From positions 127,377 to 151,376 of the forward strand of contig JAAFIL010000005.1 of the NCBI GenBank assembly GCA_013297775.1: a stretch of DNA of 24,000 bases, written 5' to 3'. A program made the translations under genes and the position numbers. Positions within the stretch are counted from its first letter, which is position 1, and each line of letters begins with the position of its first letter. Below the pieces are notes generated by a model. The model searched no databases and was not told the DNA's origin. It worked only from the letters and a program-made list of their open reading frames with translations. Of the stretch, positions 1 through 24,000 are shown in pieces. Source of the DNA: Bacteroidota bacterium (GTDB lineage: Bacteria > Bacteroidota > Bacteroidia > B-17B0 > Aurantibacillaceae).

Positions 1-239
1 ATGGTAACTTTATTAATACTTTTTACGTTCCCCGAAATATAACGCGTATTACGTTCGCAGTTCAAGTTAAGGTGTACAAACTTCATGTCGTAGTGATCGG
101 TTTTCCAAAGGGCCGCCGCGTTGCTTTGTTGTTGTTTAGAAGCCGCTTGCGTGTGTATTTTATGCTGTGAACAATACTGGCGTTGCGACCATGTGTGTAA
201 AGAAGCCAATAAAAGAAGACTTGTTATTAAATGTTTCAT
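1..239 (-). CDS. Partial CDS (N-terminal ~79 aa, continues past the window start): secreted protein whose N-terminus resembles M1-family (aminopeptidase N-like) peptidases
   Basis: The reverse complement is open from the ATG at 239-237: MKHLITSLLLLASLHTWSQRQYCSQHKIHTQAASKQQQSNAAALWKTDHYDMKFVHLNLNCERNTRYISGNVKSINKVT... It has a hydrophobic signal peptide. The HYD-x-KF-x-L-x-L...YISGxV pattern recalls M1 peptidase N-domains. It is absent from the ORF track because the window edge truncates it. Confidence 0.45.
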   Translation of the reverse strand, partial: MKHLITSLLLLASLHTWSQRQYCSQHKIHTQAASKQQQSNAAALWKTDHYDMKFVHLNLNCERNTRYISGNVKSINKVT

Positions 240-367
240 CCTTAAAAATAATAAAAGAGTTAGGTTACAAAATACAGTTATTTTTATAAATAACAGCACC
301 GTTGATACATTTAGGTCAATTTTAAAAATTTGAAAATCAAACGATTACAAATAATCTAAATTTCTTT

Positions 368-398
368 TTGCGAAATACGAAAATTGATTGTAAATTTG
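368..398 (+). promoter_or_regulatory. Candidate Bacteroidota sigma-A promoter for tRNA-Val (TTG ... TAAATTTG)
   Basis: TTG at 368-370 and TAAATTTG at 391-398 match the TTG / TAnnTTTG consensus with a 20-nt spacer. The box ends 14 nt upstream of the tRNA 5' end. Confidence 0.45.
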
Positions 399-411
399 CG
401 TCCCCGAATAT

Positions 412-489
412 GGGAGCTTAGCTCAGCTGGTTCAGAGCACCTGCCTTACAAGCAGGGGGTCACTGGTTCGAACCCAGTAGTTCCCACCA
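412..489 (+). tRNA. tRNA-Val (anticodon TAC), CCA encoded
   Basis: Hand-folded cloverleaf: acceptor GGGAGCT/AGTTCCC, D-arm GCTC-AGCTGGTTCA-GAGC, anticodon arm CCTGC-CTTACAA-GCAGG, variable GGGTC, T-arm ACTGG-TTCGAAC-CCAGT, discriminator A, CCA at 487-489. Confidence 0.95.
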
Positions 490-518
490 AAGCCTTACAG
501 AAATGTGAGGCTTTTTTT
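490..518 (+). terminator. Rho-independent terminator after tRNA-Val
   Basis: Stem AAGCCT (490-495) / AGGCTT (508-513), followed by a T7 run. Confidence 0.75.
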
Positions 519-523
519 ATGGA

Positions 524-552
524 ATGTATCCTGTTTATATTTTCATTTTAAA
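524..552 (+). pseudogene. Remnant of a GIY-YIG gene 5' end (first ~9 codons only)
   Basis: ATGTATCCTGTTTATATTTTCATTTT (MYPVYIFIL) is homologous to the start of the intact GIY-YIG gene at 4728 ([34 protein letters not shown]). Similarity is lost after ~552. Confidence 0.45.
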
Positions 553-567
553 TAGTTTCCAGTTTAA

Positions 568-762
568 TCCAAATATCTGTTGCTAACTTTCCATGAGCCT
601 TTTTAATTGTCAAATTATGTAAATCTGGGTAAAATAATTTCAACCTTTTTTCAACCACAACAACACCCGTGGATAAATATGGAAAACGCATCAACGGCTG
701 AAATTATAGCTACTGTTGCAAAATGCCCTTCTGGTGCCTTGAGTATAAAGGTAAGTGAATGA
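568..762 (+). pseudogene. Decayed small (4Fe-4S)-binding-protein-like gene (divergent 4Fe-4S mono-cluster type)
   Basis: One frame reads SKYLLLTFHEPF*LSNYVNLGKIISTFFQPQQHPWINMENASTAEIIATVAKCPSGALSIKVSE*. The C-terminal PWI..ENAS......CPSGALS signature of this small family is retained. There is an in-frame TAA at 604-606, and the upstream Cys ligand positions are replaced (apparently by Leu). Confidence 0.4.
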
Positions 763-820
763 TAAAACTATAAATTAAGTAGATAAAAATAAATTAACTT
801 TTTTACAAGCTACGATTATT

Positions 821-1063
821 TAAGGTTCACTCAAAATGTATAAAAATTAACTGAATTGAGGTAGCAAAGTGAAGCTGTATTAAAATACCTCGAACTGAGC
901 TAACGATGCGTCAGTTAATTTTATCAAGCGAAATGAAAAAATAAAATTCACTTTTTTCGTGCACGAGTTTTATCAAAAAACACTAAAAACCTTGCACTTA
1001 AAAAAGAATTTAATCCTTAAAGCACTTGCTAAACGAACTATTTGCGCTTTTGAGTGAACCCTA
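821..1063. repeat. ~240-bp MITE-like segment bounded by 16-bp terminal inverted repeats, with nested internal inverted repeats
   Basis: TAAGGTTCACTCAAAA (821-836) matches the reverse complement of 1048-1063 (TAGGGTTCACTCAAAA) at 15/16. Inner inverted repeat: AAAATTAACTGA (843-854) / TCAGTTAATTTT (911-922). No ORF inside. Confidence 0.35.
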
Positions 1064-1064
1064 C

Positions 1065-3497
1065 TTAAAATTCAAATATAAATCCAATGGTAGGAACTAC
1101 AACGGGGTCATTACTATCAATAATCACTGGTATTCCGTTGCTACCATCCTGTTTTAAAGTCATTCCATCTGTAGTTTCAAAGCCCGAATTATCGGTTTTT
1201 CTTTTAAACGTATATCGTGGTAAGCCTGGTGTTGGCAATACAAAAGCGTTTTGAACATCAATGTATAAATCTAAAGTTGTTTTTTTGAAATTAATTTTTT
1301 TATCCATTCTAAAATCAAATTGATTAAATGGCAACAATCTTTTAGAATTTATATTACTAAAGTTTAAAGTACCAACACCTGTAATTTGATAATTAAGTTG
1401 TGACAATACAGGATCAAACGGCGTATAGGGTTGGCCACCAGCTATTCGGTATTTTAATCCCATTTCCCAGCCTTTCTTAAACTTTCGGCCAATAGTAGTT
1501 GCCAATAAATAGCCATAATCCCAAGATGATGGTAAAAGTTTTCCATCAAGTCCAGAAAATTCACTCTTATAAACGGTTACACTTACAGCATAGAATAGTT
1601 TTTTAATCAATTTTTGTTGGATAAAAAACTCAACACCATACGTTCTGCCTTTACCATTAGAAATAATTGGCTCATTACCAACCGCAGTAAATTCAGCACC
1701 TTGATTGGCAGTAGAAATTCCTGTAACTAAAGATACTGGGTAATTGTTGTAATCTTTAAAAAAACCTTCAACCGTAATTCTTAAATCTTCTTTCGGCAAA
1801 TATTGAAATCCTAAAACGTAATGGTCAGAATTAATGTATTTCATATTTTTATTCACGAGAGTGCCCGCTTCATTTCTATACCCTAAATTGGTATAAATTG
1901 GTATTTTGTAATAAGAACCAATAGAACCTGTTAAATCAATTTTTGGAAATAAATTATACGAGAACGAAAGCCTTGGAGAGATTGTATTTAATGGATTTAA
2001 ACCGTCATTTAGAAATGTGTTTGCATCCGATCTAACACCAGCAGAGATTAATAATTTCTCCCTAAAAAAACGTTTTGAAACTTGTGCAAACGCACCGAAT
2101 TTAAAAAATTCAATGGCACTATTAAATCGAACATCTATACTTGGCAAAAGTACATTTCCGACTGAGTCTTTTAAACCAGGGCTAACGTTATTAAATATAT
2201 TGGCATTATACTTCACATATTGCCCCATAACCCCATACCCAAATTTCCAACCATTAATAAATTGATTGACATCCACTCTTAACTTATTTTCTATTTCTTG
2301 AGATCTTAATTTTAAAGTTCTAAACTGTTCTTGTTGTATGTTATCTTGAAATCTATCCGCTCCATTATCAAACATATTTCTGCTTAAGGCAACATTTATA
2401 TACCCTTTATTTATTAAGCGTTTTAAACTTACTCCAAATGTATAGGTCCATTGATCAAGCAAAGGATTAGCCCTAGATATATATTCATTTTCTGGAGTAG
2501 CGTTTTTGGGTGTTACTAATCTAAATTTATCAATGGCTCCAATTCCAATAAAGTTAAGTGTTGTTTTATCATCTATTTTATGCGACACTTTATATTGAAA
2601 ATCCCAATAGTCTGGTCTTATGGGTAAATCTAAAGCTTGAAATAAAAACTGTAAATAGGAGCGACGAGCGGATACGATGTAATTTGTTTTTTTTCCTAAA
2701 GGACCTTCTAATGTCGTAGAAAACTCTGTACCACTTAAACGAATATTTCCACTAAATTTTTCTGGATTACCTGTTCTTTGTTTGATATTAAAGGTAGATG
2801 CCAAAGCGTTATCATACCTTGCATCAAAAGCAGAGGAACTTAATTGAACATCGTCAATAAACGAAACATTTAATATCCCCGTTGCACCGCCAGAGGCACC
2901 TTGTGTTTGGAAGTGATTCAATACAGGAATTTCAATGCCATCCAAATAATATACATTCTCATTTGGTGCACCACCTCTCACAATAATATCATTGCGGTTC
3001 GCGGAGGTGCCGCCACCTACACCAGGTAGTACTTGTATTACTTTTGACACATCAAAATTTCCTCCTGGGTTTGCTTTAATTTCTTCGTAGGTTAATTTTT
3101 GAGTGGACATTGGTGTAATCATATCGGCGGCGGCGGCCGACTTACCCTTATCAAAAGTAACAGTTACCTCGGTGAGTTCAGACGATGTTGCTTCCAATTC
3201 AAAGTTTACAGTTTGGGCATTTCCTGTTGTAACAGATATATTGTATTTTATCAGTGTAGTATAACCTAAATAGGATGCTTTTAAGTTATGGGTTCCAACG
3301 GCCAAATTGATTTTATAATTCCCTTCTACATCGGTAGTTGTGGCGTTCGTTGTTCCATCCAAAGAAATAACGGCCCCCACAATTGCTTCCTGCGTGTTTT
3401 TGTCTTTTACGCTACCGCGAATAATGCCATTGCTTTGAGAAAATGCTCTTATGCCAAGCGAGGTTAACATAACTAAAAAGTAAATTTTTGTTTTCAT
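1065..3497 (-). CDS. TonB-dependent outer-membrane receptor with N-terminal CarboxypepD_reg-like domain
   Basis: 810-aa ORF with signal peptide MKTKIYFLVMLTSLGIRAFSQ. It has the IRGSVKDKNTQEAIVGAVISL...TDVEGNYKI carboxypeptidase-regulatory-like fold motif, a plug region (NRNDIIVRGGAPNENVYYLDGIEIP), and a beta-barrel ending in an aromatic residue (...GFIFEF). Confidence 0.9.
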   Translation of the reverse strand: MKTKIYFLVMLTSLGIRAFSQSNGIIRGSVKDKNTQEAIVGAVISLDGTTNATTTDVEGNYKINLAVGTHNLKASYLGYTTLIKYNISVTTGNAQTVNFELEATSSELTEVTVTFDKGKSAAAADMITPMSTQKLTYEEIKANPGGNFDVSKVIQVLPGVGGGTSANRNDIIVRGGAPNENVYYLDGIEIPVLNHFQTQGASGGATGILNVSFIDDVQLSSSAFDARYDNALASTFNIKQRTGNPEKFSGNIRLSGTEFSTTLEGPLGKKTNYIVSARRSYLQFLFQALDLPIRPDYWDFQYKVSHKIDDKTTLNFIGIGAIDKFRLVTPKNATPENEYISRANPLLDQWTYTFGVSLKRLINKGYINVALSRNMFDNGADRFQDNIQQEQFRTLKLRSQEIENKLRVDVNQFINGWKFGYGVMGQYVKYNANIFNNVSPGLKDSVGNVLLPSIDVRFNSAIEFFKFGAFAQVSKRFFREKLLISAGVRSDANTFLNDGLNPLNTISPRLSFSYNLFPKIDLTGSIGSYYKIPIYTNLGYRNEAGTLVNKNMKYINSDHYVLGFQYLPKEDLRITVEGFFKDYNNYPVSLVTGISTANQGAEFTAVGNEPIISNGKGRTYGVEFFIQQKLIKKLFYAVSVTVYKSEFSGLDGKLLPSSWDYGYLLATTIGRKFKKGWEMGLKYRIAGGQPYTPFDPVLSQLNYQITGVGTLNFSNINSKRLLPFNQFDFRMDKKINFKKTTLDLYIDVQNAFVLPTPGLPRYTFKRKTDNSGFETTDGMTLKQDGSNGIPVIIDSNDPVVVPTIGFIFEF

Positions 3498-3523
3498 ATT
3501 ATATGTTATTGCTATAATTTTTA

Positions 3524-3531
3524 CAAATATA
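3524..3531 (-). promoter_or_regulatory. Candidate -7 box (TATATTTG on the minus strand) for the TonB-dependent receptor gene
   Basis: The reverse complement of caaatata is TATATTTG, matching TAnnTTTG, 27 bp upstream of the ATG at 3497. Confidence 0.4.
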
Positions 3532-3584
3532 ATACGTTAACATATAAAATGCAAAAAATGTTTTGTGTTTTCGTACATTATTTC

Positions 3585-3592
3585 TAATTTTG
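3585..3592 (+). promoter_or_regulatory. Candidate -7 box (TAATTTTG) for the 3620 gene
   Basis: Matches TAnnTTTG, 28 bp upstream of the ATG at 3620. Confidence 0.4.
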
Positions 3593-3619
3593 AAATGTTA
3601 TCATATTAAACCGTTCTAA

Positions 3620-4288
3620 ATGAAAAAAGAAATTATTTTTGAAATACTAGAACATCTATTCGCTTTCGACGCGTCTTATAAAGACAGTAAAGACTATACC
3701 TTAAATGATTTTGTAGGTTACCTCACAGCGGTAACAGGCACGAATACAGTTGAAATGAGAGATATTGCAGGGGATAAGGAATTACATTTAAAAGAGGTAA
3801 GACGTGAAAATAATAGTGATGTCTCTATTTTAATTACGATTATGTTTCGTTATGCTAAGGGATATATTAAGAAAGCTTTGCAGAACAGCCCGATTCAAAC
3901 GATGGATGAATTTGCATTTTTGATTACCTTAATGACTTTTGATAGCCTTACCAAGACTGAACTTATTAATAAACAAGTAATGGAAAAAACTTCAGGGATA
4001 GAAGTTATCAAACGACTCTTAAGTCAAAAACTGATTAAAGAATTTGCCGATGAAAACGATAAAAGAAGCGTTAGAGTAGCAATTACAAGTAAAGGCAAAA
4101 AGGAGATAACGAGTGTATTACCTGAAATGGCGAATGTTTCAAAAATTGTTGTTGGCAATCTATCCAAAGCAGAGATTAACACTTTATCGTACTTACTAAA
4201 AAAGCTAGATTTTTTTCATAATGATATATTCATAAATAAGAAAGCGTTGACGCTTAATGAAATTTTAAGTGAGTCCACAAAAAACTAA
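3620..4288 (+). CDS. MarR-like winged-helix transcriptional regulator (222 aa, extended N-terminal region)
   Basis: The C-terminal half (TKTELINKQVMEKTSGIEVIKRLLSQKLIKEFADENDKRSVRVAITSKGKK) has the MarR wHTH pattern. It is divergent from the TonB-dependent receptor gene. Confidence 0.65.
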   Translation: MKKEIIFEILEHLFAFDASYKDSKDYTLNDFVGYLTAVTGTNTVEMRDIAGDKELHLKEVRRENNSDVSILITIMFRYAKGYIKKALQNSPIQTMDEFAFLITLMTFDSLTKTELINKQVMEKTSGIEVIKRLLSQKLIKEFADENDKRSVRVAITSKGKKEITSVLPEMANVSKIVVGNLSKAEINTLSYLLKKLDFFHNDIFINKKALTLNEILSESTKN

Positions 4289-4684
4289 AGATAACTTTAT
4301 ATAGGGGCTCCTCAGCAACTATAAAAATCAGTATTATTAAACATTTTAGAGGCAAAAATGAAAAAGAATCTGCAAGGTAAAAATGCTCAAAATTCAACAA
4401 ATACAGAAAAAACTCTTGAAGAACATTTCATAATAACGCATTATCAAATTAAAAAGAATTATGTTAGATCTCGAATAAGCATAAATTGAACCAATTAAAA
4501 TAGTAAAAGTCATAGTCAAATTGGCTGTTTTGAAAGTAATTGAAAAAGAGCTGAGTTTACGAGGAGTCCCTAAATAAACAAGGATTTAGTTGAAGACATT
4601 TTCATTTACAAGCATACTCAAATGATAAAAGAACACAATTTCTTTAATTCTTATAGGATTTCGTTCGGATTTAGCCTATTAAAG

Positions 4685-4718
4685 CCCACCAAAGCCTTAC
4701 AGAAATGTAGGGCTTTTT
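4685..4718 (+). repeat. Second copy of the tRNA-Val 3' end plus terminator (copy B)
   Basis: CCCACCAAAGCCTTACAGAAATGT is identical over 24 nt to 483-506. Homology at roughly 80% continues to ~4756, into the GIY-YIG start. Confidence 0.85.
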
Positions 4719-4724
4719 ATTTGA

Positions 4725-5064
<340 letters not shown>

Positions 5065-5071
<7 letters not shown>

Positions 5072-5117
5072 AAGCCTTACAGAACTTGTCCCGATACTCC
5101 GAGAAATGTGAGGCTTT
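5065..5117 (+). repeat. Third copy of the tRNA-Val 3' end plus terminator (copy C), split by a 21-nt insertion
   Basis: CCCACCAAAGCCTTACAG + [AACTTGTCCCGATACTCCGAG, 5083-5103] + AAATGTGAGGCTTT. Both flanks are identical to 483-514. Confidence 0.8.
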
Positions 5118-5150
5118 CTCTTTTTATCAATTTGTTACTCACGAATAGTT

Positions 5151-6170
5151 TCAAGTATAACCCTCTGAATACTTAGAAAGTGTATGTTTCATTCTGGATT
5201 GAATTTTTCTTGATAATCGTTTTGGACTTAGAACTTTCACTTGCTCTCCAAAGCCTAATATTTCACGCTCTAATTCAAAATTCCAAATAACCTCAATTGA
5301 AAAGATCGTCCCATCAGGATCTTCTCTTAATATTTTTTGCGAAGCATGTAACGGTTTTGTAATAATGTAAGGAGCGTGTTCTTTAATGATTTTCATCACA
5401 ATTAATTGTGGTGTTTGATTGGGCATTTTCGAAACACCAATAACATCATTAAAATAAGTGCTTACATCAAATTCTGCTTTGCGATATTTCTCAGAACTTA
5501 ATTCTTTGAATTGTTCAATTCTGTCTAGAGCTAAAATCATGGTGGCGTTTCCCTTTCTTTTGGCACCTAACACAAACCATCTATTGCGATACTCTTTCAA
5601 TAGATACGCATAAAACACGATTACCTGCGGCAACCGCGCTTTGAAAGATTGATAAGTAACTTCAATTGTTTTTTTGTTGATAATCGCCTTATGCAAAGGA
5701 TCAATATGTTTTAATCCTTTTAATAGTTCATTCTTTTCAAAATCAATGTATGATTTGCCTTTATGTTGTTGCTTGTAAAGCTTATCCTCTAGCCGAGTTA
5801 CCATACCATTTAACTCCTGAAAATAGCCAAAACCATTAAATTGTTTCAACACATGCAACACCTCGTTTAACGTTCCCAAATCTTGTTGAGTAATGGGCGA
5901 ATTAGTTATGCTATAATTTTTTTCTTCATAGCTGTAATACTTCTTATCTGTAACAACAATAGGCGCATTGTAACCCAGTTTTTCGCTGCGCATATTTTGT
6001 AAATCAAGTTGTATGGCTCGCTTACTAATCCCTTTTGTAATCCCTTCATATTCATATAACGCATCAGAACAGGCTTCCATTAAGTCTTCCAACGTCCATT
6101 TACGAAAACGATTTTGCAAACAATTGTCTATCGTTTTATATCTTACTAAGGCTAATTTATTAATTGGCAT
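5151..6170 (-). CDS. HTH + WYL-domain transcriptional regulator (YafY-like, 339 aa)
   Basis: It has an N-terminal wHTH-like region and a central WYL signature (YAYLLKEYRNRWFVLG). The C-terminal extension is typical of WYL regulators (VKVLSPKRLSRKI). It is divergent from rsr. Confidence 0.8.
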   Translation of the reverse strand: MPINKLALVRYKTIDNCLQNRFRKWTLEDLMEACSDALYEYEGITKGISKRAIQLDLQNMRSEKLGYNAPIVVTDKKYYSYEEKNYSITNSPITQQDLGTLNEVLHVLKQFNGFGYFQELNGMVTRLEDKLYKQQHKGKSYIDFEKNELLKGLKHIDPLHKAIINKKTIEVTYQSFKARLPQVIVFYAYLLKEYRNRWFVLGAKRKGNATMILALDRIEQFKELSSEKYRKAEFDVSTYFNDVIGVSKMPNQTPQLIVMKIIKEHAPYIITKPLHASQKILREDPDGTIFSIEVIWNFELEREILGFGEQVKVLSPKRLSRKIQSRMKHTLSKYSEGYT

Positions 6171-6218
6171 CTATTTTATTCCTTATAATTTGAGAAGTAA
6201 ATATAATACTTTTCAAAA

Positions 6219-6241
6219 ACTACGCAATCTATTTGCGTAGT
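6219..6241. promoter_or_regulatory. Operator-like perfect palindrome ACTACGCAA-N5-TTGCGTAGT (site 1)
   Basis: 9-bp perfect inverted repeat with a 5-bp spacer, 49 bp upstream of the WYL regulator start codon. Confidence 0.5.
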
Positions 6242-6331
6242 ATCAATTTAAAGATAGCATCAGTTTAAATTATTCTTACTGAATATCAATAAGTTAATAC
6301 TATTTTAGGTTATAAATTGAGAAAATAATTT

Positions 6332-6354
6332 ACTACGCAATTCGGATGCGTACT
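6332..6354. promoter_or_regulatory. Operator-like palindrome ACTACGCAA-N5-ATGCGTACT (site 2)
   Basis: The left half-site is identical to site 1. The right half has 2 mismatches. The two sites are 113 bp apart centre to centre, and site 2 ends ~160 bp upstream of rsr. Confidence 0.45.
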
Positions 6355-6479
6355 AGCACCTCACCTTTGTACTGTTAATATGAAACGCCAATAGAAAACG
6401 ATTTTAAATTGGCGTTAAATAAAAATAGAAAACATGAACTTTTTTTGTTTCAATTAAAAAAGTAACGAAAATCAAAAAA

Positions 6480-6491
6480 GTAACATGTTAC
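6480..6491. promoter_or_regulatory. Perfect 12-bp palindrome GTAACATGTTAC just upstream of rsr
   Basis: It ends 25 bp before the rsr ATG. Its left half belongs to the direct repeat AAAAAAGTAAC (6456-6466 and 6474-6484). Confidence 0.3.
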
Positions 6492-6516
6492 ATTAAAAAT
6501 AATAAAATAGAGCAAC

Positions 6517-8034
6517 ATGAAATTCAATGTCTTTAAAAGAAAAGCAAATGTAGTAAACAACTACGAAGGCGCAAAAGCTTACCAGTTAACTCCTGAAATT
6601 GAATTATACGCTGCTGTAGTAACAGCTGGATTAAGCGATACTTTTTATGAGAAAAGTGATATACGTTTGGCTAGAATACAAACGTTGATGTTGAAGAATA
6701 ATCCTGAGTATGTTGCAAAATTAGCAGTGTATGCGCGTAATGAAATGTACATGAGAAGTATCCCTTTGGTATTAGCTGTCGAGTTGGCCAAATTAAACTC
6801 AGGTAATGTAATTGTAAGTAAAACAGTAAATGGCGTTGTGAAACGTGCAGATGAAATCACGGAACTATTAGCTTACTACCAATTAGCCAATAATAGAAAT
6901 GGCGTTAAAAAATTGAACAAGCTTTCTAAACAAATACAAAAAGGTTTGTCTGAAGCTTTCAATAAATTTGATGAGTATCAATTTGCTAAGTATAACCGTG
7001 CAACTGAAGTAAAATTGCGTGATGCTTTATTTATAGTTCACCCAAAAGCTAAACAAGAATCTCAACAAGAGATATTCAATAAAATAGCTACTAATGGATT
7101 AGCAGTGCCATATACTTGGGAAACTGAATTATCGGCTTTAGGGCAAGTGAAATACGAAAATGAAAAAGTAAAAGCCCATGCGGTTAAAGTAAAATGGAAA
7201 GAGTTGATAGATAGCGGTAAAATAGGCTATATGGCATTGATGAGAAACTTGCGTAACATTTTAGATGCAAATGTATCAGCAGCACATGTTAAAAAAGTGT
7301 GCAACTATTTATCCAATGAAATTGCTGTTGCTAATTCAAAACAATTACCTTTTCGATTCTTGGCCGCTTACCGAGAGATAAAAATTTTAAAATCTGAATA
7401 TGTTACCATGATTTTAAATGCTTTAGAAGATGCAGTAGTTGCAAGTGCAAAAAACCTGAAAGGGTTTGATGAGTCAACAAGAGTATTGATTGCTTGTGAT
7501 GTATCTGGGTCAATGCAAAAAGCAGTATCTGCAAAAAGTAAAGTGATGTTGTTTGACATAGGTTTGATGTTGGGTATGTTGATGCAATCGAAATGTAAAA
7601 GAGTAGTAACCGGAATGTTTGGTGATAACTGGAAAGTGATAAACATGCCAAACCGTGGAGTATTATCAAATGTTGATGAATACTACAAACGAGAAGGTGA
7701 AGTTGGTTACGCAACAAATGGTTATAAAGTGATTGATGATTTAATCAATCGTGGAGTAATGATGGATAAAATAATGTTGTTCACTGACTGCCAATTGTGG
7801 GATGGCAAATTTGGAGGTTCAAGCCTTGAGAAATCATGGATATCCTACAAGCAAATAGTTCCAAATGCAAAATTGTATTTGTTCGATTTGGCAGGTTATG
7901 GCAACACTCCATTAAGTATTCAAAAAGATGATGTCTGCTTAATCGCAGGATGGTCAGATAAAGTGTTTGACGTGTTACATGCTATCGAAAACGGTGAGAG
8001 TGCTATTGAAAAAATCAAACAAGTAATGTTGTAA
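6517..8034 (+). CDS. rsr: Rsr / Ro60-like TROVE-domain protein with C-terminal vWA (MIDAS) domain, 505 aa
   Basis: The N-terminus NYEGAKAYQLTPEIELYAAVVTAGLSDTFYEKSD...YARNEMYMRS is TROVE-like. The C-terminal vWA has the MIDAS motif DVSGSM. Size and domain order match Ro 60-kDa orthologues. Confidence 0.85.
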   Translation: MKFNVFKRKANVVNNYEGAKAYQLTPEIELYAAVVTAGLSDTFYEKSDIRLARIQTLMLKNNPEYVAKLAVYARNEMYMRSIPLVLAVELAKLNSGNVIVSKTVNGVVKRADEITELLAYYQLANNRNGVKKLNKLSKQIQKGLSEAFNKFDEYQFAKYNRATEVKLRDALFIVHPKAKQESQQEIFNKIATNGLAVPYTWETELSALGQVKYENEKVKAHAVKVKWKELIDSGKIGYMALMRNLRNILDANVSAAHVKKVCNYLSNEIAVANSKQLPFRFLAAYREIKILKSEYVTMILNALEDAVVASAKNLKGFDESTRVLIACDVSGSMQKAVSAKSKVMLFDIGLMLGMLMQSKCKRVVTGMFGDNWKVINMPNRGVLSNVDEYYKREGEVGYATNGYKVIDDLINRGVMMDKIMLFTDCQLWDGKFGGSSLEKSWISYKQIVPNAKLYLFDLAGYGNTPLSIQKDDVCLIAGWSDKVFDVLHAIENGESAIEKIKQVML

Positions 8035-8042
8035 TAGAAGCC

Positions 8043-8070
8043 CCCTCTCTGTTAATTTGAACAGAGAGGG
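8043..8070 (+). terminator. Strong hairpin after rsr with a weak U-tract (leaky terminator or processing site)
   Basis: CCCTCTCTGTT (8043-8053) / AACAGAGAGGG (8060-8070) form an 11-bp perfect stem with loop AATTTG. It is followed by TTATAAAAA rather than a T-run. Confidence 0.5.
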
Positions 8071-8108
8071 TTATAAAAATTAGTTCTTTAAAATATGGAT
8101 ATTGTCAA

Positions 8109-8203
8109 AATGCCGTAGAATCGGAATACATCGCTCGCAACAGGGGAAGGGTCTCAATGCAAATTGGGAAGAGGTGCAAATCCTCATGCGTATCCCCGTT
8201 CTG
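8109..8203 (+). ncRNA. Y-RNA-like unit 1 (divergent)
   Basis: The 5' box is AATGCCGTAGAATCGGAATACATCG. Box residues 8116-8129 can pair with 8190-8203 (TAGAA-T-CGG / CCGTTCTG and ATAC / GTAT). Inside are a 7-bp hairpin capped by GCAA (TCTCAAT-GCAA-ATTGGGA, 8152-8169) and a T-arm-like hairpin (GAGG-TGCAAAT-CCTC, 8171-8185). Alternative registers exist, so the fold is uncertain. Confidence 0.45.
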
Positions 8204-8283
8204 AATTTGCTTTTGCTTTTGGCAAAAAACTGAAATGCCATGCATTCCAGATAACCAATAGTTAATATTATAAAAACATGAAA

Positions 8284-8363
8284 GATGCCGTAAATTAGGG
8301 ATACATCGTGGCCAACGCAGGTTCGAATCCTGCTCCTAGAGAAATTTAGGATTTTCCCTTATT
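8284..8363 (+). ncRNA. Y-RNA-like unit 2 (short; T-arm plus one hairpin, no D-arm)
   Basis: The 5' box is GATGCCGTAAATTAGGGATACATCG. The closing helix AATTAGGGA (8293-8301) / TCCCTTATT (8355-8363) pairs at 8 of 9 positions. It has a canonical T-arm GCAGG-TTCGAAT-CCTGC (8317-8333), then the hairpin TCCTA-GAGAAATT-TAGGA (8334-8351). Confidence 0.5.
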
Positions 8364-8391
8364 GCTTTTAGCTCTTTCATAAAATATAAAC

Positions 8392-8503
8392 AGTGTCGTA
8401 AGTAAGAGATACTTCGTTTTAATTTATGTGTCGTTGGTTCGAGTCCAACTTTCATGCAAATGAAATAGCTCAGTGGGTAGAGCAATAAAAAAGACTCTTA
8501 CGG
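8392..8503 (+). ncRNA. Y-RNA-like unit 3: YrlA-style permuted tRNA-like domain on a long bulged helix
   Basis: The 5' box is AGTGTCGTAAGTAAGAGATACTTCG. GTAAGAG (8402-8408) pairs with CTCTTAC (8495-8501), and TTTAT (8423-8427) pairs with ATAAA (8485-8489). The variable region is GTGTC. The T-arm is GTTGG-TTCGAGT-CCAAC (8433-8449). The acceptor-like hairpin is TTTCAT-GCAA-ATGAAA (8450-8465), followed by TA and the D-arm GCTC-AGTGGGTA-GAGC (8468-8483), then A. Confidence 0.65.
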
Positions 8504-8530
8504 ATTTTTACCTGTTTTGAAACAGTGAAT

Positions 8531-8651
8531 GGTGTCGTAGAATAGAGATACTTCGACTTCGGATCGGGCGGACGTGGGTTCGAATCCCATCAAGGTAACA
8601 ACCACTTTAATTACCTTGTAGCTCAGTGGAAGAGCACCTTGTGCTTTATTC
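8531..8651 (+). ncRNA. Y-RNA-like unit 4: circularly permuted, complete tRNA-Arg(UCG)-like cloverleaf inside a closing helix
   Basis: The closing helix is GAATAGAG (8540-8547) / CTTTATTC (8644-8651). The anticodon arm is TTCGA-CTTCGGA-TCGGG (8552-8568), the variable region is CGGAC, and the T-arm is GTGGG-TTCGAAT-CCCAT (8574-8590). The acceptor 3' strand CAAGGTA + A (8591-8598) is joined by a 14-nt loop to the acceptor 5' strand TACCTTG (8612-8618). Then come TA, the D-arm GCTC-AGTGGAA-GAGC (8621-8635) and A26 (8636). Confidence 0.65.
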
Positions 8652-8672
8652 GTTTGTTGCCCATTCATATTT

Positions 8673-8746
8673 CGGTTTATAGCTCAGTTTGGTAGAGCAC
8701 CGTCCTTTTAAGACGGGAGTCCTTGGTTCAAATCCAAGTAGGCCGA
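8673..8746 (+). tRNA. tRNA-Lys (anticodon TTT), AT-rich atypical acceptor, no encoded CCA
   Basis: 74-nt cloverleaf. The acceptor is CGGTTTA/TAGGCCG (C1-G72, two G.U pairs). The D-arm is GCTC-AGTTTGGTA-GAGC, the anticodon arm is CCGTC-CTTTTAA-GACGG, the variable region is GAGTC, and the T-arm is CTTGG-TTCAAAT-CCAAG. The discriminator is A. Confidence 0.75.
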
Positions 8747-8750
8747 CAAA

Positions 8751-8823
8751 GGAAATGTAGTAAAGATGGTCAATGCAGCGGACTGAAAATCCGATGATGT
8801 AGGTTCGAATCCTACCATTTCCA
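8751..8823 (+). tRNA. tRNA-Phe (anticodon GAA)-like, non-canonical
   Basis: 73 nt. The acceptor is GGAAATG/CATTTCC. The D-arm GTAA-AGATGGTCA-ATGC has one mismatch. The anticodon arm GCGGA-CTGAAAA-TCCGA has a G/A mismatch at 27-43. The variable loop is 4 nt, and the T-arm is GTAGG-TTCGAAT-CCTAC. It starts 4 nt after tRNA-Lys. Confidence 0.6.
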
Positions 8824-8832
8824 CAAATACTT

Positions 8833-8905
8833 CGGGAAGTATTTCAATTGTTAGAATGCAGGCTTTGGGAGCTTGTGGTTGCAGGTTCGAGTCCTGCCTT
8901 CCCGA
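8833..8905 (+). tRNA. tRNA-Pro (anticodon TGG)-like, non-canonical D-loop
   Basis: 73 nt. The acceptor is CGGGAAG/CTTCCCG. The D-arm is TTTC-AATTGTTA-GAAT (3 bp, no GG in the loop). The anticodon arm is CAGGC-TTTGGGA-GCTTG, the variable region is TGGTT, and the T-arm is GCAGG-TTCGAGT-CCTGC. The discriminator is A. Confidence 0.55.
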
Positions 8906-8910
8906 CAAAA

Positions 8911-8963
8911 AGTGCCGTACAACATAGTTACTTCGTACTTTTAATATGTTAAATACTATGTTG
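8911..8963 (+). ncRNA. Y-RNA-like unit 5 (minimal: 5' box plus closing helix, no tRNA-like insert)
   Basis: The 5' box is AGTGCCGTACAACATAGTTACTTCG. CAACATAGT (8920-8928) pairs perfectly with ACTATGTTG (8955-8963) around a 26-nt AT-rich insert. Confidence 0.45.
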
Positions 8964-9012
8964 GTTATTTGCCTTTTTAACCGAAATTTTAAGAAATCGG
9001 ACACTTTATAAT

Positions 9013-9071
9013 AAAACATCTAATCCATTTTTAAGTTTTGATTCTAAGTGTTTTACAGAGTTAGATGTTTT
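9013..9071 (+). terminator. Terminator-like inverted repeat at the end of the RNA array
   Basis: AAAACATCTAA (9013-9023) / TTAGATGTTTT (9061-9071) is a perfect 11-bp repeat ending in TTTTATT, but the 37-nt loop is atypical. Confidence 0.3.
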
Positions 9072-9122
9072 ATTCTAAAGAATTTCTTTTTTGAAACTAC
9101 GATTTAACTATCTATTTACGAC

Positions 9123-9288
9123 TTATACCAATATCGGTTCTAAAAGATACAAGTTGAACCAGAATTATTTTTCTTTTAGGCGACGAAAAAATTACAGACG
9201 TAGCAAGGCCTACGGGTATAATTTTTGAGGAAGTATAAGAGAAAAAGAAACTGGGTCAACGTATCTTTTAGAAATGATGTTGGTATAA
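9123..9288. repeat. 166-bp long imperfect palindrome (extended hairpin / MITE-like) abutting the hrpB stop codon
   Basis: The left arm is TTATACCAATATCGGTTCTAAAAGATACAAGTTGAACCAG... The reverse complement of the right arm is TTATACCAACATCATTTCTAAAAGATACGTTGACCCAG... Inner pairs are AAAAATTA/TAATTTTT and CGTAG/CTACG around the central loop CAAGGC. Confidence 0.6.
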
Positions 9289-9290
9289 AC

Positions 9291-11774
9291 TTATTTTACA
9301 CTTTTACCTTTGGCTAAAGCCTTTGCCTGCCAAGGGTCTTCGGGCCAAGCATGTTTTGGATAACGCCTTTGCAATTCCTTTTTCACTTCGTGGTATAAAT
9401 TATTCCAAAAACTTTTTAAGTCGGTAGTTACTTGTACGGGTTTATATCCAGGCGATAATAAATGCAGCACCACAGGCATTTGATTGTTATTAACACGAGG
9501 TGTATCGGCCAAACCAAACACCTCTTGTAAACGAACCGCCATAAGGGGTGTAGCTCCATTCATAAAATAGGTGATGGGTAATTTAGAACCACTTGGCACA
9601 TTTAATTTTGAAGGTGCCAAGGCATTCAACTGTTGTTGTTGCTCCCAACTTAAACTATTTAAAAAACATACCTCTAAATTTAATTTCTTCAAATCATCGG
9701 GTTTTCTGCACGTTTCTAAATAAGGCCCTAGCCATTGTTGCGCTTGCACCAACAGGTAATCAGTGCTACTTTCTGGCCAATCTGCGTTGGTATTCCACAC
9801 ACGTAAACTCGCCACCCGTGCCTGCAGTTGCGCCATCGGTTCATCCCAATTTAATAAACTTAAACCTTCGTTAGCAATGGCTTTACAAATAGCTTCACCG
9901 ATCAAGTGCTTTGGAAATGTAGTTAATGGATTACGTTTCAATACCAAAGCACCTAACTTCCATTCAGTAAAGGCTTGCAAACCCCCTTTACGGGTGTCCC
10001 AATACAACGACTCTTCTTCACGCACCAAACTTTTCAAATCGCTGGGATCTAGTGCGGCTGCTAAGAAAATTTTTCCATCTCCCTCGCGCATATCCACATG
10101 CGCTACTGCTAACCAAGGCTCATGCGCTAAATTATCTTGATGTGCGAACAAGGCGTACTTACCATTAGCCAATTGAAACCGAGCGTTGTTACCAGGGCGT
10201 GCCGAGGCAATGCGCTCGGGGTAAGCAAACGCTAATGCCAAGCCCGCACTATGAGCGTCTATGGCGGTATTACTTTCTTTCAATCCCAATAAATTCAAAT
10301 AGTAATTTGCGTTAGCAGCAATGCGTTTCCACGCTCCTGTTAAACGATTTTGTTCACGAAGACGGCGCAATAACTCGATGCGTAAATTAATATCTATACC
10401 ACTATCGCGCGGCATAGGATCCCGCTCATCTAATATGGCCGCTACATCGCAAGCCAATTGTTTAAGCGTTATATCGTGGGCTTGTAACAGCATGTGTGCT
10501 ATGCGCGGGTGGCAGCCCAAACGGTGGATGTGTTTGCCATGTTCAGTTAATTTATTTGCTTTAATAGCTTCTAACTGTTCGAGTAGCTCGTTAGCCTGCG
10601 CAAGAGCGGCTTTGGGGGGTGGCGTTACCCAATTCAAATCGTAAACGTTGCTAACACCCCATTTGGTGGCTTCTAAAACAAGGCCACTTAAATCGGCTTC
10701 TATTATTTCGGGTACACGGTGTTCGGCCAGACGATTGTGTGTTGCAGTACTCCACAAACGGTAACACACGCCACTGCTTAAACGACCAGCACGTCCCATG
10801 CGTTGGTCGGCAGCATCTTTACTAATGCGCAAGGTTTCTAACTTCGATAAACCCGAACGTGTATCGAACCGTTGGCGTTTGGCAAAACCGCTATCAATCA
10901 CAATACGCACTCCTTCGATGGTTAAACTTGTTTCGGCAATAGAGGTTGCTAACACTACTTTGCGCAAGCCTTGTTTATTAGGCATTAGTGCCGCTTGTTG
11001 TTCACTTGAACTTAATAAGCCATACAGCGGATGTATGCGAATAGTTGATAATTCATTTTTTAATAATGCCTCGCAACGGCGAATGTCAGCTTCACCGGGT
11101 AAAAATGCCAATAAATCCCCTTCATGTTTAGCAAGTGCTTCTACAATGCACTGCGCCATTAATTCGGGCAATAACCGCTCGTCGGCATCGTTTCCATAAA
11201 ATAACTCAACAGGGTATTGCCGTCCTGTGCTTTCGATGAAGGGGGCGTTTAACAACGCTTGTAGCTCGGGCATATTGAGGGTGGCCGACATAATGAGTAG
11301 GCGTAAATCGGGACGTAAAACCTGTTGCGCCTCTCTGCACAAAGCCAAAGCCATATCGGCTTGTAAATTGCGTTCGTGAAACTCATCAAAAATAACCAAA
11401 GCCGTATCTTCTAAAGCATTATCGTGTTGCAATAAACGCGTTAAGATGCCTTCGGTTACTACCTCTAAGCGTGTGGCTTTACTAATGCGGGTTTCGAGGC
11501 GTATGCGGTACCCCACCGTTTCGCCAACGGGTTCGTTAAGTAATTGCGCCATGCGTTGCGCAATACTTTTAGCGGCTAATCGGCGAGGCTCTAATACGAT
11601 TATTTTTTTTCCTTGTAACCACGTCTCATCTAATAATGCCAATGGTAAAATAGTGCTTTTGCCCGCACCCGGCGGTGCTCCTAACAGAAGCGTATTTTGC
11701 GCATGTAACTGTTGCTTTAAATCAGCAATGCAATCGTTAACAGGAAAATTATATAAAAACGGATCGAATGTCAT
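9291..11774 (-). CDS. hrpB: ATP-dependent DEAH-box RNA helicase HrpB
   Basis: 827 aa with Walker A GAPPGAGKST, DEFHER (DEAH box), SAT, and the helicase C / HA2 / HrpB_C layout. It is colinear with my recollection of enterobacterial HrpB. Confidence 0.9.
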   Translation of the reverse strand: MTFDPFLYNFPVNDCIADLKQQLHAQNTLLLGAPPGAGKSTILPLALLDETWLQGKKIIVLEPRRLAAKSIAQRMAQLLNEPVGETVGYRIRLETRISKATRLEVVTEGILTRLLQHDNALEDTALVIFDEFHERNLQADMALALCREAQQVLRPDLRLLIMSATLNMPELQALLNAPFIESTGRQYPVELFYGNDADERLLPELMAQCIVEALAKHEGDLLAFLPGEADIRRCEALLKNELSTIRIHPLYGLLSSSEQQAALMPNKQGLRKVVLATSIAETSLTIEGVRIVIDSGFAKRQRFDTRSGLSKLETLRISKDAADQRMGRAGRLSSGVCYRLWSTATHNRLAEHRVPEIIEADLSGLVLEATKWGVSNVYDLNWVTPPPKAALAQANELLEQLEAIKANKLTEHGKHIHRLGCHPRIAHMLLQAHDITLKQLACDVAAILDERDPMPRDSGIDINLRIELLRRLREQNRLTGAWKRIAANANYYLNLLGLKESNTAIDAHSAGLALAFAYPERIASARPGNNARFQLANGKYALFAHQDNLAHEPWLAVAHVDMREGDGKIFLAAALDPSDLKSLVREEESLYWDTRKGGLQAFTEWKLGALVLKRNPLTTFPKHLIGEAICKAIANEGLSLLNWDEPMAQLQARVASLRVWNTNADWPESSTDYLLVQAQQWLGPYLETCRKPDDLKKLNLEVCFLNSLSWEQQQQLNALAPSKLNVPSGSKLPITYFMNGATPLMAVRLQEVFGLADTPRVNNNQMPVVLHLLSPGYKPVQVTTDLKSFWNNLYHEVKKELQRRYPKHAWPEDPWQAKALAKGKSVK

Positions 11775-11832
11775 GAAAACCTCAGCAACAAAAGTAGTAA
11801 AGAAAGGTGAATTTTAAATACCTTAGCTAGAG

Positions 11833-12171
11833 ATGATACATAGTAAGACCTTTTTTAACCTCGGCTTGGCACTCGATGGTGTGAGTATAAAATCGCATAA
11901 AACCATTGTTCGCTTTTATGCTAATCATAAAATAATGGCGAGTTTAAATGCCCCCGAAAAGCGCGCCACCGTTAAATTATCGGTAGAGCAACAAGATTTA
12001 TTTTGTTTATACGACAAAGCTATTATGTACCCTGTACCCAATAAATGGGGTAAACTAGGTTGGACGCACATTAACCTAAGTTTAGCTACTAAAGAAATGG
12101 TAAAAGAAGCCCTGCAAGAAGCTTGGCGAACCACCATGACACTCAAGCCCATAAAAGAGAAAAATAATTAA
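11833..12171 (+). CDS. MmcQ/YjbR-family putative DNA-binding protein
   Basis: The C-terminal YPVPNKWGKLGWTHINL....VKEALQEAW pattern is typical of the YjbR family. The exact start codon is uncertain. Confidence 0.65.
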   Translation: MIHSKTFFNLGLALDGVSIKSHKTIVRFYANHKIMASLNAPEKRATVKLSVEQQDLFCLYDKAIMYPVPNKWGKLGWTHINLSLATKEMVKEALQEAWRTTMTLKPIKEKNN

Positions 12172-12222
12172 AAAAATACTTGTACATATAACTAATTTAT
12201 TTACTTTTGAAATTCAATTACA

Positions 12223-12678
12223 ATGGCATCTTTAGAACACGAGATTAAGCAGCAACGTTTTGCGAGCGAGCAAGTAAAAGCTAGTATTAATATTTTATTT
12301 ACAGCAAATTGGTTACACAATAAAGTATCAACACATTTAAAGCCTTTTAATTTAACACACGAGCAATTTAATGTATTGCGTATTTTAAGAGGCTCACATC
12401 CTAAAAGTATGTGTCAAAAAGATATTTTATCGCGTATGATTGCACCCAGCTCTAACCTAACGCTGATTGTAAAAAAATTGAAAGAGAAAAAACTAATTAG
12501 TGTAAAACATTCGGCGGTAGATAGGCGAGAATACGTGATTGGAATTACTTTGATAGGTCAAACACTTTTAAAACAAATAGATAAAAGTTTTAATCCGAAA
12601 CTAATGCCAACAAGCCAGTTAAGCGAATCGGAAGCGTTTCACTTAAATGCTTTACTTGATAAATTACGCAGCGACTAA
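12223..12678 (+). CDS. MarR-family transcriptional regulator
   Basis: 151 aa. LTHEQFNVLRILRG...QKDILSRMIAPSSNLTLIVKKLKEKKLISVKHSAVDRREYVIGITLIG is a MarR wHTH. Confidence 0.85.
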   Translation: MASLEHEIKQQRFASEQVKASINILFTANWLHNKVSTHLKPFNLTHEQFNVLRILRGSHPKSMCQKDILSRMIAPSSNLTLIVKKLKEKKLISVKHSAVDRREYVIGITLIGQTLLKQIDKSFNPKLMPTSQLSESEAFHLNALLDKLRSD

Positions 12679-12737
12679 TTTTTTTCAATAAATTAGTTGT
12701 ATATACAATTAATATAAAACCTAAAAAATAAAAATAG

Positions 12738-13154
12738 ATGAAAACAAATGTAACCTTTCCACAAATTATGAAAGCCACCTTATTGGCCATTTCAACTTCT
12801 ATTGGCATAAACGCTTTGCTATTTTTAGTTTTTCACAGTACAGGCGTTATTGACGACTCTATTTTTGTACAGCCCGAACAGCCTCTAACCCTATTACCCG
12901 TTGTTTTAGCGAGTACTTTTCCTACATTCATAGGTGCACTTATATTTTTCTTATTTGCTAAATTCAGTAAAAAGGGATTGCTTTGGTTTAGCATTTTATC
13001 ACTTGTTTTGGTGGTGTTATCGTTAGCCAGTCCATTTACAAATATTCCGAATGTAACATTTGGCTATGCCTGTGTGTTAGATATTATGCACATTGTAGTA
13101 GCGGGCAGTTTACTGTTCTTTTTAAACCGATTGGTGAAAGCAAATAAAGCTTAG
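12738..13154 (+). CDS. Small integral membrane protein (about 4 TM helices), function unknown
   Basis: 138 aa with four hydrophobic segments. It lies immediately downstream of the MarR gene, so it is probably co-transcribed. Confidence 0.6.
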   Translation: MKTNVTFPQIMKATLLAISTSIGINALLFLVFHSTGVIDDSIFVQPEQPLTLLPVVLASTFPTFIGALIFFLFAKFSKKGLLWFSILSLVLVVLSLASPFTNIPNVTFGYACVLDIMHIVVAGSLLFFLNRLVKANKA

Positions 13155-13520
13155 TTCTTGAGAGCCATTCTAGTAAAAAATAGACTTTTCGTTTAGTGTA
13201 TAAATGGGAGAATGCTTCATTTTAATAGCGTCTTGTTTTATATGAAATAGGGTGGCTTGCAATATTTGTTTCCATTAAATAGTTCAAAAGTCTGGAAGGA
13301 ATTTTTAATTATATAGGGTATGGCAAAGTACTTGTGACCTTTTGAGAGAGATGGTTTGGAAGCATGGGCATAGAAAAAAGTTATTCGTGATGCTATGACG
13401 ATTGTTTAATAAACGAATACTAAGGATTGACATCTAACTTTTGTGTAAAACTCGACGGAAAAACAAGATAGATTTAGACCCTAAAAACATTAACTTAGCA
13501 ATATATATTTCTAGACAAGA

Positions 13521-14198
13521 GTGAAGAAAAAGTTAGCAATAGAAACCTTAATAAAAGAAGCTCAAATGTTTTGTACCGAACAATCCAAGTTTCAGCATAA
13601 AGAACTGTTTGGAGTAACTGACGGTAAAGCGGTTGGGACGCTTATTGAACAGAAATTTCAAAAATACTTAAATGACAAATACGAAGTTACAATTGGTTCT
13701 TCTGCCAGCGGTGTTGACCTCCCTTCTGACGATATTTTAACCGACATCAAAGTAACTTCGATAAAACAGCCCCAATCATCTTGCCCTTTCAAAGACGCTA
13801 AACAAAAGGTTTTCGGGCTTGGTTACAATTTACTTGTATTCGTTTACGACAAAGCTGACGACCCGAAAAGTAAAACTGCAACTTTGAATTTTGTAAGTTG
13901 TTCCTTTGTTGCAAAAGAGAGAACGGCTGACTACACAACAACTTACCGTTTAAGAGAAATGGTTAAGGACAAAGCCAATGAAGCCGACATCATTGCTTAA
14001 TTGCAAGACAAAAATATTCCAGCAGACGAAATAACATTATCGAAATTAGCGGATCAATTCTTAAAAACTCCACCTGAACAGGGTTACTTGACTATTTCAA
14101 ATGCTTTACAATGGAGATTACAATATCAACGAATTGTAACTCTTACAGAAGAAGTAAAAGGAATTACCAAGATTGTAAGCTATAATAAACCTTACTGA
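13521..14198 (+). pseudogene. Type II restriction endonuclease (PD-(D/E)xK) interrupted by an in-frame TAA
   Basis: ORFs 13521-14000 and 14001-14198 are in the same frame and are separated only by the TAA at 13998-14000. The second ORF has no ATG start or spacer. Candidate catalytic motif: GVDLPSDDILTDIKVTS (D ... D-x-K). Confidence 0.6.
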
Positions 14199-14245
14199 TG
14201 AATTAAGCGCAGCAGATCATGAACACCTTTGAAAATAAACACTAA

Positions 14246-16018
14246 GTGAATAAAGTATTTAAAGCAAATATTACTTATCAAGTTTCGGATTTCTTAAACG
14301 ATAATCTGAAAAAGATTACATCTTTTGAAAAGGCAAATCAAAAAATGCATGATGCTTTTGGTATCATATATTTTTTTGATAATGATGAAGAATTAGTAAT
14401 GCTTAAAGAGGTTCTTTCCATTGCCAATAATGTTGTTGAAGAACCTGATAGATCGGAATATGGCGACTTCCAAACTAATTCTGACTTAGCGAACAAAGTA
14501 ACTTTATACTTAGCGGAGAAAAAAATTTCACCCGAAGTTATAATTGAGCCAACTTGCGGGAAGGGAAATTTTATCATTGCTTCCTTACACAATTTTAAAA
14601 ACATTAAAAAGGTCTTTGGTGTTGAAATTTACAAACCTTACGTTTGGGAAACCAAATTCAGCATTGTTGATTTTTTCCTTTCTAATCCAAATTCAAATAA
14701 GCCAAAAATTTCAATAGTTCATTGCAATGTTTTCGACTTCGATTTTAAAGCAATAGCCAAGAAACATTCAACAAACAGTATTTTAGTCATCGGTAATCCA
14801 CCTTGGGTAACTAATTCAAAATTGGGTAGTTTAAATTCAACGAATCTTCCGAAAAAAACGAATTTCAAAAACCATAGCGGTTTAGATGCAATGACCGGCA
14901 AGGGTAATTTTGATATTGCTGAATTTATAACACTTACTATGATTGAAACCTTTCAAAATATGAAAGGGAATTTGTTGTTATTGGTGAAAAATTCTGTTAT
15001 CAAAAACATTGTCTTTGACCAAAATAAAAACCGATATAAGATTTCAGCTATTGAAAAACATTGCATTGACAGCAAAAAAGAGTTTAATGTTTCAGTTGAA
15101 GCAGCTTTGTTTTATTGTAAACTAAATTCACAACCTACATCGGATTGCTTAGAATTTGATTTTTACAATCGTCAAAAATCTCAACTTAAATTCGGCTGGT
15201 TGAACGACAAATTTGTTTCAAACATTGACACTTATATCCACTCAAAAGAAATTGACGGTGAATGTCCTTTTGTTTGGCGACAAGGTTTAAAGCACGATTG
15301 TTCTACCGTAATGGAATTAGACAAAGTGAACGGACATTATGTAAACGGACTGAATGAAGAAGTGAAATTGGAAGACGATTTAGTTTACGGTATTCTCAAA
15401 AGTTCCGACCTTAAAAACACTGTAATTAATCAAACACGAAAGTTTACAATTGTTACGCAAAAGAAAGTTGGGCAAGAAACAAAATATATTAAAACTGAAT
15501 ATCCTAAAACGTACCACTACCTCACACGACATCAAGTAAATTTCGATGCAAGAAAATCAAGTATCTACAACAACAAACCTTTGTTTTCAATATTTGGTAT
15601 TGGCGACTATTCTTTCAAACCTTTTAAAGTTGCCATATCAGGACTATACAAGACCTTTCATTTTACACTTATTTTGCCACAGAACAACAAGCCTGTAATG
15701 CTTGATGACACATGCTATTTGATAGGTTTTGATAAAATAGAATTTGCCGTTTACGCATTAATTCTTTTAAACTCTAACACGACAGTTCAGTTCTTACAAT
15801 CAGTTACTTTTACAGACGCTAAAAGGACTTTTACAAAAGACGTTTTAATGAGAATTGATCTCCTAGAATTAGCAAAACAAATTGACAAAACTGACCTGCA
15901 AACAGAACTTGAAACGCTTAACGAAAAGTATAAATTCAGTTTGACACTTGGCTTATGGGACAGTTTTATTAATGAGATGACACCTGTAAGCAATAGACAA
16001 ATAGCAATGTTTACATAG
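14246..16018 (+). CDS. N6-adenine DNA methyltransferase (gamma-class, Eco57I/TaqI-like, with C-terminal target-recognition domain)
   Basis: Motif I is IIEPTCGKGNFI and motif IV is VIGNPPWV (NPPW). There is a long C-terminal region. The predicted start is GTG, and an alternative ATG lies 33 codons in. Confidence 0.8.
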   Translation: MNKVFKANITYQVSDFLNDNLKKITSFEKANQKMHDAFGIIYFFDNDEELVMLKEVLSIANNVVEEPDRSEYGDFQTNSDLANKVTLYLAEKKISPEVIIEPTCGKGNFIIASLHNFKNIKKVFGVEIYKPYVWETKFSIVDFFLSNPNSNKPKISIVHCNVFDFDFKAIAKKHSTNSILVIGNPPWVTNSKLGSLNSTNLPKKTNFKNHSGLDAMTGKGNFDIAEFITLTMIETFQNMKGNLLLLVKNSVIKNIVFDQNKNRYKISAIEKHCIDSKKEFNVSVEAALFYCKLNSQPTSDCLEFDFYNRQKSQLKFGWLNDKFVSNIDTYIHSKEIDGECPFVWRQGLKHDCSTVMELDKVNGHYVNGLNEEVKLEDDLVYGILKSSDLKNTVINQTRKFTIVTQKKVGQETKYIKTEYPKTYHYLTRHQVNFDARKSSIYNNKPLFSIFGIGDYSFKPFKVAISGLYKTFHFTLILPQNNKPVMLDDTCYLIGFDKIEFAVYALILLNSNTTVQFLQSVTFTDAKRTFTKDVLMRIDLLELAKQIDKTDLQTELETLNEKYKFSLTLGLWDSFINEMTPVSNRQIAMFT

Positions 16019-16273
16019 ACTGAAAAAGTCTTAGGCATAACAGCAGTTTGGCTTAATAGTGGGTGCAGTAATTCGTACGACAGTTTTGTGCTAAAATCCT
16101 TCACTACACCAAACTGCGAAATACTAAGTCGCGTATTTCTAATAAAGTGGAATTAAAAATTTTATCGGCAATTGTGCGCTTTCATGCATGGTATTATTTT
16201 CCAAACGTGTTAAGGCAGCAAATAAACAACGATTATATAGGAATGGATTATACGCCTTTAAATAATTTCTTGA

Positions 16274-16301
16274 AACAAAAAAGCCCGCAGACAGCGGGCT
16301 T
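16274..16301 (-). terminator. Rho-independent terminator downstream of tRNA-Asn
   Basis: Stem AAGCCCGC (16281-16288) / GCGGGCTT (16294-16301). On the minus strand it is followed by TTTTTTGTTT. Confidence 0.75.
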
Positions 16302-16328
16302 GAAAAGACATCAAACGTATTTGACCTG

Positions 16329-16402
16329 CTCCCCCTCCTGGGCTCGAACCAGGGACCCCATGATTAACAGTCATGTGCTCTAACCAGCTGAGCTAAGGAG
16401 GA
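16329..16402 (-). tRNA. tRNA-Asn (anticodon GTT)
   Basis: The reverse complement is TCCTCCTTAGCTCAGCTGGTTAGAGCACATGACTGTTAATCATGGGGTCCCTGGTTCGAGCCCAGGAGGGGGAG. It forms a canonical cloverleaf with anticodon loop CTGTTAA. Confidence 0.95.
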
Positions 16403-16451
16403 ATTTCCCAATTGGGACGGCAAAAATACATCACATTTTGGAAATAAACAA

Positions 16452-16459
16452 TATCTTTG
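16452..16459 (+). promoter_or_regulatory. Candidate -7 box (TATCTTTG) for the PfkB kinase gene
   Basis: Matches TAnnTTTG, 26 bp upstream of the ATG at 16485. Confidence 0.4.
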
Positions 16460-16484
16460 CGGAAATTTTTTAAAAATCTTTATT

Positions 16485-17408
16485 ATGAGCCTTTTAGTGG
16501 TTGGAACCGTGGCCTTTGATGCTATTGAAACACCTTTTGGAAAAACAGATAAAATTGTTGGAGGAGCAGCCTCTTACATTGCATTAGCTGCTTCTTACTT
16601 TTATAAATCTATTCAATTGATAAGTGTGGTGGGCGACGATTTTCCGAATGCTTTTTTAGATACCTTAAAGGCACAAGGGGTAAAATTAGATGGTTTGCAA
16701 ATTAAACAAGGCGAAAAATCGTTTTTTTGGGCAGGGAAATACCATAACGACCTCAATACCCGCGATACCTTAGATACACAATTAAATGTATTGGCTAATT
16801 TTGACCCCGTTGTTCCGGCTGATTTTAAAGAACCTGATTTTTTAATGCTCGGAAATTTAATGCCGCTTATTCAACAACAAGTGTTGGCACAACTAACTAA
16901 ACGTCCGAAATTAATTGTGTTAGACACCATGAATTTTTGGATGGATACAAGCATGGACGAACTGATGAAAACCCTTTCGATGATTGATGTTTTAACCATT
17001 AACGACTCGGAGGCGCGCCAATTATCGGGCGAGTATTCGTTGGTTAAAGCGGCTCAAAAAATATTAGATATGGGGCCAAAAGTTTTAGTCATAAAAAAAG
17101 GAGAGCATGGTGCTTTGTTGTTTAATAAAGAAGAAGTATTTTTTGCACCAGCCTTACCACTCGAAGAAGTGTATGACCCAACTGGCGCAGGCGATAGCTT
17201 TGCGGGTGGCTTTATTGGGTACTTAGCAAAAACAAAAGATATTAGCTTCGAAAATATGAAACGTGCTATCATTTTTGGAAGTGCCATGGCTAGCTTTACC
17301 GTTGAAAAATTTGGAACCGAGCGTTTAATTGGCCTTTCGCAAGAGGATGTAGAAGACCGCGTTCAAGAGTTTGTAGATTTAGTGCAATTCGATATTTCGT
17401 TGGTATAA
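16485..17408 (+). CDS. PfkB-family carbohydrate/nucleoside kinase
   Basis: 307 aa with the PfkB signature DPTGAGDSFAGGF near the C-terminus and a ribokinase-like layout. Confidence 0.85.
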   Translation: MSLLVVGTVAFDAIETPFGKTDKIVGGAASYIALAASYFYKSIQLISVVGDDFPNAFLDTLKAQGVKLDGLQIKQGEKSFFWAGKYHNDLNTRDTLDTQLNVLANFDPVVPADFKEPDFLMLGNLMPLIQQQVLAQLTKRPKLIVLDTMNFWMDTSMDELMKTLSMIDVLTINDSEARQLSGEYSLVKAAQKILDMGPKVLVIKKGEHGALLFNKEEVFFAPALPLEEVYDPTGAGDSFAGGFIGYLAKTKDISFENMKRAIIFGSAMASFTVEKFGTERLIGLSQEDVEDRVQEFVDLVQFDISLV

Positions 17409-17440
17409 CGTTAACTCAATAATTAAAATGTAAAAACTAA

Positions 17441-17479
17441 AGCAGAATGAAACGCCATTTCATTCTGCTTTGTTTTTTG
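17441..17479 (+). terminator. Rho-independent terminator after the PfkB kinase gene
   Basis: AGCAGAATGAAA (17441-17452) / TTTCATTCTGCT (17458-17469) form a 12-bp perfect stem, followed by TTGTTTTTT. Confidence 0.8.
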
Positions 17480-17492
17480 TATATTTAAACAA

Positions 17493-18011
17493 ATGGCTAA
17501 AAAAATAAATAAACCCGATGTTTATACCTTAACCGTTACGGCCGAAATTGAGGTATATGCTTCGGTTGAAAAACTGCCCAAGGCTGACCAAATTTTAATG
17601 GCAAAGGCTAAAGAAGCCGTAGAAAATGCGTATGCACCGTATTCGCATTTTAAAGTGGGAGCAGCTGTACGTTTAAGCAACGGTAAAATAATATTGGGTA
17701 ATAACCAAGAAAACGCTGCTTATCCTTCGGGCTTGTGTGCCGAGCGGGTTGCTATTTTTCAAGCGGGGGCTTTATACCCGCAGGCGGCGGTGAAGGCCAT
17801 TGCAATATGTTGCCAATCGGTACTTAAACCGGTGTTGGAGCCGGTAACTCCTTGCGGTGCTTGTCGCCAATCCATTGCCGAATATGAGTCGCGATCGGGA
17901 GTACCCATTCGTTTGATTATGACGGGACAAAAGGGAAGTGTGTATGTGGCCAATAGTATTCATACGTTATTACCTTTGCTGTTTAATGGTGCTTTATTAG
18001 GTAAAAAATAG
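17493..18011 (+). CDS. cdd: Cytidine deaminase
   Basis: The zinc-binding motifs CAERVAI and PCGACRQ have typical spacing. 172 aa. Confidence 0.85.
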   Translation: MAKKINKPDVYTLTVTAEIEVYASVEKLPKADQILMAKAKEAVENAYAPYSHFKVGAAVRLSNGKIILGNNQENAAYPSGLCAERVAIFQAGALYPQAAVKAIAICCQSVLKPVLEPVTPCGACRQSIAEYESRSGVPIRLIMTGQKGSVYVANSIHTLLPLLFNGALLGKK

Positions 18012-18049
18012 GCGATGTGATTGGTGGAAAGTAGATTCTTGTTTGTTGG

Positions 18050-18637
18050 TTAGTCGTTTATCACATCTGATTTGCTTGCTGAGGTATTCAACTCAAAAAC
18101 AGAAGCAATATCGGCGCGCAACACTTTTAATTTTAAAACTATCCATGTAATTTCTAATTGCACTAACAAACCCCATAGAAATGTAATTCTAAACCAAAAT
18201 ATAGCGTACGTGCCTAAAAATATTTGTGCTACTGTAACCGTTAATAACACAGCCCAAACTTTAGCAGCGTGGGTGTGTAAAGCTAAGCTGGTATTAAACT
18301 TAAAATATCCCAATAGTTGAATAAAAACTTCGGATGCTACTAAAATAAATAGAGCTATCGCGTGTTCGCGTACAAACTCTGATTTCATAACGATTAAAAG
18401 ATAGAGAAGCGATAACCAAAATACAGTATCTACTTTGCTATCGAGTTGACGCAAATGGGTAGTAGCCATTTTTAAACGCCGAGCAATAACCCCATCAAAA
18501 ATATCGGTAACAATAGCCGCTACTAAAATACCTACAACCAAATGGGCTTGTTGCAACGGTTGATAAAGCGAAATGAAAATATAAACAGCAGCCATTACCA
18601 ATCGGCTATACGTTAAGAGGTAGGGTAAAGTTTTCAT
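18050..18637 (-). CDS. CDP-alcohol phosphatidyltransferase-family membrane protein
   Basis: The DIFDGVIARR...DSKVD motif fits D-G-x2-A-R...D-x3-D. The protein has multiple TM helices. 195 aa. Confidence 0.75.
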   Translation of the reverse strand: MKTLPYLLTYSRLVMAAVYIFISLYQPLQQAHLVVGILVAAIVTDIFDGVIARRLKMATTHLRQLDSKVDTVFWLSLLYLLIVMKSEFVREHAIALFILVASEVFIQLLGYFKFNTSLALHTHAAKVWAVLLTVTVAQIFLGTYAIFWFRITFLWGLLVQLEITWIVLKLKVLRADIASVFELNTSASKSDVIND

Positions 18638-18684
18638 ACAATTTAATTTTTAAATACGTTTTTATTTTTTTTTTTGACCCCAAA

Positions 18685-18739
18685 AACGGTGCTTGTTGAG
18701 GTGTGTAGCCAATCGTTTATTGGTTTAACAAACACCGTT
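18685..18739 (-). terminator. Terminator-like hairpin in the 5' leader of the CDP-alcohol phosphatidyltransferase gene
   Basis: Paired segments are AACGGTG/CACCGTT, TTGTT/AACAA and CCAAT/ATTGG. On the minus strand the hairpin runs into a T5 tract (caccgtttttgggg) about 45 nt upstream of the ATG at 18637. No minus-strand ORF lies upstream. Confidence 0.35.
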
Positions 18740-19160
18740 CTCTACATCAGTTTTGGGCTGAGTTTAGGGGCATATTTTTTATACGATGTATAGTGCCAAT
18801 CAAATTATTTATGCAATTTTTAAAGCGCATAATTTACCATAGTAACTATCTAACTTCAACTGTTTTTGTTTTAACCGAGATTTCTCGAAATCTAGGTTTA
18901 ACCTCCAACTAAAAGTGCATAACAACAGCGCATCTATTTTTTTCATAAGCGTTTAATTTCTTGGTTCAAAATTACAATTGCAACAAGGCTTGGGCTAACG
19001 GCTTACTACTTAGACTTTTTTAAAACTTGTAGTTTTTACTACAAGAAAAGGGTTAGTAAGGCTTAGTCCCTTTTATTTGCAGAAAATGCAACATTGAACA
19101 CTTAAATTGGCGATTTTTGTAAAAATACTTAGCTTTATAGGAAAGCGAATACTAAAAATT

Positions 19161-20171
19161 ATGCCAAATAGACAAAAAAAAGAGAGTAAGCCTGTTGGAA
19201 TACAAGATCACTTTATAGAAAAATTGAAAGAAGTATTGCCGCCTGGTATTGGTTTGGCCGAGGAACTATCGGATGTGTTAGGCATTAGTTTAGACAGTGC
19301 GTATCGCCGCATTAGAGGCGAAACCGAAATTAGCATTGATGAGGTTTATAAATTGACTAAACAATATACCTTAAGTGTTGATGATGTATTCAGTAATCAG
19401 AAAGATACGGTAACATTTGCTTACACCAAATTAACCGATAGCGAGGCCAATTTTGAAGCGTATTTAAACCGCCTCTTTAATCACTTAAAGCGTATTCATA
19501 CTTTCGATAAAAAACGTATTCATTACGTTGCCGAAGAAATTCCTATTTTTTATTCGTTCTCAAGTGAAAAGTTAGCTGAGTTTAAATTATTTTATTGGCA
19601 ACGTAGTGTTTTAAATATTGAAAAATACCAACATCAAAAATTTGAATGGGGCATTATCTCGCCCGATTTGGTAAAGTTAGCTCATCAATTGTATAAAGAA
19701 TACCTTCAAATACCTAGTGTAGAAGTTTGGACCGATGAAACGATTTTAACTGGTATCAAACAAATTAGTTTTTATTTTGAAAGCGGTGTTTTAAAGAAAA
19801 ATCAAACGTTAGAGTTGTTAGAGGAGTACAGGCAAATGGTTGGCAAAGTGCAACAATTTGCCGAGCATGCGTCAAAACAAAAGAGTGATAAAGAAGAAAC
19901 GTATCAAATGTATTGCAGTGAGGTTGTTTTAGGCACCAACTGTATTTATGTGTTAATGGGCGAGGCGCGCTATTCGTACATTTCGTTTAATACGCTTAAC
20001 TCGTTAACCACCACCAACCCCGAGTTTTGCGAAGAAACCGAACATTGGATGAAAAACTTAGAGAAAAAAAGTACACTCATTAGCGGGGTATCTGAAAAGC
20101 AGCGTTATCAATTTTTTAGTAAAATGAATGCTGTAATTGATGATGCTATAGAAAAAATAAACCGAACTTAA
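19161..20171 (+). CDS. Helix-turn-helix domain protein of unknown function (Bacteroidota type)
   Basis: The N-terminal HTH is GLAEELSDVLGISLDSAYRRIRGETEISIDEV. I prefer the ATG at 19161 to the TTG at 19107 given in the ORF track. Its stop TAA is directly followed by the kinase ATG (TAAATG). Confidence 0.65.
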   Translation: MPNRQKKESKPVGIQDHFIEKLKEVLPPGIGLAEELSDVLGISLDSAYRRIRGETEISIDEVYKLTKQYTLSVDDVFSNQKDTVTFAYTKLTDSEANFEAYLNRLFNHLKRIHTFDKKRIHYVAEEIPIFYSFSSEKLAEFKLFYWQRSVLNIEKYQHQKFEWGIISPDLVKLAHQLYKEYLQIPSVEVWTDETILTGIKQISFYFESGVLKKNQTLELLEEYRQMVGKVQQFAEHASKQKSDKEETYQMYCSEVVLGTNCIYVLMGEARYSYISFNTLNSLTTTNPEFCEETEHWMKNLEKKSTLISGVSEKQRYQFFSKMNAVIDDAIEKINRT

Positions 20172-23100
20172 ATGCAGCTCTTAAAACAGATTTTACTTGT
20201 TTTATGGATTGGATTGGCTCAAACACTGGCAGCACAAACCCATTTACACTTTTCGGTGGTGCAGTATAATTCTAAAAAAGGATTAAAACAAAACTCTGTA
20301 CACGCATTAATGCCTACACACAACAACCGTATTTTACTAAGTACATACAATGGCCTTGTACAATTTGATGGCGATCGCTTTACTGAAATACCTTTCTCTA
20401 AAATAGATAATTATAAGTTTTATAATCATTTGGTAAAAACAACGGCACCCGAAAAATATTTTGTGGTTAATCCAAACGGTGCTTGCTATCAAATTCATCC
20501 GAGCATTAACCAATTGTTGTTGCCATCCGAAATTAAGCGCGTTAAACAAGTTATAGCTTTTCAAAATAAAATTTACTTTGTTAACTCATCTAACCGTATA
20601 TTTAGTTATAACGTATCCACCAAAAAATTTACCAAGCATACCATACCAACTGTATCTAGCTATCTAAAATTATTTGCCACGCAAACCAATTTATACCTAA
20701 GTATAGATAATCAATTGTACCAAAGTGATGCCAAGTTATCGAGTATCCAATCCATTTATGCAGGAAGTGGCGGTGTTGCTAACTTAACCGAAGTGATTCA
20801 AAAATCAACTCGTTTTTTTTACATCTTAGTTAACAATCAATTATTACAAGCCGAAACAAAAACTGGACTTATCTTTAAACCTATTTTTTCAAAACCCGAT
20901 TCAATTGCCCTCGATTTTTTTCAGTTTACAAACGATAGCCTTGGTAATTTTTATTTGGCAACCTCCGAAAAAATATATCACTTTAATATAAAAACTAAGC
21001 AGTTTCAAGCCATTAAACTTTCTGCGTATTCTATCAACATCCGAACGCTATACTATCAAAAAAACCTACGGCAATTATTGGTAGGCACTATGGCCGATGG
21101 GCTTTTTGTGTTGCGCCCCGATGTGATAACTTCGTTTACAGATATTAACGGGTTCACGAGTAAAGGATGCACGGGCATTACACTTGGCCCTGATAGCAGC
21201 GTTTACATTAGTACACTTTCAGATAAAATATATACTTTCAAAAAAGGAGTTCTGAAACCTTATACAACTTACAATGGTTTTTTTACAGCGTCTCAATTTA
21301 TAAATGGTAAACTTTGGATGGGGTCTTATGGCGGACAAATTCTAACAAATCCCTACTCGAAAACCATTGAAAATCTTAAAGTAACAGGTCCAAGCCCCAT
21401 TACACAAATTCTTTACGACACCCCGAATCATATTTGGGTAGCACATCAAGATGGGCTTTGCTTAGTAAGTAGTAAATTAAAGATCATTAGTGATTTTTCT
21501 AAAGAAATAAAAAATGGAATTACGTGCGTTAAAAAAATAAATGCCACTACATTAGTTGCTGCTGGGCGTTCGCATATTTACATGATTGAGAACGAACGCG
21601 TTAAACGCCACTTTAGTGTAAAAGAAGGATTAAACGTAACCGATGTGCGTTGCATATACACTACAACAAGCGGATTGCTTTTGTTTGGTACTTATGGCAA
21701 AGGTCTTTTTTTGTTAAGAGAAAATAAACTCATTAATATTAACGAATACAGAGGTTGTCTTTTACCCGACGATATTTTTTGCCTAGCAAAAGACAAAAGT
21801 AATACCTTATGGATGACCACTAACAATGGGCTTTATGCCATTAAAGAAGTATTGTTAGAACGTTTCATTCGCCGCCAAACAGAATTGTTAATACCACGGC
21901 GTTACGATGCGCAACAAGGTTTAGAAATAGAAGAATTTAACGGTGCGTTTATGCCCAATTATTGTTATATAGATAGCAACACCTTGTTATTTCCAAATGT
22001 GAAAGGATTTTCTCAACTCCACTTAAATTTAGTTCGGCAAACATCGAATGTAACTCCTATTACTGAAATTGAAAGTATTCAAGTGAACGATACTTTACAG
22101 TTTTTAAAAACCGATTCGATTGCGTTTCCAAGTACCAATAATACCTTACGCATTACGTTTCGCGCCAATAATTTTGATGCCTCTGCCAATCTTCACTACC
22201 AATATAAACTAGAAGGGCTTGATGGGCGTTGGAGCTTGCCAACACTGGTTAACGAAGCCCGTTTTGCACTTTTGCCCTCGGGCGATTATACGTTCAAAGT
22301 AAAAGCGGTAGATGCCAATGCACTTAATCACCCCTGTGCCGAAATCAAATTTACGGTGGTTCCTACTTTAACTGAAACCCTTGTTTTTAAAGTGCTAATG
22401 TTAGGTGCTTTATTGTTTATTGCAGCGTTAATTACGGTTTGGCGTTTACGTTCGTTTAAACGAAAAGTGGAAGAGAAAAATTTATACGAAGCTAAAATTG
22501 CTCAGGTAGAGTTAAGGGCTTTACACGCTCAAATTAATCCACACTTTATTTTTAATTGTTTAAATAGCATTAAGTATTGTGTTAGTGCGCATAATTTTGA
22601 AGCCGCCGATAAATACATTGATCACTTTTCAATGTTATTGCGGCGATTTTTAGAGTACAGTTCTAACGAAACGATTAGCATCAACGAAGAAGCTGGTATT
22701 TTAATTCACTACCTCGAATTAGAAAAATATAGATTTAATAATAAGTTTAATTATTTTTTAGAAGTAGAGCCTAGCCTACGCGAACAATTTATTCCTACCA
22801 ATATTATTCAACCATTTGTTGAAAATGCAATTAAACATGGCATTGCACACGCTGAAAATCTTTGTAACTTACACATTACTTTTGCAGCCCACGAGTCAAA
22901 TATTCGTTGCACAATAGATGATGATGGAATTGGACGCGAAGCCTCAAAAAAAATTAATGAATCGTTTAAAAAACATGTATCAAAAGGATTGGGATTGATA
23001 AAAGATAAAAAGGACATCTTGAAAAAAATTAGTAAAATTGATTTGAATTTTGAAATTATAGATAAAAAAGGACATTTTAATGAAGAGAGTTTAGGAACTA

Positions 23101-23180
23101 AAGTAATTATTGATATACCATTATATGATGATAAAAGCACTAATAATAGAGGACGAACTAACTGGTCAGAATTTGATTAA
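20172..23180 (+). CDS. Sensor histidine kinase: periplasmic beta-propeller repeats + Y_Y_Y-like domain + TM + LytS/YehU-type His_kinase + HATPase
   Basis: 1002 aa with a signal peptide and a repeated propeller-like region. It has a single TM (LVFKVLMLGALLFIAALITVW), the LytS-type H-box LHAQINPHFIFNCLNSI, and ATPase motifs (PFVENAIKHGI, DDGIG, GLGL). Confidence 0.85.
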   Translation: MQLLKQILLVLWIGLAQTLAAQTHLHFSVVQYNSKKGLKQNSVHALMPTHNNRILLSTYNGLVQFDGDRFTEIPFSKIDNYKFYNHLVKTTAPEKYFVVNPNGACYQIHPSINQLLLPSEIKRVKQVIAFQNKIYFVNSSNRIFSYNVSTKKFTKHTIPTVSSYLKLFATQTNLYLSIDNQLYQSDAKLSSIQSIYAGSGGVANLTEVIQKSTRFFYILVNNQLLQAETKTGLIFKPIFSKPDSIALDFFQFTNDSLGNFYLATSEKIYHFNIKTKQFQAIKLSAYSINIRTLYYQKNLRQLLVGTMADGLFVLRPDVITSFTDINGFTSKGCTGITLGPDSSVYISTLSDKIYTFKKGVLKPYTTYNGFFTASQFINGKLWMGSYGGQILTNPYSKTIENLKVTGPSPITQILYDTPNHIWVAHQDGLCLVSSKLKIISDFSKEIKNGITCVKKINATTLVAAGRSHIYMIENERVKRHFSVKEGLNVTDVRCIYTTTSGLLLFGTYGKGLFLLRENKLININEYRGCLLPDDIFCLAKDKSNTLWMTTNNGLYAIKEVLLERFIRRQTELLIPRRYDAQQGLEIEEFNGAFMPNYCYIDSNTLLFPNVKGFSQLHLNLVRQTSNVTPITEIESIQVNDTLQFLKTDSIAFPSTNNTLRITFRANNFDASANLHYQYKLEGLDGRWSLPTLVNEARFALLPSGDYTFKVKAVDANALNHPCAEIKFTVVPTLTETLVFKVLMLGALLFIAALITVWRLRSFKRKVEEKNLYEAKIAQVELRALHAQINPHFIFNCLNSIKYCVSAHNFEAADKYIDHFSMLLRRFLEYSSNETISINEEAGILIHYLELEKYRFNNKFNYFLEVEPSLREQFIPTNIIQPFVENAIKHGIAHAENLCNLHITFAAHESNIRCTIDDDGIGREASKKINESFKKHVSKGLGLIKDKKDILKKISKIDLNFEIIDKKGHFNEESLGTKVIIDIPLYDDKSTNNRGRTNWSEFD

Positions 23181-23853
23181 AAATCTTTTGGAAACACACT
23201 TTCGCGAGGTTCAACTGTGCGGTATTGCCGACTCGGTTAACAAATCGCTGAAACTCATTGCCGAGCAACGTCCACATCTGGTATTTATGGATGTCCAAAT
23301 TAAGGGTGGCTCGGGTTTTGATGTATTATCTGAATTAAAAGAATGGGACTTTGAAGTTATTTTTATTACTGCTTATAATAACTACGCCATTAAAGCCATT
23401 AAAGCCGAGGCACTCGATTACCTCCTCAAACCAATTAACACCAACGAGTTTATAGCAGCCGTAAAAAAAGCAATAGACAAAACAACTAAGTTACTTTCGA
23501 ACGAGGTAAACACCGACGTTCCAATAAAAGATAAATTCCTTTTAACCAATTACAACGAAACCGAATTTGTAGATTATAACGACATCTTATTTTTTGAAGC
23601 CGATGGCAATTATACCTTTTGCCACACCAAAGAAGAAAAGAAAACAATTAGCAAATCTATTGGTGAAATTGAAAAACAGTTAAACGAGGCCGTTTTTGTG
23701 CGCACGCATCATAGTTTTATTGTTAATGTTCATAAAATTGAAAAATTTAATAAAGGGCGTTCTGGTATTCTTTTTTTAGAGGGCGGGGCTGCCATCCCTG
23801 TATCGCAGCGCAAAATGAAAGATTTTTCGGGGCTGTTACACAATCGTTTTTAA
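23125..23853 (+). CDS. LytTR-family response regulator (REC + LytTR DNA-binding domain)
   Basis: The receiver is ALIIEDE...HLVFMDVQIKG...ITAY...A.DYLLKP. The C-terminal LytTR is IVNVHKIEKF. The ATG at 23125/23128 is more likely than the TTG at 23110. It overlaps the kinase 3' end by about 56 nt. Confidence 0.85.
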   Translation: MMIKALIIEDELTGQNLIKNLLETHFREVQLCGIADSVNKSLKLIAEQRPHLVFMDVQIKGGSGFDVLSELKEWDFEVIFITAYNNYAIKAIKAEALDYLLKPINTNEFIAAVKKAIDKTTKLLSNEVNTDVPIKDKFLLTNYNETEFVDYNDILFFEADGNYTFCHTKEEKKTISKSIGEIEKQLNEAVFVRTHHSFIVNVHKIEKFNKGRSGILFLEGGAAIPVSQRKMKDFSGLLHNRF

Positions 23854-23875
23854 TGCTATCTTTGCACATTCTAAA

Positions 23876-24000
23876 ATGAAGTGTAAAATTCATATTCTTA
23901 TTAGCTTTTATTTACTATTAACGGGGCTATTAAGTTCTTTCCATTTACATGCGCAAAAAGAAGATTTAGATTCATTACAATCTATTTTTGTTGATGTTAG
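23876..24000 (+). CDS. Partial CDS: secreted protein of unknown function (N-terminal 41 aa only)
   Basis: The frame is open from the ATG at 23876 to the window end: MKCKIHILISFYLLLTGLLSSFHLHAQKEDLDSLQSIFVDV... with a signal-peptide-like N-terminus. Confidence 0.4.
   Translation, partial: MKCKIHILISFYLLLTGLLSSFHLHAQKEDLDSLQSIFVDV

Follow-up and report, generated by a model that had tools for sequence, protein, structure and literature searches.

The rsr locus of the window (the whole stretch of DNA that was analysed, 24,000 nucleotides) very probably represents, in Bacteroidota form, the RNA-repair operon that bacteria build around Rsr (Ro60) and Y RNAs. It consists of a WYL-type regulator, Rsr, five different Y RNAs and three tRNAs; its membership in a system already known is well supported, and it is not a new kind. 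The analysis shows what the parts are, that the RNA structures and the operator are conserved, and that the gene order is shared with relatives. The features are as follows.

5151-6170, minus strand: WYL-family transcription factor, 339 aa, wHTH-WYL-WCX, YafY/COG2378 type
6221-6239, no strand assigned: operator 1, TACGCAATCTATTTGCGTA (TACGCAA-N5-TTGCGTA), 51 bp before the start codon of the WYL gene
6334-6352, no strand assigned: operator 2, TACGCAATTCGGATGCGTA (TACGCAA-N5-(A)TGCGTA), 165 bp before the start codon of rsr
6517-8034, plus strand: rsr, Ro60 orthologue, 505 aa, TROVE HEAT-repeat ring and vWA domain with a DVSGSM MIDAS
8043-8070, plus strand: 11-bp GC-rich hairpin just 3' of the rsr stop codon, without a U-tract on the plus strand
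8104-8223, plus strand: Y1, predicted Rsr-binding stem with GCCGUA, three-way junction with an invariant T-arm-like hairpin GAGGUGCAAAUCCUC
8281-8377, plus strand: Y2, predicted Rsr-binding stem, T arm and acceptor-like stem-loop, without a D arm
8389-8516, plus strand: Y3, full YrlA-type Y RNA
8528-8665, plus strand: Y4, full YrlA-type Y RNA, 8-bp acceptor-like stem and 12-nt loop CAACCACUUUAA
8673-8747, plus strand: array-type tRNA-Lys(UUU) with a C1-G72 pair (ARAGORN and Rfam)
8751-8824, plus strand: array-type tRNA-Phe(GAA) with an atypical D arm (ARAGORN and Rfam)
8833-8906, plus strand: array-type tRNA-Pro(UGG) with U in place of G19 and a mismatched 10-25 pair (ARAGORN and Rfam)
8908-8977, plus strand: Y5, short hairpin Y RNA of YrlB/Yrn2 type, predicted Rsr-binding stem and AU-rich loop
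9004-9092, plus strand: long AU-rich hairpin followed by UUUCUUUUUU, from a fold of 8975-9295, candidate terminator

The TROVE and vWA/MIDAS architecture of the rsr product, already recognized in an earlier note made from the sequence alone, is borne out by a Pfam TROVE match far above its cutoff (E 2e-28, 100 bits, cutoff 23) and by the DVSGSM motif, which is kept without change in 32 homologues, with D328, S330 and S332 invariant. The Pfam comparison proposed in that note thus succeeds for TROVE and WYL, whereas vWA_Ro60 scores 20 bits, under its cutoff of 27.7. The homologue search returned more than 5000 proteins. The NCBIfam Rsr equivalog is a bare match (20 bits, cutoff 900), which indicates that this Ro60 branch is distant from the characterised proteins. 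The PHROG family phrog_850 ("RNA-binding protein") matches residues 5-501 at 1.3e-56, and the structures 9KOP and 9L5Y of the phage phiLo Ro60, in which a CGAA motif mediates binding of Y-like RNA (PMC12135203), match residues 14-498 at E 7e-29.

The divergent regulator exceeds the Pfam cutoffs for WYL (38 bits, cutoff 21.8) and WCX (44.6 bits, cutoff 23.9) and is matched by the PADLOC WYL model (2.3e-22). Its AlphaFold model (pLDDT 67) has an H-H-H-beta-beta N-terminal fold, and Foldseek returns full-length matches to DriD (8tp8, 2.5e-13), PafBC, CapW and BrxR. The 346-bp intergenic region (6171-6516) does contain the two palindrome copies reported previously, and they are the only two matches of the pattern in the window. 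Across related loci, every one of 49 WYL-rsr intergenic regions carries the conserved palindromic operator TRCGCA-N7-TGCGYA at a constant offset, with 84 sites observed against 0.48 in shuffles; a second site lies approximately 112 bp from the first in 34 of the 49. The half-sites vary symmetrically (TACGCA/TGCGTA versus TGCGCA/TGCGCA). Of 81 loci, 52 have a divergent WYL homologue upstream of rsr, so that the presence of WYL in place of RtcR, which had been regarded as unusual, is instead the rule of the clade. The literature names RNA repair pathways among those that WYL transcription factors control (PMC9503650). Among the solved relatives, DriD and PafBC are activators and CapW and BrxR are repressors; both activation and repression by the regulator are therefore possible.

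Downstream of rsr and on the same strand, five structured units and three tRNAs were found in 8104-8977, as had been proposed. Each of the five units opens with TGYCGTA-N8-(A/T)TAC(A/T)TCG (8111, 8286, 8394, 8533 and 8913), and in 8100-8900 the T-loops (GGTTCRANTCC) and D-arms (TAGCTCAG..AGAGC) noticed earlier number six and three, respectively. Y3 is laid out as a predicted Rsr-binding stem, a V region, a T arm, a 6-bp acceptor-like stem with a GCAA tetraloop, and a D arm, the stem and loop details having been taken directly from the sequence. The covariance model R1, which was trained on 39 related units with Y2 and Y5 outside the training set, matches all five units end to end, with scores of 25.3 bits for Y1 (E 6e-4), 66.8 for Y2 (E 5.6e-13), 123 for Y3, 105.5 for Y4 and 48.9 for Y5 (E 4.4e-9). 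In the R1 helices, 96.5% of cells are paired, versus 74% in shuffles and 38-52% when the helices are slid; the covariation score is 0.657 versus 0.224, and compensatory changes occur in 21 of 28 pairs. An alignment of nine Y1 sequences, from a unit with orthologues at 16 loci, has 94.8% of cells paired and compensatory changes in 16 of 32 pairs, a level reached by 0 of 500 shuffles. Y2 has orthologues at the related loci L002, L004, L006 and L007, and orthologous Y units keep the same order.

These data bear on whether the array has no Y-RNA function and is merely a tRNA operon that contains degenerate tRNA pseudogenes or dimeric-tRNA artefacts. The T and D arms of adjacent tRNAs alone can mimic YrlA matches, a caveat raised by Chen 2014 (PMC4201824), and weak partial R1 matches do span the tRNA junctions 8799-8857 and 8705-8785. 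However, all five units have a non-tRNA terminal helix with invariant UG-CGUA and UAC-UC, helices 1 and 2 of R1 covary in 12 of 13 pairs, the arm order is permuted (T, AS, D), Y1 and Y5 are 96-100% conserved although they have no tRNA-like core, and ARAGORN finds no tRNA in 8104-8665. The pseudogene reading is contradicted by the covariation data and is hardly credible.

The Y-RNA assignment agrees with the published family, for which a GNCGAAN0-1G motif, a T/AS/D architecture and multiple Y RNAs per species have been described (Chen 2014, PMC4201824); the GYCGUA motif here is a one-base variant of the GNCGAA of YrlA. In the Rfam scan suggested previously, the three tRNAs are recovered at 60-68 bits in agreement with ARAGORN, whereas YrlA (RF02553) matches Y3 (42.6 bits, E 9e-8) and Y4 (31.4 bits) only below the gathering score of 69. 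Rfam YrlA at its gathering threshold gives no match in 10 related loci either. An R1 search of 80 loci yields 366 matches, all on the rsr strand and all downstream of rsr. Arrays contain 2-10 units with a median of 4 (71 loci), and the five units here are typical of the Bacteroidota clade, not "expanded". Deinococcus provides precedents both for several Y RNAs per locus and for their co-transcription with tRNAs, as in the Yrn2-tRNA(Asp)-Yrn1 polycistron of D. radiodurans (Chen 2014, PMC4201824).

The array tRNAs are a lineage apart from the single housekeeping-type copies with which they were compared in other related loci. The tRNA-Lys is 77-89% identical to the same-position tRNA-Lys of L001, L002 and L008 and 65% identical to the sole housekeeping-type tRNA-Lys compared (L012); the tRNA-Phe shares 74-76% identity with its array counterparts in L001 and L010 and 50% with the sole housekeeping-type tRNA-Phe compared (L050); and the tRNA-Pro is 91% identical to the tRNA-Pro immediately after rsr in L012. 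The minus-strand 103-aa ORF (8708-9019) overlies these genes, in line with the earlier reading of it as a tRNA shadow. Such a separate lineage, 96-97% conserved between relatives, would suit an anti-anticodon-nuclease module, in which WYL senses tRNA fragments made by a toxin or by a phage-triggered nuclease and induces the operon, with the tRNA-like domains of the Y RNAs as decoys or competitive inhibitors and the array tRNAs as spares or sponges. YrlA has been proposed as a possible competitive inhibitor of anticodon nuclease (Hughes 2020, PMC7790460), and operonic tRNAs co-regulated with rtcB as sponges (Santamaria-Gomez 2021, PMC8421152). tRNAs recur inside the operon in several lineages (L008, L010, L012, L044 and L102-L105), six tRNAs separate the WYL gene from rsr in L009 and L010 and are themselves flanked by operator sites, and the module is bordered by large tRNA arrays in L001, L002, L009, L010, L074 and 6 of 20 viral contigs. 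However, tRNAs lie in or beside the array in just approximately 13% of loci (9 of 71). The anticodon loop CUUUUAA is the same in the array tRNA-Lys and in the sole housekeeping-type copy compared (L012), which gives no sign of nuclease evasion. Additionally, no nuclease or toxin gene is linked to the locus, the solved WYL relatives bind ssDNA, tRNA fragments are unreported as a ligand, and processing punctuation explains tRNAs in the precursor equally well, as in D. radiodurans (PMC4201824). An anti-nuclease role is accordingly unlikely, and the RNA-repair operon is the preferred reading.

The surroundings of the locus bear on another possibility, namely that it is domesticated or resident phage-derived cargo whose Rsr, Y RNAs and tRNAs serve a mobile element (for example, by modulating host PNPase) and not host RNA quality control. 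The phrog_850 match is better than those to Pfam TROVE or NCBIfam Rsr, a Thermus phage Ro60 is the only PDB sequence match, and Rsr relatives (30-61% identity) are encoded on 20 IMG/VR contigs, of which 18 also have R1-type Y units and six have 10-27 tRNAs nearby. The rearranged tRNA-Val locus described earlier, next to the rsr site, is present as partial 3'-end copies at 4685-4723 and 5014-5124, and such serial partial duplications are a mark of an integration hotspot. However, these repeats enclose 490-4684 and 4724-5064 and not the rsr module; the window, in which the neighbours encode a TonB-dependent receptor, MarR, HrpB and YjbR, contains no phage, integrase or conjugation genes; and 80 Bacteroidota species have the module at chromosomal loci, where a WYL regulator and an operator are dedicated to it. 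A phage-cargo origin is thus quite improbable. The low GC content once attributed to the site is not distinctive, since the whole window is at approximately 0.29-0.38 and only HrpB (9291-11774) is higher (0.42-0.48).

A comparison with the closest relatives, L102, L104 and L105 (Rsr identity 90-93%), supports the assignment of the locus to the RNA-repair operon. Their order is rsr, Y1-Y4, tRNA-Arg, Lys, Phe and Pro, Y5, rtcB and rlaP; tRNA-Tyr accompanies tRNA-Arg in two of the three, and Y5 directly precedes rtcB in L102 and L104. Identity to L102 and L104 is 97% for Y1, 93-100% for Y2, 96-100% for Y5, 97% for tRNA-Lys, and 96-97% for tRNA-Phe and tRNA-Pro, and the most divergent unit is Y4 (76-78%). 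The rsr coding sequence (90-92%) is less conserved than Y1, Y2, Y3 and Y5 (93-100%) or the tRNAs (96-97%). Homology of the window to the relatives stops at approximately 8980, just past Y5, and BLAST of 8987-9290 against 80 related loci gives no matches. Of 80 loci, 40 have RtcB downstream of the array and 8 have RlaP; tRNAs lie between rsr and rtcB in 5 of 38 loci. Contrary to the earlier proposal, the module is therefore not self-contained; because the relatives carry rtcB and rlaP after Y5, where the synteny stops, the copy here is secondarily truncated and has lost the RNA ligase genes that the closest relatives kept.

The hairpin after the rsr stop codon indeed lacks a U-tract, being followed by TTATAAAAATT in place of a T-run. 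It is 93% conserved in L102 and L104 and may serve for RNA processing, stabilise the mRNA 3' end or act as a leaky terminator, whereas the 9004-9092 hairpin may terminate the truncated operon. No promoter is assignable at the locus, so internal promoters for the RNA array are possible.

Taken together, we infer how the RNAs are co-transcribed and processed, how Rsr binds them, and which ligand and effector partners are involved, as follows. A DriD/PafBC-like wHTH-WYL-WCX dimer would bind the two TRCGCA-N7-TGCGYA copies and control its own gene and rsr. By analogy with the ssDNA-binding WYL relatives of solved structure, nucleic-acid damage or translational stress most likely supplies the trigger in the form of a single-stranded nucleic acid. 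RNA synthesis initiated at the rsr promoter would pass the U-tract-less hairpin and yield a single non-coding precursor, Y1-Y2-Y3-Y4-tRNA(Lys)-tRNA(Phe)-tRNA(Pro)-Y5, which RNase P, RNase Z and other tRNA-processing enzymes may cut, with the tRNAs and tRNA-like domains as punctuation. Each Y RNA keeps a common, putatively Rsr-binding module, the terminal bulged helix with GYCGUA. The second modules differ (two full tRNA mimics, one T-arm-only, one three-way junction and one plain hairpin), which suggests that Rsr is loaded into several different RNPs; these may gate Rsr or tether it to partners such as PNPase. In the relatives the transcript would run on into rtcB and rlaP, lost here by a rearrangement right after Y5, and this copy, which retains only the Rsr/Y-RNA/tRNA half, may be partly disabled because both genes are gone. 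The earlier note was thus correct in its part identities but not in calling the locus expanded, unusual and self-contained: the array size, the upstream WYL gene and the operator are the norm in the Bacteroidota Rsr clade.

The rsr locus is laid out as follows; the ORFs come from the ORF map, and both ARAGORN and Rfam call the Lys, Phe and Pro tRNAs, which the earlier note had recognized as three cloverleaves downstream of rsr.

5151-6170, minus strand: WYL regulator ORF, 339 aa, 346 bp from the rsr ORF
6221-6239, WYL-rsr intergenic region: palindrome TACGCAATCTATTTGCGTA
6334-6352, WYL-rsr intergenic region: palindrome TACGCAATTCGGATGCGTA
6517-8034, plus strand: rsr ORF, 505 aa
8104-8223, plus strand: Y1, the first of five Y-RNA-like units
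8281-8377, plus strand: Y2
8389-8516, plus strand: Y3
8528-8665, plus strand: Y4
8673-8747, plus strand: tRNA-Lys(UUU)
8751-8824, plus strand: tRNA-Phe(GAA)
8833-8906, plus strand: tRNA-Pro(UGG)
8908-8977, plus strand: Y5

The reading of 6517-8034 as a TROVE plus vWA protein of the Ro60 type holds. Pfam detects a TROVE (HEAT-repeat ring) domain (PF05731, E 2e-28, 100 bits versus a cutoff of 23), and the vWA_Ro60 model is matched under its cutoff (20 bits versus 27.7). A C-terminal vWA domain with a MIDAS (DxSxS) is present, as indicated by the DVSGSM motif (D328, S330, S332), which is invariant among 32 homologues, and by a match to the Ro60 structure of Thermus phage phiLo (9KOP) that spans residues 14-498. 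The phiLo protein is the solved protein closest in sequence to the window Rsr (E 7e-29, nearly full length), which additionally matches phrog_850 at 1.3e-56 over residues 5-501. The phage protein family and the phage structure match this Rsr better than bacterial models do; the NCBIfam Rsr equivalog is nearly blind to it, and PADLOC has no model for Rsr. Binding of Y RNA and misfolded RNA by the window protein is putative.

Five stretches of the array begin with TGYCGTA-N8-(A/T)TAC(A/T)TCG (at 8111, 8286, 8394, 8533 and 8913), and six canonical T-loops and three TAGCTCAG..AGAGC D-arms are present, which bears out the five structured units first noticed by eye. The published signature of YrlA (Chen 2014, PMC4201824) consists of a 5' GNCGAAN0-1G motif, a YUAY sequence opening the V region, and a T arm, acceptor-like (AS) stem-loop and D arm in permuted order, located at most 4 kb from rsr on the same strand. 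Y1-Y5 all lie on the plus strand, 70-950 nt downstream of the rsr stop, and carry GYCGUA(R), one base off GNCGAA (A to U at position 5), plus (U/A)UAC. The permuted tRNA-like domain (T arm, AS stem-loop, UA linker, D arm and the invariant tRNA nucleotides) is found in Y3 and Y4, and the D arm is absent from Y2. Y1 and Y5 are without a tRNA-like domain and are thus assigned to other classes of Y RNA (YrlB/Yrn2-like). The Rfam YrlA model (RF02553) matches Y3 at 8402-8504 (42.6 bits, E 9e-8) and Y4 at 8567-8638 (31.4 bits), in E-value mode only and short of the gathering score of 69. At the gathering threshold, tRNAs alone are reported in the window and in 10 related loci, with no YrlA match; because YrlA stays under threshold, routine annotation misses these Y RNAs.

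The structure of the units was examined in an alignment of 39 full-length units from 80 loci of species-representative genomes with 64-81% Rsr identity (Flavobacterium, Chryseobacterium, Pedobacter, Chitinophagales, Cytophagia and many MAGs). UG.CGUA is invariant across the alignment, and RNAalifold yields a terminal stem, an inner stem, a T arm, an AS stem and a D arm, with compensatory changes in 21 of 28 pairs. In this structure 96.5% of cells are paired, versus 74% in shuffles and 38-52% with the partners slid, and the covariation score (0.657 vs 0.224) is reached by none of 500 shuffles. The stem that joins the 5' and 3' ends (helices 1 and 2) shows compensatory changes in 12 of 13 pairs, with 95-97% of cells paired. 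The Y of GYCGUA pairs with the R of a 3' UURCC (C-G in 20 units, U-A in 14, U-G in 5), so the motif sits within a bulged helix, as it does in other Y RNAs. The covariation contradicts the notion that the units are merely decayed tRNAs, an explanation we find scarcely credible.

R1, the covariance model built from these 39 units, matches all five window units along its full length, as listed below.

Matches of R1 to the window units (score; E value; relation to the training set; elements missing)
Y3: 123 bits; 3e-25; in the set; nothing missing
Y4: 105.5 bits; 2.2e-21; in the set; nothing missing
Y2: 66.8 bits; 5.6e-13; outside the set; D arm missing
Y5: 48.9 bits; 4.4e-9; outside the set; entire tRNA-like core missing
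Y1: 25.3 bits; 6e-4; outside the set; tRNA-like core replaced by a different domain

Y1 is a separate class. Its orthologues occur in 16 loci, and an alignment of nine sequences supports a three-way junction with the invariant hairpin GAGGUGCAAAUCCUC, in which 94.8% of cells are paired and 16 of 32 pairs show compensatory changes, a result equalled by 0 of 500 shuffles. As read from the sequence, the AS stem of Y3 has 6 bp and a GCAA tetraloop cap, and that of Y4 has 8 bp and a 12-nt loop; the YrlA of M. smegmatis is an RNase P substrate owing to an AS stem of at least 7 bp (PMC4201824).

In the 80 loci, R1 gives 366 matches at E <= 1e-3, all on the rsr strand. The array had appeared expanded, but its five units are close to the norm: among the 71 loci with enough flank, the 5' motif occurs in 2-10 copies downstream of rsr, with a median of 4, and the largest arrays are those of Chryseobacterium. 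Units of the Y1 to Y5 types recur in the same order in L001, L002, L004, L007 and other related loci, and the unit types are ordered paralogues, not recent tandem copies. In comparison with two of the closest relatives (L102 and L104), the RNAs are better conserved than the proteins. The 57-nt spacer 8224-8280, which holds a small hairpin, is specific to the window.

Identity of window features to L102 / L104
Y1: 97.5 / 96.7%
Y2: 93 / 100%
Y3: 94 / 96%
Y4: 78 / 76%
Y5: 100 / 96%
Array tRNAs: 96-97% (both)
rsr coding sequence: 92 / 90%
WYL coding sequence: 92 / 78%

The Chryseobacterium loci (L049, L053, L060-L077) have no adjoining WYL homologue and the largest arrays, up to 10 units, which are separated from rsr by 1-2 kb of other genes (DUF6584, unknowns). 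A glyoxalase-fold gene adjoins rsr divergently in these loci, and metallophosphoesterase and RNase T-like exonuclease genes are among the upstream neighbours on the same strand. A Flavo-1 RNA (RF01705, 1100-1258; 46.4 bits against a gathering score of 42) is located some 5 kb upstream of the Pedobacter frigidisoli rsr (L026) and is probably unrelated. Another locus, L048 (CAZMHW010000619.1), encodes an Rsr with 91% identity, has a WYL gene with 88% identity and is binned as 'uncultured Akkermansia sp.', most likely in error, given that the remaining relatives are all Bacteroidota.

Pfam matches the WYL and WCX domains of the 339-aa regulator and finds no HTH in its N-terminus, even at E 10. 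The HTH of the proposed wHTH-WYL-WCX architecture is assigned from a medium-confidence AlphaFold model (pLDDT 67, only moderately reliable), which has a winged-helix-like N-terminus (H-H-H-beta-beta) and aligns end to end with DriD, PafBC, CapW and BrxR (Foldseek E 2.5e-13 to 1e-6). No PDB entry was matched by the protein's sequence, and its identity to these four regulators, with which it shares the fold, is only 12-15%. They are activated or released by single-stranded DNA and control DNA-damage or anti-phage genes; the window regulator likewise has a palindromic candidate operator in a divergent promoter region and a stress or conflict operon as its predicted target, which differs in being an Rsr/Y-RNA(-RtcB) operon.

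The two palindrome copies already noticed in the 346-bp WYL-rsr gap are the sole two matches to TRCGCA-N7-TGCGYA in the 24-kb window. In 52 of 81 loci a WYL homologue is encoded upstream of rsr in the divergent orientation, and in the 49 loci where it is within 1.5 kb of rsr, every intergenic region contains the pattern (at most one mismatch), with 84 sites in total versus 0.48 in shuffles; two copies about 112 bp apart are present in 34 of the 49. The half-sites vary symmetrically (TACGCA..TGCGTA versus TGCGCA..TGCGCA). A WYL factor in place of RtcR, which had been thought unusual, is therefore common in the clade, and no RtcR-like ORF (CARF-AAA+-HTH, sigma-54) adjoins the window rsr, whose divergent regulator is the WYL/WCX protein. 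The predicted control of the rsr operon by this protein through the putative operator is well supported by the comparative evidence (homologue, operator and fold). For the regulator's ligand and the sign of regulation, we infer rather than observe; according to the Aravind group, RNA repair pathways are regulated by WYL and CARF factors, which may sense RNAs that end in a cyclic phosphate (PMC9503650, PMC4012209). A scan for sigma-70-type promoters, with a model ill-suited to Bacteroidota, gave 9 hits versus 12.8 in shuffles, and no promoter was assigned.

Judged by their sequences, the array tRNAs form a lineage apart from the housekeeping-type copies compared, which are single tRNAs from other related loci and not from this genome. 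The tRNA-Lys shares 77-89% identity with its positional counterparts in L001, L002 and L008 and 65% with the housekeeping-type copy in L012; for the tRNA-Phe, identity is 74-76% with array copies and 50% with the L050 housekeeping-type copy; and the tRNA-Pro is 91% identical to a tRNA-Pro directly after rsr in L012. The proposal that the module supplies decoy or spare tRNAs against anticodon nucleases has published forerunners, but a nuclease-evading anticodon loop is not seen in tRNA-Lys, whose loop is the same as that of the one housekeeping-type copy compared, and we consider this explanation unlikely. Of 71 loci, 9 have tRNAs inside or adjoining the array, and of 38, 5 have them between rsr and rtcB; in L009 and L010 six tRNAs lie between the WYL gene and rsr, flanked on both sides by operator sites. 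In L001, L002, L009, L010 and L074 the module lies within runs of 10-17 tRNAs; the three tRNAs of the window fall short of an L-type array (about 10 to more than 40 supernumerary same-strand tRNA genes). Most rsr-linked array tRNAs (L001, L009, L010, L074 and window 8747-8910) have no encoded CCA. Their trailer is instead discriminator-CAAA(A), as in 11 of 16 in L074 and 3 of 3 in the window, and it may be a processing signal.

Rsr relatives are also encoded on 20 IMG/VR contigs, 18 of which carry R1-type Y units and 6 of which have 10-27 tRNAs nearby, interleaved with Y units. In two viral contigs (L082 6119-9234, L086 13350-16742), Y units are interleaved in arrays of 11-27 tRNAs, and several Y units end no more than 3 nt from the 5' end of the tRNA that follows. 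In the known phage Ro60 systems (mycobacteriophage Rsr/YrlA; phiLo Ro60 with Yrl1 and Yrl2, 9KOP/9L5Y), Y-like RNAs also lie beside the gene, and the viral relatives of the window Rsr mix R1-type Y units with large tRNA arrays. Unlike phiLo, in which two Yrl RNAs with a CGAA motif lie upstream, the window locus is chromosomal and has its own regulator. No phage genes are found in the window, and an origin of the module as phage-derived cargo is, in our estimation, quite improbable.

Neither RtcB nor RlaP is encoded in the 24-kb window, so the absence of an RtcB partner noted before is real, but the module is not self-contained, as had been suggested. In 40 of 80 loci the array is followed on its own strand by RtcB (Pfam E 9e-84); RlaP is found after it in 8. 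Metagenomic relatives with 93% and 90% identical Rsr have the order WYL, divergent rsr, Y1-Y4, tRNA-Arg, Lys, Phe, Pro, Y5, RtcB, with RtcB directly after Y5 in L102, L104 and L105. L104 and L105 contain an additional tRNA-Tyr after tRNA-Arg, and their first RtcB is followed by two RlaP genes and a second RtcB; in L102, a DUF5677 protein separates the two RtcB genes. The homology between the window and these relatives is 96-98% over Lys-Phe-Pro-Y5 and ends at 8978-8980, and window 8987-9290 is unmatched in the 80 genome loci and in L102-L105, the close relatives. Because the synteny and homology stop after Y5 and RtcB and RlaP are absent, the window copy is a truncated derivative of a WYL-rsr-Y-tRNA-rtcB-rlaP operon, and it has lost tRNA-Arg as well. 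Between the array end and the stop codon of HrpB lies a near-perfect hairpin of about 165 nt (9123-9290); the predicted fold of 8975-9295 reaches a z-score of -8.8, and its stability is equalled by 0 of 100 shuffles. The hairpin matches neither the 80 related loci nor, above noise, any Rfam family; it could be a trace of the rearrangement in which rtcB and rlaP were lost, or else a small mobile repeat.

The features that surround the locus are as follows.

412-521: tRNA-Val(UAC), intact, with encoded CCA and terminator hairpin
4685-4723: tRNA-Val partial copy, 3' end and hairpin only, 90% identical
5014-5124 (region 4985-5130): tRNA-Val degenerate 3' half with an insertion
9291-11774, minus strand: HrpB DEAH-box helicase (TIGR01970, 967 bits)
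14246-16018, plus strand: 590-aa ORF (PADLOC Type II methyltransferase model, E 6.8e-133)
16328-16402, opposite strand, just downstream of the 590-aa ORF: tRNA-Asn

The two partial copies confirm a rearranged tRNA-Val locus and show the pattern that successive integrations at the 3' end of a tRNA commonly leave behind. The segments they bracket contain a TonB-dependent receptor and a MarR-like gene, and a lone GIY-YIG ORF (4728-4976). The rsr module is not an island bounded by these repeats, which bracket 490-4684 and 4724-5064 instead; the only tRNA-Val repeat to its right is a weak 22-nt match. The low-GC stretch described earlier is not borne out either, as the composition profile is about 33% GC throughout, which rules out a low-GC island, and HrpB alone is richer (0.42-0.48). 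HrpB may have been acquired horizontally; it is beside rsr in 0 of 80 related loci and was rejected as a functional partner. The 590-aa ORF has weaker matches to Type IIG restriction-methyltransferase models.

The locus is very probably a WYL-controlled, stress-inducible operon in which rsr is followed by a polycistronic Y-RNA/tRNA precursor that provides five Y RNAs for several Rsr RNPs. The WYL factor would switch the operon under stress, and the rsr transcript would continue into the precursor; the hairpin after the rsr stop (8043-8070) indeed has no U-tract, with no T-run behind it. tRNA-processing enzymes would free the five Y RNAs, which share a common Rsr-binding module and differ in a second module and may thereby form several Rsr RNPs. 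With RtcB and RlaP, intact relatives would have a complete RNA-repair set.

This operon resembles several known systems. In Salmonella Typhimurium (rsr-yrlBA-rtcBA under RtcR/sigma-54; Chen 2014, Hughes 2020), rsr is likewise followed by Y RNAs on the same strand. One window class has the permuted T arm, AS stem-loop and D arm of YrlA with UA and YUAY linkers, and the 5' motif is of the GNCGAA type but reads GYCGUA. Half of the clade and also the closest relatives have RtcB downstream, as in Salmonella, although the window itself does not, and no RtcA was seen in the loci examined. The window differs in its WYL factor and palindromic operator, in five Y RNAs of five classes rather than two, in tRNA genes inside the array, and in units that stay under the Rfam gathering threshold. 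In Deinococcus radiodurans, five small RNAs lie by rsr, Yrn2-tRNA(Asp)-Yrn1 is co-transcribed, and no RtcB adjoins (PMC4201824). That locus (Yrn1, Yrn2, RNAs a, b, d and tRNA-Asp; Chen 2000/2014) shares with the window several small RNAs beside rsr, a tRNA among Y RNAs in one precursor (predicted in the window), one long-hairpin Y RNA beside T-arm-bearing ones, the lack of an adjoining RtcB and stress inducibility (predicted in the window). The Deinococcus RNAs lie upstream of rsr, whereas those of the window lie downstream; they belong to a lineage of their own (Yrn) that has both strands of the metazoan-type Ro helix, and a WYL regulator is not described there. Cyanobacterial L-type tRNA arrays are co-regulated with rtcB by the repressor TrcR (PMC8421152, PMC10272220), and the divergent supernumerary tRNAs of the window would similarly be under the stress control of RNA-repair genes, with five window relatives inside arrays of 10-17 tRNAs. 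Unlike these arrays, the window has three tRNAs only and a WYL rather than an RHH regulator, and its tRNAs are physically linked to rsr and Y RNAs, whereas Anabaena rtcB is apart from the trn operon and shares regulation alone; no Rsr or Y RNA is reported for the cyanobacterial arrays.

A more far-reaching idea, speculative and doubtful, is that Bacteroidota and phage Rsr, at least five fixed Y-RNA classes, divergent tRNAs and RtcB/RlaP act as one WYL-switched 'tRNA-pool rescue' unit. The WYL factor would sense single-stranded nucleic-acid fragments, the tRNA-mimic Y RNAs would titrate or divert nucleases that target tRNAs as well as factors that bind them, the array tRNAs would replenish the pool, and RtcB would mend cut RNAs. 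As in M. smegmatis, Y4-type units, with an AS stem of 7 bp or more, might be opened by RNase P to give split tRNA-like molecules with CCA tails.

Every element of the window locus has precedent, and the locus is therefore filed within a known kind of system. In the literature covered, which is partial, we found no description of the fixed five-class Y-RNA set, the GYCGUA variant, the universal WYL operator or the recurrent operon tRNAs, and for the same reason newness is not claimed for the WYL-Rsr link. The lesson of the window is a corrective one, in that a seemingly 'self-contained, expanded' module is a typical but truncated copy of a known operon. Since standard annotation misses the Y RNAs, the R1 model and the operator motif are of practical use. 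The role of bacterial Y RNAs, and above all of their tRNA-like domain, is a question that this clade can inform: it offers five Y-RNA classes that are conserved, differ in structure and keep a fixed order, a WYL regulator and operator that are directly testable, and tRNAs that recur inside the operon, in a locus that occurs in culturable Flavobacterium, Chryseobacterium and Pedobacter isolates.

Follow-up and report, generated by a model that had tools for sequence, protein, structure and literature searches.

A probable array of five Y RNA genes, interleaved with three tRNA genes, downstream of rsr in a Bacteroidota genome, with a candidate Rsr-docking scaffold and variable cargo

The region downstream of rsr in this Bacteroidota genome raises the question of what is encoded by a short sequence box that recurs there five times. 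The window, that is, the whole 24-kb stretch of DNA analyzed here, contains exactly five matches to RTGYCGTA-N9-TACWTCG, which start at positions 8110, 8285, 8393, 8532 and 8912 and are all on the + strand; shuffled sequence gave 0.12 matches with two mismatches tolerated. An earlier note on this DNA had described the same five copies, and their existence and sequence pattern were as it reported, but its coordinates were each one base too low. It had also claimed a downstream complement for every N9 core, and all five of the core/partner pairs that it tabulated are present in the sequence, the span from TACWTCG to the partner strand inclusive being 26-95 nt. We found that the box is the 5' strand of a scaffold common to five Y RNA units, and that the array represents a form, specific to this lineage, of an RNA class already known, the bacterial Y RNAs. 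The region 8102-8978, located 3' of rsr, is likely to comprise three tRNA genes together with five genes for Y RNAs, which combine a candidate Rsr-docking scaffold with variable cargo.

The context of the locus is chromosomal, the flanks being occupied by a gene for a TonB-dependent receptor, by hrpB and by housekeeping genes. The rsr gene (6517-8034, + strand) encodes a Ro60 orthologue with TROVE and vWA domains (Pfam TROVE, 2e-28; a weak Ro60 vWA match), and it has more than 5000 homologues, many of which are named '60 kDa SS-A/Ro ribonucleoprotein' by their sources. A gene for a WYL/WCX-domain transcription regulator (5151-6170, - strand; Pfam WYL, 1.5e-9; WCX, 1.9e-11) is divergent from rsr. 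Directly 3' of the rsr stop codon there is an 11-bp hairpin (8043-8070, + strand) without a good + strand U-tail. This hairpin, which is also kept in the closest relative (locus L001), may serve to terminate transcription in part, to mark a site of processing or to stabilize the mRNA 3' end. The array starts 68 nt past the stop codon on the same + strand, so that the units lie immediately 3' of the TROVE/Ro60 gene.

From the outside in, the scaffold consists of a lower stem of 6-9 bp, a bulged U, a G:C pair, a Y:R pair, an asymmetric internal loop, an 8-bp helix of free sequence, an unpaired (U/A)UACUUCG and, finally, the variable cargo. In the internal loop, 5' CGUA stands opposite a conserved U-rich 3' strand of about 7 nt (G-N-U-U-K-U-U). 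Missing from the earlier description were the lower stem, the bulged U, which is invariant, and the pairing between the box G-Y and a 3'-side R-C. All seven of seven lower-stem pairs were formed in 120 of 228 units, compared with 99 of 1140 controls, and the bulged base was U in 176 of 176 units. When the lower stem was well paired, the Y:R pair was C:G in 78 units, U:A in 68, U:G in 16 and a non-pair in 14, with no case of C:A. The 9-nt spacing within the box was constant in 93% of units, and the ninth core position, followed by U-A-C, was U in 65% and A in 28%; several box positions are invariant in the 228-unit set partly through the search pattern, a bias that a relaxed scan corrects in part. 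When the lower stem was the only anchor for the 3' strand, placement was noisy, because the lower stems are A/U-rich, and two of the units in the window were misplaced; adding the GY:RC pair mended most cases. We also sought a pairing partner for UACUUCG in the YrlA-type units and found neither a consistent helix nor a demonstrable role for this segment, which is treated as unpaired. The G-U-A and U-A-C of the box could form a small alternative hairpin, which lies beyond the reach of covariation because its bases do not vary.

The five units on the + strand differ mainly in what this scaffold carries. Unit 1 (8102-8225; architecture score 17/18, with the architecture recovered by the fold) is composed of a lower stem (8102-8110/8217-8225), the bulged U (8111), GC 8112-8113 paired with GC 8215-8216, CGUA (8114-8117), the core UAGAA-U-CGG (8118-8126) and UACAUCG (8127-8133). 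Its partner strand is CCGUUCUG at 8196-8203, pairing with one bulge, or alternatively 8200-8207 if the register is chosen that gives the canonical 7-nt loop. Its cargo contains a G-rich helix, a 7-bp hairpin capped by GCAA and a T-loop-like hairpin, GAGG-UGCAAAU-CCUC, and this type of cargo was also found in seven related loci (L001, L005, L006, L008, L010, L013 and L014). A resemblance of this cargo (GGGAA...GGUGCAAAUCC) to a cobalamin riboswitch was considered and dropped, since Rfam gave no such match at E-values up to 10. Unit 2 (8278-8380; fold z = -2.4) has its lower stem at 8278-8285/8373-8380, the bulged U at 8286, GC 8287-8288 with GC 8371-8372, CGUA at 8289-8292 and the 3' loop GCUUUUA at 8364-8370; its core AAUUAGGGA (8293-8301) pairs with UCCCUUAUU (8355-8363) at 8 of 9 positions. 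It carries a perfect T-arm (8317-8333, GCAGG-UUCGAAU-CCUGC) and a 7-bp hairpin, without a D-arm.

The cargo of units 3 and 4 is a permuted tRNA mimic of the YrlA type, composed of a T-arm, a closed acceptor-like stem and a D-arm, a module that is confined to these two units. In unit 3 (8388-8517), which is supported by its fold and by an Rfam YrlA match at 8402-8504 (42.6 bits, E = 9.4e-8), the lower stem lies at 8388-8393/8512-8517, the bulged U at 8394, GU 8395-8396 pairs with AC 8510-8511, CGUA lies at 8397-8400 and the 3' loop at 8502-8509; within its core (8401-8409), GUAAGAG pairs with CUCUUAC (8495-8501) at 7 of 7 positions. Unit 4 (8526-8667; architecture score 18/18) matches Rfam YrlA with its tRNA-like core (8567-8638; 31.4 bits, E = 1.6e-4), and its acceptor-like stem is 8 bp long. 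Its lower stem is at 8526-8532/8661-8667, the bulged U at 8533, GU 8534-8535 with GC 8659-8660 (one U.G), CGUA at 8536-8539 and the 3' loop GUUUGUU at 8652-8658, and its core GAAUAGAG (8540-8548) pairs with CUUUAUUC (8644-8651) at 8 of 8 positions with one G.U. Three true tRNA genes follow on the + strand, namely Lys(UUU) at 8673-8747, Phe(GAA) at 8751-8824 and Pro(UGG) at 8833-8906 (Rfam tRNA, 65, 67.9 and 60 bits, respectively; also called by ARAGORN). Unit 5 (8907-8978) is the minimal unit, as it is the scaffold plus a 19-nt loop past UACUUCG and nothing more. It consists of the lower stem (8907-8912/8973-8978), the bulged U (8913), GC 8914-8915 with GC 8971-8972, CGUA (8916-8919), the core CAACAUAGU (8920-8928) paired with ACUAUGUUG (8955-8963) at 9 of 9 positions, and the 3' loop GUUAUUU (8964-8970); its MFE and centroid folds both give exactly the architecture described above (z = -2.1). 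Full-length folds of units 2, 3 and 5 gave the architecture without constraints. None of the five units was called as a tRNA by ARAGORN or the Rfam tRNA model, which found only the tRNAs at 8673-8906 here. The earlier note's view that the cargo ranges from almost nothing to a full tRNA mimic thus agrees with the contents of unit 5 on the one hand and of units 3 and 4, with their Rfam YrlA matches, on the other.

Is the variable helix real? The earlier note had put forward a closing helix supported by covariation. In the window, single helices were only weakly better than random or shuffled 9-mers placed on the same downstream stretch (p = 0.004-0.15), and the combined p-value over the five helices was 0.0013 (Fisher). 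MFE folds of the segments delimited in that note were not significant (Z-scores, -0.3 to -1.8), and coherent folds were obtained only after the units were extended to take in the lower stem. The window alone therefore gives modest support, and the cross-genome comparison, in which the controls were clearly exceeded, settles the matter. In the 80 related rsr loci, a core paired with its own downstream region gave a better duplex energy than a foreign core (p of about 1e-41). When units were anchored on the other helix alone with fixed geometry, 8-9 of the 9 core positions were paired in 61% of units, compared with 8.5% in mismatched controls.

We then counted covariation in a 90-unit alignment. 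Paired cells amounted to 88%, compared with 63% in shuffles, and the covariation score was 0.715, compared with 0.259 in shuffles (none of 500 reached 0.715) and 0.13-0.22 for slid partners. Changes on both sides were seen at all eight pairs of the upper helix, and each of the pairs c1 to c8 exceeded all 500 shuffles, with several pair types per pair. The ninth core position, however, was paired in 44% of units compared with 41% in shuffles, and the pairing of the whole N9 core that had been supposed does not extend to this position. A single compensatory change can be seen directly in unit 2, where ..AGGGA/UCCCU.. in the window corresponds to ..AGAGA/UCUCU.. in L001 (G:C to A:U). The helix is thus real and covaries strongly, but it is not a closing helix; the stem has two parts, of which this helix is the upper.

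We also examined the distribution of the box over 81 sources, comprising 80 Bacteroidota rsr loci and the window, and found it in 77 of them, with up to six strict copies per locus among the relatives. Copies on the rsr strand and on the opposite strand numbered 228 and 0, respectively, in the strict scan, and 351 and 2 in the relaxed scan. Within the helix, G.U occurred 166 times versus 50 for A.C, with a strand-neutral anchor. Given this excess of G.U over A.C and the one-strand distribution of the copies, the element appears to act at the RNA rather than the DNA level. Across orders of Bacteroidota, the box is restricted to rsr loci, and rsr is its sole constant neighbor: a WYL gene lies divergently upstream of rsr in 42 of the 80 loci and RtcB is encoded downstream in 32. 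Conserved nucleotides on both flanks of the helix, as claimed earlier, are also borne out. An exact match to the 14-base box was found in 240 viral contigs, most of which are chance hits to the pattern and were used as a negative control; the full architecture was found in seven of them alone. Four of the 240 contigs encode an Rsr homologue, all within those seven, compared with none of the other 233. Chance matches elsewhere have no partner strands. In viral contigs and crAss-like phages that carry the scaffold, its neighbor is a TROVE gene.

To which known RNAs, then, is this array closest? The published Rsr-contact motif is GNCGAA(N0-1)G near the 5' end, and a YUAY motif has also been described (PMC4201824; 10.1101/312249). 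The motif here, G-Y-C-G-U-A(R), agrees with GNCGAA at positions 1-4, has U rather than A at position 5, and has A at position 6 in about 75% of units. Because position 5 is U in the collected units, GYCGUA is a one-position variant of GNCGAA and not the literal motif. Similarly, (U/A)UAC fits the YUAY motif between the stem module and the tRNA-like module, and cmscan aligned the variable helix of locus L064 (Chryseobacterium) with YrlA helix 2, and AUAC with CUAc. Judging from sequence, the box is thus a variant of published motifs and not a new one. At gathering thresholds Rfam reported only the tRNAs, and the E-value mode was needed to see YrlA. The YrlA gathering score of 69 bits was not reached by unit 3 (42.6 bits), by unit 4 (31.4 bits) or by any of 15 related loci, and units 1, 2 and 5 had no Rfam YrlA match. 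A YrlA-like match upstream of a Ro-like gene in Gordonia phage Trax also scores just 44.1 bits, so that the 69-bit threshold is strict for divergent YrlA members.

The array resembles the YrlA family (RF02553) in that several Y RNAs are encoded on the rsr strand no more than about 1 kb from rsr, in that each is modular, with a stem that the 5' and 3' ends form together and an effector module (the permuted tRNA-like module in units 3 and 4), and in its 5'-strand motif G-N-C-G-x-A and its YUAY-like (U/A)UAC; the relatives are also often linked to rtcB. It differs from that family in having GYCGUA instead of GNCGAA, an additional invariant CUUCG at a fixed distance of nine nucleotides, the invariant bulged U, the U-rich 3' loop strand and scores that are all below the Rfam gathering threshold. 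Moreover, there are five units here, compared with the two described for each of the three characterized species, true tRNA genes are interleaved, and the neighboring regulator is of the WYL type rather than RtcR. Unit 5, a long hairpin whose loop is small, can be set by description beside YrlB of S. Typhimurium and M. smegmatis and Yrn2 of D. radiodurans, which likewise occupy the same locus as a YrlA-type RNA, and unit 2, which has a T-arm and no D-arm, beside M. smegmatis YrlB, for which a possible T-arm was reported (PMC4201824). In contrast to YrlB/Yrn2, the minimal and tRNA-like RNAs of the Bacteroidota lineage have one strictly conserved scaffold.

As in other Y RNAs, the paired 5' and 3' ends form a long, loop-interrupted stem, whose lower stem and upper helix covary and on which the folds agree; the layout corresponds to the stem-loop-stem module with which bacterial Y RNAs bind Ro60. 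In the metazoan Y RNA stem (human, Xenopus), a terminal stem is followed by one bulged pyrimidine, then by 2 bp and an asymmetric internal loop, and finally by an upper stem. The bulge and loop layout found here is like that of this Ro60-binding stem, and in both the conserved bases are mostly on the 5' strand. The likeness to the bulged Y RNA stem that the earlier note had drawn therefore holds for the lower part, with its bulged U and loop, but not for the upper helix to which it had been applied. There is, however, no sequence similarity to metazoan Y RNAs, and the metazoan Y_RNA covariance model gave no match in 7950-9350 at E-values up to 10. For the Ro60-Y RNA structure of X. laevis, reported by Stein et al. 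(2005), we follow the summaries in two later papers (10.1101/312249; PMC12135203). Phage Y RNA-like RNAs have CGAA in the internal bulge of a stem-bulge-stem structure (PMC12135203). Those of Thermus phage phiLo (Yrl1 and Yrl2; PMC12135203) and the mycobacteriophage YrlAs (PMC4201824) share with the array the stem-bulge-stem form, a CGAA-type loop motif and a Ro60 neighbor, and actinophages such as Gordonia phage Trax have tRNA genes nearby as well. The phage RNAs have other sequence motifs, and the array here, unlike them, is in a chromosomal context.

How would such an array be expressed? The units are packed 7-8 nt apart and lie 0-5 nt from the tRNAs; tRNA-Lys begins 5 nt past unit 4, and unit 5 begins at the first base past tRNA-Pro. 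As three tRNA genes are interleaved in the array, a single processed transcript is suggested. The Bacteroidota promoter consensus includes a -7 motif, TAnnTTTG, which was absent from the + strand between 7567 and 9304 and present just upstream of both stand-alone tRNAs of the window; a sigma-70-type promoter scan is uninformative for Bacteroidota. If the hairpin at 8043-8070 terminates transcription, then the array would need its own, unrecognized promoter. In M. smegmatis, the Y RNAs come from one precursor, and YrlA is cut by RNase P (PMC4201824). We propose that one precursor would be transcribed, probably with or after rsr, and that its division into units would be due in part to tRNA-processing enzymes, which would act on the tRNAs interleaved in it.

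The stem common to the five units is very probably the Rsr docking site, binding to which we infer. Rsr would dock on the scaffold by reading the invariant 5'-strand bases U-G-Y-C-G-U and C-U-U-C-G, and the variable helix may serve as a spacer that keeps these bases nine nucleotides apart, its sequence being free as long as it is paired. The cargo may act as an effector or mimic module (a tRNA mimic in units 3 and 4, a T-arm in unit 2, a T-loop fold in unit 1 and nothing in unit 5), and each cargo could tether Rsr to a different partner or compete for that partner. We also considered the possibility that the stem is mainly a processing signal, its lower stem, bulge and loop being recognized by an endonuclease that frees the tRNA-like cargoes and tRNAs from a long operon transcript; the candidates would be an enzyme of the RNase III or RNase E/G type and, through the tRNA-like parts, RNase P/Z. 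This is in line with the distance of 0-8 nt between the units and their neighbors (other units or true tRNAs), with the tRNA arrays that flank rsr in L001 (six tRNAs where the window has three), L002, L003, L036 and L078, and with the M. smegmatis precursor. However, the scaffold also occurs in tRNA-free loci, including most of the scanned Flavobacterium and Chryseobacterium loci, minimal units such as unit 5 hold nothing to release, and invariant single-stranded bases at a fixed 9-nt spacing would be left unexplained. We regard a processing role instead of docking as unlikely, although the two roles are mutually compatible. That some other protein encoded in the RNA-repair neighborhood (the WYL/WCX regulator, RtcB or RlaP), rather than Rsr, reads the box seems quite improbable. 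WYL domains bind nucleic-acid ligands, the WYL and RtcB genes are frequent neighbors as noted above, RlaP is present in L001, and the regulator of the Salmonella operon, RtcR, senses RNA fragments (PMC7790460). Nevertheless, loci whose 4-kb flanks contain none of these genes still have the scaffold, rtcB is absent from the window itself, no WYL match was found within the flank of any Chryseobacterium locus, and in viral contigs and crAss-like phages it is the TROVE gene that the scaffold adjoins.

Two further alternatives concern the box itself. It might be a conformational switch, in which a G-U-A ... U-A-C(UUC)G hairpin around an N9 loop competes with the long-range helix; CGUA is complementary to UAC..G, both are invariant, and the spacing between them is nearly always nine. 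Such a hairpin of 3-4 bp would be far weaker than the 8-bp covarying helix, N9 as a loop would need no covarying partner, and the hairpin was absent from all predicted folds, which makes a switch very improbable. The remaining reading, a DNA-level repeat without RNA function (such as a site of recombination, a miniature transposable element's end or what is left of duplicated tRNA genes), had been named in the earlier note as an outcome that would speak against its proposal. The copies are in tandem, and in very large collections chance alone yields many exact matches to the 14-base box. Given their strand specificity, the compensatory changes that keep two helices intact, the excess of G.U over A.C, the confinement to rsr loci and the chance matches that have no partner strands, we consider a DNA-level repeat hardly credible. 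Docking of Rsr thus remains our preferred reading of the scaffold.

A sharply defined and strongly covarying scaffold (bulged U, GY:RC pair, CGUA loop, 8-bp spacer helix and UACUUCG) with at least four cargo types in the window, and more in relatives, offers a ready structure-function series for how Rsr reads the RNA and what each cargo recruits. As two invariant single-stranded motifs are separated by a fixed 9 nt, a protein contact of the ruler type is predicted, and the tRNA-punctuated layout predicts maturation through tRNA-processing enzymes. Since the Rfam gathering score misses all of them, the Y RNA arrays of Bacteroidota, including cultivable Flavobacterium and Chryseobacterium, and of crAss-like gut phages are probably unannotated. 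Bacterial Y RNAs are reported in 254 species according to Chen et al. (2014), whose species list lay outside our literature search; the search found no paper joining YrlA with Flavobacterium, and no paper mentioning crAss-like phages that describes Y RNAs in them.

To our knowledge, experiments on bacterial Y RNAs have been conducted in three species only, and we know of no binding partner for the tRNA-like module. We tentatively suggest, as one possibility, that the Y RNA stem of Bacteroidota and phages is a constant display scaffold for a library of RNA mimics within an RNA-damage response island that also holds tRNA arrays, RtcB and RlaP. Each Y RNA would then have its own counterpart, an RNA-targeting toxin or an RNA-processing enzyme, for which it would be a decoy or adaptor. 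The cargoes that such a scaffold would display include full tRNA mimics, isolated T-arms, T-loop folds and a copy of a 23S rRNA segment. The last was found in L064 and in a Chitinophagaceae locus (L073) as stretches of 34-46 nt with 91-100% identity to 23S rRNA (BLAST, E. coli genomes), which gave no Rfam rRNA match and which we take to lie around E. coli helices 69-71. In crAss-like phages, the scaffold was also seen to replace the anticodon arm inside an otherwise normal tRNA.

The five candidate Y RNA units downstream of rsr (U1 to U5) are built on a two-helix stem with invariant 5′-strand bases at fixed spacing, are linked exclusively to rsr, and carry modular cargo, that is, the portion of a unit beyond the shared scaffold. 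The rsr gene (6517-8034, + strand) encodes a 505-aa Rsr/Ro60 orthologue with a TROVE domain (Pfam 2e-28) and a weak match to the Ro60-type vWA domain; Rsr homologues are numerous, and some sources name them 60 kDa SS-A/Ro ribonucleoprotein. The array sits in a 1.25-kb gap without a long ORF, which also holds tRNA-Lys (8673-8747), tRNA-Phe (8751-8824) and tRNA-Pro (8833-8906), all three detected by both Rfam and ARAGORN. On the far side of the gap lies a convergent gene for an HrpB-type helicase (9291-11774).

A search of the window for the 5′ box RTGYCGTA-N9-TACWTCG returned five matches, all on the + strand, at 8110, 8285, 8393, 8532 and 8912, compared with 0.12 matches in shuffled sequence. 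The earlier note had reported the same five sites, with each position one base too low, and had proposed that the variable N9 core of each box pairs with a complement (the partner) downstream; all of the core/partner pairs that it listed are present in the sequence. When the five duplexes were compared with random or shuffled cores on the same downstream stretch, p-values ranged from 0.004 to 0.15 (combined Fisher p = 0.0013), and folds of only the spans given in the earlier note were unremarkable. The support for the helix from within the window was only moderate; the observation was confirmed, and the related loci were decisive.

We scanned one genome per species and obtained 391 stretches encoding an Rsr relative, of which the best 80 loci (64-93% identity) were kept; these come from Chitinophagales, Saprospiraceae, Cytophagales, Sphingobacterium, Flavobacterium and Chryseobacterium. 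A slightly relaxed box pattern, GNCGTA-N8-11-T[AG]C[AT]TCG, gave 228 matches, spread over 77 of the 81 sources (these 80 loci and the window), with one to six copies per locus, and all 228 boxes lay on the rsr strand and none on the opposite one. When up to three mismatches were allowed but the partner strands were required, the rsr strand yielded 351 units instead of 228, and the other strand 2. Variant boxes that escape the strict pattern were also seen, namely GCCGUU in the closest relative, L001 (~4470-4545, directly after tRNA-Gln), and GUCGUC in the Chryseobacterium locus L064 (7055-7183). The median duplex energy on a unit's downstream region was -8.3 kcal/mol with its own core and -6.1 kcal/mol with the core of another locus (p ~1e-41).

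Aligning the units on the core/partner helix exposed further conserved structure. The full units span 8102-8225 (U1), 8278-8380 (U2), 8388-8517 (U3), 8526-8667 (U4) and 8907-8978 (U5), all on the + strand. The earlier interpretation, a real helix with conserved flanks, was supported with corrections: it had taken the upper helix for the closing one and had overlooked a lower stem, a bulged U and a pair of base pairs between them and the internal loop. The lower stem is formed by the 6-9 nt 5′ of the box and the sequence beyond the 3′ partner, and it is paired at 7/7 positions in 120 of 228 units, compared with 99 of 1140 mismatched controls. The unpaired, bulged U is encoded by the T of ‘RT’, and all 176 well-anchored units have a T there, which the search pattern did not impose. 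The first two bases of GYCGTA are matched by an R-C in the 3′ strand, and the Y:R position covaries (C:G 78, U:A 68, U:G 16, C:A 0, other combinations 14). CGUA then faces a 3′ strand of 7 nt in an internal loop in 112 of 176 units, with the consensus G-N-U-U-K-U-U. In the upper, core/partner helix, positions c1-c8 were paired in 69-89% of units using an anchor independent of these positions, each of them exceeding all 500 shuffles and showing several pair types; the ninth core position, c9, is unpaired (44% vs 41% in shuffles) and is U or A.

For a formal covariation count, 90 distinct units were stripped of their cargo and aligned without gaps, anchored only by the lower stem and the GY:RC pair. 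In this alignment, 88% of cells were paired versus 63% in shuffles, and the covariation score was 0.715 versus 0.259 in shuffles (0/500 reached it) and 0.13-0.22 with slid partners. The upper helix was 79% paired, with both-side changes in 8/8 pairs. Unconstrained full-length folds of U2, U3 and U5 also gave exactly the two-helix layout. The apparent invariance of several box positions is due in part to the search pattern, which demanded them; in the relaxed scan, the truly constant core was U-G-Y-C-G-U ... U-N-C-U-U-C-G, the last base of CGUA was A in ~75% of units, and the spacing was 9 nt in 93%.

The upper helix contained 166 G.U pairs versus 50 A.C pairs when a strand-neutral anchor of Watson-Crick pairs only was used, an excess characteristic of RNA transcribed from the + strand. 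To approach the linkage with rsr in reverse, we collected 240 viral contigs with a 14-base box match from two exact-pattern scans. Most of these matches are due to chance: their best combined stem scores centre on 12-13/18; in the rsr loci, 75% of boxes score at least 16/18. Only seven of the 240 contigs scored at least 16, and these included all four contigs encoding an Rsr homologue, with none among the other 233. The bare box thus does arise by chance in very large collections; boxes accompanied by both partner strands go with rsr. No other neighbour is constant: among the best 80 of the 391 loci, a WYL regulator divergent from rsr is kept in 42, RtcB occurs in the 4-kb downstream flank in 32, and HrpB was found near rsr in none.

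Likely Y RNAs have been reported close to the rsr genes of 254 bacteria and 22 phages; their described features are GNCGAA(N0-1)G, a 5′ motif believed to be the Rsr contact, together with YUAY and a permuted tRNA-like module; the characterised species have at least two Y RNAs each, one of them a simple hairpin (Chen et al., PMC4201824). In all Y RNAs the Ro60 site lies in a stem made by both ends, and Ro60 reads mainly the 5′ strand (Wang et al., 10.1101/312249); in the phiLo Ro60 study the CGAA motif occupies the internal bulge of a stem-bulge-stem structure (PMC12135203). The present stem fits this description point by point: the G-Y pairs top the lower stem, CGUA replaces CGAA in the loop, and the second helix is followed by a UAC that matches the YUAY of YrlA, the bacterial Y RNA family RF02553. 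In a cmscan search of L064, the variable helix likewise fell on helix 2 of YrlA, and AUAC on its consensus CUAc. All YrlA matches were below the Rfam gathering score of 69; in Gordonia phage Trax, too, the YrlA-like match that lies 5′ of the Ro-like gene reaches only 44 bits. Based on this fit, we class the units as a lineage-specific variant of Y RNAs, with U3 and U4 as divergent YrlA members and U1, U2 and U5 as non-YrlA Y RNAs on a common scaffold. The kind of element is already known; as far as the searchable literature shows, the species tabulated by Chen et al. 2014 aside, the variant is undescribed. It differs from known Y RNAs in its GYCGUA and UACUUCG motifs, strict spacing, arrays of at least five units, diverse cargoes and interleaved tRNAs, and annotation at the Rfam gathering score overlooks it.

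The cargo ranges widely. U3 and U4 carry a full YrlA-type permuted tRNA mimic with a T-arm, a closed acceptor-like hairpin and a D-arm (Rfam YrlA E = 9.4e-8 and 1.6e-4, respectively), while U2 has a perfect T-arm and one hairpin with no D-arm. The cargo of U1 comprises a G-rich helix, a GCAA-capped hairpin and a T-loop-like hairpin; seven relatives share this class, and Flavobacterium and Chryseobacterium have a recognisable counterpart of it. U5 has only a 19-nt loop beyond UACUUCG. Because (U/A)UACUUCG is present in every cargo class, including the empty one, it is part of the scaffold rather than of the cargo; no consistent pairing partner was found for it. One further class, with a cargo of ~180 nt, was observed in L064 (7614-7830) and in L073 from Chitinophagaceae (6484-6680). 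This cargo opens directly after UACUUCG with UAACUAUAACGGUCCUAAGGUAGCGAAAUUC, and 34-46 nt within it are 91-100% identical to E. coli 23S rRNA, in what we take to be the helix 69-71 region. Rfam gave no rRNA match in this cargo. The unit may be an rRNA-mimic Y RNA.

We propose that Rsr would dock on the stem by reading U-G-Y-C-G-U and C-U-U-C-G, with the 8-bp helix as a spacer of free sequence, a role that would explain why the helix covaries while its flanks do not. The cargo might tether Rsr to differing partners or serve as a mimic; tethering to PNPase (PMC4201824; 10.1101/312249) and competitive inhibition of an anticodon nuclease (PMC7790460) have been suggested for YrlA. Adjacent units in the array are separated by 7-8 nt, tRNA-Lys begins 5 nt after U4, and U5 follows tRNA-Pro immediately. 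Between 7567 and 9304 the + strand lacks TAnnTTTG, the -7 promoter consensus of Bacteroidota; the two stand-alone tRNAs of the window both have this motif just 5′ of them. The tight spacing and the missing consensus are consistent with a single precursor, which could be matured partly by RNase P and 3′ tRNA processing; processing of a Y RNA precursor of this kind is known from M. smegmatis (PMC4201824). An 11-bp hairpin (8043-8070), kept in L001 and lacking a U-tail on the + strand, lies directly 3′ of the stop codon of rsr and may or may not allow read-through of rsr transcripts into the array.

In L001 (Rsr identity 93%), the same four units recur, and after them come six tRNAs, a unit, rtcB (RNA ligase, 4629-6050, Pfam 4e-81), another unit and rlaP (nucleotidyltransferase, 6174-6974, 2e-78). 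No rtcB was found anywhere in the 24-kb window. From the gene order of L001, the window appears to hold an rsr-Y RNA-tRNA-rtcB RNA-repair operon after loss of rtcB. The WYL/WCX protein encoded divergently from rsr (5151-6170, - strand) may be a ligand-sensing regulator of the rsr operon, in the role that the CARF protein RtcR has in Salmonella. A small stand-alone ORF with a GIY-YIG nuclease domain (82 aa, 4728-4976, + strand) lies between a MarR-like gene and this regulator. In or flanking the rsr/Y RNA locus there are three tRNA genes in the window (8673-8906), six in L001 (3981-4466), 17 in L002 (1515-2728 and 6475-8038), 10 in L003 (134-2493) and nine in L078 (2-1290), and the Ro locus of phage Trax adjoins a tRNA array. 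Such tRNAs may be spares tied to RNA-damage responses.

Crassvirales also have a TROVE protein gene followed by an unannotated gap, at 4200-5000 in L322 (Bacteroides phage PhiCrAssBcn24) and 4350-4760 in L323 (crAss-like phage cr106_1). Each gap contains 4-5 units built on a related scaffold, GUGUA (once GUGAU)-N9/10-UAC(U/A)UCA, with a good downstream complement in most and matching lower stems in the two units inspected. Y RNAs go unmentioned in the papers checked that refer to the crAss001 TROVE gene. At L322 4458-4601 and L323 ~4538-4680, the scaffold box lies within a tRNA-like gene and replaces its anticodon arm; the acceptor stem, D-arm and T-arm are normal (Rfam tRNA 46.6 bits over 144 nt). 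Such a gene would combine tRNA and Y RNA in an unpermuted chimera whose acceptor ends are free. The significance would be greater if the rRNA-like cargo and these phage chimeras are real, since one Rsr-docking stem would then bear a library of RNA mimics in Bacteroidota and their phages.

Several other structured elements were observed. Between the array and the 3′ end of hrpB lies a near-perfect hairpin of 166 nt (9123-9288), with no other copy within the window and no match among plasmids; its 28-nt outer arms are 89% complementary, pairing extends nearly throughout, and the fold of the 312-nt region has z = -8.8. A second hairpin just 3′ of U5 (9004-9080; 20-nt arms, 95% complementary, 37-nt loop) may be the array terminator. 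A 9-bp hairpin (8230-8250) occupies the ~50-nt spacer between U1 and U2, which is missing in L001, where unit 2 directly adjoins unit 1. Finally, a Flavo-1 RNA (RF01705, 62 bits, above the gathering score) lies just downstream of rsr on the opposite strand in the Chryseobacterium locus L041 (5569-5659, - strand).

What the first reader, a model, noticed from the sequence alone, without database searches (positions are those of the whole stretch)
8392..8503. Unit 3 is a textbook-style YrlA-like tRNA mimic with a GNRA-capped acceptor stem
**Seen in the sequence**
- The order is T-arm (GTTGG-TTCGAGT-CCAAC), then a 6-bp acceptor-like stem closed by the GCAA tetraloop, then UA, then the D-arm (GCTC-AGTGGGTA-GAGC), then A26.
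- The anticodon-stem equivalent forms in trans between TTTAT (8423-8427) and ATAAA (8485-8489). TTTAT is followed by the 5-nt variable loop GTGTC ending in C48.
- That stem continues into a longer interrupted helix (GTAAGAG / CTCTTAC).
- The same GCAA-capped 7-bp hairpin motif recurs in unit 1 (8152-8169).

**Established knowledge**
This is the topology reported for the tRNA-like domain of bacterial YrlA Y RNAs. It anchors the interpretation of the whole array.
Basis: partly seen in the sequence, partly recalled or inferred. Interest (0 to 1): 0.6.

Follow-up and report, generated by a model that had tools for sequence, protein, structure and literature searches.

The report
Ro60-linked tRNA-mimic Y RNA
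This is a small non-coding "Y RNA" shaped like a rearranged tRNA, encoded just after the bacterial Ro60 (Rsr) gene. It belongs to a known RNA class, here in a Bacteroidota lineage where the standard database threshold misses it.

Summary
Unit 3 is a YrlA-class Y RNA, 358 nt downstream of rsr (TROVE + Ro60 vWA, 6517-8034) and on the same strand.

- **Rfam:** YrlA (RF02553) aligns full length at 42.6 bits, E 8.7e-8, below the curated cut-off of 69. Orthologues in other loci score 41-54 bits.
- **Covariation:** across 149 distinct related units, 94.9% of cells pair, against 34-49% in slid controls, and 30 of 32 pairs show double changes. The tRNA 15:48 tertiary pair covaries: G:C 105, A:U 37.
- **Independent model:** a model built only from more distant loci (mostly Flavobacterium and Chryseobacterium) finds unit 3 at 111 bits.
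- **Linkage to rsr:** in 151 Bacteroidota genomes, all strong hits lie next to a TROVE gene.

Corrections: the RNA is longer than reported (8388-8517), with a 5'/3' basal stem carrying a bulged U. The 5' motif is GYCGUA, not the published GNCGAA. The GNRA cap is common among close orthologues but not universal.

Expression and Rsr binding are untested. Verdict: a new member of a known kind, of modest interest. An earlier follow-up in this scan reached the same Y RNA reading for neighbouring unit 4.

The parts
6517..8034 (+). rsr, the bacterial Ro60 orthologue (505 aa); presumed protein partner of the RNA
   Evidence: Pfam TROVE at 2e-28. Ro60 vWA at 7e-4, which is 20.0 bits, below its 27.7-bit cut-off. 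It is the only TROVE gene in the genome.
8388..8517 (+).
   Evidence: Model hits span 8392-8513. Flanking positions -1:+1 to -5:+5 pair in 146, 144, 145, 132 and 121 of 149 family members, with covariation. In unit 3 these are AAAC (8388-8391) and GUUU (8514-8517).
8392..8396 (+). 5' strand of the basal helix, A-G-[U bulge]-G-U. It pairs with 8510-8513 (ACCU).
   Evidence: RNAalifold predicts it. Pairs 1:212 (AU 115, GC 32) and 5:209 (UA 82, CG 46, UG 20) covary. The bulged U is invariant, 150/150.
8395..8400 (+). GUCGUA, the family-wide GYCGUA box; candidate Ro60-contact motif. It is a one-base variant of the published GNCGAA.
   Evidence: Occurs 5 times in this locus. C6, G7 and U8 are 145-150 of 150 conserved. 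The GNCGAA motif is described in PMC4201824.
8402..8408 (+). Long-stem 5' strand GUAAGAG. It pairs with CUCUUAC at 8495-8501.
   Evidence: Helix 2 is 92.3% paired, and all 8 pairs show double changes.
8409..8416 (+). Conserved internal-loop box AUACUUCG. It aligns with AUGCUU of the Rfam YrlA consensus.
   Evidence: U, C, U, U, C, G are 145-150 of 150 conserved.
8423..8427 (+). UUUAU, tRNA positions 39-43. It pairs in trans with AUAAA at 8485-8489 (positions 27-31).
   Evidence: Orthologues keep the stem through changes: CUUG/CAAG, GUAU/AUAC, UUGU/ACAA, CUUAU/AUAAG. Helix 3 is 83.3% paired, and all 5 pairs show double changes.
8428..8432 (+). Variable loop GUGUC (positions 44-48); C48 at 8432
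   Evidence: The 15:48 pair is G:C in 105, A:U in 37 and an exception in 2 of the 144 units with a letter at position 15; 6 more have a gap there. In unit 3 it is G8473:C8432.
8433..8449 (+). T arm GUUGG-UUCGAGU-CCAAC
   Evidence: Helix 4 is 99.9% paired. The loop is near-invariant: U61 150, U62 148, C63 150, R64 (G 127, A 23) and A65 149 of 150.
8450..8465 (+). Closed acceptor-stem equivalent: 6 bp UUUCAU/AUGAAA capped by the GCAA tetraloop (8456-8459)
   Evidence: Helix 5 is 95.8% paired, and all 6 pairs show double changes. GNRA caps occur in 8 of the 10 closest orthologues and in 16 of 150 overall.
8466..8484 (+). U8-A9, then the D arm GCUC-AGUGGGUA-GAGC (8468-8483), then A26
   Evidence: U8 and A14 are invariant at 150/150, G18 is 147, G19 is 129 and A21 is 147. 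Helix 6 is 98.6% paired.
8284..8374 (+). Unit 2: same 5'/3' stem, T arm only, no D arm
   Evidence: R1 gives 48.7 bits and R2 gives 47.6 bits. 5' box at 8287.
8531..8662 (+). Unit 4: sister Y RNA with a T/AS/D domain plus a cis anticodon-like hairpin
   Evidence: R2 gives 81.3 bits. Rfam YrlA matches locally at 31.4 bits.
8911..8974 (+). Unit 5: short Y-type stem without a tRNA-like domain
   Evidence: R2 gives 43.8 bits. 5' box at 8914.
8112..8133 (+). 5' box of unit 1. Its body has a GCAA-capped hairpin at 8152-8169. The models do not match it.
   Evidence: There is no R1 or R2 hit.
5151..6170 (-). Divergent WYL/WCX-domain protein; candidate regulator of the locus
   Evidence: Pfam WYL and WCX. 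A homologue lies upstream of rsr on the opposite strand in 42 of 80 related loci.

Best explanation
**What it is**
Unit 3 (8388-8517, + strand) is a non-coding Y RNA of the YrlA class and the presumed RNA partner of the Rsr/Ro60 protein encoded just upstream.

**Shown here**
- Its 5' and 3' ends pair into a long interrupted stem: a basal helix with an invariant bulged U, then the GYCGUA box, a 7-bp helix and the AUACUUCG box.
- That stem opens into a circularly permuted tRNA-like domain, ordered as follows: positions 39-43, variable loop, T arm, a closed 6-bp acceptor stem with a GCAA cap, U8-A9, D arm, A26, positions 27-31.
- The bases needed for the tRNA elbow and core are all in place: U8:A14, G15:C48, G18/G19 with the T loop, U54:A58, C13:G22:G46 and A9:A23:U12.

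**Inferred from Deinococcus and Salmonella work**
- The conserved basal stem and boxes bind the Ro60 ring.
- The tRNA-shaped module is recognised by tRNA-handling proteins. These could be TruB or Dus modification enzymes, or an effector such as PNPase or an RNA-repair enzyme.
- In this way the RNA tethers an effector to Rsr or gates Rsr during RNA decay or repair under stress.
- The closed, GNRA-capped 6-bp acceptor stem and the lack of an anticodon loop mean the RNA cannot be charged or decode. It is also probably not cut by RNase P.
For: **Elements, context and Rfam**
- All elements are at the stated coordinates.
- No ORF of 60 aa or more overlaps the unit, and no tRNA is called there.
- rsr ends 358 nt upstream on the same strand.
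- Rfam YrlA aligns full length (1-114) at 42.6 bits, E 8.7e-8. Orthologues score 41-54 bits.

**Structure**
- RNAalifold on 7 orthologues recovers the basal, long, T, AS and D helices, with 15 of 27 pairs compensatory.
- On 149 distinct units, 94.9% of cells pair against 34-49% when partners are slid. The covariation score is 0.676 against 0.06-0.13.
- The Levitt pair covaries, G:C 105 and A:U 37, as Chen 2014 reported for YrlA.

**Family membership and linkage to rsr**
- Model R2, built without this genome or its closest relatives, hits unit 3 at 111.4 bits, E 6.8e-30.
- In the genome the family occurs only at this locus.
- In 151 sampled Bacteroidota genomes, every hit at E <= 1e-13 lies beside a TROVE gene. 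None of the 139 TROVE-negative genomes has such a hit.
Against: - Transcription, RNA ends and Rsr binding are therefore all unshown.
- The Rfam score is below the curated threshold, 42.6 against 69.
- The published GNCGAA motif is replaced by GUCGUA.
- Thermodynamic folding of the single sequence is not better than shuffles (z = -1.26).
- The alignments used for pair counts were fitted to the model, which inflates the percentage paired. The slid controls and the independent RNAalifold run argue that the signal is real.
- rtcB is unlinked here, so the repair link seen in Salmonella does not transfer directly.
Confidence: 0.85

Rival explanations
1. It is a cis-acting structured spacer of an rsr / Y-unit / tRNA polycistron. 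In this view it serves as a processing signal, transcript stabiliser or terminator-like element rather than as a trans-acting RNP component.
For: - Units are packed 17-18 nt apart and share a strand with rsr and three tRNAs.
- The basal stem is flanked by an A-tract and followed by UGUUUU in most family members, which looks like a terminator.
- No sigma-70-type promoter match precedes unit 3 on the + strand.
Against: - A spacer or terminator does not need an invariant tRNA elbow, a covarying 15:48 tertiary pair, or conserved GYCGUA and AUACUUCG boxes across orders.
- Co-transcription followed by processing is fully compatible with the Y RNA reading.
Confidence: 0.06
2. It is an Rsr-independent tRNA mimic, for example a decoy or sensor for tRNA-targeting nucleases or tRNA-binding enzymes, that merely travels with rsr.
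For: - The locus also carries second, divergent copies of tRNA-Lys(UUU), tRNA-Phe(GAA) and tRNA-Pro(UGG).
- Related loci carry large tRNA arrays beside rsr.
- The effector of the YrlA tRNA module is unknown.
Against: - The most conserved non-tRNA parts, the bulged basal helix and the 5' box, are Y-RNA-like features.
- Strict co-occurrence with TROVE genes argues for a direct partnership.
Confidence: 0.06
3. It is a decaying remnant of a tandem tRNA junction (the T arm of one tRNA and the D arm of the next), or a permuted pre-tRNA that matures into a working tRNA.
For: - Tandem tRNA junctions do hit the model partially, at positions 20-110 or 34-104, in TROVE-negative genomes.
- Chen 2014 warns of this false-positive class.
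- YrlA RNAs are thought to derive from dimeric tRNAs.
Against: - The two acceptor strands pair with each other across a 4-nt GCAA loop.
- There is no anticodon loop, and no flanking tRNA halves.
- ARAGORN and the Rfam tRNA model find no tRNA here.
- The whole 122-130 nt unit, outer stem included, is conserved and covaries.
Confidence: 0.02

Closest known systems
YrlA RNAs (Rfam RF02553; S. Typhimurium, M. smegmatis and others; Chen et al. 2014 PMC4201824; Wang et al. 2018 bioRxiv 10.1101/312249)
   Same: - It is encoded within 4 kb of rsr on the same strand.
- The order is T arm, closed acceptor-like stem-loop, then D arm.
- The acceptor stem is 6 bp, as in Salmonella.
- The anticodon stem forms in trans and leads into the Ro60-binding stem.
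- The D stem GCUC/GAGC and the T loop are conserved.
- The 15:48 pair covaries.
- The Rfam alignment is significant and full length.
   Different: - The score is 42.6 bits against a gathering score of 69. No unit in 23 related Bacteroidota loci reaches the threshold.
- The 5' box is GYCGUA instead of GNCGAA.
- Both strands of the basal helix are conserved, with an invariant bulged U. In Salmonella and M. smegmatis only the 5' strand is recognisable.
- The cap is a natural GCAA tetraloop.
- There is no V stem-loop.
- rtcBA is not adjacent.
Deinococcus radiodurans Yrn1 and metazoan Y RNAs (RF00019)
   Same: - A terminal 5'/3' stem with a bulged pyrimidine and both strands conserved.
- A partnership with Ro60.
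- Several paralogous RNAs encoded next to rsr.
   Different: - Metazoan Y RNAs have no tRNA-like module.
- Yrn1 has a T arm, but with a different order and orientation of the arms.
- Rfam gives no Y_RNA match here.
Circularly permuted tRNA genes (Cyanidioschyzon and some archaea) and band-7-associated tRNA
   Same: - The T-side half precedes the D-side half.
- The acceptor stem starts as a closed loop.
- The 5' and 3' ends pair at the anticodon stem.
   Different: - Those mature into decoding tRNAs with an anticodon loop and a CCA end.
- Unit 3 has no anticodon loop and only a 4-nt cap on a 6-bp stem.
Unit 4 of the same array (8531-8662) and the Flavobacterium/Chryseobacterium-type units
   Same: The same basal stem, boxes, and T, AS and D arms; they belong to the same covariance-model family.
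   Different: - Those carry a cis anticodon-like hairpin and long acceptor-stem loops.
- Unit 3's type lacks the hairpin.
- In each locus tested, unit 3's type is the one that best matches canonical YrlA.

Membership tests
YrlA (operational definition of Chen et al. 2014) | Within 4 kb of a TROVE/Ro60 gene, on the same strand | tested here: met
   rsr is at 6517-8034 (+) and unit 3 starts at 8388/8392 (+). The same arrangement holds in 80 related loci, where every listed R1 hit is on the rsr strand.
YrlA (operational definition of Chen et al. 2014) | Best Infernal match in the genome, E < 5e-5 | tested here: met
   - The Rfam YrlA model gives E 8.7e-8 for a search space of 2 x 1301 nt x 4227 models. 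That is about the size of this genome on both strands.
- Unit 3 is the top YrlA match in the 1.3-kb stretch scanned at the E-value threshold.
- Chen's own model was not available, so the Rfam model stands in for it.
YrlA (Rfam RF02553) | Score at or above the curated gathering threshold (69 bits) | tested here: not met
   42.6 bits. Orthologues score 41.1-53.6 bits. No YrlA hit reaches the gathering threshold in 15 further loci.
YrlA | T stem-loop, then acceptor-like stem-loop, then D stem-loop, with tRNA-like conserved bases | tested here: met
   Helices 4-6 are 96-100% paired with compensatory changes. The T-loop and D-loop bases are near-invariant.
YrlA | Levitt pair 15:48 kept by compensatory change (G:C or A:U) | tested here: met
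   G:C in 105, A:U in 37 and an exception in 2 of the 144 units with a letter at position 15; 6 more have a gap there. Unit 3 has G8473:C8432.
YrlA | 5' GNCGAAN0-1G motif (proposed Ro60 contact) | tested here: inconclusive
   - Unit 3 has GUCGUAAG, with U in place of the first A.
- That position is U in all 150 aligned family members.
- This is a consistent one-base variant. Whether it binds Rsr cannot be tested here.
YrlA | Conserved YUAY at the start of the V loop, or a kink in the AC stem | tested here: inconclusive
   UUAU (8424-8427) lies inside the trans stem. AA at 8421-8422 may be bulged. The Rfam alignment does not match the CUA there.
YrlA / Y RNA in general | Expressed as a stable RNA bound by Rsr/Ro60; modified by TruB and DusA | not testable with these tools
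No binding or modification data are available.
tRNA (RF00005) | Cloverleaf in canonical order with an anticodon loop | tested here: not met
   There is no ARAGORN call and no RF00005 match at E <= 10 within 8388-8517.

The most novel reading that the evidence does not exclude
Unit 3 may be the conserved core member of a Bacteroidota-wide expansion.
- rsr loci carry up to 8 tandem paralogous Y RNAs.
- Their tRNA-like modules differ: some have anticodon-like hairpins and some are permuted at another site.
- They sit with extra divergent tRNAs, or whole tRNA arrays, and a divergent WYL-domain regulator.

Together these could form a Ro60-based tRNA surveillance, decoy or repair system, with each Y RNA mimicking a different tRNA class. 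The double-stranded, bulged Ro60-binding helix would then link the YrlA type to the metazoan type.
Probability: 0.12. Interest if true: 0.7.

Novelty: new member of a known kind. Interest (0 to 1): 0.3.

Why it matters
- It confirms the anchor for reading the whole rsr-linked array as Y RNAs.
- A large Bacteroidota branch of YrlA-class RNAs scores below Rfam's gathering threshold: 354 model hits in 81 loci. Standard annotation would therefore leave these loci blank.
- The branch has an unusually well-defined Ro60-binding stem, with both strands conserved, a bulged U and a GYCGUA box. Flavobacterium and Chryseobacterium could serve as experimental hosts for testing what the tRNA-like module recruits.
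- For unit 3 itself the biology is what published YrlA work would predict.

Tried and rejected
- **Single-sequence folding.** It gave no significant stability. It chose an alternative register (UCGUAAG/CUUACGG) and a GAUAC/GUGUC hairpin. I did not adopt either, because both would pair the family-conserved GYCGUA and AUACUUCG boxes.
- **MAFFT alignment of 28 mixed units.** It mixed architectures and misaligned the 3' strand of the trans stem. I replaced it with a 7-orthologue alignment plus model-based realignment.
- **Cis anticodon hairpin in unit 3, as in unit 4.** By inspection, only 3 of 5 pairs could form. The trans stem has 5 of 5 and covaries, so I rejected the hairpin.
- **Pairing of UUUU (8417-8420) with AAAG (8490-8493).** It is possible but has no covariation support, so I left it as an internal loop.
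- **Supplementary tables of Chen 2014.** They are not held. I could not check whether any Bacteroidota YrlA was already listed.
- **Promoter scan.** The sigma-70 scan is uninformative for Bacteroidota promoters.
- **Literature link between tRNA arrays and Ro60.** The search found nothing.

Full report
**Observation**

- T arm at 8433-8449.
- UUUCAU-GCAA-AUGAAA hairpin at 8450-8465.
- UA at 8466-8467.
- D arm at 8468-8483, then A8484.
- UUUAU (8423-8427) opposite AUAAA (8485-8489).
- Variable loop GUGUC (8428-8432).
- GUAAGAG (8402-8408) opposite CUCUUAC (8495-8501).
- GCAA-capped 7-bp hairpin of unit 1 at 8152-8169.

No ORF of 60 aa or more overlaps the unit. ARAGORN and the Rfam tRNA model call no tRNA there.

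**Context**

- The window is contig C74 of a 4.35-Mb, 37% GC genome. Its Rsr relatives are all from Bacteroidota, and the closest are MAGs labelled Chitinophaga or Bacteroidetes.
- The ORF at 6517-8034 (+) has a TROVE domain and a weak Ro60 vWA match, below the Pfam cut-off. It is the only TROVE gene in the genome.
- A WYL/WCX protein is encoded divergently at 5151-6170. A homologue sits upstream of rsr on the opposite strand in 42 of 80 related loci.
- Downstream of rsr, five units share the 5' box GYCGUA-N7-9-WUACWUCG, at 8112, 8287, 8395, 8534 and 8914. Apart from three isolated matches to the loose pattern on other contigs, the box occurs only here, and the model matches only this locus.
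- Three tRNAs (Lys-UUU, Phe-GAA, Pro-UGG) lie between units 4 and 5.
- rtcB exists but is on another contig.

- At the gathering threshold, Rfam reports only tRNAs in the window.
- At an E-value threshold, YrlA (RF02553) aligns over its full length (1-114) to 8402-8504 at 42.6 bits, E 8.7e-8. It also aligns locally to unit 4 at 31.4 bits.
- The search space of that call is close to one model against the whole genome on both strands. The hit would therefore pass the E < 5e-5 criterion used by the discoverers.
- It does not pass Rfam's curated 69 bits.
- Orthologues of unit 3 in four other loci also give full-length YrlA alignments, at 41-54 bits. No unit in 15 further loci reaches the gathering threshold.

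**Comparative evidence**

- *Related loci.* The Rsr protein retrieved 80 related loci from Chitinophagales-like MAGs, Flavobacterium, Chryseobacterium, Saprospiraceae, Cytophagales and others. Nearly all carry 1-6 copies of the 5' box downstream of rsr. By a simple pattern screen, 61 of these units have a T-arm motif followed by a D-arm motif.
- *RNAalifold.* On seven orthologues of unit 3, it independently predicts a basal helix with a bulged U, the long stem, and the T, acceptor-like and D helices. Fifteen of 27 pairs show compensatory changes.
- *First model.* A covariance model built from these seven finds 354 matches at E <= 1e-3 in 81 sources. All 300 listed matches lie on the rsr strand.
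- *Pair counts.* On the best 150 matches (149 distinct), 94.9% of cells are standard pairs, against 34-49% when the 3' partners are slid. Thirty of 32 pairs show changes on both sides. The covariation score is 0.676 against 0.06-0.13. These alignments are fitted to the model, which inflates the percentage paired. The slid controls and the unfitted RNAalifold result point the same way.
- *Trans stem.* It is the weakest helix (83% paired) but is kept through changes in close orthologues: CUUG/CAAG, GUAU/AUAC, UUGU/ACAA, CUUAU/AUAAG.
- *Levitt pair.* The tertiary 15:48 pair is G:C in 105 units and A:U in 37, with two exceptions. This is the same covariation Chen et al. used to argue for a tRNA fold.
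- *tRNA bases.* U8 and A14 are invariant, and G18, G19, A21 and the UUCRA of the T loop are nearly so. By inspection, unit 3 also has C13:G22:G46, A9:A23:U12 and A26/G44.
- *Independent model.* Model R2 was built only from the 48 best units of 57 more distant loci (L015-L079, mostly Flavobacterium and Chryseobacterium). It hits unit 3 at 111.4 bits, E 6.8e-30, full length, with a single non-standard pair.

**Link to Rsr**

In an even sample of 151 Bacteroidota genomes, 12 have a TROVE gene. Every R2 hit at E <= 1e-13 lies within about 2 kb of one of these genes on the same strand. Nine genomes have such hits. The 139 TROVE-negative genomes have none, only weaker matches (E 1e-10 or worse), most of them partial and probably tandem tRNA junctions. 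Chen et al. warned of this false-positive class.

**Corrections and additions**

- The unit is longer than reported. The 3' strand of the basal helix lies at 8510-8513.
- The five positions flanking each side also pair, in 146, 144, 145, 132 and 121 of 149 units, with AT, CG, TA and GC alternation. For unit 3 this adds AAAC (8388-8391) and GUUU (8514-8517).
- The terminal stem therefore has about 8 bp and an invariant bulged U (8394), with both strands conserved. In this it resembles Deinococcus and metazoan Y RNAs more than Salmonella YrlA, where only the 5' strand is recognisable.
- The 5' box is GYCGUA in all 150 members, not GNCGAA.
- The AUACUUCG box aligns with AUGCUU of the Rfam consensus.
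- A GNRA tetraloop caps the acceptor-like stem in 8 of the 10 closest orthologues, but in only 16 of 150 family members. Others have loops of up to 29 nt.
- Unit 3 lacks the cis anticodon-like hairpin seen in unit 4 and in many Flavobacterium and Chryseobacterium units. That makes it the most canonical YrlA-like unit of the array.

**Mechanism**

Shown here: a conserved, covarying structure, its tRNA-like tertiary signature, and strict genomic linkage to rsr.

Inferred from the literature:
- The basal stem and boxes bind the Ro60 ring.
- The L-shaped module is recognised by tRNA-handling proteins and recruits or gates an effector such as PNPase or an RNA-repair enzyme.
- The closed 6-bp stem makes it a poor RNase P substrate and rules out CCA addition or charging.

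Not shown: transcription, RNA ends, Rsr binding and modifications.

**Novelty**

YrlA RNAs were reported in more than 250 species of at least 10 phyla, and adjacency of Y RNAs to tRNA genes is already noted. I could not check whether any Bacteroidota entries were in the original tables. Unit 3 is therefore a new, divergent member of a known class. The main practical point is that this whole branch scores below Rfam's threshold. An earlier follow-up in this scan reached a compatible conclusion for unit 4.

Noticed in passing
window 8673-8906: tRNA-Lys(UUU), Phe(GAA) and Pro(UGG) inside the Y RNA array are second copies. They are only 63-69% identical to the housekeeping Lys, Phe and Pro tRNAs on other contigs. 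None encodes CCA, and each is followed by CAA(A), as are the housekeeping Phe and Pro copies.
   Followed up: partly
L002, L003, L075, L078, L001 (within 4 kb of rsr): Arrays of 6-10 tRNA genes lie next to rsr on its strand in several Bacteroidota loci. Examples: 9 upstream and 8 downstream in L002, and 10 upstream in L075. No paper linking tRNA arrays to Ro60 was found.
   Followed up: partly
L001:6062-6187 and L010:7494-7620: These Y-type units have the same 5' box and outer stem, but by eye the tRNA-like domain seems permuted at a different site. The D-arm halves (UAGCUCAGU ... GUAGAGC) lie at the ends of the insert, and a full anticodon arm lies inside.
   Followed up: no
L046:6993-8746 and L056:6557-7612: Chryseobacterium loci carry eight tandem model hits downstream of rsr. 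That is more than the 1-4 Y RNAs I recall being described per bacterium.
   Followed up: no
L012 near 5941, L047 near 5605, L065 near 5977: ARAGORN calls 'tRNAs' (Asn-GUU, Glu-UUC, Lys-UUU) that start at the 5' end of Y units. Those units carry a 7-nt anticodon-like loop on a short cis hairpin.
   Followed up: partly
window 5151-6170 (-): A homologue of this WYL/WCX-domain protein lies upstream of rsr on the opposite strand in 42 of 80 related loci, at 44-97% identity. It is a candidate sensor or regulator, possibly analogous to RtcR in Salmonella.
   Followed up: partly
window 8043-8070: An 11-bp GC-rich hairpin (CCCTCTCTGTT...AACAGAGAGGG) sits 9 nt after the rsr stop codon. The scan scored it as terminator-like on the minus strand only. 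It could separate rsr from the RNA array or serve as a processing site.
   Followed up: no
flanks of 149 family units (e.g. window 8378-8391 and 8514-8525): Units are preceded by an A-rich tract ending in CA and followed by UGUUUU and then an A-rich tract. The U-run directly after the closing stem looks terminator-like.
   Followed up: partly
L061:5600-5689 (-): A sub-threshold match to Flavo-1 RNA (RF01705), 38.1 bits against a gathering score of 42, lies just downstream of rsr on the opposite strand.
   Followed up: no

What the first reader, a model, noticed from the sequence alone, without database searches (positions are those of the whole stretch)
8531..8651. Complete tRNA-Arg(UCG)-like cloverleaf encoded in circularly permuted order (positions 27-73 first, then 1-26)
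**Seen in the sequence**
Reading 5' to 3':
- anticodon arm TTCGA-CTTCGGA-TCGGG, with U33 and a purine at position 37 in place
- variable loop CGGAC ending in C48
- T-arm GTGGG-TTCGAAT-CCCAT
- acceptor 3' strand CAAGGTA plus discriminator A
- a 14-nt loop
- the perfectly complementary acceptor 5' strand TACCTTG
- U8 A9
- D-arm GCTC-AGTGGAA-GAGC, with A14, G15, G18G19 and A21
- A26

The nucleotides needed for L-shape tertiary contacts are all present. The chain is opened between positions 26 and 27 and the acceptor end is closed by a loop. The whole module sits inside an 8-bp closing helix (8540-8547 / 8644-8651).

**Comparison with known cases**
In described YrlA RNAs, as I recall, the Ro-binding stem replaces the anticodon arm. 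Here a full anticodon hairpin is retained as well. I know permuted tRNA genes from a red alga, not from bacteria.

**Inference**
This could be a decoy for an anticodon nuclease or a tRNA-binding effector. It could also be a substrate that becomes a tRNA only after cleavage and ligation.
Basis: partly seen in the sequence, partly recalled or inferred. Interest (0 to 1): 0.8.

Follow-up and report, generated by a model that had tools for sequence, protein, structure and literature searches.

The report
Ro60-linked Y RNA with anticodon arm
This is a tRNA-shaped noncoding "Y RNA" encoded just downstream of a bacterial Ro60 (Rsr) gene, a known kind of RNA, but this Bacteroidota version also carries a full anticodon-like stem-loop, which published bacterial Y RNAs of this class are said to lack.

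Summary
The re-joined sequence is called tRNA-Arg(UCG) by ARAGORN at thresholds as strict as those passed by genuine tRNAs in the window.

It is not a novel permuted tRNA gene. It is the fourth of five Y-RNA-like elements encoded downstream of a TROVE/Ro60 (Rsr) gene (6517-8034), on the same strand. The architecture is that of YrlA, which is already known and has already been compared in print with circularly permuted tRNAs.

What does look new is the extra hairpin. In 66 distinct homologues from 56 Bacteroidota rsr loci:
- The two nucleotides after A26 pair with the two nucleotides before the variable loop (99% paired, 4-5 pair types).
- The hairpin supplies three further pairs and a 7-nt loop. 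U33 is present in 15 of 17 distinct loops of the strictly paired elements.
- Together these make a composite 5-bp anticodon stem.

The full RNA spans about 8526-8667, including an outer covarying helix. Function is inferred, not shown: an Rsr-bound tRNA mimic acting in RNA repair or decay. Verdict: a new variant of a known kind, of moderate interest.

The parts
6517..8034 (+). rsr: 505-aa TROVE/Ro60 orthologue, the presumed protein partner of the downstream RNAs
   Evidence: Pfam TROVE E 2e-28 and a weak Ro60 vWA match. Near full-length match to solved TROVE proteins 9l5y/9kop, E 7e-29. 391 relatives found in genomes, the best 80 kept, nearly all titled as Bacteroidota.
8526..8667 (+). Full extent of the Y RNA-like element 'Y2', which contains the finding
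   Evidence: Bounded by the covarying outer helix P0 (RNAalifold on 29 homologues). The 3' end lies 5 nt before tRNA-Lys.
8526..8535 (+). P0 5' strand: UGAAUGG, bulged U8533, then G8534 and U8535
   Evidence: Pairs with 8659-8667. Columns 3-12 pair with 137-145 of alignment A2, with many compensatory changes.
8534..8540 (+). Conserved GYCGUAG motif (here GUCGUAG). CGUA sits in an internal loop. Candidate Rsr contact site.
   Evidence: Conserved in alignment A2: C13, G14 and U15 are invariant, column 16 is at least 90% A. Resembles the GNCGAAN0-1G motif of Chen et al. 2014 with one A-to-U difference. Binding is inferred, not shown.
8540..8547 (+).
   Evidence: Pairs with 8644-8651. Seven of its eight pairs are predicted by RNAalifold; all seven have at least one compensatory change, most strongly column 23:123 (AU 9, UA 7, GC 5, CG 4). 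U8543-A8648 is not predicted.
8548..8553 (+). Junction strand AUACUU, part of the conserved (R)UACUUCG box
   Evidence: Conserved in alignments A1 and A2. Role unknown.
8554..8566 (+). Anticodon-like hairpin: CGA (positions 29-31), loop CUUCGGA (32-38, 'anticodon' UCG), UCG (39-41)
   Evidence: 81.8% of cells paired in 66 homologues, and all three pairs show double changes. In the 37 strictly paired elements (17 distinct loops), U33 is present in 15/17 and R37 in 13/17.
8567..8568 (+). G42, G43: pair with C28, C27 (8638, 8637)
   Evidence: 99.2% paired, 4-5 pair types (CG 38, UA 16, GC 8, AU 3; and GC 30, UA 18, CG 17).
8569..8573 (+). Variable loop CGGAC, with G46 and C48 (Levitt partner of G15)
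   Evidence: Read from the sequence. A 5-nt length fits the common class.
8574..8590 (+). T arm GUGGG-UUCGAAU-CCCAU
   Evidence: 100% paired in 66 homologues, 4 of 5 pairs with double changes. Aligned to the T arm of Rfam YrlA.
8591..8618 (+). Closed acceptor-like hairpin: CAAGGUA / UACCUUG (7 bp) with a 14-nt loop. A8598-U8611 could form an eighth pair.
   Evidence: 92.6% paired over 7 positions, all 7 with double changes. The modal contiguous stem length is 7.
8619..8636 (+). U8, A9, D arm GCUC-AGUGGAA-GAGC, A26
   Evidence: D stem 100% paired. A14, G15, G18G19 and A21 are present.
8637..8638 (+). C27, C28: the 5' strand of the top of the anticodon stem, supplied by the 3' segment
8639..8643 (+). 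Junction strand UUGUG between the anticodon stem and P1
   Evidence: Variable in length and sequence among homologues.
8644..8651 (+). P1 3' strand CUUUAUUC
8652..8667 (+). 3' internal-loop strand GUUUGUU, then G8659 and C8660, then P0 3' strand CCAUUCA
8388..8517 (+). Y1: neighbouring canonical YrlA-like element (T arm, 6-bp acceptor-like hairpin, D arm; no extra hairpin)
   Evidence: Rfam YrlA match to all 114 model positions, 42.6 bits, E 6.7e-8. In one search its five nucleotides after position 26 (AUAAA) pair with UUUAU before the variable loop.
8279..8379 (+). Y0: same bracket, with a T arm and a hairpin but no D arm
   Evidence: 5'-motif regex hit at 8285. Sequence read. Homologous copy in L001.
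8102..8225 (+). YA: same bracket, with a different, T-loop-containing module
   Evidence: Regex hit at 8110. Sequence. Module conserved in L001-L008, L010 and L013.
8907..8978 (+). Ymin: the bracket helices with only a short loop
   Evidence: Regex hit at 8912. Sequence.
8673..8906 (+). Three tRNA genes (Lys-UUU, Phe-GAA, Pro-UGG) embedded in the array
   Evidence: ARAGORN and Rfam tRNA.
5151..6170 (-). Divergent WYL/WCX-domain regulator
   Evidence: Pfam. The same arrangement occurs in L001, where RtcB follows the array.

Best explanation
The element (about 8526-8667, + strand) is a noncoding Y RNA of the YrlA type. It is one of five tandem Y-RNA-like elements, interspersed with three tRNA genes, encoded downstream of the Ro60 orthologue rsr in a Chitinophaga-like Bacteroidota genome.

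**Two modules**
- **Protein-binding bracket.** Helix P0, an internal loop carrying the conserved GYCGUAG motif, and helix P1. By analogy with other Y RNAs, this bracket binds the Rsr ring. This step is inferred.
- **tRNA mimic.** T arm, D arm, a 7-bp acceptor-like stem closed by a loop, a 5-nt variable loop, and all the nucleotides needed for the L-shape.

**What is unusual.** The anticodon stem does not simply continue into the bracket. After two base pairs (C27-G43, C28-G42), made with the 3' segment, the bracket branches off. A local hairpin supplies pairs 29-31:39-41 and a 7-nt loop with U33 and G37. If the two parts stack, they form a full 5-bp anticodon arm.

**Most likely mode of action (inferred).** Rsr-bound, the RNA presents a near-complete tRNA shape to tRNA-recognising proteins. 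It would act as a tether, gate or competitive decoy within an RNA repair or decay pathway. In close relatives the array is followed by the RtcB ligase and preceded by a WYL regulator.

**Shown here:** anatomy, conservation, covariation and genomic linkage. **Not shown here:** expression, Rsr binding and function.
For: **Linkage to Rsr**
- The adjacent same-strand ORF is a TROVE/Ro60 protein.
- Rfam YrlA hits to this element and its neighbour.
- In 80 Bacteroidota rsr loci, the conserved 5' bracket motif occurs up to 9 times per locus (3-9 in most), almost exclusively downstream of rsr on the same strand.

**Structure**
- P0 and P1 covary strongly.
- On 66 distinct homologues the proposed structure is 94.9% paired, against 74.5% in shuffles and 37-50% when partners are slid.
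- Per helix: 27:43/28:42 is 99.2% paired, the hairpin 81.8%, the T stem 100%, the acceptor stem 92.6%, the D stem 100%.
- 42 of 96 elements with T and D arms fit exactly 5 bp plus a 7-nt loop plus a 5-nt variable loop.
- 36 of 81 loci have at least one strictly paired example.
- Among the 17 distinct loops of the strictly paired elements, U33 is present in 15. G37 accompanies G36 (Fisher p = 0.001).

**tRNA-likeness**
- The composite re-permutation (8612-8638 + 8554-8598) is called tRNA-Arg(UCG) by ARAGORN up to 122% of the default threshold. That equals the best real tRNAs in the window.

**Context and literature**
- WYL regulator, rsr, the array, then RtcB in L001 and L004.
- YrlA architecture, tRNA-enzyme recognition and Rsr linkage: PMC4201824 and bioRxiv 10.1101/312249.
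Against: - There are no expression, RNA-end or Rsr-binding data.
- Rfam YrlA scores (31.4 and 42.6 bits) are below the gathering score of 69.
- The putative Rsr motif is GYCGUAG, not the published GNCGAAN0-1G.
The region's z-score is 0.02.
- The 'anticodon' triplet is not conserved. UCG, UGG, GUU, UUU, CAU, GUC, UUC and others all occur.
- The abundant CAU-type loops have a pyrimidine at position 37.
- Only 37 of the 66 distinct class members have every pair of the composite stem formed. In the others the hairpin is imperfect or has another loop size.
- The window itself lacks rtcB.
Confidence: 0.75

Rival explanations
1. It is a YrlA-type Y RNA, but the extra hairpin is only a structural spacer or a relic. 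It would be a small stabilising stem at the three-way junction, or a leftover of the tRNA from which the RNA evolved. It would not be read by anything as an anticodon arm.
For: - The triplet is not conserved.
- Loop sizes of 3, 5 and 9 nt occur in related elements.
- CAU-type loops lack R37.
- The hairpin's 5' strand is largely dictated by the conserved UACUUCG box.
- Many published YrlAs are predicted to have a poorly conserved extra stem-loop ('V') upstream of the T arm.
- The published dimeric-tRNA origin model predicts such leftovers.
Against: - The total stem length (5 bp) and loop length (7 nt) are kept while the break point shifts between 28|29 and 29|30.
- U33 is nearly invariant, and G37 tracks G36 as in real tRNAs.
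- The hairpin sits directly 5' of positions 42-43 with no spacer. That is the anticodon-stem position, not the variable-arm position.
Confidence: 0.2
2. It is a sacrificial substrate or sensor for anticodon-loop nucleases. Cleavage in the 7-nt loop would release fragments that signal to the WYL regulator, or would be resealed by RtcB.
For: - A real anticodon-type loop is present.
- RtcB and a WYL regulator flank the array in relatives.
- In Salmonella the analogous operon is induced by cleaved tRNAs, and YrlA was proposed as a nuclease inhibitor (PMC7790460).
- Loop identities differ between lineages, as expected in an arms race.
Against: - The case is entirely inferential.
- Salmonella YrlA is not cleaved.
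- The window's locus has no rtcB.
- No nuclease gene is identified in the window.
Confidence: 0.1
3. It is a circularly permuted pre-tRNA that is matured into a functional tRNA-Arg. The bracket would be excised and the ends ligated (for example by RtcB), and the acceptor loop opened by RNase P and RNase Z.
For: - The re-permuted sequence scores like a real tRNA.
- It has a 7-bp acceptor stem with a purine at the discriminator position.
- M. smegmatis YrlA is cut by RNase P and receives CCA.
- Wang et al. raise this possibility for YrlA.
Against: - The ends are embedded in a long, conserved, covarying bracket shared with elements that have no tRNA body (YA, Ymin). They do not form a bulge-helix-bulge.
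- According to the literature, no bacterial splicing endonuclease has been reported.
- The break point would require removal of a branch from inside the anticodon stem.
- 'Anticodons' include UCA and UAU, and loops with Y37.
- Some relatives carry insertions of more than 100 nt in the acceptor loop.
Confidence: 0.03
4. It is a decayed remnant of two tandem tRNA genes (the T arm of the first, the D arm of the second) with no function. Chen et al. warned about this type of false positive.
For: - It lies next to tRNA genes.
- The dimeric-tRNA artefact is noted in PMC4201824.
Against: - No upstream acceptor or D arm and no downstream anticodon or T arm exist.
- The element is bracketed by P0/P1 and the conserved motif, like its four neighbours.
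- It is conserved, with compensatory changes, across several Bacteroidota lineages (Chitinophaga-like, Flavobacterium, Chryseobacterium, Cytophagales-type, Saprospiraceae, Sphingobacterium).
Confidence: 0.02

Closest known systems
YrlA RNAs (Rfam RF02553; S. Typhimurium, M. smegmatis and others; Chen et al. 2014, Wang et al. 2018)
   Same: - Encoded just downstream of rsr on the same strand.
- T arm lies 5' of the D arm, with a closed acceptor-like hairpin between them.
- Same tertiary-contact nucleotides.
- The stem at the anticodon-stem position is closed by the 5' and 3' segments that lead to the Rsr-binding module.
- Multiple copies per locus, and adjacency to tRNA genes and to RtcB, have been reported.
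   Different: - Published YrlA 'lacks the anticodon loop'. Here a hairpin completes a 5-bp anticodon stem with a 7-nt U33 loop, and the Rsr bracket becomes a side branch.
- The motif is GYCGUAG rather than GNCGAAN0-1G.
- The bracket is a long two-helix structure (P0 and P1) in which both strands are recognisable.
- Scores fall below Rfam's gathering threshold.
D. radiodurans Yrn1
   Same: An Rsr-bound Y RNA that can be drawn with a potential 'anticodon arm' having a 5-bp stem (Chen et al. 2014).
   Different: - In Yrn1 the loop is 6 nt and the D arm is doubtful.
- The order of the arms relative to the ends differs.
- Here the loop is 7 nt and the D arm is canonical.
Circularly permuted tRNA genes (Cyanidioschyzon merolae and other algae, one archaeon)
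   Same: - The 3' part of the tRNA is encoded before the 5' part.
- The acceptor end is initially closed by a loop.
- The re-joined sequence is a good tRNA.
   Different: - Those precursors use a bulge-helix-bulge and the splicing endonuclease, and they become working tRNAs.
- Here the termini form a conserved protein-binding bracket shared with non-tRNA-like elements.
- No maturation pathway is known in bacteria.
b7a-tRNA (Burroughs and Aravind 2016, as summarised)
   Same: A tRNA-looking RNA encoded beside RtcB, and sometimes beside Rsr. It may be relevant to the unusual tRNA genes embedded in this array.
   Different: It is described as resembling an authentic, non-permuted tRNA. It could not be tested here because the paper is not held in the library.
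tmRNA tRNA-like domain and the TYMV tRNA-like structure
   Same: L-shaped tRNA mimics embedded in larger RNAs.
   Different: - They have free CCA ends and are aminoacylated.
- There is no Rfam match here beyond chance.

Membership tests
YrlA-type bacterial Y RNA | Encoded within 4 kb of a TROVE/Ro60 gene, on the same strand | tested here: met
   rsr is at 6517-8034 (+). The element starts 492 nt downstream.
YrlA-type bacterial Y RNA | T stem-loop 5' of the D stem-loop, with an acceptor-like hairpin between them | tested here: met
   Paired in homologues: T 100%, acceptor 92.6%, D 100%.
YrlA-type bacterial Y RNA | tRNA tertiary-contact nucleotides conserved (U8, A14, G15:C48, G18G19, U54:A58, C56) | tested here: met
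   All are present in the window sequence. U8 and A9 are invariant, the D stem is nearly invariant, and most T-loop positions are invariant in alignment A3. The D loop and C48 were not scored across homologues.
YrlA-type bacterial Y RNA | Anticodon-stem equivalent formed by pairing of the 5' and 3' segments that lead to the Rsr-binding module | tested here: met
   Pairs 27:43 and 28:42 are 99.2% paired, with 4-5 pair types. Only 2-3 bp form before the bracket branches off.
YrlA-type bacterial Y RNA | GNCGAAN0-1G motif near the 5' end | tested here: inconclusive
   The conserved motif here is GYCGUAG, with one A-to-U difference. Equivalence is not proven.
YrlA-type bacterial Y RNA | No anticodon loop (as described for the solved structure) | tested here: not met
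   A conserved hairpin with a 7-nt loop is present. This is the variant feature.
YrlA-type bacterial Y RNA | Rfam RF02553 gathering score (69 bits) | tested here: not met
   31.4 bits (local) for this element and 42.6 bits for Y1.
YrlA-type bacterial Y RNA | Binds Rsr; modified by TruB and Dus enzymes | not testable with these tools
   Needs immunoprecipitation and modification mapping.
Canonical tRNA gene | Contiguous cloverleaf detected by tRNA finders, with free acceptor ends | tested here: not met
   Neither ARAGORN nor the Rfam tRNA model calls 8526-8667. The acceptor end is closed by a loop.
Circularly permuted tRNA gene | The re-joined halves score as a tRNA | tested here: met
Circularly permuted tRNA gene | Termini form a bulge-helix-bulge processed by a splicing endonuclease | tested here: not met
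   By inspection, the termini form P0, an internal loop and P1 (7+2 and 8 bp), joined to the body through AUACUU and UUGUG. No 3-4-3 bulge-helix-bulge is present.
Circularly permuted tRNA gene | A mature, ligated, functional tRNA is produced | not testable with these tools
   Needs tRNA-seq or circular RT-PCR.

The most novel reading that the evidence does not exclude
Bacteroidota Rsr loci encode families of Ro60-tethered, essentially complete tRNA mimics whose anticodon-type loops copy those of particular tRNAs (Arg, Pro, Asn, Lys, Asp, Glu, Met-like and others).

These could act as anticodon-specific decoys or sacrificial sensors for tRNA-targeting toxins. Cleavage or repair would be coupled to RtcB and to the WYL regulator.

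Probability: 0.12. Interest if true: 0.8.

Novelty: new variant of a known kind. Interest (0 to 1): 0.5.

Why it matters
The function of the tRNA-like domain of bacterial Y RNAs is still unknown. Published ideas include nuclease protection, tethering of a tRNA-binding effector, and inhibition of an anticodon nuclease.

A widespread Bacteroidota subclass that restores a full anticodon arm, with loops that look like those of specific tRNAs, narrows the candidate partners. It points to proteins that read the anticodon loop: ribotoxins, position 34/37 modification enzymes, and synthetases. The decoy hypothesis then becomes directly testable in cultivable Flavobacterium and Chryseobacterium strains.

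The variant also bears on the proposed origin of YrlA from dimeric tRNA transcripts, because it looks like an intermediate that kept the first tRNA's anticodon arm.

Finally, the loci show that a single Rsr gene can be followed by up to 9 Y-RNA-like elements with different effector modules. Current Rfam thresholds annotate none of the window's five elements.

Tried and rejected
- **Direct tRNA, tmRNA or permuted tmRNA.** Rfam and ARAGORN give no call on 8526-8667. The tmRNA-type matches that touch the element or its flanks score only 12-15 bits (gathering 47), which I read as T-arm similarity.
- **Thermodynamic support.** Energy z-scores are 0.02 for Y2 and -1.08 for Y1. The MFE breaks the T arm. 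Energy therefore cannot decide, and I relied on covariation instead.
- **The cUUCGg tetraloop reading of 8557-8562.** Rejected because the loop sequence varies freely in homologues while its 7-nt length is kept.
- **The hairpin as the published 'V' (variable) arm.** Rejected because it lies 5' of positions 42-43, and a normal 5-nt variable loop follows.
- **Full anticodon stem made only from the 3' segment (canonical YrlA).** Positions 29:41 and 31:39 pair in only 24/66 and 22/66.
- **MAFFT and RNAalifold on full-length sequences.** These recover P0, P1, T, acceptor and D but miss the short helices. MAFFT aligns the UACUUCG box rather than the loop. A gap-free alignment anchored on the T and D arms was used instead.
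- **Literature.** I searched for a prior description of Bacteroidota Y RNA arrays or of anticodon-arm YrlA variants and found none in the held library. The Annual Review (2020), Burroughs and Aravind (2016), and the supplements of Chen et al. 2014 are not held. Prior listing of these loci therefore cannot be excluded.
- **Viral origin.** Ro60 relatives occur in viral contigs, often within tRNA arrays. Only one of them (L081) has the Bacteroidota bracket motif in an array.
Full report
**1. The observation**

- hairpin UUCGA/CUUCGGA/UCGGG (8552-8568)
- variable loop CGGAC (8569-8573)
- T arm (8574-8590)
- CAAGGUA plus A (8591-8598) and a 14-nt loop
- UACCUUG (8612-8618), then U8 and A9
- D arm GCUC-AGUGGAA-GAGC (8621-8635), then A26 (8636)
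- an 8-bp closing helix, 8540-8547 with 8644-8651

The tRNA tertiary-contact nucleotides are all present: U8, A14, G15:C48, G18G19, G46, U54:A58 and C56.

Standard finders do not call a tRNA here. It keeps that call up to 118% of the default threshold. The window's genuine tRNAs drop out between 112% and 124%. None of 1000 whole-sequence shuffles is called.

A control shows that the default call says little about the anticodon arm itself. With a shuffled or random 17-mer in its place, 77% and 55% of constructs are still called. Only at the 116% threshold does this fall to 2% and 0.5%.

**2. What it is**

*Neighbouring gene.* The 505-aa ORF immediately upstream on the same strand (6517-8034) is a TROVE/Ro60 protein. 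Pfam gives TROVE at E 2e-28 and a weak Ro60-vWA match. It also matches solved TROVE proteins over nearly its full length.

*Rfam.* With relaxed thresholds on 8100-9100, the YrlA (Y RNA-like) model matches 8402-8504 across all 114 model positions (42.6 bits, E 6.7e-8). It matches the T-acceptor-D core of the finding at 8567-8638 (31.4 bits, E 1.2e-4). Both are below the family's gathering score of 69.

*The array.* The finding is one member of a tandem array. A conserved bracket recurs five times in the window: a 5' part GUGYCGUAG-N6-8-(R)UACUUCG and a 3' part YUUUUCGYUUNUUGCC. The array, in order:

| Element | Coordinates |
|---|---|
| YA | 8102-8225 |
| Y0 | 8279-8379 |
| Y1 | 8388-8517 |
| Y2 (the finding) | 8526-8667 |
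| tRNA-Lys, tRNA-Phe, tRNA-Pro | 8673-8906 |
| Ymin | 8907-8978 |

*Homologous loci.* I fetched 80 loci encoding relatives of the Rsr protein. Nearly all are titled as Bacteroidota, and the closest is an uncultured Chitinophaga at 93% identity. In them the 5' bracket motif occurs up to 9 times per locus (3-9 in most), almost exclusively just downstream of rsr.

*Flanking genes.* In L001 a divergent WYL/WCX regulator lies upstream and the RtcB RNA ligase follows the array; in L004 RtcB likewise follows it. The window has the WYL regulator (5151-6170, minus strand) but no rtcB.

**3. Architecture from comparative analysis**

*Bracket helices.* RNAalifold on 29 full-length homologues predicts two helices with many compensatory changes:
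- **P0**, an outer helix. In the window this is U8526-A8667 through G8532-C8661, a bulged U8533, then G8534-C8660 and U8535-G8659.

The conserved CGUA sits in the internal loop between them.

*The tRNA-like body.* I collected 96 elements that have both T and D arms. I then built a gap-free alignment of the 66 distinct ones whose spacer before the T arm is 18-20 nt, anchoring positions on the T and D arms.

On this alignment the structure is 94.9% paired, against 74.5% in shuffles and 37-50% when partners are slid by 1-3 columns. Per helix:

| Helix | Cells paired | Note |
|---|---|---|
| T stem | 100% | |
| D stem | 100% | |
| 7-bp acceptor-like stem | 92.6% | all seven pairs covary |
| 27:43 and 28:42 | 99.2% | 4-5 pair types each |
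| Hairpin 29-31:39-41 | 81.8% | double changes at all three pairs |

The decisive point concerns positions 43 and 42, the two nucleotides before the variable loop. They pair with the two nucleotides that follow A26 in the 3' segment.

A stem made wholly from the 3' segment, as in canonical YrlA and in Y1, fails at 29:41 and 31:39 (24/66 and 22/66).

*Resulting model.* The conserved design is a composite anticodon arm:
- 2 bp (sometimes 3) are closed by the 3' segment.
- The Rsr bracket then branches off.
- A local hairpin contributes the remaining 3 (or 2) bp and a 7-nt loop.

Exactly 5 bp plus a 7-nt loop plus a 5-nt variable loop is by far the commonest solution, at 42 of 96 elements. At least one strictly paired example occurs in 36 of 81 loci. 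These span Chitinophaga-like, Flavobacterium, Chryseobacterium, Cytophagales-type, Saprospiraceae and Sphingobacterium genomes.

*In the window.* The pairs are C8637-G8568, C8638-G8567, C8554-G8566, G8555-C8565 and A8556-U8564, with loop 8557-8563.

Re-permuting the sequence according to this model (8612-8638 + 8554-8598) raises the ARAGORN ceiling to 122%. That is level with the best real tRNAs in the window.

The structural claim therefore rests on covariation.

**4. The loop**

The 37 strictly paired elements carry 17 distinct 7-nt loops:
- Position 33 is U in 15.
- Position 32 is a pyrimidine in 14.
- Position 37 is a purine in 13.
- G37 accompanies G36 in 5 of 6 cases and never otherwise (Fisher p = 0.001).

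From general knowledge of tRNA, G37 following G36 is the tRNA pattern associated with m1G37.

Two loops are identical to anticodon loops of real tRNAs in this window: CUGUUAA (tRNA-Asn) and CUUUUAA (tRNA-Lys). From my own recollection, CUGUCAC and CUUUCAC match the E. coli Asp and Glu loops.

The triplet itself is not conserved. The abundant Chryseobacterium CUCAUYA loops have a pyrimidine at position 37. So the loop is anticodon-like in form, but it is not a single conserved 'codon reader'.

**5. Comparison with what is known**

- **Chen et al. 2014 (PMC4201824)** defined YrlA RNAs. They are encoded next to rsr and have T, acceptor-like and D stem-loops, sometimes with a poorly conserved 'V' stem-loop. 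They carry a GNCGAAN0-1G motif. The authors reported 355 candidates in 254 bacteria and 22 phages, sometimes several per locus. M. smegmatis YrlA, which has a 7-bp acceptor stem, is cut by RNase P and receives CCA.
- **Wang et al. 2018 (bioRxiv 10.1101/312249)** solved the tRNA-like module. They state that YrlA 'lacks the anticodon loop'. They explicitly liken YrlA to circularly permuted tRNAs, discuss an origin from dimeric tRNA transcripts, and note adjacency to tRNA genes and RtcB.
- **Hughes et al. 2020 (PMC7790460)** suggest YrlA may competitively inhibit an anticodon nuclease.

The permuted-cloverleaf topology, the Rsr linkage and the decoy idea are therefore all known. The composite anticodon arm with a 7-nt U33 loop is not described in the sources I could read. 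D. radiodurans Yrn1 has only a possible arm with a 6-nt loop, in a different orientation.

I could not read the supplements of Chen et al., the 2020 Annual Review, or Burroughs and Aravind 2016. Prior listing of these loci therefore cannot be excluded.

**6. Mechanism**

*Shown:* anatomy, covariation, and linkage to rsr (and to a WYL regulator and RtcB in relatives).

*Inferred:* the bracket binds Rsr, and the tRNA-like body is recognised by tRNA-binding proteins. The added anticodon arm extends that mimicry to factors that read the anticodon loop. The most likely role is as a tether, gate or decoy in RNA repair or decay.

*Rivals:*
- The hairpin is a structural relic with no anticodon-mimic role.
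- The RNA is a cleavable sensor or substrate for anticodon nucleases.
- It is a true permuted pre-tRNA.
- It is a decayed pair of tandem tRNA genes.

Each is weighed in the rival-explanations section. The last two are disfavoured by the conserved bracket shared with non-tRNA-like elements, by the absence of a bulge-helix-bulge, and by the covariation.

**7. Verdict**

The element is a new variant of a known kind (YrlA-type Y RNA) and is of moderate interest.

Noticed in passing
window 8102-8225: The first element of the array (YA) has the same Rsr-type bracket. Its effector module is GGGGAAGGGUC...GAGGUGCAAAUCCUC, which contains a T-loop-like hairpin and superficially recalls a cobalamin-riboswitch core. 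It has no Rfam match at E<=10. It is conserved in L001-L008, L010 and L013.
   Followed up: partly
window 8279-8379 and 8907-8978: Two further bracketed elements. Y0 has a T arm plus a 5-bp hairpin but no D arm. Ymin has only the two bracket helices and a short A/U-rich loop, and it abuts the 3' end of tRNA-Pro. One Rsr gene therefore appears to be served by Y-like RNAs with very different effector modules.
   Followed up: partly
window 8673-8906; L009 5699-5772; L007 about 5872-5985: The tRNA genes embedded in the array are unusual. The array tRNA genes have 42-51% G+C, against 57% for tRNA-Val and tRNA-Asn elsewhere in the window. tRNA-Phe has acceptor stem GGAAAUG and D stem GUAA/AUGC. tRNA-Pro lacks G18G19. 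tRNA-Lys has C1-G72. The same odd tRNA-Pro recurs in a locus with only 70% Rsr identity. L007 has a tRNA-Phe-like sequence with an insertion of about 60 nt after CUGAAA. These may be related to the 'b7a-tRNA' idea rather than being housekeeping tRNAs.
   Followed up: no
L002, L003; viral contigs L083, L085, L089, L090: rsr is flanked by large tRNA arrays in some genomes (17 and 10 tRNA genes within about 9 kb). Ro60-like genes in IMG/VR viral contigs also sit inside tRNA arrays.
   Followed up: partly
L012 about 5924-6160; L013 6141-6390: Homologues of the finding carry insertions of more than 100 nt, themselves hairpin-rich, in the loop that closes the acceptor stem. ARAGORN calls the 5' part of the L012 element a tRNA-Asn(gtt) (5923-5991).
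   Followed up: no
window 8084-8095 and the equivalent position in L001, L003, L006, L007, L011-L013: A conserved box GTTCTTTRAAAA lies about 5-35 nt upstream of the first Y element. It could be a promoter or a processing signal. The sigma-70-type scan found no plus-strand promoter in 7900-9400.
   Followed up: no
window 8043-8070: An 11-bp G+C-rich inverted repeat (CCCUCUCUG...CAGAGAGGG) lies right after the rsr stop codon and is conserved in position in L001. It is terminator-like but lacks a good U tract on the plus strand. It bears on whether the Y array is co-transcribed with rsr.
   Followed up: no
window 8552-8556 and 8637-8641: In this sequence UCGGG (8564-8568) can pair either with the upstream UUCGA or with the downstream CCUUG. 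Two alternative 5' strands for one 3' strand is what the dimeric-tRNA origin model would leave behind. It could also allow conformational switching.
   Followed up: partly
window 9291-11774 (-), 14246-16018 (+): An HrpB-type DEAH RNA helicase is encoded convergently just after the array, where relatives have RtcB. Further downstream is a 590-aa ORF with a weak MmeI-methyltransferase match.
   Followed up: no

What the first reader, a model, noticed from the sequence alone, without database searches (positions are those of the whole stretch)
8673..8905. Three back-to-back AT-rich, partly non-canonical tRNAs (Lys-UUU, Phe-GAA, Pro-UGG) embedded between Y-RNA-like units 4 and 5
**Seen in the sequence**
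- Three 73-74-nt cloverleaves are separated by only 4 and 9 nt.
- Their acceptor stems are AT-rich or G.U-rich (CGGTTTA, GGAAATG, CGGGAAG).
- tRNA-Lys has a C1-G72 pair.
- tRNA-Phe has mismatches in the D and anticodon stems.
- tRNA-Pro has a D-loop without GG.
- The housekeeping tRNA-Val and tRNA-Asn in this window have canonical arms, and tRNA-Val encodes CCA.

**Established knowledge**
AT-rich accessory tRNAs are typical of phages and islands. tRNA-Lys(UUU) is a classic target of anticodon nucleases such as PrrC-type enzymes.

**Inference**
These may be spare or nuclease-resistant tRNAs, or further decoys, co-expressed with Rsr rather than ordinary translation tRNAs.
Basis: partly seen in the sequence, partly recalled or inferred. 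Interest (0 to 1): 0.6.

Follow-up and report, generated by a model that had tools for sequence, protein, structure and literature searches.

The report
Spare tRNAs inside a Ro60/Y-RNA operon
Three real, extra-copy tRNA genes (Lys, Phe, Pro) sit among the Y RNAs downstream of a bacterial Ro60 (rsr) gene; they are a trimmed remnant of a mobile spare-tRNA array that travels with a WYL regulator and RNA-repair genes across Bacteroidota, which ties the Ro60 system to tRNA supply.

Summary
ARAGORN and Rfam find tRNA-Lys(UUU), tRNA-Phe(GAA) and tRNA-Pro(UGG) at 8673-8905, with spacers of 4 and 9 nt, between Y-RNA units 4 and 5.

- **Extra copies.** They are the only duplicated elongator anticodons among the genome's 35 tRNAs. 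They are 64-70% identical to the housekeeping copies but 84-97% identical to tRNAs at other rsr/WYL loci.
- **Under selection.** Against the closest relative they differ at 2.7% of positions, while rsr four-fold sites differ at 21%. Stems show compensatory changes and the anticodons never vary.
- **Part of a larger array.** The same slot holds six, three, two or one tRNA in related loci, and Lys-UUU is kept in each slot examined. rsr-less genomes of the same genus carry 23-tRNA arrays around the same WYL regulator, with the same operator and promoter-like box.
- **Repair context.** Elsewhere these arrays lie beside RNA ligase, cyclic-phosphate-processing, exonuclease and Band-7 genes.

Best reading: stress-induced spare tRNAs of the L-array kind, co-transcribed with rsr and the Y RNAs. 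Expression, charging and the inducing signal are untested. Anticodon loops match the housekeeping copies, so loop-based nuclease escape is not supported. Earlier reports from this scan noted tRNA arrays beside rsr in other phyla.

The parts
5151..6170 (-). WYL-WCX transcription regulator, divergent from rsr
   Evidence: Pfam WYL (PF13280) and WCX (PF25583). Orthologues at 44-97% identity lie divergently beside rsr in most Chitinophagales and Flavobacterium loci. Orthologues also sit inside 23-tRNA arrays of rsr-less genomes of the same genus.
6220..6240 (.). Operator-like palindrome 1 (CTACGCAAT-N3-ATTGCGTAG type)
   Evidence: Conserved in the WYL intergenic region of nine loci, including the rsr-less L116 and L117.
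6333..6369 (+). Operator-like palindrome 2 (6333-6352) followed by a -7-like box CACCTTTG (6362-6369): the presumed WYL-controlled promoter of the rsr/Y/tRNA unit
   Evidence: The same operator plus an AACCTTTG-type box is conserved in all nine aligned loci. In the rsr-less loci it faces tRNA array B. Promoter function is inferred.
6517..8034 (+). rsr (Ro60 orthologue, TROVE + vWA)
   Evidence: Pfam TROVE at 2e-28 and a weak vWA_Ro60 hit. 390 relatives were found in GTDB genomes.
8043..8070 (+). 11-bp hairpin just after the rsr stop codon, with no T run on the + strand
   Evidence: Conserved in L009.
8111..8665 (+). Y-RNA-like units 1-4, with 5' boxes at 8111, 8286, 8394 and 8533. Unit ends are approximate.
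   Evidence: Y-box motif. YrlA RF02553 sub-threshold hits of 42.6 bits (8402-8504) and 31.4 bits (8567-8638).
8673..8746 (+). Supernumerary tRNA-Lys(UUU) with C1-G72, not followed by CCA
8751..8823 (+). Supernumerary tRNA-Phe(GAA) with A13.A22 and G27.A43 mismatches. It has the weakest predicted fold of the genome's 35 tRNAs.
8833..8905 (+). Supernumerary tRNA-Pro(UGG) with U10.U25. Its D loop has lost G19 in this genome only.
8913..8975 (+). Y-RNA-like unit 5, small, without a tRNA-like domain. The end is approximate.
   Evidence: Y box at 8913-8935. A counterpart follows the tRNA slot in L009.
9013..9080 (+). Long hairpin (arms at 9013-9023 and 9061-9071) followed by a T-rich run: the likely end of the transcription unit
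   Evidence: Read from the sequence. The simple terminator scan did not flag it because the loop is long.

Best explanation
The three genes are functional, supernumerary tRNAs. They are a trimmed remnant of a horizontally spread spare-tRNA array of the 'L-array' kind. In Bacteroidota this array travels with a WYL-domain regulator, and modularly with rsr plus Y RNAs, Band-7, RNA ligase and RNA-end-processing genes.

**Proposed mechanism in this genome**
1. The tRNAs have no promoter of their own. They are most likely made as part of one transcript (rsr, Y1-Y4, Lys, Phe, Pro, Y5).
2. That transcript starts at the operator-flanked promoter next to the divergent WYL gene.
3. The tRNAs are cut out by the ordinary tRNA-processing enzymes and completed by the CCA-adding enzyme.
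4. When the regulator is switched on, presumably by nucleic-acid damage, the cell makes the Ro60/Y-RNA quality-control particle together with fresh tRNA-Lys, tRNA-Phe and tRNA-Pro. These replace or buffer a damaged housekeeping pool.

**Shown**
- The tRNAs are real, extra in copy number, and of a lineage distinct from the housekeeping genes.
- They are under purifying selection, with compensatory stem changes.
- The slot holds a variable number of tRNAs in related loci.
- tRNA arrays recur beside the WYL regulator, rsr and RNA-repair genes.
- The operator and promoter-like box are shared with rsr-less array loci.

**Inferred**
- Co-transcription with rsr and the Y RNAs.
- Aminoacylation.
- The inducing signal.
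- The benefit to the cell.
For: **Extra copies**
- The genome's 35 tRNAs carry single-copy anticodons apart from Met-CAT (three genes). The only others present twice are Lys-UUU, Phe-GAA and Pro-UGG.

**Separate lineage**
- The array copies are 64-70% identical to the genome's own housekeeping isoacceptors.
- They are 84-97% identical to array tRNAs in G015, G027, L009, L010, L011 and L017.
- Housekeeping Lys is 96% identical between this genome and L017's genome.

**Selection**
- Against L009, 6 of 220 tRNA positions differ, compared with 35 of 164 four-fold sites in rsr.
- Both-sided compensatory stem changes: 5 in Phe, 3 in Pro, 2 in Lys. The anticodons are invariant.

**Identity features kept**
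- Anticodon loops are identical to the housekeeping copies.
- All three have A73, and Pro has C1-G72.

**No own promoter**
- No TAnnTTTG box lies on the + strand between 7567 and 9305.
- 20 of the 32 other tRNAs have one within 80 nt upstream.

**Shared regulation**
- The palindrome pair and the AACCTTTG-type box are conserved next to the WYL gene in nine loci.
- Two of those loci are rsr-less, and there the promoter faces a 14-tRNA array.

**Variable slot between Y4 and Y5**
- R-Y-K-F-P-Q in L009 and L119.
- K-F-P in the window and L120.
- K-F in L122.
- K alone in L011, L125 and L132.

**Enrichment near these loci**
- 239 tRNAs in 1.57 Mb around 80 Bacteroidota rsr genes, 238 of them on the rsr strand.
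- 184 tRNAs in 0.83 Mb around 80 WYL orthologues.
- The window's own genome averages about 8 tRNAs per Mb.
- 7 of 10 viral contigs that encode Rsr carry 4-27 tRNAs nearby.

**Repair context**
- A DRB0094-type RNA ligase abuts the array in L010 and G015.
- Chryseobacterium loci read: array, RNaseH-like, cREC (cyclic-phosphate processing), DinB, two RNase T genes, Band-7, rsr, Y array.

**Precedent**
- The Anabaena L-array is silent until translation is impaired and is co-regulated with rtcB (PMC8421152, PMC10272220).
- The Salmonella rsr-yrlBA-rtcBA operon is induced by damaged tRNAs (PMC7790460).
Against: - No expression data were obtained.
- This genome's copies carry small lineage-specific blemishes: Pro has lost G19, Phe has C11 changed to U, and the Phe fold is the weakest of the 35 tRNAs. 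One or more may therefore be sliding towards loss of function.
- A terminator-like hairpin is flagged at 8631-8647, inside Y4 and just upstream of tRNA-Lys.
- The array adds no new anticodon, so any benefit must come from dosage, timing or resistance.
- The ligand of the WYL regulator is unknown, and the protein has no sequence relative in the PDB.
- No PrrC/RloC-type nuclease was found in this genome, so the supposed threat is not identified.
Confidence: 0.55

Rival explanations
1. They are nuclease-insensitive substitutes or sponges. The array tRNAs either escape a tRNA-cleaving toxin or defence nuclease because their bodies and anticodon stems differ from the housekeeping copies, or they soak it up and so protect the housekeeping pool.
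For: - Anticodon stems differ from the housekeeping copies at 5 of 5 pairs in Lys and 2 of 5 pairs in each of Phe and Pro.
- Lys-UUU, a classical nuclease target, is kept in each Y-slot cassette examined.
- C1-G72 in Lys is conserved in 4 of 4 orthologues.
- The sponge idea was raised for the Anabaena array (PMC8421152).
Against: - Anticodon loops are identical to the housekeeping copies, so the loop-mutation route described for phage tRNAs (PMC10264068) is not used.
- No nuclease that would be evaded has been identified. No PrrC/RloC-type protein is present in this genome.
- A pure sponge would not need conserved anticodons, discriminator bases and acceptor pairing.
Confidence: 0.2
2. They serve mainly as processing punctuation. 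The tRNAs provide RNase P and RNase Z cleavage sites that release the neighbouring Y RNAs from the polycistronic transcript, and their decoding capacity is incidental.
For: - The packing is very tight: 4- and 9-nt spacers, and 7 nt between tRNA-Pro and the Y5 box.
- The tRNAs sit exactly between Y units in several loci.
Against: - Many rsr loci, for example G015 and most Flavobacterium loci, have 3-10 Y units with no embedded tRNA. Y-RNA release therefore does not need them.
- Punctuation does not explain invariant anticodons and retained identity elements.
- It also does not explain the 18- to 23-tRNA arrays at WYL loci that have no Y RNAs at all.
Confidence: 0.1
3. They are decaying hitch-hikers, leftovers of a larger array with no present function in this genome.
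For: - The cassette has shrunk from six tRNAs to three, relative to L009.
- Pro has lost the conserved G19 in this genome only.
- In G027 the slot's tRNA-Lys is interrupted by a palindrome and rsr is frameshifted, which shows that such modules do decay.
Against: - Divergence from L009 is 2.7%, against 21% at neutral rsr sites.
- An independent metagenome contig (L120) keeps the same Lys-Phe-Pro trio.
- Rfam scores equal those of the housekeeping tRNAs.
Confidence: 0.1

Closest known systems
Long supernumerary tRNA arrays ('L-arrays' or tRNA array units), e.g. the Anabaena sp. PCC 7120 trn operon (PMC8421152, PMC10272220, PMC4758250)
   Same: - Extra copies of tRNAs that the host already has.
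- Divergent in sequence from the housekeeping genes.
- Densely packed on one strand, with patchy, horizontally spread distribution.
- Neighbourhoods rich in RNA-repair genes. In Anabaena the array is co-regulated with rtcB and a slipin/Band-7 gene.
- Direct relatives of these three tRNAs sit in 18- to 23-gene arrays in the same genus.
   Different: - Only three genes remain here, below the 20-gene definition.
- They are interleaved with Y RNAs inside an rsr transcription unit.
- The associated regulator is a WYL-domain protein, not the RHH repressor TrcR.
- Induction has not been tested.
Salmonella Typhimurium rsr-yrlBA-rtcBA RNA-repair operon and other bacterial Ro60/YrlA loci (PMC4201824, PMC7790460)
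   Same: - A Ro60 orthologue is followed by tRNA-like Y RNAs on the same strand.
- The system is functionally tied to damaged tRNAs.
   Different: - No RtcR and no rtcBA in the unit. RtcB lies elsewhere, on contig C48.
- A divergent WYL regulator takes the regulator's place.
- There are five Y units instead of two.
- True tRNA genes sit among the Y RNAs. The 2014 survey did not report this, and it discarded hits that overlapped tandem tRNAs.
Phage tRNA clusters that counter tRNA-targeting defences (PMC10264068, PMC11464382, PMC11555353)
   Same: - Accessory tRNAs that duplicate host isoacceptors, including Lys-UUU.
- Viral contigs that encode Rsr usually carry tRNA arrays beside it.
   Different: - This locus is chromosomal, with no phage genes seen in the window.
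- Anticodon loops are unchanged relative to the host copies.
- Similarity to known phage tRNAs is only generic, 70-82%.

Membership tests
Canonical elongator tRNA (Rfam RF00005) | Cloverleaf scoring above the family's gathering score | tested here: met
   65.0, 67.9 and 60.0 bits against a gathering score of 29, over the full-length model 1-71.
Canonical elongator tRNA (Rfam RF00005) | Seven-nucleotide anticodon loop with U33, a T loop of the TTCRANT type, and G18G19 in the D loop | tested here: inconclusive
   Loops and T arms are canonical in all three. G18G19 is present in Lys and Phe but lost in this genome's Pro (TTGTT), while four orthologues have TTGGC.
Canonical elongator tRNA (Rfam RF00005) | Aminoacylation and use in translation | not testable with these tools
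   Only indirect evidence: anticodons, A73 and the C1-G72 of Pro are retained, and the genes are under purifying selection.
L-array / tRNA array unit | At least 20 tRNA genes at a density of at least 2 per kb (definition in PMC4758250) | tested here: not met
   Three genes in 233 nt. The density criterion is met but the number is not. Relatives G016 and G009 have 23 tRNAs and L010 has 17.
L-array / tRNA array unit | Supernumerary to, and divergent from, the housekeeping set, with patchy distribution | tested here: met
   Duplicate anticodons only. 64-70% identity to the housekeeping copies. rsr was found in 3 of 36 other genomes of the genus. Array-type Phe/Pro tRNAs were found in five of them: G009, G015, G016, G021 and G027.
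L-array / tRNA array unit | Silent in normal growth and induced by translational or RNA stress | not testable with these tools
Ro60/Y-RNA (rsr-yrlA) operon | A TROVE-domain Ro60 orthologue with adjacent YrlA-type RNAs on the same strand | tested here: met
   Pfam TROVE. Five Y boxes downstream. YrlA hits of 42.6 and 31.4 bits, below the gathering score of 69. The Y box recurs downstream of rsr in nearly all of the 80 related loci.
Ro60/Y-RNA (rsr-yrlA) operon | RtcR control and rtcBA in the same operon (Salmonella type) | tested here: not met
   RtcB is on contig C48. The neighbour of rsr is a WYL regulator.
Phage-type nuclease-evading tRNAs | Anticodon-loop substitutions relative to the host isoacceptor (PMC10264068) | tested here: not met
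   The loops CTTTTAA, CTGAAAA and TTTGGGA are identical in the array and housekeeping copies.
Y RNA / Ro60 ligand (decoy reading) | The conserved 5' Y box and its pairing partner, which form the Ro-binding stem | tested here: not met
   No Y-box match lies within 8673-8905. The boxes are at 8111, 8286, 8394, 8533 and 8913 only.

The most novel reading that the evidence does not exclude
In Bacteroidota a WYL-domain sensor controls a 'remove, repair and replace' response to tRNA damage. Ro60/Y-RNA particles and linked exonucleases would clear broken tRNAs. Linked ligases would reseal them. Co-transcribed tRNAs with different bodies and anticodon stems, with Lys-UUU as the indispensable member, would restore decoding because they are poor substrates for the attacking nuclease. 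True tRNAs and tRNA-mimicking Y RNAs would then be two outputs of one transcript, handled by the same processing machinery.
Probability: 0.25. Interest if true: 0.8.

Novelty: new variant of a known kind. Interest (0 to 1): 0.6.

Why it matters
The role of bacterial Ro60 and of its tRNA-like Y RNAs is still poorly defined outside Deinococcus and Salmonella.

Finding real tRNA genes under selection, interleaved with Y RNAs and sharing an operator and promoter with stand-alone spare-tRNA arrays, links the Ro60 system physically to tRNA supply.

It also names a candidate regulator, a WYL protein with a defined palindromic operator, for a class of supernumerary tRNA arrays. So far the control of such arrays is known only in one cyanobacterium.

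The idea becomes directly testable by knocking out the regulator, measuring the three tRNAs, and challenging cells with tRNA-cleaving toxins.

The papers I could read do not describe this linkage. I could not obtain the 2016 comparative-genomics survey of RNA-repair systems by Burroughs and Aravind, which may touch on it.

Tried and rejected
- **Empty-site analysis.** I tried to show that the module is an insertion. The HrpB flank has no synteny in three relatives, and in G015 and G027 rsr and hrpB lie on different contigs. Only 'different context' can be stated.
- **Phage origin.** The phage collection gives only generic tRNA similarity of 70-82%, so no donor can be named.
- **Structure-based naming of the WYL regulator.** It has no PDB sequence relative and no NCBIfam hit.
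- **Endogenous PrrC/RloC-type anticodon nuclease.** None scored above the cut-off.
- **'N-CAA' 3' tails as a special mark of these tRNAs.** Rejected, because 10 of the 32 other tRNAs have the same tail.
- **Non-cloverleaf minimum-energy folds as a mark of pseudogenes.** Rejected, because about half of the housekeeping tRNAs also fail to give a cloverleaf as the minimum-energy fold.
- **Literature.** The Burroughs and Aravind 2016 survey and the Sim et al. 2020 review are not held.

Full report
**1. The observation**

ARAGORN finds five tRNAs in the window. Three lie head to tail on the + strand: Lys(ttt) at 8673-8747, Phe(gaa) at 8751-8824 and Pro(tgg) at 8833-8906.

Rfam's tRNA model scores them 65.0, 67.9 and 60.0 bits. 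The window's tRNA-Val scores 69.5 and tRNA-Asn scores 64.1.

The spacers are 4 and 9 nt.
- C1-G72 and two U.G pairs in Lys.
- A13.A22 and G27.A43 in Phe.
- U10.U25 and a D loop without GG in Pro.

**2. The surroundings**

- 5151-6170 (-) encodes a WYL-WCX regulator.
- 6517-8034 (+) encodes a TROVE/vWA Ro60 orthologue, rsr.
- Downstream, five units begin with a conserved box, TGYCGTA-N8-10-WTACWTCG, at 8111, 8286, 8394, 8533 and 8913.
- Units 3 and 4 give sub-threshold YrlA hits.
- The tRNAs lie between units 4 and 5.
- A convergent HrpB helicase gene follows, at 9291-11774.

**3. They are extra copies of a separate lineage**

The genome is 4.35 Mb, 37% G+C and 99.99% complete. It has 35 tRNA genes.

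Every anticodon is single-copy except Met-CAT (three genes) and exactly Lys-UUU, Phe-GAA and Pro-UGG. Their second copies lie on contigs C52, C39 and C58.

The rsr-linked copies are only 70, 67 and 64% identical to those housekeeping genes. They are 84-97% identical to tRNAs found beside rsr or WYL genes in other genomes.

The housekeeping Lys, by contrast, is 96% identical between this genome and that of locus L017.

**4. They are maintained by selection**

The closest relative is L009, whose Rsr is 93% identical. Against it, rsr differs at 35 of 164 four-fold degenerate sites (21%). The three tRNAs differ at 6 of 220 positions (2.7%), and their spacers are identical.

Within each orthologous family the stems carry both-sided compensatory changes: five pairs in Phe, three in Pro, two in Lys. 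The anticodons never change.

Several oddities are lineage traits rather than decay:
- C1-G72 of Lys is present in 4 of 4 orthologues.
- A13.A22 of Phe is present in 4 of 5.
- U10.U25 of Pro is present in 3 of 5.

Three changes are specific to this genome: loss of G19 in Pro, C11 to U in Phe, and G57 to A in Lys.

Anticodon loops are identical to those of the housekeeping copies. A73 is present in all three, and Pro has C1-G72. By established knowledge these are the major identity elements for bacterial LysRS, PheRS and ProRS. Charging is therefore plausible, but it was not tested.

Minimum-energy folding gives a clean cloverleaf only for Lys. About half of the housekeeping tRNAs behave the same way. 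Phe is nonetheless the least stable of all 35.

**5. They are the remnant of a variable cassette and of larger arrays**

The slot between Y4 and Y5 holds different numbers of tRNAs in related loci:

| Cassette | Loci |
|---|---|
| Arg-Tyr-Lys-Phe-Pro-Gln | L009, L119 |
| Lys-Phe-Pro | this window, metagenome contig L120 |
| Lys-Phe | L122 |
| Lys alone | L011, L125, L132 |

Lys-UUU is the member kept in each slot examined.

In L009 the Arg and Lys genes share the same 5' sequence. This offers a simple recombination route to the deletion seen in this window.

Other genomes of the same genus differ in arrangement:
- In G015 and G027 the orthologous Phe and Pro sit in arrays upstream of the WYL gene.
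- G016 and G009 have no rsr and no Y boxes. They carry 23 tRNAs arranged as array A, then a WYL gene 77% identical to the window's, then array B.
- G021 has 18 tRNAs around a Band-7 gene.

**6. The link is general**

| Sample | tRNAs found | Note |
|---|---|---|
| 80 Bacteroidota rsr loci, 1.57 Mb | 239 | 238 on the rsr strand |
| 80 metagenomic WYL orthologues, 0.83 Mb | 184 | 30 loci with rsr, 22 with Band-7 instead |
| 10 viral contigs encoding Rsr | 4-27 per contig in 7 of them | beside rsr, same strand |

The window's own genome averages about 8 tRNAs per Mb.

A few ARAGORN calls that overlap a Y box are miscalled Y RNAs.

In Chryseobacterium the order is: tRNA array, RNaseH-like, cREC (a cyclic-phosphate-processing receiver), DinB, two RNase T exonucleases, Band-7, rsr, Y array.

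In L010 and G015 a DRB0094-type RNA ligase abuts the array.

These are RNA-repair islands.

**7. Regulation (inferred)**

The WYL-rsr intergenic region contains two copies of a palindrome, at 6220-6240 and 6333-6352. The second is followed by CACCTTTG, at 6362-6369.

This arrangement is conserved in nine loci. In the rsr-less G016 and G009 it faces tRNA array B.

No Bacteroidetes -7 box (TAnnTTTG) lies on the + strand between 7567 and 9305. In contrast, 20 of the 32 other tRNAs have one within 80 nt upstream.

The three tRNAs are therefore most simply read as part of the WYL-controlled rsr/Y-RNA transcript.

Two caveats apply. The hairpin after rsr (8043-8070) lacks a T run on the + strand. 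A weak terminator-like hairpin lies inside Y4, at 8631-8647.

**8. Mechanism and rivals**

The best-supported reading is a spare-tRNA supply switched on together with the Ro60/Y-RNA quality-control particle. It is analogous to two known systems:
- The Anabaena L-array, which is silent until translation is impaired and is co-regulated with rtcB (PMC8421152, PMC10272220).
- The Salmonella rsr-rtcBA operon, which responds to damaged tRNAs (PMC7790460).

Nuclease evasion through anticodon-loop mutation (PMC10264068) is excluded by the identical loops. The anticodon stems do differ: all five pairs in Lys, and two of five in each of Phe and Pro. At least one nuclease, AriB, reads and cuts the stem of tRNA-Lys(UUU) (PMC12409363). 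A resistance or sponge role therefore stays open.

A pure processing-punctuation role is unlikely. Many Y arrays have no tRNAs, and large arrays exist without Y RNAs.

Neutral decay is contradicted by the low divergence, although this genome's Pro shows a first blemish.

**9. Comparison with what is known, and novelty**

Each part is a known kind: supernumerary tRNA arrays, Ro60/Y RNA, and WYL regulators.

None of the papers I could read describes the following (PMC4201824, PMC8421152, PMC10272220, PMC7824862, PMC12135203; searches):
- True tRNAs interleaved with Y RNAs.
- A WYL operator and promoter shared between rsr units and stand-alone arrays.
- The recurrent array/rsr/Band-7/ligase island in Bacteroidota.

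From memory, Burroughs and Aravind (2016) describe Rot/TROVE and Band-7 modules with cognate RNAs in RNA-repair systems. I could not read that paper, so overlap cannot be ruled out.

Earlier reports of this scan noted tRNA arrays beside rsr in other Bacteroidota, Planctomycetes and Acidimicrobiia. The present case adds the minimal, Y-embedded form and the WYL operator link.

I class it as a new variant of a known kind.

Noticed in passing
window 483-521, 4685-4723, 5065-5124 (and 4728-5070): The 3' end of tRNA-Val plus its terminator occurs three times as direct repeats. Between copies lie an 82-aa ORF (4728-4976) and a degenerate tRNA-like stretch. This looks like repeated integration at tRNA-Val. 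The WYL/rsr module starts immediately after the last copy.
   Followed up: partly
L116 about 9270-9560 and L117 about 9800-10060 (rsr-less genomes of the same genus): Directly behind the conserved WYL operator and promoter lies an RNA of about 300 nt. Its ends form a tRNA-type acceptor stem and T arm. It has no meaningful Rfam match, and ARAGORN does not call it. It is unexplained.
   Followed up: partly
L008 about 8379-8470 and 4054-4122 (genome G027): A 16-18-nt palindrome (GCCGATAGCTATCGGC) sits inside the T loop of the Y-slot tRNA-Lys and of an Ile-TAT-like tRNA. rsr is split by a frameshift in the same genome.
   Followed up: no
L078 3650-9136 and about 30 other Chryseobacterium loci: A conserved gene row lies between the tRNA array and rsr: RNaseH-like (PF04308), cREC_REC (PF20274), DinB_2, a 132-aa ORF with no family, two RNase T-type exonucleases, and Band-7. 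A conserved 218-aa ORF with no family follows rsr.
   Followed up: partly
L020, L055, L073 (just downstream of rsr): ARAGORN calls 'tRNAs' (Asn, Glu, Lys) that start within 2 nt of a Y box. These are Y RNAs miscalled as tRNAs, a trap for automated counts of tRNAs near rsr.
   Followed up: partly
whole genome: Only 5 of 35 tRNA genes encode CCA. Nearly all encode C74. The 'N-CAA' tail seen in the three array tRNAs also occurs in 10 of the 32 other tRNAs.
   Followed up: yes
window 8631-8647: A terminator-like hairpin followed by a T-rich run lies inside Y unit 4, 26 nt upstream of tRNA-Lys. It probably belongs to the Y-RNA structure, but it could attenuate read-through into the tRNAs.
   Followed up: no
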